DNA of 32,000 nt from Ruminococcus albus 7 = DSM 20455 (lineage in GTDB: Bacteria; Bacillota; Clostridia; Oscillospirales; Ruminococcaceae). The notes under the pieces were generated by a model. It was not told the DNA's origin, ran no database searches, and was given only the letters and a program-made list of their open reading frames with translations. Positions within the stretch are counted from its first letter, which is position 1; each line of letters starts with the position of its first letter. Positions 1 to 32,000 of the stretch are shown here, in pieces. The DNA is taken from NCBI RefSeq assembly GCF_000179635.2, contig NC_014825.1, forward strand, positions 180,001 through 212,000, given 5' to 3'. The position numbers and the translations under genes are program-made.

Positions 1-682
1 CTGTATCAAGCCATGTAAAGCCCTGTCCGAGAAGTTCAACATTGAGTTTACCGCTTTCAAGATAAATACGGTTGAGGTCGGTAATTTCCAGCTCACCTCT
101 TGCAGAAGGCTTGAGGGACTTAGCATACTCTACTACCTTTTCGTCATAGAAGTAAAGACCTGTTACGCAGTAGTTTGACTTTGGATGCTCAGGCTTTTCC
201 TCTATTGAAACAGCCTTGCCGTTTCCGTCAAATTCAACGATACCGAAACGTTCTGGATCGTCAACATAATACCCGAATACTGTTGCACCATTGCCATTTT
301 CAGCGTTCTCAACTGCCTTTTTCAGACGCTTCACAAGTCCGTGACCTGAGAAAATATTATCACCGAGAACCATAGCACATGGCTCGCCCTTTGTGAATTC
401 TTCACCGATCAGAAATGCCTGTGCAAGTCCGTCAGGTGATGGCTGCACCTTGTACTGTAAGTTTATTCCAAACTGATGTCCATCACCGAGAAGGTCCTCA
501 AATCTGGGAGTATCCTGCGGTGTGGAAATTATGAGTATATCACGTATCCCTGCTTGCATAAGCACTGACAGCGGATAGTATATCATCGGCTTGTCATAAA
601 TGGGGAGAAGCTGCTTTGATGTTACCTTTGTTAGCGGATAGAGTCGTGTACCACTTCCACCTGCAAGAACGATTCCTTTCAT
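1..682 (-). CDS. rfbA: glucose-1-phosphate thymidylyltransferase; C-terminal end cut by the left window edge
   Basis: Reverse translation from the ATG at 682-680 gives [20 protein letters not shown]..., the canonical RmlA N-terminus with the GGxGTRL loop. GGAGG RBS at 688-692. Absent from the ORF track because no stop lies inside the window. Confidence 0.9.
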
Positions 683-692
683 TTTGACCTCC

Positions 693-1277
693 TCAGAGCG
701 TTATGCCCTCTTTTTCACAGTATTCATTGAACGAAAGATTCTTTGTATCCTTTTCTGAAAGATTCAGGTCAGCATCTGTCATACCCTCAGGCATTTCCCA
801 TTCGATACCGATTGTCGGATCATTCCACATCAAACCACCTTCATCATTAGGATACCAGAAGTCCGTAACCTTGTAGCAGAATTCAGCCTCGTCACTGAGT
901 ACGATGAAGCCGTGAGCGAAATTCTTCGGGATAAGGAACTGCTTCTTGTTTTCTTCGGTCAGCTTAATGCCAAACCACTTGCCAAAAGTTTTGCTACCTT
1001 TTCTAAGGTCAACAGCAACATCAAATACCTCGCCCCTTATTACTCTGACAAGCTTATCCTGCGGATGGTTGAACTGATAGTGAAGTCCTCTCAGAACGCC
1101 CTTTGTGGAGCTTGACTGATTGTCCTGAACAAATGTGTAGTTCAGTCCCTCAGCTTCCATGTCCTTCTGATTGTATGTCTCCATGAAGTAACCACGATTG
1201 TCACCATGGACGGCAGGCTCAATAACACACAGCCCTTCGATACCACCAACATTTTTCTGAACTTTTATCTGTCCCAT
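693..1277 (-). CDS. rfbC: dTDP-4-dehydrorhamnose 3,5-epimerase
   Basis: ORF 693..1319 trimmed to the ATG at 1277-1275 (MGQIKVQKN...), which overlaps the rfbD stop (TAATG). RmlC-type motifs [24 protein letters not shown] and IPKNFAHGF. Confidence 0.9.
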
Positions 1278-2191
1278 TATTCTAACTCCTTTACATATCT
1301 TGCAACTGCATCCTGCCATGTTGGAAGCGGCTTAAATCCTGCTTCAACCAGCTTTGACTTATCAAGTCGGCTGTTGAATGGTCTTGCAGCCTTTGAGAGT
1401 CCATACTCGGCTGTAGTAACCGGTATGACTTTAGTGGACATTCCTGCTGCTTTGTATATCTCTTTAGTAAAATCATACCAGCTGATATAGCCGCCTTCGT
1501 TTGTTGCATGGTAATAGCCATATTTCTCGGTTTCTATCATATCAACGAGCAGCCTTGCAAGATCAAAAGTATATGTAGGTGTACCGATCTGATCGTTTAC
1601 AACCCTTACTTCATCATGTGTCTTGCCGACATTTATCATAGTCTTGATGAAGTTCTTGCCGTTCTTGCCGAATACCCAGGCAATACGTACAATGAAGTAC
1701 TTTTCAAGGGTATTTGCAACCGCAAGCTCTCCGTCAAGCTTAGTCTGACCATATACATTCATTGGTGCATAGTCCTTGCAATCCGGAATCCAAGGCTCGG
1801 TTCCCTGACCGTTGAACACATAGTCAGTGCTGATGTAGACCATTTTTGCATTGATCTTCTTGCAGATATCAGCGATATTCTGCGTACCGTCAACATTTAT
1901 TGCCTTGACCTTCGGCTTATTCTCCTCGTCCTCAGCAGCATCTACTGCTGTCCATGCAGCACAGTGGATAACAACATCACACTTGGAGTTGGAGATAACA
2001 GTTTCAACCGCATTTTTATCGGTAATATCAAGCTTTACATATTCAGCATTTGTTACAGCACTTCCATCTGCAGCGCCTGAATATACATCAGTGATATCAC
2101 TGCCGACAGCTTCAATACTTCTTGCAGCCAGTTCGTTCACAACATCATGTCCGAGCTGACCGTTAACGCCAGTTACAAAAACCTTCATCAT
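1277..2191 (-). CDS. rfbD: dTDP-4-dehydrorhamnose reductase
   Basis: [13 protein letters not shown] Rossmann N-terminus, [17 protein letters not shown] (YxxxK) and NDQIGTPTY, typical of RmlD. The start (ATGATGA) overlaps the rfbB stop. Confidence 0.9.
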
Positions 2192-3207
2192 CGATTCCCA
2201 TACATCTTCTCGTAGTAGTTCTGATACTCACCGGAGATGATGTCCTTCCACCATTTTTCGTTGTCGAGATACCACCTTATCGTCTTCTTGATGCCGTCTG
2301 CGAACTTTGTCTCAGGCAACCAACCGAGTTCGTTGTGGATCTTTGTCGGATCAATAGCATAACGCATATCGTGGCCTTTACGATCGGTAACATATGTGAT
2401 AAGGCTCTCAGGCTTACCGAGTTCCTTGCAGATAAGTTTAACGATGTCAATATTTCTCATTTCGTTGTGACCGCCGACATTGTATACCTCGCCGACTCTG
2501 CCTTTGTGTATTATGAGATCGATAGCACGGCAGTGATCCTCGACATACAGCCAGTCACGAACATTCTCACCCTTGCCGTAAACAGGGAGAGGCTTGTCTG
2601 CGAGCGCATTTGCTATCATCAGTGGGATCAGCTTCTCTGGAAAGTGGTAAGGTCCGTAGTTATTGGAGCAGCGCGAAATTGTCACAGGGAGGCCATAAGT
2701 CCTATGGTAAGCCATAACAAGCAGGTCAGCACCAGCTTTTGAAGAACTGTAAGGGCTGCTTGTGTGGATAGGTGTAGTCTCTGTAAAGAAGAGGTCGGGA
2801 CGGTCAAGCGGAAGGTCGCCGTAAACCTCGTCGGTACTTACCTGATGATATCTCTGAATACCGTACTTTCTGCAAGCGTCCATGAGGACCTGTGTACCGA
2901 GAATATTAGTCTGGAGGAATATCTCAGGATTCTCGATAGAGCGGTCAACGTGTGACTCTGCTGCGAAGTTTACTACGATATCAGGCTTTTCTTCCTCAAA
3001 AAGCTTGTAGATAGCCTCTCTGTCACAGATATCAATCTTGCAAAAACGGAAATTCGGGTTATCCATTACACTTTCAAGTGTGCTGAGATTTCCTGCGTAT
3101 GTGAGCTTGTCCACGCATACTATCCTGTAATCAGAATATGTGTCAAGCATATGGAATACAAAATTTGAACCTATAAAGCCGGCTCCGCCTGTTACGATTA
3201 TAGTCAT
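2188..3207 (-). CDS. rfbB: dTDP-glucose 4,6-dehydratase
   Basis: [30 protein letters not shown] and YSSSKAGAD (YxxxK), typical of RmlB. AAGGAG RBS upstream of the ATG at 3207. Confidence 0.93.
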
Positions 3208-3447
3208 ATCTTTTCTCCTTATAAAATTATGGTTTTTTCATATTCTCGACTTTATCCTTTAATACCATTTTTTGCCCTCATAAATGTGGCATATAATTAA
3301 AATTATTCAACAAACAATCTCTCATTGACAAGAATTAATTGCTTTTTGAATGGCAGTAGTTTAGTGGAGACATATATAACCATGAGCTTACCAAAACTTT
3401 TTAAACTCAAAATTGTTATCTGTAATTTAAATTCAAGCTTAAATAGT

Positions 3448-4530
3448 CTAATTATCTTGCATAAATCCACTTAAAACATCTCTAATTGTATTAAGTTTTT
3501 CAAACCCTGATATATTATCGGGTTCTAGATAGGCTCCTTCACCCCATTCGTTCCAAGCATCTATAATAAGGAAGCCTTTCCCAACCGAAACAGACTTCTT
3601 AATTTGTGAATATACAAGCTGTTTAAATCGAGGAATACTAAAGTTTTTAAATATAGTACAATTGTGAGAGTGACGAGGTGAATTATCCCATTCAGCAAAC
3701 AGTCCCAAATAGTGATTAGGATCATTATCTATTCGCTTTTCTATCAAATCACATACTGAGTCATAATTAAAATAATTTGTGACAAATTTGCCTTTCACCA
3801 GCTTTTTTATTCCTCTTCTAATCCTATTAATAGTATGCTGAAATTTCATTTCTAAAAACGTTGTGTAAGTGGGTTCATAATCAAAACACGCATCAAAATA
3901 TTTCTTGTTCCATATTAAATGATGCCCACCTAATGTTTGAACTAAAAATATACCATTAAAACCATTTTCTTTTGCTAATCGATCCCATCCTTCTCTATAT
4001 ATATTAAAATCAGGAATCGCTTCATAATCATAAATAAACAAAACAGGCTTGTTATCTACTTTGATATATCTATCATCCATAAAATAAGGGAGATATTCAT
4101 AAAAATGCTGTTTTACATCTTCAAAACTTGCTGCGTATTCCTGCTTTCTTAGCATTTGTTTGTTGTATGAAAACCAAGTTCTCATCCAATCATGATTAGC
4201 CCATGAAAAGCAGTATTCTATTCTAATATCTTTATTCATTAGCAGAAGTTTTGCAGGTGTCTCAAGCAGTTTTTTTCCATTCGAATAATATGAGTACATT
4301 ACAAACCCATTTATTCCATATTTATTTGCAAGATCAACTTGATGTCTTATACTTTCAATTCGAGATAGATCATAATAACCTTCAACTGGAATCCTTGGTT
4401 GTTTGATGTAACGATTTAACGGTTTTGCTGATTTAACAACATTCCATTCCGTAAAACCTTCTCCCCACCACTCATTATTTTCTGGGATCTCATGAAATTG
4501 TGGGAGATAAAGTGCTAATATTTTTGGCAT
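3448..4530 (-). CDS. WbsX-like (GH99-like) polysaccharide biosynthesis enzyme
   Basis: The N-terminus ILALYLPQFHEIPENNEWWGEGFTEWNVV matches the hallmark YLPQFH..PEN..WWG.GFTEW of the WbsX glycosyltransferase family. ORF call 3448..4545 begins at a GTG; I prefer the ATG at 4530, which has GAGG 10 nt upstream. Confidence 0.7.
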   Translation of the reverse strand: MPKILALYLPQFHEIPENNEWWGEGFTEWNVVKSAKPLNRYIKQPRIPVEGYYDLSRIESIRHQVDLANKYGINGFVMYSYYSNGKKLLETPAKLLLMNKDIRIEYCFSWANHDWMRTWFSYNKQMLRKQEYAASFEDVKQHFYEYLPYFMDDRYIKVDNKPVLFIYDYEAIPDFNIYREGWDRLAKENGFNGIFLVQTLGGHHLIWNKKYFDACFDYEPTYTTFLEMKFQHTINRIRRGIKKLVKGKFVTNYFNYDSVCDLIEKRIDNDPNHYLGLFAEWDNSPRHSHNCTIFKNFSIPRFKQLVYSQIKKSVSVGKGFLIIDAWNEWGEGAYLEPDNISGFEKLNTIRDVLSGFMQDN

Positions 4531-4541
4531 ATAAATGTACC

Positions 4542-5429
4542 TCACTGCAATTTTAATATATTAACAGCTATATTTTTAGCTGTTCCAAGTAATACCAAAT
4601 AAATAATTCTAAAATAACTCTCTTGGTGTTTAAGCATATCGATAATTCTACTTTTATTCACTTTCCATCCTTGTTTACAGGCATATACTAGTTCATTCTC
4701 TAATCTGATTCTTAACGCATTTGGATATTTTTCATATAAAAGTGAGTATTTCGACACGAGCATAAGTAATCCGTCTAATTTTTTTTTCGAATTCAATGAT
4801 ATTGAGTTCTCATTAATTCTATAATAAGAAAGAGCTTCTTCTATATATCCAATTCTCCCGATTTGAATCATTCTAATGAATAAATCCTGATCTTGATAAG
4901 AGGGCATCTCTTCGTCTAGCATTTTTGAATCTATAAAGCACTGTTTTGTAAAAGATACATTTGAAAACCCACCTAAATAATTATTGGATAGCATTAGTTC
5001 TAATGCATTTTCATATTCTGGATTCTCACGTTTACTATATCGGTGTTTATTTTTACCGAAGATAATAAAGTCTGAATATACAATATCATATCCTTTATGA
5101 AACATTTCAACTATTTTAGAGACTCTTGTATTCTCCCAATAATCATCATCATCCAGAAATGATAAATACATCCCGCTTGATTTCAAAGCACCAAGATTTC
5201 TAGAATAATTTGCGCCCATCTGACGCTCATTAATATAATACTGGATTGCTCCTTGATATGAACGAACCATTTTTTCAATTTGAATATTATATTGATTTGA
5301 GGGAGCATCGTTAACTATGATGATCTCTATGTTACTATACGTTTGTTTAATTACGCTTTCAACCGCCTCTCGAAGTATTTCAACATCTCGATTACAAGTT
5401 GTAATTATCACAGAAAACAATTCTTTCAT
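4542..5429 (-). CDS. family-2 glycosyltransferase
   Basis: FSVIITTCNRDVEILREAVESVIKQTYSNIEIIIVNDAPS followed by a DDDD acidic motif (GT-A/GT2 signature). ATGA overlap with the upstream gene. Confidence 0.8.
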   Translation of the reverse strand: MKELFSVIITTCNRDVEILREAVESVIKQTYSNIEIIIVNDAPSNQYNIQIEKMVRSYQGAIQYYINERQMGANYSRNLGALKSSGMYLSFLDDDDYWENTRVSKIVEMFHKGYDIVYSDFIIFGKNKHRYSKRENPEYENALELMLSNNYLGGFSNVSFTKQCFIDSKMLDEEMPSYQDQDLFIRMIQIGRIGYIEEALSYYRINENSISLNSKKKLDGLLMLVSKYSLLYEKYPNALRIRLENELVYACKQGWKVNKSRIIDMLKHQESYFRIIYLVLLGTAKNIAVNILKLQ

Positions 5430-6085
5430 TTATCCACCTGTACTTTTCGAATGATTTTTGCGGGATTTCCACATATAATGCAGTTTTCAGGAAAACTATG
5501 AGTGACTACACTATTTGCTCCTATTATTGAGTTTTCACCTATTATTACGCCTGAAAGAATACTCACTTTCTCTCCTATCCATACATTTTTACATATATGT
5601 ATTTCACCATTTGATGATAATAACCTTTGATTCGGAGATATATTCAAATCAGAGAAATCAGATAATCCATGATTATGATCTATAATCATAACATCACTTC
5701 CAATTAATACATCATCATCAATGATAATCGAATTAATACAGCCAATATGGCAGCGTTTTCCTATCGAAACATTATTTCCTATAATAATAGATGGGGTGTA
5801 TTTTTTTCCATTATGTTCACTCCAAGTTTCAAATATCCCATTATAATCAAGTTTAAAATTATCCCCAATTTTGCAGTTGTTCAAGCCTTTTAAACTAATA
5901 GGGAAGATAATTCTCGGATTCTTTCCACACGATTTACATTCCATATGAAAAAGTTTCTTGTAGTAGTAAAGCTTGATTTTCAAGCGCAGATTATTCATTT
6001 TTTTTATCATTTTAAAAAGGAAGTAAATCATACTGATTCTCCACCATTCTTTAATATTCATAACGATTTTTGCACCACAGAACAT
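5426..6085 (-). CDS. left-handed beta-helix (hexapeptide) O-acetyltransferase
   Basis: C-terminal half shows hexapeptide periodicity (IGNNVSIGKRCHIGCINSIII..., VWIGEKVSILSGVIIGENSIIGANSVV...CGNPAKIIR). Start is ambiguous: the ORF call at 6211 is a TTG inside the upstream gene, ATGs lie at 6085, 6061, 6010 and 5998, and none has a good RBS. Confidence 0.7.
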   Translation of the reverse strand: MFCGAKIVMNIKEWWRISMIYFLFKMIKKMNNLRLKIKLYYYKKLFHMECKSCGKNPRIIFPISLKGLNNCKIGDNFKLDYNGIFETWSEHNGKKYTPSIIIGNNVSIGKRCHIGCINSIIIDDDVLIGSDVMIIDHNHGLSDFSDLNISPNQRLLSSNGEIHICKNVWIGEKVSILSGVIIGENSIIGANSVVTHSFPENCIICGNPAKIIRKVQVDK

Positions 6086-6087
6086 GT

Positions 6088-7356
6088 TTATTTTAATAAT
6101 AAATAAATAAATATCCACTTCATTATAAATGGTATTCCTGTCAAAGGGTAATTTTGAATTGTTGTCATCGAAAAAGATAACATAAAAATATATTGTCCAA
6201 GACTTAAACAATCTCGTTTATTCGTGTAATTTCTTTCAACATAATGTGCGAAACAGCCTAATAACAATCCGCCTAAAAACGTTCCAACAATTCCAAAATC
6301 CAAATAAAACGGGAATAGAGTTGATGCTGTTGCATTTGTTTGTATTTCATAACCGACAAACAAAAAATCCTTTGCTTGTCCAGACATAGTTTGTTGACCT
6401 GTTAAAAAATCATGACCTATCACTCCTAATGTTCTAAGAAAAACAATTGGAATATCAATAATTGAGCTGAAGGTAGCTTTTCCAAATAAGGTCCACGATT
6501 GACTTGTGCCGTTCTTAATCAGTGCGGATAAGTACGGTAAGCCAGAAAAATAGTAAATTGTTCCTTCTATTATAAGACCATTATCACGATTGATCCTTTT
6601 TGATATAATTTGCACTATAAATATTAATAATACACTACATGGTACAATATACCTTTTATAACCACTTAGTACTTTTTTTATATTAAACCCATTCTTAATA
6701 ACAACTGCCCAAAAAACGTATAATATTATTGTTACGAACAAAGATCTTCCAGCAGTTGCTAACACAAGCCATAACGCATCTAAAATAGACACGATGATCA
6801 ATTGATATTTAAATTTTTTATTTGATATTTCTTCGGCCATTAATAGTATTGTTGCAACCATCACGGGTCGAATAATATAGTCTACCAGCATCAATTCTGG
6901 TGTACTAAATATTGAATACTCTCCGTATGTTCGATATCTCAAGGCGTTCATTCCTTGTGATGGACCATACATTAGTAGTATTGGGATAGTTTTCTTTAGA
7001 ATCGGTATTGACACTATCCAGCATAATATAGATGCAGTAATTACTTTTTTTCTTTGCCTATCACTATTGAATTCAATTTCACCAGATTGTCCTTGTGTTT
7101 CTTCAATCGGTGAAATAAGAAAGACCAAATTATAAGCAACTAAATATGCCATAGCTGCAAAATACACAGTTCCATCAATTGGATAATATGGAACAACATT
7201 TAGCAGATAGATCAAAAATCCTACTAGCCACACCACATTCTGTACTTGTACTGGTCTAACTCGCTTGATTCTGGTTTTATTGGTTTTATATTGTAAGCAC
7301 ATACAGGTAATACATACCACTATCGCCAAAATATTATATATAAAATCCTGTTTCAT
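6088..7356 (-). CDS. polytopic membrane protein, probable Wzy-type repeat-unit polymerase
   Basis: 422 aa, hydrophobic throughout with many predicted TM stretches, embedded among glycosyltransferase genes. GAGGG RBS before the ATG at 7356. Assignment rests on context and topology only. Confidence 0.55.
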   Translation of the reverse strand: MKQDFIYNILAIVVCITCMCLQYKTNKTRIKRVRPVQVQNVVWLVGFLIYLLNVVPYYPIDGTVYFAAMAYLVAYNLVFLISPIEETQGQSGEIEFNSDRQRKKVITASILCWIVSIPILKKTIPILLMYGPSQGMNALRYRTYGEYSIFSTPELMLVDYIIRPVMVATILLMAEEISNKKFKYQLIIVSILDALWLVLATAGRSLFVTIILYVFWAVVIKNGFNIKKVLSGYKRYIVPCSVLLIFIVQIISKRINRDNGLIIEGTIYYFSGLPYLSALIKNGTSQSWTLFGKATFSSIIDIPIVFLRTLGVIGHDFLTGQQTMSGQAKDFLFVGYEIQTNATASTLFPFYLDFGIVGTFLGGLLLGCFAHYVERNYTNKRDCLSLGQYIFMLSFSMTTIQNYPLTGIPFIMKWIFIYLLLK

Positions 7357-7379
7357 TATGCCCTCATATTCATCATCAA

Positions 7380-8072
7380 TTATCTTTTGATTAATGCTAT
7401 TATTATATTTATACGCATTTTCAGTTTCATTCTCAAAGAATACTTACTCTTTTCGCCTGTTTGACTAGCGTTTTTACCATGTCGCCTATATTTAATTAAT
7501 GCGTCATTTATAAATATGCTATTACCGTATTTCTCAGAAATTAGCCCGATCCATACGTCATGCATCGGAATCTCCTTTGGAAACGGTAATACATACTTTA
7601 AGATAGAACGATTGAATGCCATACAGCATCCAATGTAGCTATTTCTTATGATATTTCTCATTAATCCTTTCTTGCAATTTCTCAAATTGAAATATGAGGG
7701 ATTAATAACTATTAAATTCTCATTTACGATTTCTGCATCTGATACTACGCACGTATATTGCTTAAGATACCTTTTCATAACAGATACTTTATTTATCTTC
7801 CAAACATCATCTTGATCAGATAAAAAAATGAAATCACCCGAAGCGTGCTTTAGAGCATTTTCTAAGTTGAATATAGGTGAATTAAAGTGATTATCTAATA
7901 ATAGTTTAATTCTTGGGTCATTAAAAGCTCTAATAATATCAATCGTTGCGTCAGTGGAGGAATCATCGGATATTATAATTTCATCATTTTCATCTAATTG
8001 TTGTAAGATTGAATCAATCTGTTCTTTGATGTATTTTTCACCATTGTATGTTGGAATACATACTGAAACCAT
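7380..8072 (-). CDS. family-2 glycosyltransferase
   Basis: MVSVCIPTYNGEKYIKEQIDSILQQLDENDEIIISDDSSTD ... FLSDQDD (GT2 DxD region). Start moved to the ATG at 8072 because GGAGG lies 8 nt upstream (ORF call 8105). Confidence 0.8.
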   Translation of the reverse strand: MVSVCIPTYNGEKYIKEQIDSILQQLDENDEIIISDDSSTDATIDIIRAFNDPRIKLLLDNHFNSPIFNLENALKHASGDFIFLSDQDDVWKINKVSVMKRYLKQYTCVVSDAEIVNENLIVINPSYFNLRNCKKGLMRNIIRNSYIGCCMAFNRSILKYVLPFPKEIPMHDVWIGLISEKYGNSIFINDALIKYRRHGKNASQTGEKSKYSLRMKLKMRINIIIALIKR

Positions 8073-8196
8073 TACAGCGCCTCCCATTACTAAAAGCGTT
8101 ATCACAATCTAAGGTGAGAGTATGACTATATCTTTAAGAATTTTATAGGCATTAATCACAACAGTTTAAGCTTTTTATTATCCTAATCATTTCAGC

Positions 8197-9303
8197 TTAT
8201 GCTGAATATAGACTTTTCACAACTGTCTCAATTGCCTTATCGATTACAATAGCAGAAAAATTGTTTTCAAAATAACGCCTAACTTGCCCATTGTTTATAA
8301 TAGAAAAGTCAATACCACCCATATAATCAGTACCATAGTTCAATCCAATACGCTTATTTTCAACAATATCCCAGATATCACCCTTAATATTATTAATAAT
8401 AGGGAGTCCTGCTTCAAAATAATCCATGCTTTTCATCGTTAATCCTACAAAAACAGTGTCCTTCATAATATTCAATCCAAAGTGACATCTGTCCATAATC
8501 GCCTGTTTTTCCTCTGGATCATATATCTTACCATGATATACTACATTCGCTCCCGCTTGCTTAGCAGTTGAAATCAGTTCATCACGTTTTTCACCATCAC
8601 CGATAATATGGAGATCAACAGGTTTTTGATGCTTTATCTGTTGAATTATTCTTCCTATAGTCGGAATATCTATTATATTATTTATTGAACCTAAATAACA
8701 CAAAGATATTCTGTCATCGGGCGGATTTGGATTTCCAATATAAGGCTTTATTTCTCTTGCAAGATATACTGTTGTCATCTTACTTTTCGGTACAAACTCA
8801 ATTAGTTTTGTTTGAAACAAATCGCACTCTGTCACAACATGATCAGCACAATTAATCCATTTATCACGTAGATTTGCCCACATTGGAATAACTGGCAAGC
8901 TCTTTATTTTTTCAATTGGCATTGTTTCAGGCCACATATCAATGATATCAAATATCAGTTTCACAGTCGGATGGCTCTTTTTGAAAAGAGCAGCTTGTCG
9001 TACCAGTGAATTGGGCGGAACAAGAACCCAGAGTAAATCCACTTTTTGATGCTCTAATCGTTCAAAAACATCTTTAGCAAATTTTGCATGAGACAGCATC
9101 CGGCTTGGTGATATGTTTTTATAATACGGTCTCGCATGAATATATAGGAAATTCTTCTTTATGTCTTTTCGAACGGATTTCTCAATATGTCGGAAATCAG
9201 AAGTATATACCCTTACCTTATTTCCTTGTTTACTAAAGAAATCATATAATAAGTCAACCCTATGCTCATATGTATCAAAGCAGTTAACAATAGCTACATT
9301 CAT
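8197..9303 (-). CDS. putative GT-B fold (GT4-like) glycosyltransferase
   Basis: The C-terminal half (HIIGDGEKRDELISTAKQAGANVVYHGKI...GLTMKSMDYFEAGLPIINN) resembles the retaining GT-B nucleotide-sugar domain with an E-x7-E-like region. ATGA overlap with the upstream PGT gene. Confidence 0.55.
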   Translation of the reverse strand: MNVAIVNCFDTYEHRVDLLYDFFSKQGNKVRVYTSDFRHIEKSVRKDIKKNFLYIHARPYYKNISPSRMLSHAKFAKDVFERLEHQKVDLLWVLVPPNSLVRQAALFKKSHPTVKLIFDIIDMWPETMPIEKIKSLPVIPMWANLRDKWINCADHVVTECDLFQTKLIEFVPKSKMTTVYLAREIKPYIGNPNPPDDRISLCYLGSINNIIDIPTIGRIIQQIKHQKPVDLHIIGDGEKRDELISTAKQAGANVVYHGKIYDPEEKQAIMDRCHFGLNIMKDTVFVGLTMKSMDYFEAGLPIINNIKGDIWDIVENKRIGLNYGTDYMGGIDFSIINNGQVRRYFENNFSAIVIDKAIETVVKSLYSA

Positions 9304-11198
9304 GCAAAATCATTCTCCGTCTTCTCAATAGATTCCTTCAGTCCATTCACTCTGTAATCAATGCCATCATAGTTGCTAAGTGCCTGATCAATTGTTAGAC
9401 TGCCGAATGCCTTATGAACTAAGTCGCTCACCTTACCCGGCACTTTGCTACCAATAACAACAAACGGATTCAAAGCCTTTGTCTCTGTGATATTGCTTTC
9501 TACAACATGGCTGATCATTCTGACCATATCACTCGTCTTTGTGTACTCAGCATTCTGTGGAAAGAAAATACCACCAGAACCTGAAAGCATAATCTGACAG
9601 AGAAACTCCGTCAGATTGTCAATATGAAGCATGGAGCGTGCATTGTCAATATTCGGGAACACAGGCAGCTTCTTAGCGAGTTTAGCCAGAGTTGGATAGT
9701 TACCCTTGCTGCCTCTTCCGTAAATCATAGGAGGACGGAGAACTGCGACATTGAAGTCCTCTGAAGCCAGCTTTCTGATGCCCTTATCAGCCTGCCACTT
9801 GCTGTCGCCGTAGAAGTTTGCAGGTGAAGGCACAGTGGTTGCGGTAATCCTCTTGCTCTCACCATATCCAGCCGAATCGCCATAGATTATGATAGAGCTC
9901 ATAAACACAAACTGCTTCACGCCGTCCTTTTTAGCCTTTTCAGCAGTTTCAATGGCAAGATCCGTATTAACTGCATAATACTTCTGCTTTGTGGCATCAT
10001 CAACATGACCAACATCCGCATGAGCAAGACCAGCGACATGGAATACAACATCATAGCCGGAGAAATCCTTTTCTCTCCATGAACCGTCAATCATGTCAAC
10101 TGTGTCTATCTCAAGATTAGGATAGTGTTCTGCTGCCCACGCTTCAAAACTTGTGCCAATATAGGAATCAGCACCAGTGATGAGGATACGAAGAGGCTTG
10201 TCCTTATCAATAGAGAAAACCTTCTTGAATCCATAGTCATCAACGCCAGCATCGAAGAGAGCATGATCAGGTATTCCTGCCTTACTGATTTCTCTTGCAA
10301 TTGCACCGGTGCCGCCTTCAACAATACCTTTACTATGCAATGTAGCAGAGATAGAACCAAGAAACATCTTGATATCCATAAGGAAACCCGCAAGACTTGA
10401 TGATTTTAACGCTTTCGCATATACTCCATCCAGTTTCGCCTTCTCCTCAATCTCAAGCTCATCTCTACCTGAAATCTGTGCAAGTCCAGTTAGACCGGGC
10501 TTGACATCGTTTGCGCCGTACTTGTCACGCTCGGCAGTCAAGTAGTCCTGATTCCAGAGAGCAGGACGTGGACCAATCACGCTCATGTTGCCGCAGAAGA
10601 TGTTCCACAGTTGTGGCAACTCGTCGATACTTGTCTTGCGAATTACCGCACCGACCTTTGTGATACCACCGTCCTTGAGCATATGAGTCGGGACATCCTT
10701 CGGAGTATTTACGGACATCGATCTAAATTTAAGTAACTGGAAATATGATTTGTCCGTGCCGACACGCTTTTGCTTGAACAGAACAGGACCCGGATCATCT
10801 TTCTTAATCGCAATTGCAGTTGCAGCATAGATAGGCGAAAGAACGACAAGACCGCCGAAAGAGAGAACAACGTCAAAGCCACGCTTGATGTACTTTTCAT
10901 AAAAGGTTGGGAGGTGTTCAGATTCTCCGACAGCTTCTAGATGACCACACCTGCCGTCAGCATTCGCAGGCTCATTCTCATTTTCAACAAAAACTACCTT
11001 CTTGCCCTCCATCGGATTCTGTTCTTCCGGCTGATTGGCATAGGTAGCCTGTGGCTGCTGTTTCTTTGCAATATGTCTCATAACTAAGAATGTCGTGCCA
11101 AGTACAATACCCGTGGCTGCCGCCGCAGTTTTAAGATTCTTTTTTGTCTTCTCTTCCAACTCTGTATCCTCACTTAATCTCATATTCCTTATAATCAT
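9300..11198 (-). CDS. initiating monotopic phosphoglycosyl transferase fused to a C-terminal SDR epimerase/dehydratase domain
   Basis: N-terminal TM segment. FKQKRVG, KFRSM and [10 protein letters not shown]...GPRP motifs of PglC/WbaP-type sugar transferases at aa ~100-290. Aa ~335-632 carry the Rossmann [14 protein letters not shown] and the catalytic YGDSK (YxxxK). Confidence 0.8.
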
Positions 11199-11245
11199 TC
11201 TTTTACGAACTCTTATCTTTAACCCTTATAAAAGAGATAGCTAAA

Positions 11246-11800
11246 TCACTTTCCCGAAGCCATAGCATACCAGTTATCATCATGCACTTCAATCTGCTTA
11301 ACTTCTTCCCCAGTCTCAACTTCTCCCGTCCAGCTCATATTGCTCTCGACCTTCGTGCCTGCCGGAACTGTAGAAGCCTTCATAACTGAGCTATTACAGT
11401 CGATATGGCAACAATCTTCGAGCACACAGTCATGGTTGACGACCGCACCTGCGGAGATGAAACAGCCGATACCGACATTCGCTCCCGTGTGGACAACAGC
11501 CATCGGCTCGACCACACAGCCGGTAGAAACCACTGCACTTGGCGATACATAGGCGTGTGGTGAGATAAGACTCACAACTCTGCTCTTATCAATCTTCTCA
11601 AGCATCCTTCCACGCACTTCTGCATTACCAATAGCGACGATCACATCGCTCTCGAACTTATCCACATCATCAGGCGTACCGATTGCTTTATCCGATTTTC
11701 CATCCAGGAAGTCGATTTTCTCATATCCAAGTTCCTCTGCGATTTCTTTGGCTATCATTCCGTACTGTCCTGCGCCAATGATCAATAAGTTGTCACGCAT
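11246..11800 (-). CDS. NeuD/PglD-family sugar N/O-acetyltransferase (copy A)
   Basis: LLIIGAGQYG N-terminal Rossmann-like motif followed by a hexapeptide-repeat C-terminal half. ORF call 11246..11911 trimmed to the ATG at 11800-11798, which has a GGGGGGGA RBS. Confidence 0.75.
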   Translation of the reverse strand: MRDNLLIIGAGQYGMIAKEIAEELGYEKIDFLDGKSDKAIGTPDDVDKFESDVIVAIGNAEVRGRMLEKIDKSRVVSLISPHAYVSPSAVVSTGCVVEPMAVVHTGANVGIGCFISAGAVVNHDCVLEDCCHIDCNSSVMKASTVPAGTKVESNMSWTGEVETGEEVKQIEVHDDNWYAMASGK

Positions 11801-11876
11801 TGTGATCCCCCCCTGTCTACAAGCCACAGACCGATGAGTATGTGTGGACAACCACACGCTGGTCTGGGAAATAACG

Positions 11877-11905
11877 TTTATATATGCTGATGTTCCTTCA
11901 AACAA
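11877..11905 (-). promoter_or_regulatory. candidate sigma-70-type promoter for the acetyltransferase A / PGT operon
   Basis: On the minus strand TTGTTT-N17-TATAAA, ~75 nt upstream of the ATG at 11800. A 6-bp/4-nt-loop palindrome GTGTGGacaaCCACAC (11842-11857) lies in the leader. Sequence match only. Confidence 0.3.
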
Positions 11906-11978
11906 GCTCATATCAGCCTCTGTGCGGAAAGCATAATCTATCCACTCACAGCAGCTTATATCAGCCTGTTAAAACATC

Positions 11979-12231
11979 TCTGCTCTCCCTATGAGTTAGG
12001 AAGTGTGTAACTTCTGCTCAACTTCCACACACTCTACTATCTCATATTCTCTTTGAAAACCACGCTAAATCGGCGTTTTTCACACATTCCCATTTTGTTA
12101 CACTCTCTATTCTGCTCTCCCTATGACTTACGAGGTGTGTATTTCGTCACAAAAACGCTGTTTTCGGCTCGTTTTAGCCTATTTTAGCTCCTATTCTATA
12201 TCTGCTCTACCTACGGATTAGTAGTTGCATA
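11979..12231. repeat. three degenerate ~31-bp direct repeats in a non-coding junction
   Basis: Copies at 11979-12009 (TCTGCTCTCCCTATGAGTTAGGAAGTGTGTA), 12111-12141 (28/31 identical to the first) and 12201-12231 (22/31). Spacing is irregular (132 and 90 nt). Confidence 0.7.
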
Positions 12232-12279
12232 AATATGTATAATACGCGAAAATGTCGATTTTACGTTGTTTTCGTGATG

Positions 12280-12732
12280 TCATGCAACTCCTACATCGAG
12301 TAATTTCATCAGCTCAAAGTAACCCTTTGACTGGGCAACGCGCTTCTGCTTGAATATAGCGGGACCCGGATCGTCGCATTTTATCGCTATCGCTGCAAAT
12401 GCGTAGAGCGGCGAAAGAACAACCATACCTCCGAATGAAAGCACCACATCAAGTCCGCGCTTTACATACTTCTCATAAAAAGTCGGTGTATGATTGCATA
12501 CTCCGACAGCCTCAAGATGTCCGTTTTTGCCGTCGGCATTAATTGGGTCGTTGTTGTCCTCAACAAATACGACCTTTTTGCCCTTCATGGGGTTCTGCTC
12601 CTCAGGGCGGTCGGCGTATTCGGACTTCGGCTTCTGTTTCTTTGCAATAGCTCGCATAACAACGAAAGCCGCACCAAGCGCAACACCCGAATATGTAGCT
12701 GTCTTTATCAGTTTCTTTTTGAAATCGGACAT
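12280..12732 (-). pseudogene. 5' fragment of a second phosphoglycosyl transferase gene (truncated paralog of 9300..11198)
   Basis: Colinear with aa ~20-165 of the 632-aa PGT ([56 protein letters not shown]). Frame and homology are lost at the KFRSM motif (~12290), and the catalytic DE dyad region and SDR domain are missing. Confidence 0.75.
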
Positions 12733-12747
12733 TTCTCCACCCACTTT

Positions 12748-13236
12748 TCAGAAAATCTTGCCGTAATCGACCTTTGTTTTCGGCGGTACCGTCTGATTCG
12801 AGCGAACCGTTGCGTTGCAATCGATGTGGCACCCCTCACCGACAACCGAATTGTGATTGACCACAGCGCCGCTCGAAATGATACAGCACCGATCTACCTT
12901 GACTGCGGTGCTTATCACCGACATTGGCTCGATAACGCACCCCTCGGCTATTTTTGCAGATGGGCTAACATAAGCCTTCGGACTGATGAACGACACAATC
13001 TCGTACCCCGCGGCTTTCAGCTTGTCCGTGACCGCAAGGCGGATATCGGCGTCGCCTATCGCCACAATTGCGCACTGGTACCTGTCGGTGAACTTTGCGC
13101 AGTCCGCAAGTGTACCGATTGCCTCTTCACTGTGGTCATCTAGGAAATCTATTTTATCATAAAGATTCAGCGCACGCGCCGACTCCTTTAGCATAGCGCC
13201 GTACTGTCCCGCGCCGATTATCAGTAAATTATTCAT
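12748..13236 (-). CDS. NeuD/PglD-family acetyltransferase (copy B)
   Basis: MNNLLIIGAGQYG plus a hexapeptide C-terminal half, alignable along its whole length with copy A. The ATG at 13236 overlaps the stop of the upstream small ORF (ATGA). Confidence 0.75.
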   Translation of the reverse strand: MNNLLIIGAGQYGAMLKESARALNLYDKIDFLDDHSEEAIGTLADCAKFTDRYQCAIVAIGDADIRLAVTDKLKAAGYEIVSFISPKAYVSPSAKIAEGCVIEPMSVISTAVKVDRCCIISSGAVVNHNSVVGEGCHIDCNATVRSNQTVPPKTKVDYGKIF

Positions 13237-13472
13237 CAGAAAAAGTCCGCCTGTTCTTCGCCCGTCCAATTCATATCGTTCAGGCGATCATTTTCAACAA
13301 GTTTTACAAACACCTTACTGCCCCTCGCAGCCAATGACTCAATGCAAAACAGCTTAGAAAACGTAGTTTCAGCTAACGCCTTTCCATCAGCGAATTCCAT
13401 CTGCTTATCCTCAATCACCGCAACAACCGGTGACTCGATCTTCGCCACAAACCGCTCGACCCTATAAGTCAT
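13236..13472 (-). CDS. hypothetical 78-aa protein
   Basis: Open frame with a GGTGAG RBS and an ATGA stop/start overlap with acetyltransferase B. No recognisable motif. Confidence 0.4.
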   Translation of the reverse strand: MTYRVERFVAKIESPVVAVIEDKQMEFADGKALAETTFSKLFCIESLAARGSKVFVKLVENDRLNDMNWTGEEQADFF

Positions 13473-13581
13473 AATAATCTCACCAATTTATTTCCCAAAC
13501 TAATAAAATTTGTCAAAAGCCCCAAAAAAGCACTGTATAATCAACTTTTCAGACACCATTGACGAATACCTGATGTTAGCT

Positions 13582-15804
13582 TTAAAGATCTTTGCAAATA
13601 TTCATCAGCAGTTCAGCCAACTCATCTGTCAGCTTACCCTGCCGTTTCTTCTGCATCTGAGTACACCGCCACTTAACAAGGTCAAGGTCATTATAGCGAT
13701 CCTTACTCGCTGGGTGTCTGCCGAACTTTTGCAGGTACTCCATGTAACTGTCGTAGTATTTCATAAAGACTTCGTTTTTGCGTCTCTGACGCAGATTTTC
13801 AAGCGGTATGCCAGCCTCTTTAAACCGCTCGACGCGGTGCGCCTGCATATTTCCGGCTAAATACAAAACGACCTGACTTTTATACCATTTTCCCAGCTTG
13901 TATCCATCAACAACCTCATTGATGCCCGGCAGGCTGCCAAACTCTTTGAAATAGCTTCTAAGCCTATTGAAAGCGTTCAACCACTCTTCTTCATGTTTGT
14001 CCCAGGTAAAACCAATCGAATCAAGCATCGCAATACGTTCTTCCGACAGCTGCCCGCGATACCTTGCGGTACGCTGAGAGTTCGCCCAAACGTATAGAAC
14101 CTTTAATTCCGGGTCTAACTTTACATCGGCATAATTCGGGAAACGTCCATGCTGCTTCACGAATTCGCCGAGCCTATCACAGTTATCCTGCCAATACTCT
14201 GCCATACCCTTAGTGATCTCGCAGCCCAGCGCAATAAGCTTTTGGACTTTGTCTTCCTCAAGCGTACCATTGCGGTACTTGTTTTTTTGCGTTGTGACCC
14301 ATCTGTACAGACTTGTCTTGTCCGAACCGAACTCCGATTTTTTCGGGAAATGCCCGAGCGATTCAGTGATTGATTTCAGTTCTTCAAAATACATCTGCCA
14401 GCTTGCCTCATTGACATTCCACGGAAAACAGATACAGTTGAGCTTGTCAACACGATTCTTTGACAGCTTGCCCTGATTGTTCAGAGTTCGCTGCTGATTA
14501 GCCCATTTGCCGATCAGAACTCCCTCATAAGAGATATTTCCGTCCGGGAAAGCATGATACTTCTCGGCGTACTCTTTGAGCAGCTCGAAGTTGAAATCCC
14601 AACTGTTGGCGAAAGTGTCATTCAACTCATTGAGTATCTCTCTGATGTCACGAACGTAGTCATACAACTCAAATTCGATCTCATCATCGTAATCGCCCTC
14701 ACCTCGGGCTATTTCCATGAAACCGGCGTACTGCTGTGCCGTATCGCCTGTTTCGTAGTTGTTTACAATATCGAAGATCAGAGGTTTTTTCTTTGAGTCG
14801 GAGCAAGCCAGCGCCCGCCCGAGCTGCTGATAGAAAACGTTTGCAGACTGCGTGGCGCGGAGCATGATGACCCCGTCCACGTCGTCGAAGTGAACGCCCT
14901 CGTTCAGCATATCAATGCAAAACAGCAGCTTTAATACATTACTGTCCTTATCACTCCTGAACTCCTCGAATTGTTTGTTCGACGCGCTGTTCTGAGCGTA
15001 GACCGTGTATTTATGAATATCGCGGTTGACTTTCGTGAACCACGAGTCGCATTCGCTGACCATTCTATGAAGCTGTTCCACGCTCGGACAGAAGACAATG
15101 AACTTGCCCGCCTTGTTGCGGATATGCTTCTCGAATATTTTGTCAATGCCGACATCAAGTTCGGCAATCATCGACTTTGCTTTTCTAATCTTACCCAGCA
15201 AGGCACTTTTCAGTCTCGGATTGCCCGACTGCTCGGCTTTCATTTCAAGCTGTTCTATGTCACCCCTGAAAGAATACCATGAGGTAACATATATCGGCAG
15301 TGGAAGTATCTTTCTGCGAATTGCCTCAGCCAAACTCATGTTCACGGCATAGACACCGTTAAACAGTTCGTCCGCCATGTTCCGTCCGCTGTCGAGATAG
15401 CGTATCGGAGTTGCCGACGTTCCGAACACCTTAGCACTCGGGTTGCCGTCAAGCAATCTCTGTACACCCTGCCCCCACTCATCAGCACCGCAGCGGTGAA
15501 ACTCGTCCAGTACGATGTAGTTGTACTCAGAGAACGCTTCGGTCTGCGACAGCTTGGTATATGTGAGAAAATCGGTGTTATCAAGTGAAATCCTGTTCTC
15601 GTCAGCAAGCGACTTCATCTGCTCAAATATGTAAGTCGATGGAGAGCAGACCGCAAAACGCTTATCGGCATTATCCTCGATGAGCTGCATGATGAGGTAG
15701 CTTTTGCCCGTTCCCGTAGGCTGCACCGCAGCGACCCTCTGCTCCGTCTGAAAAAGGCCCACCATGTTTGCATAAGTTTCACTATTGTGTTTATGCAAAA
15801 ACAT
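13582..15804 (-). CDS. DEAD/DEAH-box (SF2) helicase with five C-terminal helicase-associated (HA) repeats
   Basis: Motif I QPTGTGKS, motif II VLDEFH, motif III GTSATP, motif VI QQLGRALA. The C-terminal ~340 aa (13582-14601) is five ~65-aa repeats of pattern W..[FL]..L..[FY]....G..P...........L..W...Q+......L....+..L...G. Start set to the ATG at 15804 (AGGTGAGGA RBS). Confidence 0.8.
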   Translation of the reverse strand: MFLHKHNSETYANMVGLFQTEQRVAAVQPTGTGKSYLIMQLIEDNADKRFAVCSPSTYIFEQMKSLADENRISLDNTDFLTYTKLSQTEAFSEYNYIVLDEFHRCGADEWGQGVQRLLDGNPSAKVFGTSATPIRYLDSGRNMADELFNGVYAVNMSLAEAIRRKILPLPIYVTSWYSFRGDIEQLEMKAEQSGNPRLKSALLGKIRKAKSMIAELDVGIDKIFEKHIRNKAGKFIVFCPSVEQLHRMVSECDSWFTKVNRDIHKYTVYAQNSASNKQFEEFRSDKDSNVLKLLFCIDMLNEGVHFDDVDGVIMLRATQSANVFYQQLGRALACSDSKKKPLIFDIVNNYETGDTAQQYAGFMEIARGEGDYDDEIEFELYDYVRDIREILNELNDTFANSWDFNFELLKEYAEKYHAFPDGNISYEGVLIGKWANQQRTLNNQGKLSKNRVDKLNCICFPWNVNEASWQMYFEELKSITESLGHFPKKSEFGSDKTSLYRWVTTQKNKYRNGTLEEDKVQKLIALGCEITKGMAEYWQDNCDRLGEFVKQHGRFPNYADVKLDPELKVLYVWANSQRTARYRGQLSEERIAMLDSIGFTWDKHEEEWLNAFNRLRSYFKEFGSLPGINEVVDGYKLGKWYKSQVVLYLAGNMQAHRVERFKEAGIPLENLRQRRKNEVFMKYYDSYMEYLQKFGRHPASKDRYNDLDLVKWRCTQMQKKRQGKLTDELAELLMNICKDL

Positions 15805-15840
15805 AGTCCTCACCTTCTCAGATATTTAGAAATAATTGGA

Positions 15841-15869
15841 ATTATTTTTCTCAAATCAACTTATTTCAA
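15841..15869 (-). promoter_or_regulatory. candidate promoter of the helicase gene
   Basis: Minus strand TTGAAA-N17-AATAAT, ~35 nt upstream of the ATG at 15804. Sequence match only. Confidence 0.3.
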
Positions 15870-15875
15870 GAAAAG

Positions 15876-15897
15876 TTCAATAACAAATGTTATTGAA
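15876..15897. promoter_or_regulatory. perfect 10-bp inverted repeat (operator-like palindrome) in the helicase/int1 divergent region
   Basis: TTCAATAACA-aa-TGTTATTGAA, immediately upstream of the candidate helicase -35. The palindrome is certain; its function is inferred. Confidence 0.45.
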
Positions 15898-16001
15898 TAG
15901 TGGAAACGCTTGGAACTAACGATTTTCAGCCACTTTCATACTTTATGATTATAGCATTTATTTGTTTCATTGTCAAGAAGAAAGCGATTAATTCGTGAAT
16001 A

Positions 16002-16010
16002 TGATAGAAT
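16002..16010 (+). promoter_or_regulatory. candidate extended -10 element for int1
   Basis: TGaTAGAAT ~55 nt upstream of the ATG at 16064. No good -35. Confidence 0.25.
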
Positions 16011-16063
16011 TTACATAAGTTTCACGCCATAATTTGATAATATTTGATTTTGGAGGAGTCAAA

Positions 16064-17143
16064 ATGAGTACAGGAACCACGTACTTACGAAAGGACGGAC
16101 GTTGGGAAACAAGGGTTTCCCTTGGAGTTGTTGACGGCAAACGTCAGACAAAGTCATTCTACGGGCGCACAAAAGAGGAAGCCGAGGGCAAGATGATGGC
16201 TGAGGTCATGAACGGTATGAGCTTTCAGATAACGGGACTTACCGTCAAGGCGCTATGTATGGAATGGCTGTCGGTCAACAGCCACAGGGTCAAGGTATCC
16301 ACGCAGGCTAATTATATGACAAAATTTGAAAAGCACATTCTACCGTACTTTGGCGATAAAATGTGCTATGAGATCACTTCAAAAACAGTCTATGGGTTCA
16401 TACAGGCGAAACTCGATGAGGGGCTTTCTGCTGGATATGTTTCCAACATTCTGGTGCTGCTGAAAACTGTTTTCAAGTACGCGCAGAAGGAGTACCACAT
16501 TCTCAATCCCTTTGACAACGTCATCATGCCCAAAAGTACAAAGTCCGAAACTCGTCTGCTGACGAAGAAGGAGCAGAAAAAGCTAAAGGAATACCTGAAA
16601 AGCAACGTCAATACAGCAACCCTCGGCATTTCACTTGCTATTTCTATGGGGCTGCGCATTGGTGAGATTTGCGGTCTAACTTGGCAGGATATTGACTTTA
16701 AGTGCCGCACTCTGACCGTCAGGCGGACAGTACAGCGTATTCGGGTGAAAGGCGAAGCAAAAAAGACAAAGATCGTCATTCTGCCGCCTAAAAGTAAAAG
16801 TTCCTTCCGCGAGATACCCATTCCCACGAGTGTGTTTGCTATGCTCAAAAACCTGCGGAGCACGCCCGAACACTACATATTGAGCGACAGCACCGAGCCA
16901 AAAGAACCGCGAATGATGTACTATGACTACGTCGAGATTCTGAAAGAACTCGGTCTTCCGTCCGTTAAATTCCATAGCCTTCGTCACGCCGCTGCGAGCA
17001 ACGCTATCGAAGCCGGATTCGATGTTAAGACGCTTTCCGAGGTATTAGGACACTCGCGGATAGAAATGACAATGAATCTTTATGTGCATTCCAACATGGA
17101 CAGGAAGCGCAAGCTGATGGACAAGCTGGATATAGATACCTAA
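16064..17143 (+). CDS. tyrosine-type site-specific recombinase/integrase (int1)
   Basis: GLRIGEICGLTWQDID (catalytic R), HSLRHAAAS (HxxR), LGHS and LYVHS (nucleophile Y). Start set to the ATG at 16064 with a GGAGG RBS (ORF call 16034 is an upstream TTG). Confidence 0.9.
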   Translation: MSTGTTYLRKDGRWETRVSLGVVDGKRQTKSFYGRTKEEAEGKMMAEVMNGMSFQITGLTVKALCMEWLSVNSHRVKVSTQANYMTKFEKHILPYFGDKMCYEITSKTVYGFIQAKLDEGLSAGYVSNILVLLKTVFKYAQKEYHILNPFDNVIMPKSTKSETRLLTKKEQKKLKEYLKSNVNTATLGISLAISMGLRIGEICGLTWQDIDFKCRTLTVRRTVQRIRVKGEAKKTKIVILPPKSKSSFREIPIPTSVFAMLKNLRSTPEHYILSDSTEPKEPRMMYYDYVEILKELGLPSVKFHSLRHAAASNAIEAGFDVKTLSEVLGHSRIEMTMNLYVHSNMDRKRKLMDKLDIDT

Positions 17144-17245
17144 CGTCAATTATTCGTCAAAAAACCGTCGGGGATAGCTCCATAAAATGGCGCTATCCCG
17201 CGATATTTCGACGTATTGCCGCAAATTAAGTTGTTTTGTTACAAA

Positions 17246-17289
17246 CCGAGATAGCACTTCCCTGCGCTATTTCGGTATTTTCATTTTTT
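17246..17289 (+). terminator. hairpin plus T-tract between convergent int1 and the SLOG gene
   Basis: CCGAGATAGC (17246-17255) pairs with GCTATTTCGG (17266-17275), giving a 10-bp stem with one G-U and a 10-nt loop, followed by TATTTTCATTTTTT. A related 8-bp hairpin GGGATAGC/GCTATCCC lies at 17171-17199. Confidence 0.5.
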
Positions 17290-17745
17290 AAGCAGATTTA
17301 TTATCCGTTTTCCACATTTTTCAGCATACTTCATCGCCTTAGCCGCTCCGCCGCCTTTTTCAACAGCACAGATCACAAGGTCACTGCGGTCAACCATGCT
17401 TTTGTTTCTCTCATAGATAGCCGCCTTCGGATGCGCTGCCGCAGCTTCGGAACAGATCTCGACTTCATCATAATAGGCTTCGTAGCTTTCACGATTATCA
17501 CGGTATTCCGCCCGTTCATACGGCAGCACAAGTATCAGCGACGCATTTCCGCAAGCGTAGTCATCGATCGCCTTTCGTACAGTTGAAGCCGCCAGCTGAT
17601 CGAAATCGCCGTCCCTGCCTACAAGAAATTCGACGTACTCTTTTGATTTTATCAATTCCCGCAGAATTGTGAGCAGTCTTTTCTCCAGCGCAAACATATT
17701 CGGCAGTTTCCTATGCCCGAAAAACGTCACCGTGTAAATATTCAT
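17281..17745 (-). CDS. SLOG-superfamily protein (DUF1273 / YpsA-like)
   Basis: N-terminal TFFGHRKL, VGRDGDFDQLAA glycine-rich loop, ERNKSMVDRSDLVICAV and GGAAKAMKYAEKCGKRIINL match the pattern I associate with clostridial DUF1273 proteins. GAGG RBS. Confidence 0.65.
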   Translation of the reverse strand: MNIYTVTFFGHRKLPNMFALEKRLLTILRELIKSKEYVEFLVGRDGDFDQLAASTVRKAIDDYACGNASLILVLPYERAEYRDNRESYEAYYDEVEICSEAAAAHPKAAIYERNKSMVDRSDLVICAVEKGGGAAKAMKYAEKCGKRIINLLKK

Positions 17746-17849
17746 ACCGCACCGCCTCAGAATCCGCTTAGGAAATCCGACGAAATTTTTACCGTCAACT
17801 TGCTTTTTGAAAGTCGATAAAGTATAATAAATACGTGGGGTTTATGACT

Positions 17850-17869
17850 TTTCGCAAAGTCTGTGATTT
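17850..17869. repeat. left arm of a perfect 20-bp inverted repeat (IRL)
   Basis: TTTCGCAAAGTCTGTGATTT is the exact reverse complement of 19127-19146. It overlaps the internal palindrome GACTTT-tcgc-AAAGTC (17846-17861). Confidence 0.95.
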
Positions 17870-17935
17870 CAGGGCGAAACTGTTCAGAAGCCCGATTTTA
17901 CAGGCTATTTATATTTTCCTTGACGGCAAATTACG

Positions 17936-19021
17936 TTAAGCTCCCATCGTCATGAGGTCCATGCAGGACTTCTTGTGGCTCATTGACGAATGCACATATC
18001 GGTCAAGAGTAATCTGGGACGACGAGTGTCCGAGTATCTCAGAGAGCGTCTTAACGTCAAATCCGATCTCAATCGCTTCTGAAGCCATTTTATGGCGGAG
18101 ACTATGGTAGGTGAAGCTGCCGAGCCCGAGCCTGTTAAGTATGCTCTTAAATCGGTATTGCAGCGTTCTCGGCTCAATAGGCGTACCCGTTCCCGTCAGC
18201 ACATAGCTGTCGGGCTTTCTTTTTAACTCCGTAAGCATCGGCACAAGGCACTCGGGAATGGGTATCTCACGCTTGGATGACTGGCTTTTAGGCTCTGTTA
18301 TGATGATTTTTGTCTTGCTTTTGCCGTCATAATTCTGTATGCGCTGTATAGTGTGTCTGACGTAAAGCACACGCTTTTCTATGTCAATATCCTGCCAGCT
18401 GAGAGCACAAACCTCGCCTATTCTCATGCCCGTAAAAAGCGACAGCGCCACGGCGAGAGTCGTTTCGTTATGGTTCGTATTTATGTAGTACACGAGCTTT
18501 CTCTTTTCCTCGGCAGTCATAATATTTATCTCGGGCTTCGCTTTCTTGGGCATCACCACGCCCTCGATCACGTTTGTAATGTTGTACTCGTTCGCTGCAT
18601 AGCGGTACATCGCCTTCATCACTGTAATTATATCGCCCACATACCTTGCTGAAAGCCCCTGACTCAGCTTTTTCTGGATAAATTCGGAGATCATCCTTGT
18701 CTTGATCGAAGCGCATACTTTAGCCCCAAATTCGGGCAGTATATGGCGTTCTATTTTCATGCGGTAGTTGGAAGCGGTGGAATCCTTTATCCTGTTTTTC
18801 ATAACAAAAAGCCATTCCCACGCAAGCTCTCTGACGGTCATTACCGTTATGCTCTCACCGCTTGTGTTCCTGCCGCCTGTTTCCTCCATCATCTTGTATT
18901 CCGCTTCTTCCTGCGTTTTACCGTAGAAGGAGCGGTATTTTTTATGTCCGTCTTTATCTTCAACACGAATGCGGCACTCCCAGCGCCCGTCCTTTCTTTT
19001 GTACGTTGTTCCCTTATTCAT
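17936..19021 (-). CDS. tyrosine-type site-specific recombinase (int2), paralog of int1
   Basis: GMRIGEVCALSWQDID, HSLRHKMAS, LGHS and RYVHS. Colinear with int1 from GTTY.RKDGRWE to the C-terminus. TTG start at 19021-19019 preceded by GGAGG. Confidence 0.9.
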   Translation of the reverse strand: MNKGTTYKRKDGRWECRIRVEDKDGHKKYRSFYGKTQEEAEYKMMEETGGRNTSGESITVMTVRELAWEWLFVMKNRIKDSTASNYRMKIERHILPEFGAKVCASIKTRMISEFIQKKLSQGLSARYVGDIITVMKAMYRYAANEYNITNVIEGVVMPKKAKPEINIMTAEEKRKLVYYINTNHNETTLAVALSLFTGMRIGEVCALSWQDIDIEKRVLYVRHTIQRIQNYDGKSKTKIIITEPKSQSSKREIPIPECLVPMLTELKRKPDSYVLTGTGTPIEPRTLQYRFKSILNRLGLGSFTYHSLRHKMASEAIEIGFDVKTLSEILGHSSSQITLDRYVHSSMSHKKSCMDLMTMGA

Positions 19022-19060
19022 ATATTCCTCCGTTTAATTCTTACTTTTTACATTTTTTTC

Positions 19061-19090
19061 ATTGACAAACACCGCAAAATCGTGTATAAT
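19061..19090 (+). promoter_or_regulatory. consensus sigma-70-type promoter pointing away from int2
   Basis: TTGACA (19061-19066), 18-nt spacer, TATAAT (19085-19090). Both hexamers are perfect. Confidence 0.55.
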
Positions 19091-19126
19091 AGTAGTGTTG
19101 AGATAGTGCTATGATGGCATTTCTCA

Positions 19127-19146
19127 AAATCACAGACTTTGCGAAA
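19127..19146. repeat. right arm of the perfect 20-bp inverted repeat (IRR)
   Basis: AAATCACAGACTTTGCGAAA is the exact reverse complement of 17850-17869. A partial extra half-site GACTTTTGCG lies at 19164-19173. Confidence 0.95.
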
Positions 19147-19202
19147 CCCTTACAGCAAAAAAAGACTTTTGCGCTGTATAGGGCTTTTTTTATAAAAATT
19201 TT

Positions 19203-19240
19203 TCCGGGGACGATGACGGCACCGCCCCGGATTTTTACCG
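19203..19240. terminator. GC hairpin flanked by A/T tracts just downstream of the 1424-aa gene (possibly bidirectional)
   Basis: TCCGGGG (19203-19209) pairs with CCCCGGA (19225-19231) around a 15-nt loop. It is preceded by AAAAATTTTT and followed by TTTTTA on the plus strand. Confidence 0.5.
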
Positions 19241-22200
19241 TCAGCGTTTTGGCTTCTTCGCTACCGGCTTTTTCTGTTCCTCCTGTTCCTGCTTGTGCTC
19301 ACGTTCGGGAGCCTTGAAGGATCTGAGTTCCTTGAAACCAAAAGTATCCACATAGTAAGCCTTTCCCTTTGCGACAACAACATCTGATACAGACAAGCTG
19401 TGTCCTTTGAAGTCCGCAGGGTGGTCAACATTGAATTTTGTATAGACGGCTTCAAGCTGCCTGCCTATGGTATCCCCCGTCTTTTCAAAAGGAGAATAGT
19501 CGCCCTCATACACCTTGTCATAGGTCGAAATGTCGGGCTTCTTCCCCTGTTCCGCAAGCCGTTCCAGGCTGATGAAGCGCATATCGCGGGTATCATCACC
19601 GCCTTTGAGCTGATAGATCTCGAATGTAGGCTTGTCCTGTGAGGGAATAGGCTGTGTAGGCGAAGCGATAGCAGCTTTCAGCGCGTCATTACAAGCGAAG
19701 TAGTCGCCATAGCACAATACGCCGGTCTGATTGTAGTTTCCATCGTTATTATCGAGGGTGTACTTCACAAGCATATGCGTAGTATCGGGCTTATCGTCGC
19801 ACTTTTCTATGCGGTACTGATTTGGTGCAAGCCCCTGTGACGGATCATACATACGGGCTGATATTTCGTCGATAGTCTGCGGGTGCATAAGCTCAACGTG
19901 AGCCTCGCCCTTACGCTTTTCATACACTTCCATAAGTGCTTCTTTTGCATCGGGTACTGACGATATGCCGTCCTTTACGACAGTTACAATACCGTCAGCA
20001 GCAATGCCCACAACAGCATACTTGCCGTTGTTGTTCTGACGTACCCCGTAATACTCGGTCGGAAAATCGGCTGTCCCAGCGGTGTCTATCCTATGCTCAT
20101 ACGCCGCCTTGAAACGCTCAAATTCCTCCTTGTTTTCGGGGGCGTATGTTTTCTCTGAGAGCATATCATAGACCTCGGGTGTCATATCGCCTGTCCCTGG
20201 CATACCGTTTGCATCAATGTAATGTGCGTTTATCTTAGTGACCTTTTTGTAGAAGTCGGCAGCGGGCAGACCGCTTTCTTTCTGCTCACGATCGTATGCG
20301 TCATTGTCCAGCCAGCCAATGCCCTCAACAAAATATTCATCGGCAGAAGTATTGTAATACTTGGTTTCGGGGATACCCCTGAAATCGTCCGAGATAGACA
20401 CCTTTTCCACCGCAAGCAGGTACTTGTCCTTGAAAAAGTCAGGAAGCTCCTTCTTTTCTTCAACAACAGCGTGTTCTCTCTGTAAATGGAATTTCTTGTC
20501 GATCAATTCCTCAAAAAGATGGTTCATGATGACGGGGTGTGTTTCCGTGAGATATTTCAGCCTTGTTTTGTCGCTGTCAAACATATACTGCCGCGCCATA
20601 TCCTTGACCTCATTTGTAAAACGTCCGTCCTGCATTTTTAGCTGTATCGTCGCAGCGACCGTATACATAGCACGTTCGATACCAAACTTGTCCGTGAGGG
20701 TCTGAACGAACCCCGACAGGTTTCTGTTCTCATACGCGGAGTGGATATTCTGCTCAATGTAGTCACGGCAAGCCTGCGAAGCCTTTATGCTTGCTTGCAG
20801 ATCTGAGATCCGCCCATTCATTTTCGCATCCATGTAGGACTCCACCACGACAGGAACGGACTTGTAATCAAAAACAGCATTTGACCGCGGCGGCATATCC
20901 GAGAGCGTATCAAAAAGCGCATCGGGAATAGTGCCGCCCTGTCTTGGGATATTATCGAAATCTCCCGTGAATGGACGAGCGTTTCCGAAGCCGCCTCTGT
21001 CAGCATAAGCCGGTGCGCCGTATGCCGGCTGATTGTTCTGCTGATAATTATTCTGGTTATTGGTGCGGCTGTTCTGAGAATACATCTGCTTTACCTCAGC
21101 GACCGCCGCTTCATAGCGAGGAATATCAGCCTTGTTTATGGTTATCGTGGTCGTATATCCTTTACGCAAACCGCTGAACCTAACGCCGTACTCATTCAAC
21201 TTCTGTGCGATATTATCGGCGTGACGATTTTTCAGCTTCGGATAATACTGTAAATCGGTTTTCTGTCCCAACTGGTCATAGGGTGTGTTGCCGATGACAT
21301 TCGGATTGCTCTGCTGCGGCTGTGCCGGCTGATTATTGTAGCCATTCTGCTGAAACGCCCCCTGCTGTCTGCCGCTCGTCATATTACCGAGCCTTTGCAG
21401 CAGCACATTAGCTTCACCGGATACCTGTGCATCACCTACAGTGCTTACGACCTTACTCAGAAAAGTATTTATGCTCTGAACATCGCCATTGGCGATATTA
21501 TTCGCAACACTTTGTATACCGCGCTCACGGTCGCCTGCAACATTGCGGTATCCGTTTGTGTTGTAGTTATACATAAATGCTTCGATGTCACGCGCAAGCA
21601 TATCGGGACTGTCATTATTCTGCTGATAACCGCCGCCCTGCCTGCTGTTGTTACGCTGATCGTACATCTGCTTGACCTTATCGACCGCCGCTTCGTAGCG
21701 AGGAATATCCGCTGAATTTATGGTAATCGTAGTAGTGCCGCCCTTTATCACGCCGCTGTATCTGATACCGTCCGCATCGAGCTGGCGAGCGATATTCTGA
21801 GCGTGTTTATTGTTCAGCCCCTTGTAATACTGGAGCTGTCCCCTGCCGCCAAGCTGATCGTAAGGCGTGTTGCCGATAATGTTACTGTTCCTCTGCTGAT
21901 AGCCGCCCTGCTGCGGAAAATTTCTCTGATTGTAGCTATCATAAAACTGCTGATTTCTCACGTTTCCTAAACCTCCCTTGTCGAAATCAAGTTCCGCCGA
22001 ATACTGATACTCGCTTAATGCTATGTTTGCCGTGTCGGGAGCATTACGCACCTCGTCTATGCTTGTCGCCTGTTTTCCTTCGATGAAAACATCAAGACCC
22101 CTGCCCCACATTTCAATAGCTTCCGCTTTCGATACGGGGTACAAATCGGGGTTATCCTCGGCAGCAACAATGCGCTTCGGCTCTTTTTCAATACCGTACA

Positions 22201-23515
22201 GACCGGAGAAGTTTTCAATCTCCTCACGGCTTTCAGCCATGCCCTCTGTACCGTCTGGATACAAAAGATAGACTGCTTCACCCCTATCATAAGCGGCGAG
22301 GGCCTCCTCAGTTGTATCAATAGGGTTCATATACTGAAAGTCGTAGCCGTAGCTATTGCGCTGATTTATCGTGTTGGCGGTATCATCGATAGTTTTGAAC
22401 ACCGATCCGATATCCGTTTCATTTTCAGCCAGCTCCATGATTTTTGCGGTGTCGCTGTCCTCAAAAACAACTCCGTTCTGCTGAACTATATCGAGATACA
22501 TTTCCGCCTTCTGAACATTTGATAATTCGGTATCGTCCATAATTTCGTTGACCGTCAGATCACGCTTTTTGTATTTCAGAAGTTCCGAGTCAATAGCCGT
22601 GAAAAGTGTCTGCGATGTTTTCTGAATTTCATCAAGAAACTTGTTCAGTTGGTCAAGCTGTTTTCCCTCCGACCATGAAGCAATATACGGGAAAGAATAG
22701 TCCGAAGTGTTAACCCCCAGCTTCTCGCAGACGATAAATGCAATTGATTCCGCCTGCACCTCTTTTTCATTTCGTGGTGATTTGGTCGTAACGATCTTTT
22801 TATCGGGATCGTGCAGCAGACAGTGAGCAGATTCGTGAACGACAGTCTTTAGCACCTGCTCGCCGCTCATACCTGTCTTTATTATAATACTTTTTGCCGA
22901 GGGACTGTAGTATCCTTTTGCGCCTCCGGTTATGGTGCGATACTCAGGTGCAATCCCCGTTGCTTTCTTTATCCCCTTGAAAATAACGTTCAGCTTTTCT
23001 TCGTCTATCTCGCCCACAAGCTCCTGAACAGGGTCAGGGATTGGCTTTCCGTCCGTCTGCGAAAGGTCGAAAACATACTGTTTCTTGAACCGCATTTCAA
23101 CAATGTTCTTTTCCACCGTTTCCATCTGTTCGGTGCCGTCATCGTTATACAGTTTATTTCCCCACTCGTCCTCCGCCTGACGTTCTATCTCTACAAACTG
23201 ATTAGTTTTATGGGGAACGGGCGACATTATGATAATGCCGCTTTCTCCTTTGTTGACAGAGCGACCAAGTTTCTTCCACAGCCCGAACGAACCCACAAGA
23301 GTCGCGTCCGGGCGCTGTAAATTGATAAGCATCGTATTTCTCGCAGAGTAGTCAGTGAACTTCGACACGAATTTCAGATACTCCTTGTACTTCTCCGATG
23401 AAAATACTGCGTGCACACCGTTATCAATACGCTTGAATATATCCTGCATTTCCTGTTGCAGCCTTCGCTGATACTCGGCACGTTCCTCGGGGGTAAAACT
23501 CTTTTTCCAAGCCAT
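19241..23515 (-). CDS. 1424-aa polyvalent conjugative-element protein: ArdC-N-like ssDNA-binding domain, HExxH zincin, duplicated 74-aa module, DUF3849-like and YodL-like domains
   Basis: N-terminal YSARNTMLINLQ...WKKLGRSVNKGESGI (ArdC-N pattern). HESAH at 22823-22837. ASQACRDYIEQNI...FGIERAMYTVAATIQLKMQDGRF...THP (DUF3849-like). C-terminal FEIYQLKGG...GHSLSVSDVVV...YYVDTFGF (YodL-like). GGGGGAG RBS. Confidence 0.85.
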   Translation of the reverse strand: MAWKKSFTPEERAEYQRRLQQEMQDIFKRIDNGVHAVFSSEKYKEYLKFVSKFTDYSARNTMLINLQRPDATLVGSFGLWKKLGRSVNKGESGIIIMSPVPHKTNQFVEIERQAEDEWGNKLYNDDGTEQMETVEKNIVEMRFKKQYVFDLSQTDGKPIPDPVQELVGEIDEEKLNVIFKGIKKATGIAPEYRTITGGAKGYYSPSAKSIIIKTGMSGEQVLKTVVHESAHCLLHDPDKKIVTTKSPRNEKEVQAESIAFIVCEKLGVNTSDYSFPYIASWSEGKQLDQLNKFLDEIQKTSQTLFTAIDSELLKYKKRDLTVNEIMDDTELSNVQKAEMYLDIVQQNGVVFEDSDTAKIMELAENETDIGSVFKTIDDTANTINQRNSYGYDFQYMNPIDTTEEALAAYDRGEAVYLLYPDGTEGMAESREEIENFSGLYGIEKEPKRIVAAEDNPDLYPVSKAEAIEMWGRGLDVFIEGKQATSIDEVRNAPDTANIALSEYQYSAELDFDKGGLGNVRNQQFYDSYNQRNFPQQGGYQQRNSNIIGNTPYDQLGGRGQLQYYKGLNNKHAQNIARQLDADGIRYSGVIKGGTTTITINSADIPRYEAAVDKVKQMYDQRNNSRQGGGYQQNNDSPDMLARDIEAFMYNYNTNGYRNVAGDRERGIQSVANNIANGDVQSINTFLSKVVSTVGDAQVSGEANVLLQRLGNMTSGRQQGAFQQNGYNNQPAQPQQSNPNVIGNTPYDQLGQKTDLQYYPKLKNRHADNIAQKLNEYGVRFSGLRKGYTTTITINKADIPRYEAAVAEVKQMYSQNSRTNNQNNYQQNNQPAYGAPAYADRGGFGNARPFTGDFDNIPRQGGTIPDALFDTLSDMPPRSNAVFDYKSVPVVVESYMDAKMNGRISDLQASIKASQACRDYIEQNIHSAYENRNLSGFVQTLTDKFGIERAMYTVAATIQLKMQDGRFTNEVKDMARQYMFDSDKTRLKYLTETHPVIMNHLFEELIDKKFHLQREHAVVEEKKELPDFFKDKYLLAVEKVSISDDFRGIPETKYYNTSADEYFVEGIGWLDNDAYDREQKESGLPAADFYKKVTKINAHYIDANGMPGTGDMTPEVYDMLSEKTYAPENKEEFERFKAAYEHRIDTAGTADFPTEYYGVRQNNNGKYAVVGIAADGIVTVVKDGISSVPDAKEALMEVYEKRKGEAHVELMHPQTIDEISARMYDPSQGLAPNQYRIEKCDDKPDTTHMLVKYTLDNNDGNYNQTGVLCYGDYFACNDALKAAIASPTQPIPSQDKPTFEIYQLKGGDDTRDMRFISLERLAEQGKKPDISTYDKVYEGDYSPFEKTGDTIGRQLEAVYTKFNVDHPADFKGHSLSVSDVVVAKGKAYYVDTFGFKELRSFKAPEREHKQEQEEQKKPVAKKPKR
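21080..21301 (-). repeat. coding tandem-duplication unit 2 (74 aa)
   Basis: NVIGNTPYDQLGQKTDLQYYPKLKNRHADNIAQKLNEYGVRFSGLRKGYTTTITINKADIPRYEAAVAEVKQMY. Lies 582 nt (194 aa) downstream of unit 1. Confidence 0.9.
21662..21883 (-). repeat. coding tandem-duplication unit 1 (74 aa) inside the polyvalent protein
   Basis: NIIGNTPYDQLGGRGQLQYYKGLNNKHAQNIARQLDADGIRYSGVIKGGTTTITINSADIPRYEAAVDKVKQMY. 51/74 positions identical to unit 2 by hand alignment. Confidence 0.9.
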
Positions 23516-23528
23516 TCTTTACTCCCCC

Positions 23529-24002
23529 TTAAAGCTCGTCATATTCCGATAAATAACTATAATCGGAAATGGTTATGCCCTTGCCTTCGATCATGCTTTT
23601 CAGCTCATCGGGGGTAATCACCTTATGCGGCTGATCTCCGATAGTTATGACTTCCTCATCAACCGCCGCCATGCGTTCGTTATAGCGTTCTCTATACTCA
23701 GCCCGCCACTGCTGCCGCAGTTCCAGTGCCGCATTGAAAACCTCATAAACGTATCTGCTCGCAAGATCGGCAACGGTGCATTTGCCCGAAACAAAGTCAT
23801 TGTCAATTTTATCGAGCAAAATTGTATCATCATGTTTCTTTTGATACATCATGAGCTTGACAACCACTCTGCCACTGATGTAAAATGTAAGTACGGCGGT
23901 ATATCCGTGAACAAATACCTTAACCTCGGTGCTCTGATTTTTCACGCTGACAGCGTACTCTTTGAAGCCGCACATAAGGGCTTCATTCTGCACCAGCGTC
24001 AT
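23529..24002 (-). CDS. hypothetical 157-aa protein with an acidic C-terminus
   Basis: Open frame in the operon; its stop lies within the RBS region of the downstream 1424-aa gene. No recognisable motif. ATG at 24002 (ORF call begins at the GTG at 24005). Confidence 0.5.
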   Translation of the reverse strand: MTLVQNEALMCGFKEYAVSVKNQSTEVKVFVHGYTAVLTFYISGRVVVKLMMYQKKHDDTILLDKIDNDFVSGKCTVADLASRYVYEVFNAALELRQQWRAEYRERYNERMAAVDEEVITIGDQPHKVITPDELKSMIEGKGITISDYSYLSEYDEL

Positions 24003-24048
24003 CACGCTTTTCTGAAAATCACGGTATAGATCTATTTTCTTGATATTA

Positions 24049-25164
24049 TCATCTCCCTCTGTGTTTTGCAGGCTTTGGTATTCCGGGCTTGTCTGCGATG
24101 ACCTTGCTTTCGGAAAGCTCCTGCTTCTGTTTCTGTTCCATCATCTGCTTTACCGCCTGCGCCGTTCTAAGCCTGTATGCCGTGTCCTCAATAGCAGTAT
24201 CTATCTCGGCAACTCCGTGAAGCTGGGTCATCGTGTCCCACTCCTGGTAAATTTCATCAAGAACGTTATCCGTATCAAGCAAAACTTGCAAATCATCGGG
24301 GCTTAATGAAGTCATATTAGTGTTGCAAAAATCAACAATATAGTCCTTGTTGTAGATCTCATACGCCGACTTGATTATCCTATCCGGGTCGCCCTGCTTC
24401 AGTTCAGCTATATATTTTTCATACTCCCCCGCCACCTTATCCGCAAGTTTTGACATTCCTTTATTTACCTGAAAATCGGAATACTTCTGGTCGAGGATAT
24501 ACGGTGTGAGCTTTTCTATGTTTTCACCCATACTGCTTTTCAGGTATTCGCTGAACTGTAACCAGTCGGGCTGCTCGATTATCTTGAATATTGCCGCCGC
24601 CAGCCGATGATCGTCAAATCTCATGCGGTCGCCCTCGGCAAGTGCAGCATCAATATCTTTGAAGGTGGATAAATGCTCTCCCGAATATTCAGAGGTCAGC
24701 GTCATACCAAGTGCCGCCATTTCACGGGCAAGTCCGGGGTCAAGAAATAACCCCTTATCGCCAGCGTAATATGCTCCCGATTTTACAAACTCCGCAAGCT
24801 CACGGTAGGTCTTTTGAGTATCATTTTCCGCTACAAAAAGATTTACCGCAGTTCTTCTCGGAAGCTCTCTGTCAATGGATTCGAGAAAGGCACCGAGGTC
24901 ACGCTCATTGCGGTTGGAATTGACCGAGCTGTGCGCTATCTGCATCACATCAAAATTATCTATCAGCCTTGTGTCGCAGGCGTGTATCAGCTCATCAACT
25001 GTTCTGGGGCTGTACCGTGTGCTCGCAAAAACAACGGCGGTCGGGGCATAGGAAGAAATAAAGTCGAGCGTTCTGTCGGAATAATTCATCTCTAAGACTT
25101 TTGCGAACATATACGGATCAAGCAGGTTGGAAAGCTGTTTCAGATTGTCATCTCTGCTGTTCAT
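24049..25164 (-). CDS. uncharacterised ICE protein, paralog P1 of a four-member tandem family (C-terminal DUF3848-like region)
   Basis: Shares with P2-P4 the blocks D(L/V)(L/M)(H/Q)I..(Y/S)S, KSGAY(Y/Q/F), GD.(I/M) and PDW..F. The C-terminal half (GDPDRIIKSAYEIYNKDYI...LDEIYQEW) resembles DUF3848. GGGGGAG RBS; ATGA overlap with P2. Confidence 0.7.
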   Translation of the reverse strand: MNSRDDNLKQLSNLLDPYMFAKVLEMNYSDRTLDFISSYAPTAVVFASTRYSPRTVDELIHACDTRLIDNFDVMQIAHSSVNSNRNERDLGAFLESIDRELPRRTAVNLFVAENDTQKTYRELAEFVKSGAYYAGDKGLFLDPGLAREMAALGMTLTSEYSGEHLSTFKDIDAALAEGDRMRFDDHRLAAAIFKIIEQPDWLQFSEYLKSSMGENIEKLTPYILDQKYSDFQVNKGMSKLADKVAGEYEKYIAELKQGDPDRIIKSAYEIYNKDYIVDFCNTNMTSLSPDDLQVLLDTDNVLDEIYQEWDTMTQLHGVAEIDTAIEDTAYRLRTAQAVKQMMEQKQKQELSESKVIADKPGIPKPAKHRGR

Positions 25165-26255
25165 CTTGCTCCCCCTTTCTTTTTCGGCAGCTGCGGTTTA
25201 TCCGCAAGTATATCTTCGTTTTTGGATTTTGACCTTTTCTGCTGTTCCAGAATACTGTCTGCCGCATACTCCATAGCTTTCGGAATATCGTCATAGGTTT
25301 TGAGATACTCGCGTTTCAGCCAAGCGGAATATATCTCATCAAGAGGGTTCTCGGCTGACATCAGCGCACCATACTGCTCCTCGGTAATATCCGCAGGCTC
25401 GGATTCAATATATGACTGAATGTTGGTTTTTACAGTGATCTCGTAACTGCACTTTATGGCTTCATCGACACCCTGCTCACGAATACCGTGGATAAAGGCT
25501 TCAAAGTTTCTGTCAACCTTACGGCTGAGTTCAATGTTCAGCTCCTCCACACGGTACTCCTGATAAGCTTCCACCAGTCCGTCAACGGTCATGTGTTCAA
25601 TGTCCTCCATATCTTCCGCTATGTAATTACGAAAATCTTCCCAATCGGGATTGCTCCGCATTTCGTTTATCTTCACAGCAAGTGCCGACCTTGAAAAAGT
25701 GATGCTGTCACCATCCGCAATGGTCTGCTCGATGTCTTTTACAAGATAAAAATCGTTGCTCTTGTCGTATGCGAAAAGCTCTATGCCCAGCTTGTTGATC
25801 TCACGGGCTACATCGGGATCGAGAGCAACAAAAGTGTTGTCGCCAACCTGATACGCACCCGATTTCACCATCGAATATATCTCATTATAGCTCCAGTCCT
25901 CGAACTTCGCCGCTACCAAAATGCGTGAAGCGGTCTGTGTGTCCAGCCCTGCGGCAATAGAAGAAAAATAGTCGTTAAAATACTTCTCACTGCCGCCGGA
26001 AACCAAGCTGTAATTTGTGATATGGAGAAGATCGCCCATAGTTATTATATTGCTGTCAAAAGCCTTGACAAGACGCTCCACACCCTCATTACTAAGTTTT
26101 GTATGCGCCAGCCTGTCGGCAAGCTCGCGGCTGTTGTTCGCCATGACCTCTAACACATAGTCGGGAAAATGATGACTAACGATCTTTGCGTATTCCGCAT
26201 TATCGACCATGTTGCACAGCTTCTCCATGCTTTCTGCTCGTGTAATATTGCTCAC
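25161..26255 (-). CDS. uncharacterised ICE protein, paralog P2
   Basis: Same block structure (GDLLHITNYS, MVKSGAYQVGD, NPDWEDF, AIKCSYEITVK...LDEIYSAW). The start appears to be the GTG at 26255 overlapping the P3 stop (GTGA). Start uncertain because AGGAGG abuts the GTG. Confidence 0.65.
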   Translation of the reverse strand: MSNITRAESMEKLCNMVDNAEYAKIVSHHFPDYVLEVMANNSRELADRLAHTKLSNEGVERLVKAFDSNIITMGDLLHITNYSLVSGGSEKYFNDYFSSIAAGLDTQTASRILVAAKFEDWSYNEIYSMVKSGAYQVGDNTFVALDPDVAREINKLGIELFAYDKSNDFYLVKDIEQTIADGDSITFSRSALAVKINEMRSNPDWEDFRNYIAEDMEDIEHMTVDGLVEAYQEYRVEELNIELSRKVDRNFEAFIHGIREQGVDEAIKCSYEITVKTNIQSYIESEPADITEEQYGALMSAENPLDEIYSAWLKREYLKTYDDIPKAMEYAADSILEQQKRSKSKNEDILADKPQLPKKKGGAR

Positions 26256-27385
26256 CTCCTGAATTTCTTTCCCGGCTTGAAATGCGGCTTGTCCTGCAAA
26301 TCATCAGCCATAGTTTTCTTTGCAAGCTCCGCCGCCAGCTTCCGTTCACGTTCCCGGGCAGCTATCAGCTTATCGGCGGTGTTTTCAATAATGACCTCAA
26401 TATCCGTATCGGCAAAATCATCGTCGCTGCGCCACTGCTCATAGATAGCGTTCAGAGCGTTATTACTTGACATGAGTGCATCCGTTTTCTGTTCGGGTAT
26501 CAGCTGCGGAACTTCCGTCATAAACATTTTTATCTGTTCCTTGATGACGATCTCATACGCCGAACCTATGATCTGTTCGGGCGGTCGTTTCTTGATATCT
26601 TCCATGAAAGCAGTATGCTCAGCCGCTACCTTGTCCACCAGCTTGTCAGCATAACGCTCCATAGAAAAATATCGGTACTGCGCTCTGAGTTCATCGCCAG
26701 TAAGTTGTGTCCTGTCTATGCCCAGATGCTTCTGAAACCACGCTTTGAAATCGTGCCAATCGGGGTACGCCATCATTTCATTGACAGCGACCGCCAGCTT
26801 CGGAAACTTGACAAGTTTTATTCTGTCTCCCTTTTTGACTGCTTCATCAAAATCCGATTTTTGTGTGAGATCGTAGTATGTGCCTTCTTTTCGCATAGCG
26901 GTCAAAGGCACACCGAGGTCACGAAGCTCGGCTGCCACTCCCGTATTCAGACCAATGCTTGCGAACTGCGTCGGATAATATGCGCCGCTTTTTATAAGTG
27001 CCATAAGACCGTGATAGGTGTCAGGCTCATAGGAAGTTGCGGTGAGAATCCGTGCGGCGGTGGTATGATTTATCTCCTTCGCCCTGAGCGAGCGGATAAA
27101 ATCATCAATATATTCCTCACACCCGAAATCATAGCAAGAGTATTCCATAATGTGCAGAAGATCCTTCCAGTCGAACAGCTTATCGTCATAAGCGATTATC
27201 AGCTTTTCGATGCTCTCAACGTCAAATTTTGATTCTGCAAAACGCTCGACATAACCCCTATCAAATTCAGCCATGACCGCAATTGCTTGGTCGGAATAAT
27301 CACAAGCGATTATCCTCGCCATCTGTTCCTTTGACAGCACCTCCGCAAGACTTGCAAGGTTATCATCACGATTTGTTTGTATCAT
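26252..27385 (-). CDS. uncharacterised ICE protein, paralog P3
   Basis: KDLLHIMEYS, LIKSGAYYPT, YPDWHDF, IIGSAYEIVIKEQI...LNAIYEQW. AGAGGTGA RBS. Confidence 0.7.
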   Translation of the reverse strand: MIQTNRDDNLASLAEVLSKEQMARIIACDYSDQAIAVMAEFDRGYVERFAESKFDVESIEKLIIAYDDKLFDWKDLLHIMEYSCYDFGCEEYIDDFIRSLRAKEINHTTAARILTATSYEPDTYHGLMALIKSGAYYPTQFASIGLNTGVAAELRDLGVPLTAMRKEGTYYDLTQKSDFDEAVKKGDRIKLVKFPKLAVAVNEMMAYPDWHDFKAWFQKHLGIDRTQLTGDELRAQYRYFSMERYADKLVDKVAAEHTAFMEDIKKRPPEQIIGSAYEIVIKEQIKMFMTEVPQLIPEQKTDALMSSNNALNAIYEQWRSDDDFADTDIEVIIENTADKLIAARERERKLAAELAKKTMADDLQDKPHFKPGKKFRR

Positions 27386-27388
27386 ACG

Positions 27389-28111
27389 TCACCTCTTTTT
27401 CGAGCGCACGGGCGCAGCCTTGTATTCGGAATAATATTTCTCCATATCATCGGCAGAAATATCTTCTGTTTCTCTTGAAAGCAGATACTTGTAAAAGCTG
27501 TCCCAGTCGTCTTTACTCATGTACTCACAGATAGTCTGCACCAACTTAGTGCTGCCGCCCCGGATACAATCGCCGTACTTGATACTGTCCTCGACATTTA
27601 TTACTCCGCTCGGGATATGCCCCTTTCGGCTCGCCCTCAGCGGTACTTTCAGTTTGAAAAGCACTCTTGCGACCTCATAAGACAGCGACAGCGTTCCGTA
27701 TTTCGTCGGGAAATATGCACCCGACTTCACCTTGCCTACAAGGGTATCGTAGTCCTCCTGCTCATAGTTATCCGCAACAAAAATATTAGTCGCTGTCTTA
27801 CGGCTCATGCCGCCGCCCTTTATGCACTCGATATATTTCTTCACATCGACCTCGTTGCCGTTGCGAAAGGTGGAATACCTCATGACGTGCAGCAGGTCGG
27901 CACCGTCGATTATCTTTTCGGAATACGCTTTTGTAAGGGTATCCACCGTTTCCGCAGAATACATTGTATCGGTGAACACCTTTGCTTTCTTTTTATCCGC
28001 CGCCGCTATGACCGAAAGGGTATTATCATCATACCCTTTCGCGATCACAGCAGCGAGAGCCTGACCGCCGAGATTGGCGGCTATCTGCTCAATCGCTTCA
28101 TCTCTTGTCAT
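27389..28111 (-). CDS. uncharacterised ICE protein, paralog P4 (short form lacking the DUF3848-like C-terminal half)
   Basis: ADLLHVMRYS, KVKSGAYFPT, KDDWDSF. Start set to the ATG at 28111 with a GGAG RBS embedded in the end of the SNF2 gene (ORF call 28150 is an in-frame upstream extension). Confidence 0.65.
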   Translation of the reverse strand: MTRDEAIEQIAANLGGQALAAVIAKGYDDNTLSVIAAADKKKAKVFTDTMYSAETVDTLTKAYSEKIIDGADLLHVMRYSTFRNGNEVDVKKYIECIKGGGMSRKTATNIFVADNYEQEDYDTLVGKVKSGAYFPTKYGTLSLSYEVARVLFKLKVPLRASRKGHIPSGVINVEDSIKYGDCIRGGSTKLVQTICEYMSKDDWDSFYKYLLSRETEDISADDMEKYYSEYKAAPVRSKKR

Positions 28112-28115
28112 TTCA

Positions 28116-31100
28116 TCATCTCCTATTCGATTTTGTAGGTGTACTAACATTTGTTGGCGGATTTAACACTGTGACCTTCGGCTTGTAGTTCGGCATATCC
28201 GCTACCTCCTCGACTACCGACGGGATAGCGTCATCACCCTTGCCGCTGCTGAGTGCCTCATTCACTACATCGAGCCTTGCCAGCTTTTCGGCAAGTTCAT
28301 CGGCTCTGTCAAAGGGCTTTGTCAAGTTCTCTTTTGCTTCGGCAAGGTTAGCCTTAGCCTTTTCAATGTCATTCTTATACTGCACAATACGTTTTGCTAT
28401 CTCGTTCGCCGCAAGGTTTTCTATACGGCGCATATTGCCCTGTTTGTTCTCAAGATTGACATCACAGGTATATTTCAACGAACCGCAAAGAGATATGACG
28501 CACGGTGCGCCCTGGTCGAAGAAAGTTAGATTTTGCGGGTTCTTTTCAAGCAGAAGATCGAAGCCGAAATAGCTGCCGACTCTCATGCTTTCTCCCGTAG
28601 TTGAAACCTTGATGATAGCCTTTTCAAGAGCTTCTCCGGCTTCATCACGAACGTGTTCACTTGTCGCTTCGGAATAAACCTTTCCGTCAATTTCTATCTG
28701 GAAAGCGGTTCCATCGGGATGATTTACGCTAAACTGTGCTATGTCGGCAGAAGCCTTTTCAAGATAAGTAGAATACTGTTCGATACGCTGCGGCAAAGTG
28801 CGCTCCGCCTGCTCCTGATACCGATACAACGATTTCTTGTACTCCGCTTCAAGCATTTTGAGCGTTGCAACATCGTTGTCAAGCTGAATTTTCTCCTTTA
28901 TCATGGGATTGCCCGAAGCGATAGCCTGCATTTCGGAGTATGTCAGCACCATCTCGTCAACGTCCTCGGATACACGAACAGGGTCTTTTGAGGTCATTAT
29001 CTGATTTATGAACTTCGCCTTGTTGGTAATAATGCCCATCATGTAGGCATCGAACGTATTTTCGGTTAAATAATGATAGATACCGACCTCCTTGAACATA
29101 TTGCCCTGACGTACTCCACGACCGTCCTGCTGAGTAAGATCCGCAGGCTTCCACGGAATATCCAAGTGGTGAATAGCGCATATCCTGTCCTGAATATTTG
29201 CACCCGTGCCGAGTTTCGAGGTCGAAGCCAATATGAAACGCTTTTCGCCCTGCCGCAGCTGCTCGAACATTTCTGCTCTTGCTTTGTCGTTCTTTGCATC
29301 GCCCGCAAAACAAATCTCATCACGGGGAATGCCGCGCTTTACAAGATCGTCCTTTATAGCTTCATAAATTGAGAAATGCTCTGCGTCCTCGTTGATAGCT
29401 ATATCACAAAAGACTATCTGAACGCCCCTCTCCGCCATTGTGTTGTTATAATTCTCCACCAAAATATCCAACAGCTTATTCACCTTGCTGTCAGGTGCCG
29501 GAACTGCTTCCGGGTTCATACAGCGGCAGTCAAGACCTAAAAGACGTGCTTCGTGCGTGATGCGGAGCATATTATCCTCACGGGGATCCACGCCGCCGCA
29601 GTGTATCATTTCGGCTCGCTGTGCAAGCTGTTCCATGTACTCCTTTTGATACTCGTCGGGTTTCGCAGAAATAACGATAGGCTTTCCGGTTTTAAGATCG
29701 GGTACAGGCAGCTTTATCATGTCGGGGGTCTGAATATCTGCAAATTCTTTGTACATCAACATCAATTCGGGGATATTCACAAACTTTGAAAAACGGTTTT
29801 TCATCTGAAATCCGTTGCCCGCAGGCTTGATCTCCAACTGCGATACGACCTCACCGAATGTTGATGCCCAGTCATCGAATGTTTCAAGACCTGCCTTTTC
29901 TAAGAGATCGGGACGCAGGTATCTTTGCATAACATAGAACTCGACCATACTGTTCGTGCAAGGTGTTCCCGTGGCGTACAAAATGTTGTTACAGCCGTAC
30001 TTGTCGTTCAGATACTGCGTTTTCATCAACATATCCTCCGACTTCTGCGCGGCAGTCGTCTGAACGCCTGCAACATTCGACATTTTTGTTGCGACAAAGC
30101 AGTTTTTGTAGTAATGCGCCTCATCGCAGACAAGATAATCGAAACCGAGCTTTTCAAAACACAGGCTGTTATCCTTTTTAGATGACATCAGCTTTTCAAG
30201 ATGCTCCTCCAGCTTCTTTTTCTGACGCTCCAGTGCCTTAACGGAAATTCTGTCAGAACTATCCACTTCTTCAAGCGCAGCCATCAGTTCATCAAGCTCG
30301 CGCTCCATAAACTGCTGCCGGTACTCGGTGGACATAGGTATTCTTTCAAACTGATTGAACGACATAATGACAGCATCATAGTCGCCCGTGACACACCTTG
30401 CAATAAACCGCTGTCGGTTTTCCTTTGTGAAATCCTCGGGTCGGGCAACAAGCAGTTTTGCGTTAGGATACAAACGTATCCATTCGCTCGCCATCTGTAA
30501 AGTCAAGTGCTTCGGCACTACCACGCAGGCTTTTGAGATAAGACCAAGCCTTTTCTTTTCCATAGTGATAGCGACCATTTCAAAGCTCTTTCCGGCACCA
30601 ACACAGTGAGCCAAAAGCGTATTGCCGCCCAGCTTACCACGCATAATAGCATTGTTCTGATGCGGACGCATCTGTATCGCGGGGTTCTTTCCGGGGTAGG
30701 TCTGATGTGAACCATCATACTCTCTGCCCCTGATAGCGTTGAAAAGATTATTGTATCGCTCAACATATTTTTCACGCCTATCCATATTCTCCCAAAGCCA
30801 AGTTCTGAACGCTTCCTTGATGACACGAGCCTTGTCCTTTGCAAGCTGTGTTTCCTTCGCATTGATCTCATACCAGACTCGCCCGTCCTCCTCTCGCTTA
30901 TCACGGACAACAATATCGCGCTGATTGAGCAAGTTCTCCAGAATATGATAACTGCTCATACGGCTTGTACCGTAAGTCTGCGTTGCCGCTACCGACCTGT
31001 CCTGATACCTGCCGTCGATCTTGTATTCGCCCATTCGGGTTCGGGTGATCGGGTGCGAATAAATATCTCCTTTGAGGACCTCCCGCATAAAACGGTTATA

Positions 31101-32000
31101 GTCCTCAACATCGACCCAGTTTGCACCGATCCTTACGGATATTTCCGACGCTTCGAGGTCTTTTGGAACAACCGCTTTCAGGGCTTCTACATTACGCTCA
31201 AAGCTGCTGTCGATATGCTTTGAATATTCCTCGGCAATCCTCAGCTTTTCACGGACGTTACCCGAAAGATACTCGCTTGCGTCTTCGTATCCCGAAAGAG
31301 GATCATTGTCCTTTACCTTTTGAGGATTTCTGTAAATATCCGTTCCAAGTTCCGAAATTATCTCGTCAGGCTCAACGCCTACAAGTTCAGCCATAAATGC
31401 AATATCCACTTTACCCTTTCGGTCAATGGATATTTGCAATGCCTCCTGCGGTGTTTCGCACGATACGATTTCCACCTCCGGCATTATCGTGCGCTTTGAA
31501 AATATCTCCGCTTTCTCCACCGTCTTTTTCTCGGTGTCCACTATTTCAAGAGCCGCCAAAGTATTGTAATCATCATCATGCTGAAATACTCTTTCGTTGG
31601 CACGGTCTGTAATTGCTCCGTATGCTCTCTTGAAGCGGTCATAGGTATAGTTGAGTTCCGCTTGCAGCTTTTTCAGTTCAGCATCATCGCAGCCCCTTGC
31701 CTGTGCATCAATTACCGCCATAGCCTTTTGACGTATCTGGTGCATACCCATCATTCTGTCGAGGGTCTTGCCGGTTTCCTGCACAGCGATCATAATCTCG
31801 TTTTCTCTGAAAAACAGCTTGCCGTTGACAACAGTGTGGGTGTAATTTCTTACGGTCGGGTCGGCGGGAATAATTTCAATATCCTTCTTGCCTTCCTCGA
31901 CGATTTTCACCGTTTCGATCTTACCCTTGATTTTTGATATAGCCGCCTGTAACTGCTCGGACAGGGGCTTGCTATCGTCCGGAATACAAGTAGTGACACG
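28116..32000 (-). CDS. SNF2-family helicase, C-terminal >=1290 aa of a larger protein whose N-terminus lies beyond the right window edge
   Basis: RPHQNNAI...LLAHCVGAGKSFEM (motif I), LVCDEAHYYKN (DEAH), ATGTPCTNS, GTGANIQ, QQDGRGVRQG (motif VI). The ORF-track start at 31910 is a GTG, and the frame stays open to base 32000 (...SKIKGKIETVKIVEEGKK...). The upstream segment EYLSGNVREKL is typical of methylase-helicase fusions of ICEs and phages. Confidence 0.85.
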   Translation of the reverse strand, partial: RVTTCIPDDSKPLSEQLQAAISKIKGKIETVKIVEEGKKDIEIIPADPTVRNYTHTVVNGKLFFRENEIMIAVQETGKTLDRMMGMHQIRQKAMAVIDAQARGCDDAELKKLQAELNYTYDRFKRAYGAITDRANERVFQHDDDYNTLAALEIVDTEKKTVEKAEIFSKRTIMPEVEIVSCETPQEALQISIDRKGKVDIAFMAELVGVEPDEIISELGTDIYRNPQKVKDNDPLSGYEDASEYLSGNVREKLRIAEEYSKHIDSSFERNVEALKAVVPKDLEASEISVRIGANWVDVEDYNRFMREVLKGDIYSHPITRTRMGEYKIDGRYQDRSVAATQTYGTSRMSSYHILENLLNQRDIVVRDKREEDGRVWYEINAKETQLAKDKARVIKEAFRTWLWENMDRREKYVERYNNLFNAIRGREYDGSHQTYPGKNPAIQMRPHQNNAIMRGKLGGNTLLAHCVGAGKSFEMVAITMEKKRLGLISKACVVVPKHLTLQMASEWIRLYPNAKLLVARPEDFTKENRQRFIARCVTGDYDAVIMSFNQFERIPMSTEYRQQFMERELDELMAALEEVDSSDRISVKALERQKKKLEEHLEKLMSSKKDNSLCFEKLGFDYLVCDEAHYYKNCFVATKMSNVAGVQTTAAQKSEDMLMKTQYLNDKYGCNNILYATGTPCTNSMVEFYVMQRYLRPDLLEKAGLETFDDWASTFGEVVSQLEIKPAGNGFQMKNRFSKFVNIPELMLMYKEFADIQTPDMIKLPVPDLKTGKPIVISAKPDEYQKEYMEQLAQRAEMIHCGGVDPREDNMLRITHEARLLGLDCRCMNPEAVPAPDSKVNKLLDILVENYNNTMAERGVQIVFCDIAINEDAEHFSIYEAIKDDLVKRGIPRDEICFAGDAKNDKARAEMFEQLRQGEKRFILASTSKLGTGANIQDRICAIHHLDIPWKPADLTQQDGRGVRQGNMFKEVGIYHYLTENTFDAYMMGIITNKAKFINQIMTSKDPVRVSEDVDEMVLTYSEMQAIASGNPMIKEKIQLDNDVATLKMLEAEYKKSLYRYQEQAERTLPQRIEQYSTYLEKASADIAQFSVNHPDGTAFQIEIDGKVYSEATSEHVRDEAGEALEKAIIKVSTTGESMRVGSYFGFDLLLEKNPQNLTFFDQGAPCVISLCGSLKYTCDVNLENKQGNMRRIENLAANEIAKRIVQYKNDIEKAKANLAEAKENLTKPFDRADELAEKLARLDVVNEALSSGKGDDAIPSVVEEVADMPNYKPKVTVLNPPTNVSTPTKSNRR

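Follow-up and report, generated by a model that had tools for sequence, protein, structure and literature searches.

A stretch of Ruminococcus albus 7 DNA of 32,000 nts (positions 180,001 to 212,000 of NC_014825.1; hereafter the window) contains a tyrosine recombinase gene, int2, and a consensus promoter pointing away from it, both enclosed by perfect inverted repeats. The question raised is whether the enclosed segment turns over, connecting its promoter to a neighbouring gene or disconnecting it. Phase variation by promoter inversion has been studied in detail in Bacteroides, E. coli and C. difficile. To our knowledge it is almost unknown in Ruminococcus, members of which are key fibre degraders in the rumen and the human gut. 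The answer favoured here is that 17850–19146 is probably a self-contained invertible promoter cassette (cassette A), for which the anatomy, its conservation, the co-variation of the arms and the in-situ inversion of homologous A- and B-type cassettes are matters of observation. The features concerned are:

17281..17745, minus strand: gene for a 154-aa protein of predicted SLOG fold, between cassettes A and B; predicted output of cassette A
17800..17828, plus strand: P_ext, a weak promoter-like element (TTGCTT-N17-TATAAT) outside the left arm and aimed into cassette A
17850..17869, no strand: left arm of cassette A, a 20-nt perfect inverted repeat 3′ of int2, on the side of the SLOG-fold gene
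17936..19021, minus strand: int2, encoding a 361-aa tyrosine recombinase; the single gene inside cassette A
19062..19090, plus strand: P_A, TTGACA (19062–19067), a 17-nt spacer and TATAAT (19085–19090); 12/12 match to consensus
19127..19146, no strand: right arm of cassette A, the reverse complement of the left arm, 5′ of int2
19147..19237, plus strand: two terminator-like hairpins with U-runs, directly outside the right arm

The left arm, TTTCGCAAAGTCTGTGATTT, recurs as its exact reverse complement at the right arm with 1257 nts in between, and the initial annotation had both coordinates and sequence right. No other perfect inverted repeat in the 32-kb window reaches 20 nts, and the arm 20-mer has two sites only there, even at up to 3 mismatches. 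The estimate that chance was unlikely is borne out by dinucleotide-preserving shuffles, 0 of 100 of which had any match; a chance origin was ruled out on these shuffles and on the pair being the sole one of its kind. The genomes of AR67 and YE71 each have 2 exact copies of the 20-mer, both flanking int2, and the left arm is inferred to be the recombination core site on the 154-aa gene side. The finer sub-structure at first attributed to the arms does exist, as a palindrome at 17846–17861 and as GACTTTTGCG at 19164–19173, but a recombinase-binding role for it is unsupported. The palindrome is not conserved in two related loci (L059 and L026) and was rejected as a sub-site; GACTTTTGCG, rejected as an extra half-site, is part of a terminator stem-loop.

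Between the arms there is one real gene, int2, as had been stated, though its start codon at 19021 is ATG and not the TTG first read there. Its product matches the Phage_integrase (1.6e-27) and Phage_int_SAM_3 (2.3e-10) profiles, and the catalytic residues R200, H306-x-x-R309, H332 and Y342 are invariant in nine family members. The search for a sense promoter of int2 gave no convincing candidate. P_A lies inside the cassette and, to judge by sequence match only, is directed away from int2 across the right arm; its perfect consensus had been recognised, but with a spacer of 18 nts that is in fact 17, the element beginning at 19062. RNA fold prediction for 19095–19250 gives −48.1 kcal/mol (z = −4.4), with one hairpin at 19147–19183 followed by U7 and another at 19204–19230 followed by AUUUUUA. 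The latter is the terminator already seen beyond the right arm, and the former, also terminator-like, precedes it. (A small ORF across the right arm, 19111–19317, has no counterpart in L059.) On the other side P_ext, the weak outside element reported to face the segment, is present, and equivalents of it (TTGC[A/T]T or TTGTAT, N17/18, TATAAT) are kept at the same position in 7/7 loci scanned.

For the 154-aa gene no convincing promoter had been seen at the outset, and no sense promoter was found upstream of it in the window; its homologues likewise lack one in 5/7 loci scanned. The SLOG/DUF1273 label given to its product survives in its first half only. No Pfam or NCBIfam model matches at E<0.001, DUF1273 does not match even at E<10, and the sole Pfam match, to Nuc_deoxyrib_tr, is weak (E 0.12). 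An AlphaFold model (pLDDT 81) has as its top Foldseek matches DprA, ShosA, the ThsA SLOG domain, LOG and TM1055 (E 3.6e-5 to 1e-2, TM about 0.5–0.6), and on this modelled structure the protein belongs to the SLOG superfamily by fold. The same-position gene in L026 encodes a 63% identical protein.

In the mechanism proposed, Int2 would act on both 20-bp arms, and recombination between these inverted sites would flip the 1.3-kb segment. Each arm resembles a complete core site, with a putative imperfect dyad of TCGCAAA(A/G)T, a spacer of about 5–6 bp and ATTTnAnGA. The orientation sequenced would be OFF, with P_A, taken to be of sigma-70 type, reading over the right arm into the two terminator hairpins. 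Inversion would turn the switch ON, P_A then reading over the left arm into the promoter-less 154-aa gene (ATG 17745) with a leader of ~150 nts. P_ext would be sense to int2 solely in the flipped state, and ON cells would be pushed back to OFF. FimE shows orientational control in the fim system, which the proposed P_ext-driven, orientation-dependent expression of int2 resembles. Assemblies are almost always OFF, perhaps because int2 driven from P_ext returns ON cells to that state, which has not been shown. Three points are inferences: the continued flipping of this particular copy, the control of the SLOG-fold gene by P_A, and the cause of the bias.

The central idea of the initial annotation, with recombinase and outward promoter inside a flipping segment and the 154-aa gene as its output, is supported by the architecture of the family and by flipped homologues. 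The layout of arm, outward consensus promoter, int and arm is present in 12/12 distinct related cassettes examined, the recombinases of which are 47–72% identical to Int2. The antisense promoter matches consensus at 12/12 positions in nine of these twelve and at 10–11/12 in the others, and its spacer is always 17 nts. Arm sequences vary between cassettes and match within each; in the 72% identical L043/L059 lineage, TCTGTG has become TCTATG in both arms. The arms of cassette A are identical in AR67, YE71, L022 and L025 despite flanks that are only 88–92% identical. Conservation of the repeats beside homologues of the recombinase, the absence of which the initial annotation had named as counting against its proposal, is borne out, the arms being conserved and co-varying on both sides across the family. 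The 120 relatives of Int2 among the matches listed (52–93% identity) come from Ruminococcus and Oscillospiraceae metagenomes. None was found in a viral contig collection, and plasmids gave only integrases of <38% identity and no DNA match.

A second, paralogous cassette, which the initial annotation did not mention, is present in the window at about 15850–17236 and carries int1. The features of this cassette B are:

693..15813, minus strand: a helicase gene (HA domains) and, after it, a polysaccharide biosynthesis operon; together the predicted output of cassette B
15847..15870, no strand: left arm of cassette B, on the helicase side; breakpoints against contigs L010 and L009
15948..15976, minus strand: P_B, a perfect TTGACA-N17-TATAAT with a TG extension, inside cassette B
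16064..17143, plus strand: int1, a tyrosine recombinase gene, its product 49% identical to Int2; the sole gene in cassette B
17220..17246, no strand: degenerate right arm of cassette B, on the 154-aa gene side; breakpoint against L010

Its arms have a CAACTTA core in common, and at the left-arm position AR67 has the consensus form, TTTCGCAAATCAACTTATTT. P_B, as sequenced, is directed towards the helicase gene and a polysaccharide operon of roughly 13 kb, the genes of which (PglD-like, Bac_transf, glycosyltransferases, WbsX, RmlBCD-like) are all on the minus strand; cassette B is currently in the ON orientation. Predicted transcription starts are near 19097 (plus strand) for P_A in OFF cells, with an end by about 19190–19237, near 17899 (minus strand) once cassette A is flipped, near 15941 (minus strand) for P_B and near 17835 (plus strand) for P_ext. 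Cassettes A and B form a tandem pair of the same design, and among relatives the B-type is flipped more frequently than the A-type.

Homologous cassettes occur in both orientations in independent rumen and gut metagenome assemblies, at 99.85–100% identity and with breakpoints exactly at the arms. The B-type cassette at 3836–5182 of L026 is inverted in L030, L033 and L034 (100% identity, with 21-nt overlaps at the arms), and L061 and L066 carry the inverse of the one at 4000–5370 of L059, where gene order is as in the window. For the A-type, L033/L077 joins the flank carrying the SLOG-fold gene to that end of the int2-equivalent cassette which bears the promoter. The prediction that inversion sets the promoter before the 154-aa gene is, in this homologue, seen, on evidence for the flipped A-type form that rests solely on 116 nts at the end of one megahit contig. 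When genome and metagenome contigs were scanned with the arm 20-mer, homologous matches were all as sequenced, and no flipped form of the exact int2 cassette was found among the window strain, AR67, YE71, MAG RUI073, L022 and L025. The comparison of homologous loci that had been suggested at the outset yields both orientations for homologous A and B types, but never for the exact int2 copy. (Three further contigs, L008, L023 and L024, were discarded as arm-bearing relatives, being isolated chance matches with no other homology.) In all ~45 contigs holding the SLOG-fold gene, from all lineages, the A-type int is on the strand of that gene. Exact-protein matches for Int2 and for the 154-aa protein number 24 contigs each; those aligned have 99.97–100% identity with the window and represent repeated runs of a single strain, not independent samples. 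R. albus runs with this locus are SRR1168525, SRR059974, SRR1168361, SRR4055043, SRR6829569, SRR3314035, SRR1168527, SRR059968 and SRR4055030, and in SRR6829569 the contig stops at the arm.

Near-identical cassettes lying both ways between identical flanks, with breakpoints at the arms (100% and 99.85% identity), indicate inversion and not re-insertion. They tell against the cassettes being ~1.3-kb mobile elements, each an integrase and a promoter with terminal inverted repeats, that insert at TTTCGCAAA-type sites and whose orientation differences are independent insertions. Such elements would fit the MAG contig L010, which is without cassette B and has one composite site left, and YE71, where a divergent int1 allele (73% DNA identity) occupies the same site in opposite orientation. 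They would also fit the varied contexts of the family (MobL/LRR-dockerin, serine recombinase/SNF2, VWA surface protein) and the many members on 1.3–2 kb contigs. However, target-site duplications are absent, and mobility of this kind can stand alongside the main explanation without excluding it, the cassettes then being ‘portable switches’; as the account of the orientation differences it is quite unlikely. It is very unlikely indeed that cassette A in R. albus is a locked relic, fixed OFF while the family inverts, with the 154-aa gene expressed, if at all, by read-through from int2. All assemblies do have the one orientation, and int2 and the 154-aa gene run the same way, the 190 nts that separate them containing no strong terminator for that direction. 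Against a relic stand the perfect arms, identical across strains with flanks diverged by 8–12%, the arm changes that co-vary in the 72%-identical lineage, and an intact int2 with its catalytic residues complete; and a same-strain contig from one run (L005) breaks at cassette A, ending 2 nts beyond its left arm, the sole hint of a flipped form for this exact copy.

A different function for Int2 has also to be weighed. A-type cassettes in most lineages adjoin ArdC/YodL or MobL-Sel1, genes at the end of a conjugative element, always on the same strand, and because this association is nearly constant, Int2 could also, or instead, serve that element. Its main role might then be to integrate the conjugative or mobilisable element next to it (ArdC/YodL, DUF3848/3849, SNF2), in which case the arms would be copies of the attachment core and inversion of int2 would either be a rare by-product or regulate the element. 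Int2 has the size of an integrase and a SAM-like domain at its N terminus, its score is far under the cut-off for FimB/E-type invertases, and homology between YE71 and the window ends exactly at the outer edge of the cassette A right arm. Yet the B-type paralogues have the same architecture, no conjugative-element neighbours, and flip in situ. A third copy of the arm is absent from the 13 kb of element DNA in the window, and a third exact copy from the AR67 and YE71 genome assemblies. The sites flanking int2 cannot excise anything, as they are inverted and not direct. Direct core repeats bounding the element, as expected of attL and attR, were not met, and a short degenerate core at the distant end is not excluded. 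A perfect outward promoter facing a terminator is also hard to explain for a plain integration module, and integration as the primary role is judged unlikely, if not negligible. The label ‘ICE-borne’ attached to the output gene is not shown to hold, for in YE71 cassette A and the 154-aa gene adjoin a SWIM-finger gene in place of the ArdC/YodL gene.

If the invertible promoter cassette is accepted, a tentative extension, possible but doubted by us on present evidence, is that such cassettes are portable units of promoter and recombinase, self-inverting and subject to gain, loss or exchange at TTTCGCAAA-type sites, and that the conserved tandem A-SLOG-B arrangement is a hierarchical two-switch circuit. 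Portable units might impose phase variation on whatever neighbours them: polysaccharide operons, LRR/dockerin and VWA surface proteins, or helicase and defence-like genes. In the two-switch circuit, cassette A when ON would lead to transcription of the SLOG-fold gene and, by read-through, of the cassette B recombinase. Switch A, a rarely fired master, would then gate the flipping of the polysaccharide switch B.

A close likeness is to the Salmonella Hin/hix H-segment, in which a recombinase gene and an outward promoter are inside a ~1-kb segment between short inverted repeats, and inversion connects or disconnects the promoter and the adjacent gene. However, Hin is a serine invertase needing Fis and an enhancer, while Int2 is a 361-aa integrase-type tyrosine recombinase (it matches Phage_integrase only, a serine recombinase domain of the Hin/Gin/Cin type not being met), and the Ruminococcus cassettes come as a tandem pair in a large family. 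A tyrosine recombinase also inverts a promoter between short inverted repeats in E. coli fimS (FimB/FimE), the C. difficile RecV switches and the Bacteroides Tsr and CPS promoter invertons, with surface structures, polysaccharide loci included, as the outputs. In those cases the recombinase gene is outside an inverton of 200–700 bp, and here it is inside a cassette of 1.3 kb. FimB/FimE-type invertases are about 200 aa with a single catalytic domain, unlike Int2 with its 361 aa and N-terminal SAM-like domain, which scores 19–26 bits against NCBIfam cut-offs of 221–222 (NF007370 and NF007371). In phase-variable Type I R-M loci (S. pneumoniae ivr/cod, with the recombinase between hsdS genes) a tyrosine recombinase gene is similarly within the inverting DNA, but there the coding sequence of hsdS target-recognition domains is shuffled, whereas here the payload is a consensus promoter and coding sequence is unaltered. 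The integron platform (intI, Pc, attI) too has a tyrosine recombinase gene beside a divergent strong promoter reading over a recombination site into genes, but attC cassettes are absent here, there are two inverted sites against one attI, and Int2 is far below the cut-offs for integron integrases.

The promoter switch proposed here is self-contained in the manner of Hin, relies on a tyrosine recombinase of the integrase type and is present as a tandem pair. No description of this architecture in Ruminococcus was found in the literature searched, many subscription papers being outside its scope. Survey tools of the PhaseFinder type reportedly accept inverted segments only up to a certain size, in which case cassettes of 1.3 kb with their own recombinase would be systematically missed. 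In gut Clostridia, surveys of this type report invertons that are short and have their recombinases nearby but external (PMC11892184), and recombinases of invertible regions have been described as encoded ‘near or inside’ them (PMC7672463, PMC9881135). If confirmed, the family would explain variation of exopolysaccharide and surface proteins in these Gram-positive commensals, with consequences for phage resistance, fibre adhesion and immune visibility, and would supply synthetic biology in Firmicutes with compact, self-contained toggles of ~1.3 kb that bring their own consensus promoter.

Confirmation would also explain the fragmentation of these loci in metagenome assemblies, where many family members are alone on small contigs of 0.7–2 kb. 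As a signature of mixed orientation, contig ends are suggestive, not consistent: besides L005, the start of L035 coincides exactly with an arm and L078 breaks off at an arm's inner edge, and L042 and L041 end away from the arms. The recurrent contig ends 825 nts after int (L012–L020) were set aside as an orientation signal, as they are accounted for by internal repeats of the LRR/dockerin gene.

Cassette A, the proposed self-inverting switch, comprises the recombinase gene int2 and an outward promoter, P_A, between perfect inverted arms. It is accompanied by a 154-aa gene, its predicted output, and by a paralogous unit, cassette B, that the initial annotation overlooked. The large genes of the window are all on the minus strand, int1 excepted, and on that strand the order is conjugative-element-type genes, cassette A, the 154-aa gene, int1, an HA-domain helicase gene and a polysaccharide operon. 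The conjugative-element-type accessory genes encode an SNF2-like helicase, three DUF3848 paralogues and a 1424-aa ArdC-N/DUF3849/YodL protein. The features are as follows.

15847-17246: cassette B, with degenerate arms (common CAACTTA core, about 15 of 20 positions matching)
15976-15948, minus: P_B, a perfect TTGACA-N17-TATAAT with a TG extension, upstream of int1 and directed away from it
16064-17143, plus: int1, product 49% identical to Int2
17281-17745, minus: 154-aa gene
17800-17828, plus: weak promoter
17850-17869: left arm of cassette A, TTTCGCAAAGTCTGTGATTT
17936-19021, minus: int2, 361 aa, domains Phage_integrase and Phage_int_SAM_3
19062-19067 (TTGACA) and 19085-19090 (TATAAT), outward: P_A, 17-nt spacer, 12/12 match
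19127-19146: right arm, reverse complement of the left arm, with 1257 nt separating the two
19147-19193 and 19204-19237: terminator-like hairpins with U-runs (fold −48.1 kcal/mol, z = −4.4)

The arms, whose coordinates had been given exactly, are the sole perfect inverted repeat of at least 20 nt in the whole window. No further copy of the 20-mer occurs there with up to 3 mismatches allowed, and none of 100 dinucleotide-preserving shuffles yielded a match to it, in keeping with the earlier judgement that a chance origin is unlikely. That int2 is alone between the arms also stands, there being no other credible gene. Its start codon at 19021 is ATG rather than the TTG reported, and the promoter, perfect in both hexamers as claimed, has a spacer of 17 and not 18 nt. 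The observation of arms, int2 and outward promoter is confirmed.

Int2 is a member of a family that is large in Ruminococcus and Oscillospiraceae metagenomes (at least 120 matches, 52–93% identical to Int2 among the matches listed), and many of the members listed are on contigs of just 1.3–2 kb. Architecture was compared in 12 distinct cassettes, with recombinases 47–72% identical to Int2 in protein sequence, taken from R. albus AR67, Ruminococcus sp. YE71 and the metagenome loci L011, L026, L043/L059, L045, L051 and L067 as well as from the window. Inverted repeats of 18–32 nt bracket int in every one, with outer edges 117–212 nt upstream of the start codon and 89–110 nt downstream of the stop. 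In the motif common to the arms, about 4 variable bases separate TTTCGCAAA(A/G)T from (T/G)ATTT; they differ from cassette to cassette, yet agree between both arms within each. Conservation of the repeats beside homologous recombinases, which the initial annotation had put forward as a check, is borne out. Among cassettes of the A type (int2-equivalent) examples are GTCTGTGA in the window, GTCTATGA in L043/L059 and ATTCAGTA in L026; others are ATTGAGTA (L011), ATTATTGA (L051) and ATATGGTA (the int1-equivalent, or B-type, cassette of L026). Together with the next few bases an arm makes an imperfect dyad (TCGCAAAAT, 5–6 nt, ATTTnAnGA) which, judged from the alignment, appears to be built like a complete tyrosine-recombinase core site. 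The outward promoter, antisense to int, scores 12/12 in nine cassettes and 10–11/12 in the remaining three; its spacer is 17 nt throughout, and no comparable sense promoter for int was found in the cassettes scanned. An alignment of nine members, Int1 and Int2 included, shows no change in the catalytic R, H-x-x-R, H and Y. Cassettes of the same family adjoin an LRR/dockerin surface protein gene (L011 3817-5186), a large serine recombinase and an SNF2/nSTAND3 gene (L051 ~3830-5200), and the gene for a 1379-aa VWA/TSP3 protein (L086 3761-6474); such diverse neighbours suggest that the module serves to vary many different outputs.

Inversion itself is seen in homologous loci, where the search for both orientations that had been recommended was successful. 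The gene order of L026 matches that of the window (MobL-Sel1, intA, a 159-aa gene, intB, a 61-aa ORF, glycosyltransferase, UDP-glucose dehydrogenase), its 159-aa protein being 63% identical to the 154-aa protein. The identical IntB protein is encoded in reversed orientation, between the same flanks, on contigs of other samples: L026 3836-5182 (1347 nt) is inverted at 100% identity in L030, L033 and L034, the breakpoint overlaps are the perfect 21-nt arms, and a further contig of 1425 nt, L035, starts precisely at an arm's outer edge. The order of L059 is exactly that of the window (ArdC/YodL, int, a 160-aa gene, int, HA-domain helicase); in L061 its B cassette, 4000-5370, lies the other way round (99.85% identity), and L066, a contig of 846 nt, shows this flipped junction again. 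YE71 has a divergent int1 allele (73% DNA identity) that runs opposite to the window's between colinear flanks and has an 18-nt inverted repeat of its own at its boundaries. B-type cassettes occur both ways round in three lineages. For the A type, int is on the strand of the small gene in all of the ~45 contigs containing both, the sole exception being a junction in L033, where the flank on the 159-aa gene side leads through the arm into 116 nt (100% identity) from the promoter end of the intA cassette. From this junction it is deduced that an A-type cassette can flip too; once flipped, it has its outward promoter, TTGACT-N17-TATACT, directed towards the 159-aa gene.

The window's own cassette A was not found flipped: the as-sequenced order is present in AR67 (92% identical to the window), YE71, the MAG RUI073 (two contigs), L022, L025 and all exact-protein Logan contigs. 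The last are 99.97–100% identical to the window, and so represent one strain sequenced repeatedly. In runs of this strain (L002/L037 from SRR059974, L041 from SRR059968; 99.97–99.98% identity to the window) single-base indels split int1, the helicase gene or int2; most likely these are sequencing errors rather than real pseudogenes. Among strains with flanks 8–12% diverged, both arms are still perfect and do not differ, a 72%-identical lineage has the same G-to-A change in both, and a 41-kb contig of the window strain (SRR6829569) stops 2 nt past the left arm, all of which argue that this copy is still active. Support for the invertible-switch interpretation comes from the family as a whole and from a single A-type flip in a homologue; for the window copy itself a demonstration is lacking.

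In the sequenced orientation, predicted to be OFF, a P_A transcript from ~19097 would cross the right arm into the terminator-like hairpins. A run into one such hairpin had been anticipated; the extra half-site placed earlier at 19164-19173 lies inside the first of them. After inversion (ON), P_A would be at ~17935-17906 on the minus strand, from where transcription would run over the left arm and reach the 154-aa gene with a leader of ~150 nt. This closely matches the ~137-nt leader from P_B to the helicase ATG at 15804 in cassette B, which is presently ON. Seven loci (the window, L059, L026, L067, L080, L086 and, from YE71, L009) were scanned for other promoters. A sense promoter of the small gene's own is absent in five, the window copy having already been described as lacking one. 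A weak promoter directed into the cassette (TTGC[A/T]T or TTGTAT, N17/18, TATAAT) is present in all seven between the small-gene start codon and the downstream arm, so the element noted previously at 17800-17828 is conserved. It would be sense for int2 in the flipped state only. A FimE-like bias may be inferred, with recombinase produced chiefly in ON cells and returning them to OFF, which would explain why the flipped form is so rare in assemblies.

The 154-aa protein, the same in sequence as an NCBI entry from R. albus, has no match among Pfam and NCBIfam models, DUF1273 included. Its AlphaFold model (38 sequences, pLDDT 81) resembles DprA, ShosA, the ThsA SLOG domain, LOG and TM1055 (best E 3.6e-5, TM ~0.5–0.6); of the former SLOG/DUF1273 label the first half is therefore valid at fold level, with function unassigned, and the second is not. 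There are ~2,100 homologues, and among the matches listed those named by their source are all 'hypothetical'. Many of those listed are alone on contigs of 700–1000 nt (P0219, 709 nt; P0232, 716 nt; P0122, 726 nt; P0196, 750 nt), about the size of the inter-cassette segment, which would fit assemblies being interrupted by a flipping cassette at either end.

Int2 could instead be the integrase of the neighbouring conjugative element, since the protein is integrase-like and A-type cassettes consistently adjoin ArdC/YodL or MobL-Sel1 genes. However, the sites flanking int2 are inverted, the window and the AR67 and YE71 genomes are all without a third copy of the arm, and B-type paralogues distant from such genes flip in place. 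Nor does a locked relic accord with arms that are conserved and co-varying around an intact int2.

That the cassettes are small mobile elements is compatible with their being portable switches. Their genomic contexts are diverse, and in YE71 (L009 2880-2960 against window 19146/19147) homology ends precisely at the right arm's outer edge, beyond which a SWIM zinc-finger gene replaces the ArdC/YodL gene. In RUI073 (L010 1330-1440 against window 15866/17220) cassette B is wholly absent, and what is left is one composite site that combines each arm's outer half, TCGCAAAT-CAACTT-TTTTGTTAC. Recombination at inverted sites is not expected to remove the intervening DNA, so either a quasi-palindromic core permits alignment both ways or the whole cassette comes and goes as one. 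Mobility alone fails to explain why identical cassettes are found both ways round within the same flanks, an observation for which inversion in place remains the preferred reading.

As in Salmonella Hin/hix, recombinase and promoter are both inside the segment proposed to flip, but the enzyme is an integrase-type tyrosine recombinase and not a serine invertase. This comparison of switch logic had been drawn previously. Int2 is not of the FimB/E type, and in fim, RecV and Bacteroides switches, unlike cassette A, the recombinase is external and the invertons are short. Type I R-M shufflons may carry a recombinase within the inverting DNA, but there coding sequence is shuffled. Reviews place recombinases 'near or inside' invertible regions (PMC9881135), and a community-wide gut survey reported only short Clostridia invertons with recombinases nearby (PMC11892184). 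The literature searched yielded no account of such an architecture from Ruminococcus. Cassette A would be a variation, new in form, on promoter-inversion switches already known.

P_B currently faces the helicase gene and the ~13-kb polysaccharide operon (PglD-like acetyltransferases, Bac_transf, several glycosyltransferases, WbsX and RmlB/C/D-like enzymes); this tandem cassette and the size of the family raise the interest of the finding. A perfect 16-nt inverted repeat with one copy in int1 (16589-16604) and the other, 7.9 kb away, in a DUF3848 gene (24534-24549) is without supporting features and probably due to chance. The DUF3848 genes are three tandem paralogues (24049-27385; 371, 364 and 377 aa, each with DUF3848 C-terminal) in the conjugative-element-like region. 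Within the operon, polysaccharide initiation modules are duplicated at 9300-13269: a 632-aa Bac_transf-epimerase fusion (9300-11198), PglD-like acetyltransferase genes at 11246-11911 and 12748-13269, and a short ORF (12280-12744) whose match to the Bac_transf model is confined to the model's start.

Follow-up and report, generated by a model that had tools for sequence, protein, structure and literature searches.

The window, a stretch of 32,000 nucleotides of Ruminococcus albus 7 = DSM 20455 (contig NC_014825.1), contains four consecutive minus-strand genes, which we refer to as P4-P3-P2-P1. In the ORF list, these genes and their neighbors are arranged as follows.

28116..32000, minus strand: giant methylase/SNF2-helicase gene, first of the coupled series, running off the window; the C-terminal 1,264+ aa are present and end with ...PTKSNRR
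27389..28111, minus strand: P4, short paralog, 240 aa, N-domain and 15-aa basic tail (...KAAPVRSKKR)
26252..27385, minus strand: P3, 377 aa, N-domain (aa 1-241), DUF3848 (aa 247-340) and disordered basic tail ...DKPHFKPGKKFRR
25161..26255, minus strand: P2, 364 aa, GTG start overlapping the P3 stop, N-domain, DUF3848 (aa 239-333) and tail ...DKPQLPKKKGGAR
24049..25164, minus strand: P1, 371 aa, ATG overlapping the P2 stop (ATGA), N-domain, DUF3848 (aa 238-327) and tail ...DKPGIPKPAKHRGR
23529..24005, minus strand: small ORF of 157/158 aa, acidic, which separates P1 from the ArdC gene and ends with ...SEYDEL
19241..23515, minus strand: ArdC polyvalent protein, 1,424 aa, tail ...KKPVAKKPKR
17936..19021, minus strand: tyrosine integrase (Pfam Phage_integrase, E 1.6e-27), 220 nt downstream of the ArdC gene

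As originally predicted, the four genes are located on the same strand at distances of -4 to +3 nt: P4 and P3 are separated by 3 nt, while P3/P2 and P2/P1 overlap by 4 nt each (GTGA and ATGA, respectively). The P4 ORF reaches 28150, and the ATG at 28111 is preceded by a GGAG SD sequence 8 nt upstream; the 240-aa protein from this start is an independent gene call on 23 other contigs. The P2 start is ambiguous: the SD sequence abuts the GTG but is ideally spaced for an ATT lying 9 nt further on, and some gene callers choose M16, which yields 349 aa. The start must be at or upstream of the ATT preceding the conserved Thr5-Arg6, because the paralog alignment demands this. P1 to P3 are moderately acidic (pI 4.6-5.1), and P4 has a pI of 7.6.

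BLASTP revealed pairwise identities of 29-32% among the four proteins P1-P4 over 213-381 aligned residues (E 7e-27 to 1e-53), with scores of 96-171 bits versus a maximum of 25 bits among 200 shuffled controls. P1-P4 are true paralogs. The conserved blocks claimed for them were retrieved in part: KSGAY, GD and DW..F are invariant across all four, but DLLH(I/V), present in P2-P4, is degenerate in P1, and the PDW block is DDW in P4. The DUF3848-like C-terminal region expected in P1-P3 matched PF12959 above the Pfam gathering cut-off of 30 bits in all three proteins (P3, 71 bits, E 8.6e-20; P2, 55 bits, E 1.1e-14; P1, 48 bits, E 1.3e-12). P4 is indeed a short form, in which DUF3848 is absent and no Pfam domain scored above threshold; its N-domain reached 354 bits with the N-domain HMM.

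The N-domain (~235 aa, present in all four paralogs) is previously undescribed. It matched nothing in Pfam, NCBIfam, PHROGs, PADLOC or PDB sequences, and Foldseek retrieved no neighbor of the P3 or P4 model in the PDB and none of the P3 model in BFVD. In line with the original prediction, profile, sequence and fold searches thus gave no assignment to a housekeeping or structural conjugation family. TALE and helical-repeat matches were nonsignificant (E ≥ 0.01, TM < 0.3). The AF2 model of P4 (pLDDT 91.7, pTM 0.85) predicts with confidence a compact N-domain fold, modeled with about nine short helices that contain a weak internal repeat of hairpins and lead into a small alpha/beta unit. In the P3 model (pLDDT 86.9), DUF3848 is helical, with two ~36-residue helices (230-265 and 329-364), and residues 364-377 have a pLDDT of <50. 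No conserved His/Cys/catalytic-type motif was found in the paralog alignment and models.

The flanking genes were also analyzed. The SNF2 ORF contains SNF2-rel, ResIII and Helicase_C domains (Pfam) in the window, and its full-length orthologues (2,873-2,936 aa) comprise an Eco57I-type methylase, LPD16, WH_1, DUF8437 and the SNF2 helicase. The ArdC protein is composed of ArdC-N (aa 20-149), an HExxH metallopeptidase-like region (~aa 197-260), DUF3849 (892-1003) and YodL (1298-1400), and carries two copies of a ~60- to 75-aa domain. The small ORF, which the original prediction had not mentioned, matched no entry of Pfam, NCBIfam, PHROGs or PADLOC; its orthologues show 45-94% identity or are missing in relatives. 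The integrase marks the integrase-proximal end of the element, and the ArdC-integrase synteny is repeated in related elements (L001, L004, L006, L009, L017). In Ruminococcus/Oscillospiraceae ICEs, a co-directional, tightly coupled cargo operon (topoisomerase III, methylase/SNF2 giant, one or more family genes, sometimes the small ORF, ArdC-DUF3849-YodL protein) is located between T4SS genes and the integrase; in one related element, the topoisomerase and SNF2 genes directly follow those for T4CP, PrgI and VirB4. As had been claimed, the array is flanked by a methylase-helicase giant on one side and an ArdC polyvalent protein on the other, and the ICE that carries it has a T4SS. Neither a relaxase nor an oriT was recovered.

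The family comprises 44 clusters among 1.84 billion representatives and is thus too narrow to be a general means of establishment. It is always found between ~2,900-aa methylase/SNF2 and ArdC-DUF3849-YodL proteins beside an ICE integrase, and this synteny is kept even in single-copy elements at ~33% identity. Copy number does vary across homologous ICEs, with 1, 3, 4 or 5 copies per element, and a single copy is probably the ancestral state. The paralogs form four orthologous clades, each common to several elements, which agrees with the proposed old, diverged duplications; the single-copy forms group with P3/P4 and are nearest to P3. The P4-P3-P2-P1 array arose through ancient tandem duplications, specific to the lineage, of the gene for a single accessory ICE protein. 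Its order is kept in all 4-copy elements, and in 3-copy elements P1 is replaced by a 203- to 223-aa form consisting of the last ~50 aa of the N-domain, DUF3848 and the tail. In element L010, a P1 of only 60% identity adjoins a P3 of 94% identity. The orthologue P0042 is named "DUF3848 domain-containing protein" by NCBI. Contrary to the diversifying selection suggested earlier, gene-wide dN/dS between orthologues was 0.04-0.28 for every paralog. Gene-wide, purifying selection acts on every paralog and is relaxed 2-4 times relative to the flanking giants.

A disordered, Lys/Pro-rich C-terminal tail whose last residue is Arg is common to the SNF2 protein, P4, P3, P2, P1 and the ArdC protein (disorder was predicted in the P3 and P4 AF2 models). 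A tail with a net charge of +3 to +6 over the last 10 residues and a terminal Arg was detected in 6/7 operon proteins, the small ORF being the one without it, versus 0/16 other window ORFs (Fisher p ~7e-5, our own arithmetic). The last 14 codons of the six genes are located as follows.

28119-28160, minus strand: SNF2 tail
27392-27433, minus strand: P4 tail
26255..26296, minus strand: P3 tail
25164-25205, minus strand: P2 tail
24052-24093, minus strand: P1 tail
19244-19285, minus strand: ArdC tail

The terminal Arg is present in 55/65 full-length family members, and a DKP..KP motif is conserved 11-13 residues before the stop (tail motif DKP.FKP.KK.RR-COOH). In related elements, nearly all intact family members are tailed, as is every SNF2 protein whose gene 3' end could be read. 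ArdC-type proteins outside the Ruminococcus elements have a basic end with K-L/I instead of Arg, and T4SS machinery proteins lack the tail. In element L021, five neighboring nonhomologous proteins, including an RNase T-type exonuclease, share another terminus (G/S-R-K, preceded by Pro/Gly). Since the last two to three tail codons double as the next SD sequence in the window's lineage (AGG AGA TGA, AAG AGG TGA, AGG AGG TGA, GGG GGA GCA AGA TGA and AGA GGG AGA TGA), terminal-Arg conservation is partly a nucleotide-level constraint.

In one reading, for which these five gene ends speak, the terminal basic residues would be a mere by-product of coupling (in-frame SD plus A-rich leader) and the array a set of redundant, drifting duplicates. 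We consider this highly improbable. The tail is kept, with both AGR and CGN Arg codons, where the SD follows the stop (L015, L017, L020, L021); the ArdC tail (...AAA CGC TGA) has no coupled gene downstream; and DKP..KP lies beyond the reach of any SD. Moreover, the dN/dS values, and the fact that several elements have intact orthologues, rule out drifting pseudogenes. Together, selection and the tails with an SD outside the coding region largely refute this explanation.

We tentatively favor, as a possible reading, that P1-P4 are non-enzymatic establishment factors. Their basic C-terminal tail would be recognized, and the conjugative T4SS would export them along with the methylase-helicase and the ArdC polyvalent protein; for all six proteins, the tail may be the label that directs export to the recipient. 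There, the paralogs would cooperate, as binding/adaptor proteins, with the polyvalent protein that bears DUF3849. Following duplication, each may have retained a distinct partner or target, which would explain why all copies are still under purifying selection. T4SS translocation signals include, as an established class, C-terminal motifs with a positive charge, and many element-encoded proteins are translocated by conjugative systems (PMC11288057). Solo proteins with polyvalent-protein domains occur in variable regions of Firmicutes ICE conjugation modules and have been argued to reach the recipient (Iyer et al. 2017, PMC5512222; PMC12084326). The family, or DUF3848, is also found fused to polyvalent-protein modules: P0098 joins N-domain and DUF3848 to two SpoVG domains and to the domain repeated in the ArdC protein of the window, and in L023 and L024 DUF3848 is fused directly to DUF3849. 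The shared tail, these fusions and the position immediately downstream of T4SS genes provide circumstantial support for the multi-specificity anti-defense or recipient-manipulation battery proposed earlier; the family showed no resemblance to any known anti-restriction protein. For T4SSs of Gram-positive ICEs, we know of no defined translocation signal.

Counting against export, the tail, being rich in Lys and Pro, might just as well be an arm that binds nucleic acids non-specifically. As such, it would tether the acidic body (net charge -15 to -27 in P1-P3) to transferred DNA as a coat or escort, shielding the DNA or recruiting the methylase-helicase and ArdC protein. The remaining tail-bearing proteins (topoisomerase, SNF2/methylase, ArdC) all act on DNA, one family member is fused to the nucleic-acid-binding SpoVG domains, and the tail composition (KP..KP.KK.RR) resembles histone-H1-like or AT-hook-like basic arms. 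We nevertheless regard this as rather improbable: the L021 terminus is short and specific, with no long basic arm, neither N-domain nor DUF3848 matched a DNA-binding fold, and P4 is not acidic. The coupling suggests yet another alternative, since tight translational coupling and an invariant gene order typify the subunits of a single complex rather than independent effectors. The paralogs would then be obligate subunits of a donor-side hetero-oligomeric scaffold/adaptor that docks or chaperones the two giants (or the relaxosome) at the coupling protein; a single-copy ancestor would have homo-oligomerized via the long DUF3848 helices. The 4-nt overlaps, implying equimolar synthesis, the constant order, the purifying selection on every copy, the two modeled helices and the adjoining T4SS genes are in line with this, and coupling fits such a complex as well as a battery of independent effectors. 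However, copy number is variable, elements do well with P1 reduced to DUF3848 plus tail or without P4, and the swapped-in P1 of L010 is hard to square with co-evolved subunits. We consider a scaffold less likely than export.

The DUF3848 proteins of Firmicutes conjugative elements are one known system comparable to the family: they contain the domain found in P1-P3 and adjoin or are fused to DUF3849/YodL polyvalent proteins. DUF3848 was not mentioned in the literature searched. Here, however, it accounts for only ~95 of ~370 residues, next to a larger N-domain without a family model, and P4 lacks it. The polyvalent and solo "LPD"-type modules (Iyer et al. 2017, PMC5512222; Faecalibacterium ICEs, PMC12084326) share the niche: they, too, are found in the variable region of ICE conjugation modules of Firmicutes, with a methylase-helicase dyad and an ArdC-N/peptidase/YodL polyvalent protein as neighbors. 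Like them, the family occurs solo and fused (P0098, L023), and an early action in the recipient is proposed for the two alike, delivery being a hypothesis for both. In contrast, neither N-domain nor DUF3848 matches any Pfam LPD model, and four coupled solo paralogs instead of one multidomain polypeptide are not a known arrangement. ArdA/Ocr (DNA mimics), ArdB/KlcA and ArdC resemble the family in the ArdC-N and orphan methylase neighborhood and, for P1-P3, in moderate acidity, but share no sequence or fold similarity with it, and P4 is neutral. The charge density of the family is far below that of ArdA/Ocr-type mimics, and the secondary structure of the model suggests a helical repeat plus alpha/beta unit rather than a DNA-shaped dimer. 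Finally, charged C-terminal T4SS substrates of the Agrobacterium VirE2/VirF/VirE3 type and the plasmid proteins moved by F, RP4 and pKM101 (PMC11288057) are comparable in their unstructured, positive, Arg-containing C terminus, common to unrelated proteins encoded beside a T4SS. Experiments in Gram-negative systems defined those signals, whereas the motif described here is known from sequence, differs from them and partly doubles as the ribosome-binding site of the next gene.

The ORF list placed the four paralogs on the minus strand as follows.

Genes of the array
27389-28111, minus strand, P4, 240 aa
26252-27385, minus strand, P3, 377 aa
25161-26255, minus strand, P2, 364 aa, GTG start
24049-25164, minus strand, P1, 371 aa

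This bore out the original prediction of four consecutive ORFs between 24049 and 28111 with a spacing of -4 to +3 nt. P4 and P3 are separated by a 3-nt gap, P3 and P2 overlap in GTGA (-4), and P2 and P1 overlap in ATGA (-4). With a coupled operon defined by location on one strand, stop/start overlaps or gaps of at most a few nucleotides, and no internal terminator, the array (+3, -4, and -4 nt) has the layout of a translationally coupled operon. No terminator-like site was detected at any array junction, and the count of such sites was not above the shuffled expectation. Judging from the junctions, coupling probably occurs by ribosome re-initiation.

The P4 start at 28111 is preceded by GGAG 8 nt upstream, and gene calls on 23 independent contigs give a P4 of the same 240 aa. 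Good Shine-Dalgarno (SD) sites were also found at P3, P1, and the ArdC gene. At the P2 start (window 26240-26263, minus strand), the SD AGGAGG touches the GTG with zero spacing. An in-frame ATT located 9 nt downstream of the GTG has ideal SD spacing, and P2 translated from it would begin with MTRAES, resembling MTRDEA of P4; other gene calls start P2 either at the GTG (364 aa) or at M16 (349 aa). At the 3' end of P1 (window 24032-24052, minus strand), an array-type junction is kept (GAGGGAG SD and ATGA overlap), beyond which there is just a 6-codon mini-ORF (MIISRK and stop codon). The mini-ORF may be what remains of a downstream paralog since lost, or it may serve to couple the following 157-aa ORF.

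P1 to P4 were alignable end to end with 29-32% identity (BLASTP E values of 7e-27 to 1e-53), and none of 200 shuffled controls scored above 25 bits in BLASTP. Membership in the N-domain family, named for the common N-terminal module, was defined as a full-length match to a ~235-position profile including KSGAY, GD, and (P/D)DW..F, and all four paralogs matched with 354-370 bits. Among the conserved blocks that had been predicted, KSGAY, GD, and DW..F were invariant, but DLLH(I/V) was degenerate in P1 and PDW was DDW in P4. Recent duplication at the DNA level and tandem repeats were rejected, since TRF detected none and the tail-coding DNA is only 31-45% identical between the genes.

When 1.84 billion representative proteins were searched with the N-domain profile, only 44 clusters were found, 20 of them at E < 1e-30, showing that the family is very small. 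A tblastn search with P3 against 72,556 plasmids yielded no match. The N-domain (~235 residues) had no match in Pfam, NCBIfam, PHROGs, PADLOC, or PDB sequences; these searches thus assigned it to no known family and upheld the description of the family as uncharacterised. The residues conserved across the family are mainly aromatic or hydrophobic, plus a few Asp, Glu, Ser, and Arg. Since no His/Cys or other catalytic-looking motif is among them, a binding rather than an enzymatic role of the paralogs seems likely.

For assignment to Pfam DUF3848 (PF12959), we used the family HMM at or above its gathering score of 30 bits. P1, P2, and P3 scored 48.1, 54.7, and 71.0 bits, respectively; P4 had no DUF3848 match by the Pfam HMM and is thus not a member via this domain. 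Pfam therefore confirmed that P1 to P3 have a DUF3848-like C-terminal region and that P4 is a short form. Pfam lists DUF3848 as a domain without known function, and no papers on it were retrieved from the literature library searched.

AlphaFold2 models were obtained for full-length P3 (pLDDT 86.9) and for P4, which consists of the N-domain plus a short tail (pLDDT 91.7, pTM 0.85). In the models, roughly nine short helices of the N-domain (residues ~6-132) are followed by a small alpha/beta unit (~135-190) and then by more helices; in P1 to P3, the DUF3848 region comes next, with two predicted ~36-residue helices. The final ~14 residues are disordered (pLDDT <50). Foldseek found no match at E <= 1e-3 in PDB (P3 and P4 models) or BFVD (P3 model), the top matches being only designed helical repeats and TALE (E 0.01-0.9, TM < 0.3). 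The two long helices led us to consider HsdS-like specificity subunits for the neighbouring methylase, a candidate that was rejected as there was no S-subunit match in Foldseek and the N-domain is mainly helical. Because hhalign of four helical-hairpin sub-blocks gave weak support in just two of six pairs (E 7e-5 and 2e-3), an internal repeat within the N-domain is only suggestive. In summary, the N-domain is undescribed, has no structural neighbour, and merits its own family entry.

The upstream neighbour of the array is the C-terminal part of the SNF2 giant, whose full-length orthologues (2,873-2,936 aa) contain an Eco57I-type methylase, LPD16, and an SNF2 helicase. Downstream follow, in this order, a variable 157/158-aa acidic ORF, the 1,424-aa ArdC protein (ArdC-N / HExxH / DUF3849 / YodL), and a tyrosine integrase. 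According to domain matches and orthologues, the predicted placement between an SNF2/methylase-helicase gene and an ArdC-like polyvalent protein was correct. The closest genome is that of Ruminococcus albus AR67 (NZ_FOKQ01000001.1; P3 98% identity), and further relatives are rumen Ruminococcus, Oscillospiraceae, and Clostridia MAGs. In one related locus, L026, T4CP, PrgI, and VirB4 are encoded directly upstream of the topoisomerase III and SNF2 genes and share their strand. The array therefore belongs to the variable "cargo" portion of the conjugation module of an ICE. This variable region hosts polyvalent proteins, solo polyvalent-type domains, and methylase-helicase dyads (Iyer et al., PMC5512222), and a survey of Faecalibacterium ICEs puts the same protein kinds in that niche (PMC12084326). 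Walking upstream reached only T4CP-PrgI-VirB4 in L026 and recovered no relaxase or oriT; the window contains no tRNA att site.

Two tyrosine integrases are present in opposite orientation (17936-19021, minus strand; 16034-17143, plus strand) with a 154-aa ORF between them, next to a helicase with five HA domains (13582-15813). Since this integrase-helicase block (window 13582-19021) also follows the ArdC gene in the related locus L001, it is part of the element or of a co-travelling second element. Window 3001-9000 harbors a polysaccharide-biosynthesis cluster (glycosyltransferases, sugar transferase/epimerase, PglD-like acetyltransferases) that includes a block with 30-33% GC versus 44-49% in the remaining window, which suggests a separately acquired cassette.

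To count copies, 25 related loci were scanned with HMMs. A single copy (N-domain and DUF3848) is present in seven distant elements from Clostridia, Oscillospiraceae, and Ruminococcus, where the family gene still lies between the SNF2 giant and an ArdC-type protein. Three copies are present in L001-L003, L012, and L013, namely P3, P2, and a 203-223-aa P1 that retains only the end of the N-domain and DUF3848; four, the window type, in L004-L011; and five in L014. A neighbour-joining tree revealed four orthologous clades, each common to several elements, in line with the proposal that the paralogs are old duplicates. The single-copy forms were nearest to P3/P4, and a fifth clade was found in L014.

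Nei-Gojobori dN/dS against orthologues was 0.04-0.28 for every paralog; the flanking SNF2 and ArdC genes had values of 0.02-0.04 and 0.05-0.07, respectively. In L001 and L014, amino-acid identity was 72-78% for the paralogs versus 83-91% for the neighbours. The paralogs evolve faster than their neighbours, yet they are clearly under purifying selection, and the diversifying selection originally proposed was not supported at the whole-gene level by the dN/dS values. Identity of L010 (3209-5499) to the window was 92% for P4, 94% for P3, 75% for P2, and 60% for P1, a mosaic that indicates recombinational exchange within the array. In L013 (11086-12845), a 1.7-kb insertion separates a C-terminally truncated P3 from P2. 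The metagenomic protein P0119 (450 aa) has an internal SNF2-giant segment, matching aa 14-71 of the window's N-terminally truncated ORF (IPADP.VRNYTH..), joined to the middle of an N-domain, and probably resulted from a deletion or from chimeric assembly. We conclude that the array is real and that an uncharacterised ICE accessory protein with two domains has expanded here in a lineage-specific way.

The SNF2, P4, P3, P2, P1, and ArdC proteins have disordered, Lys/Pro-rich C-termini with a terminal Arg.

C-terminal tails of the operon proteins
28119-28160, minus strand, SNF2 tail, ...TKSNRR
27392-27433, minus strand, P4 tail, ...VRSKKR
26255-26296, minus strand, P3 tail, ...DKPHFKPGKKFRR
25164-25205, minus strand, P2 tail, ...DKPQLPKKKGGAR
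24052-24093, minus strand, P1 tail, ...DKPGIPKPAKHRGR
19244-19285, minus strand, ArdC protein tail, ...KKPVAKKPKR

Such a basic tail is present in six of the seven operon proteins, from the SNF2 giant through the ArdC protein, versus none of the 16 other window ORFs, and the final 10 residues have a net charge of +3 to +6. In having an unstructured, net-positive C-terminus common to co-encoded proteins, they resemble T4SS substrates with a C-terminal basic signal. Among full-length family members, 55 of 65 end in Arg, and 59 of 65 have a net charge of at least +3 in the final ten residues. In the distant single-copy elements, tails of this kind are also found on the SNF2 and family proteins, and the ArdC-type proteins have a basic end with K-L/I rather than Arg. 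The T4SS machinery proteins of L026 are without such a tail. In L021, a Eubacterium MAG, the terminus is instead G/S-R-K in five neighbouring proteins that are not homologous to each other and include an RNase T-type exonuclease; intergenic palindromes (TATCTGACAGATA and TGTGTCTATAGACACA) recur there after the G/S-R-K genes (1195-1230, 1686-1720, 3193-3225, and 6038-6070).

In the window tails, the SD for the coupled gene that follows falls within the last codons (AGG AGG TGA and similar). A terminal Arg arising as a pure SD artefact was, however, largely rejected. In L015, L017, L020, and L021, the SD is placed after the stop codon, and CGN is among the Arg codons; the ArdC tail (CGC TGA) has no coupled gene downstream; and the conserved DKP..KP motif is located considerably further upstream than any SD. 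Hence, the tail is a protein-level feature, which doubles as a ribosome binding site in the window's lineage. Among T4SS translocation signals, positively charged C-termini form an established class, and many proteins encoded by the elements are transferred by conjugation systems (PMC11288057). By analogy, we infer that the tail may mark proteins for export to the recipient.

Fusions link the family to polyvalent proteins. The protein P0098 (1,117 aa) combines the N-domain, DUF3848, two SpoVG domains, and, at its end (E 2e-5), a ~60-aa repeat domain of the ArdC protein; in L023 and L024 (829 aa), DUF3848 is fused directly to DUF3849, which is also present in the window's ArdC protein. Both kinds of fusion suggest that the products of the array act jointly with the polyvalent protein. 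When further fusion architectures were sought with a DUF3848 profile, mostly fragments were retrieved. The repeat (~60-75 aa) occurs twice in the ArdC protein, with Gln/Asn-rich linkers between.

Repeat copies in the ArdC protein
21671-21856, minus strand, copy 1, aa 554-615
21053-21274, minus strand, copy 2, aa 748-821

Its consensus is ..GNTPYDQLG..YY..L.N.HA.NIA..L...G.R.SG..KG.TTTITIN.ADIPRYEAAV..VKQMY, and it had no Pfam match.

The hypothesis of an anti-defence or recipient-manipulation function, put forward in the original prediction, has better circumstantial support than before. A bolder scheme, which we consider rather unlikely, would make the Lys/Pro-rich, Arg-terminated tail (DKP.FKP.KK.RR-COOH; elsewhere G/S-R-K) a sequence-defined export tag marking a whole "cargo regulon" (topoisomerase, methylase-helicase giant, array, and ArdC protein) for co-transfer by a Gram-positive conjugative T4SS. 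P1 to P4 would then be translocated effectors with a new fold, each neutralising a different recipient defence or host factor. The main rival of the anti-defence or recipient-manipulation reading is a hetero-oligomeric adaptor acting on the donor side, which fits the tight coupling and the fixed gene order; the second is a DNA-tethering role of the tail.

We know of no previous report of the coupled paralog array or of the shared tail. To our knowledge, little is known about which proteins accompany the DNA in Gram-positive gut and rumen conjugation and how they are recognised. The locus offers a compact test case, with a common terminal tag on six adjacent proteins, two of which are recognised establishment types (methylase-helicase and ArdC) and four of which are paralogs built on a confidently predicted domain without known structural relative. 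Should the tag prove to be a T4SS signal, sequence could be used to predict the translocated cargo of Clostridia ICEs, and the array would be a natural experiment in the diversification of establishment factors. If not, the array is still a clean case of a DUF-type accessory gene that has undergone a narrow expansion in one lineage.

Finally, the paralogs were compared with known classes. They had no Pfam or NCBIfam match to ArdA, ArdB/KlcA, ArdC-N, or Ocr at E <= 0.1, no PDB sequence match to anti-restriction families, and no such match in Foldseek at E <= 1e-3 (PDB for both models, BFVD for P3). DNA mimics are characterised by very dense negative charge across the entire protein surface, a property judged here from pI and net charge. 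Since P1 to P3 are only moderately acidic (pI 4.6-5.1, net charge -15 to -27 over ~370 aa) and P4 is neutral (pI 7.6, net charge +1), DNA mimicry in the style of ArdA/Ocr was disfavoured. PADLOC anti-phage models gave no significant match, the best being REase_II for P3 (E 0.019, 12.6 bits). Against the LPD1-40 Pfam models (Iyer et al. 2017), P1 to P4 had no match at E <= 0.1, and LPD16 was present only in the SNF2 giant. Polyvalent-protein modules are recognised by a domain occurring both solo and fused in T4SS-borne multidomain proteins (Iyer et al. 2017). The domains of the paralogs share this solo and fused occurrence (P0098; L023 and L024; T4SS context from L026), and we rate the array as a kind of solo module associated with ICE polyvalent proteins.
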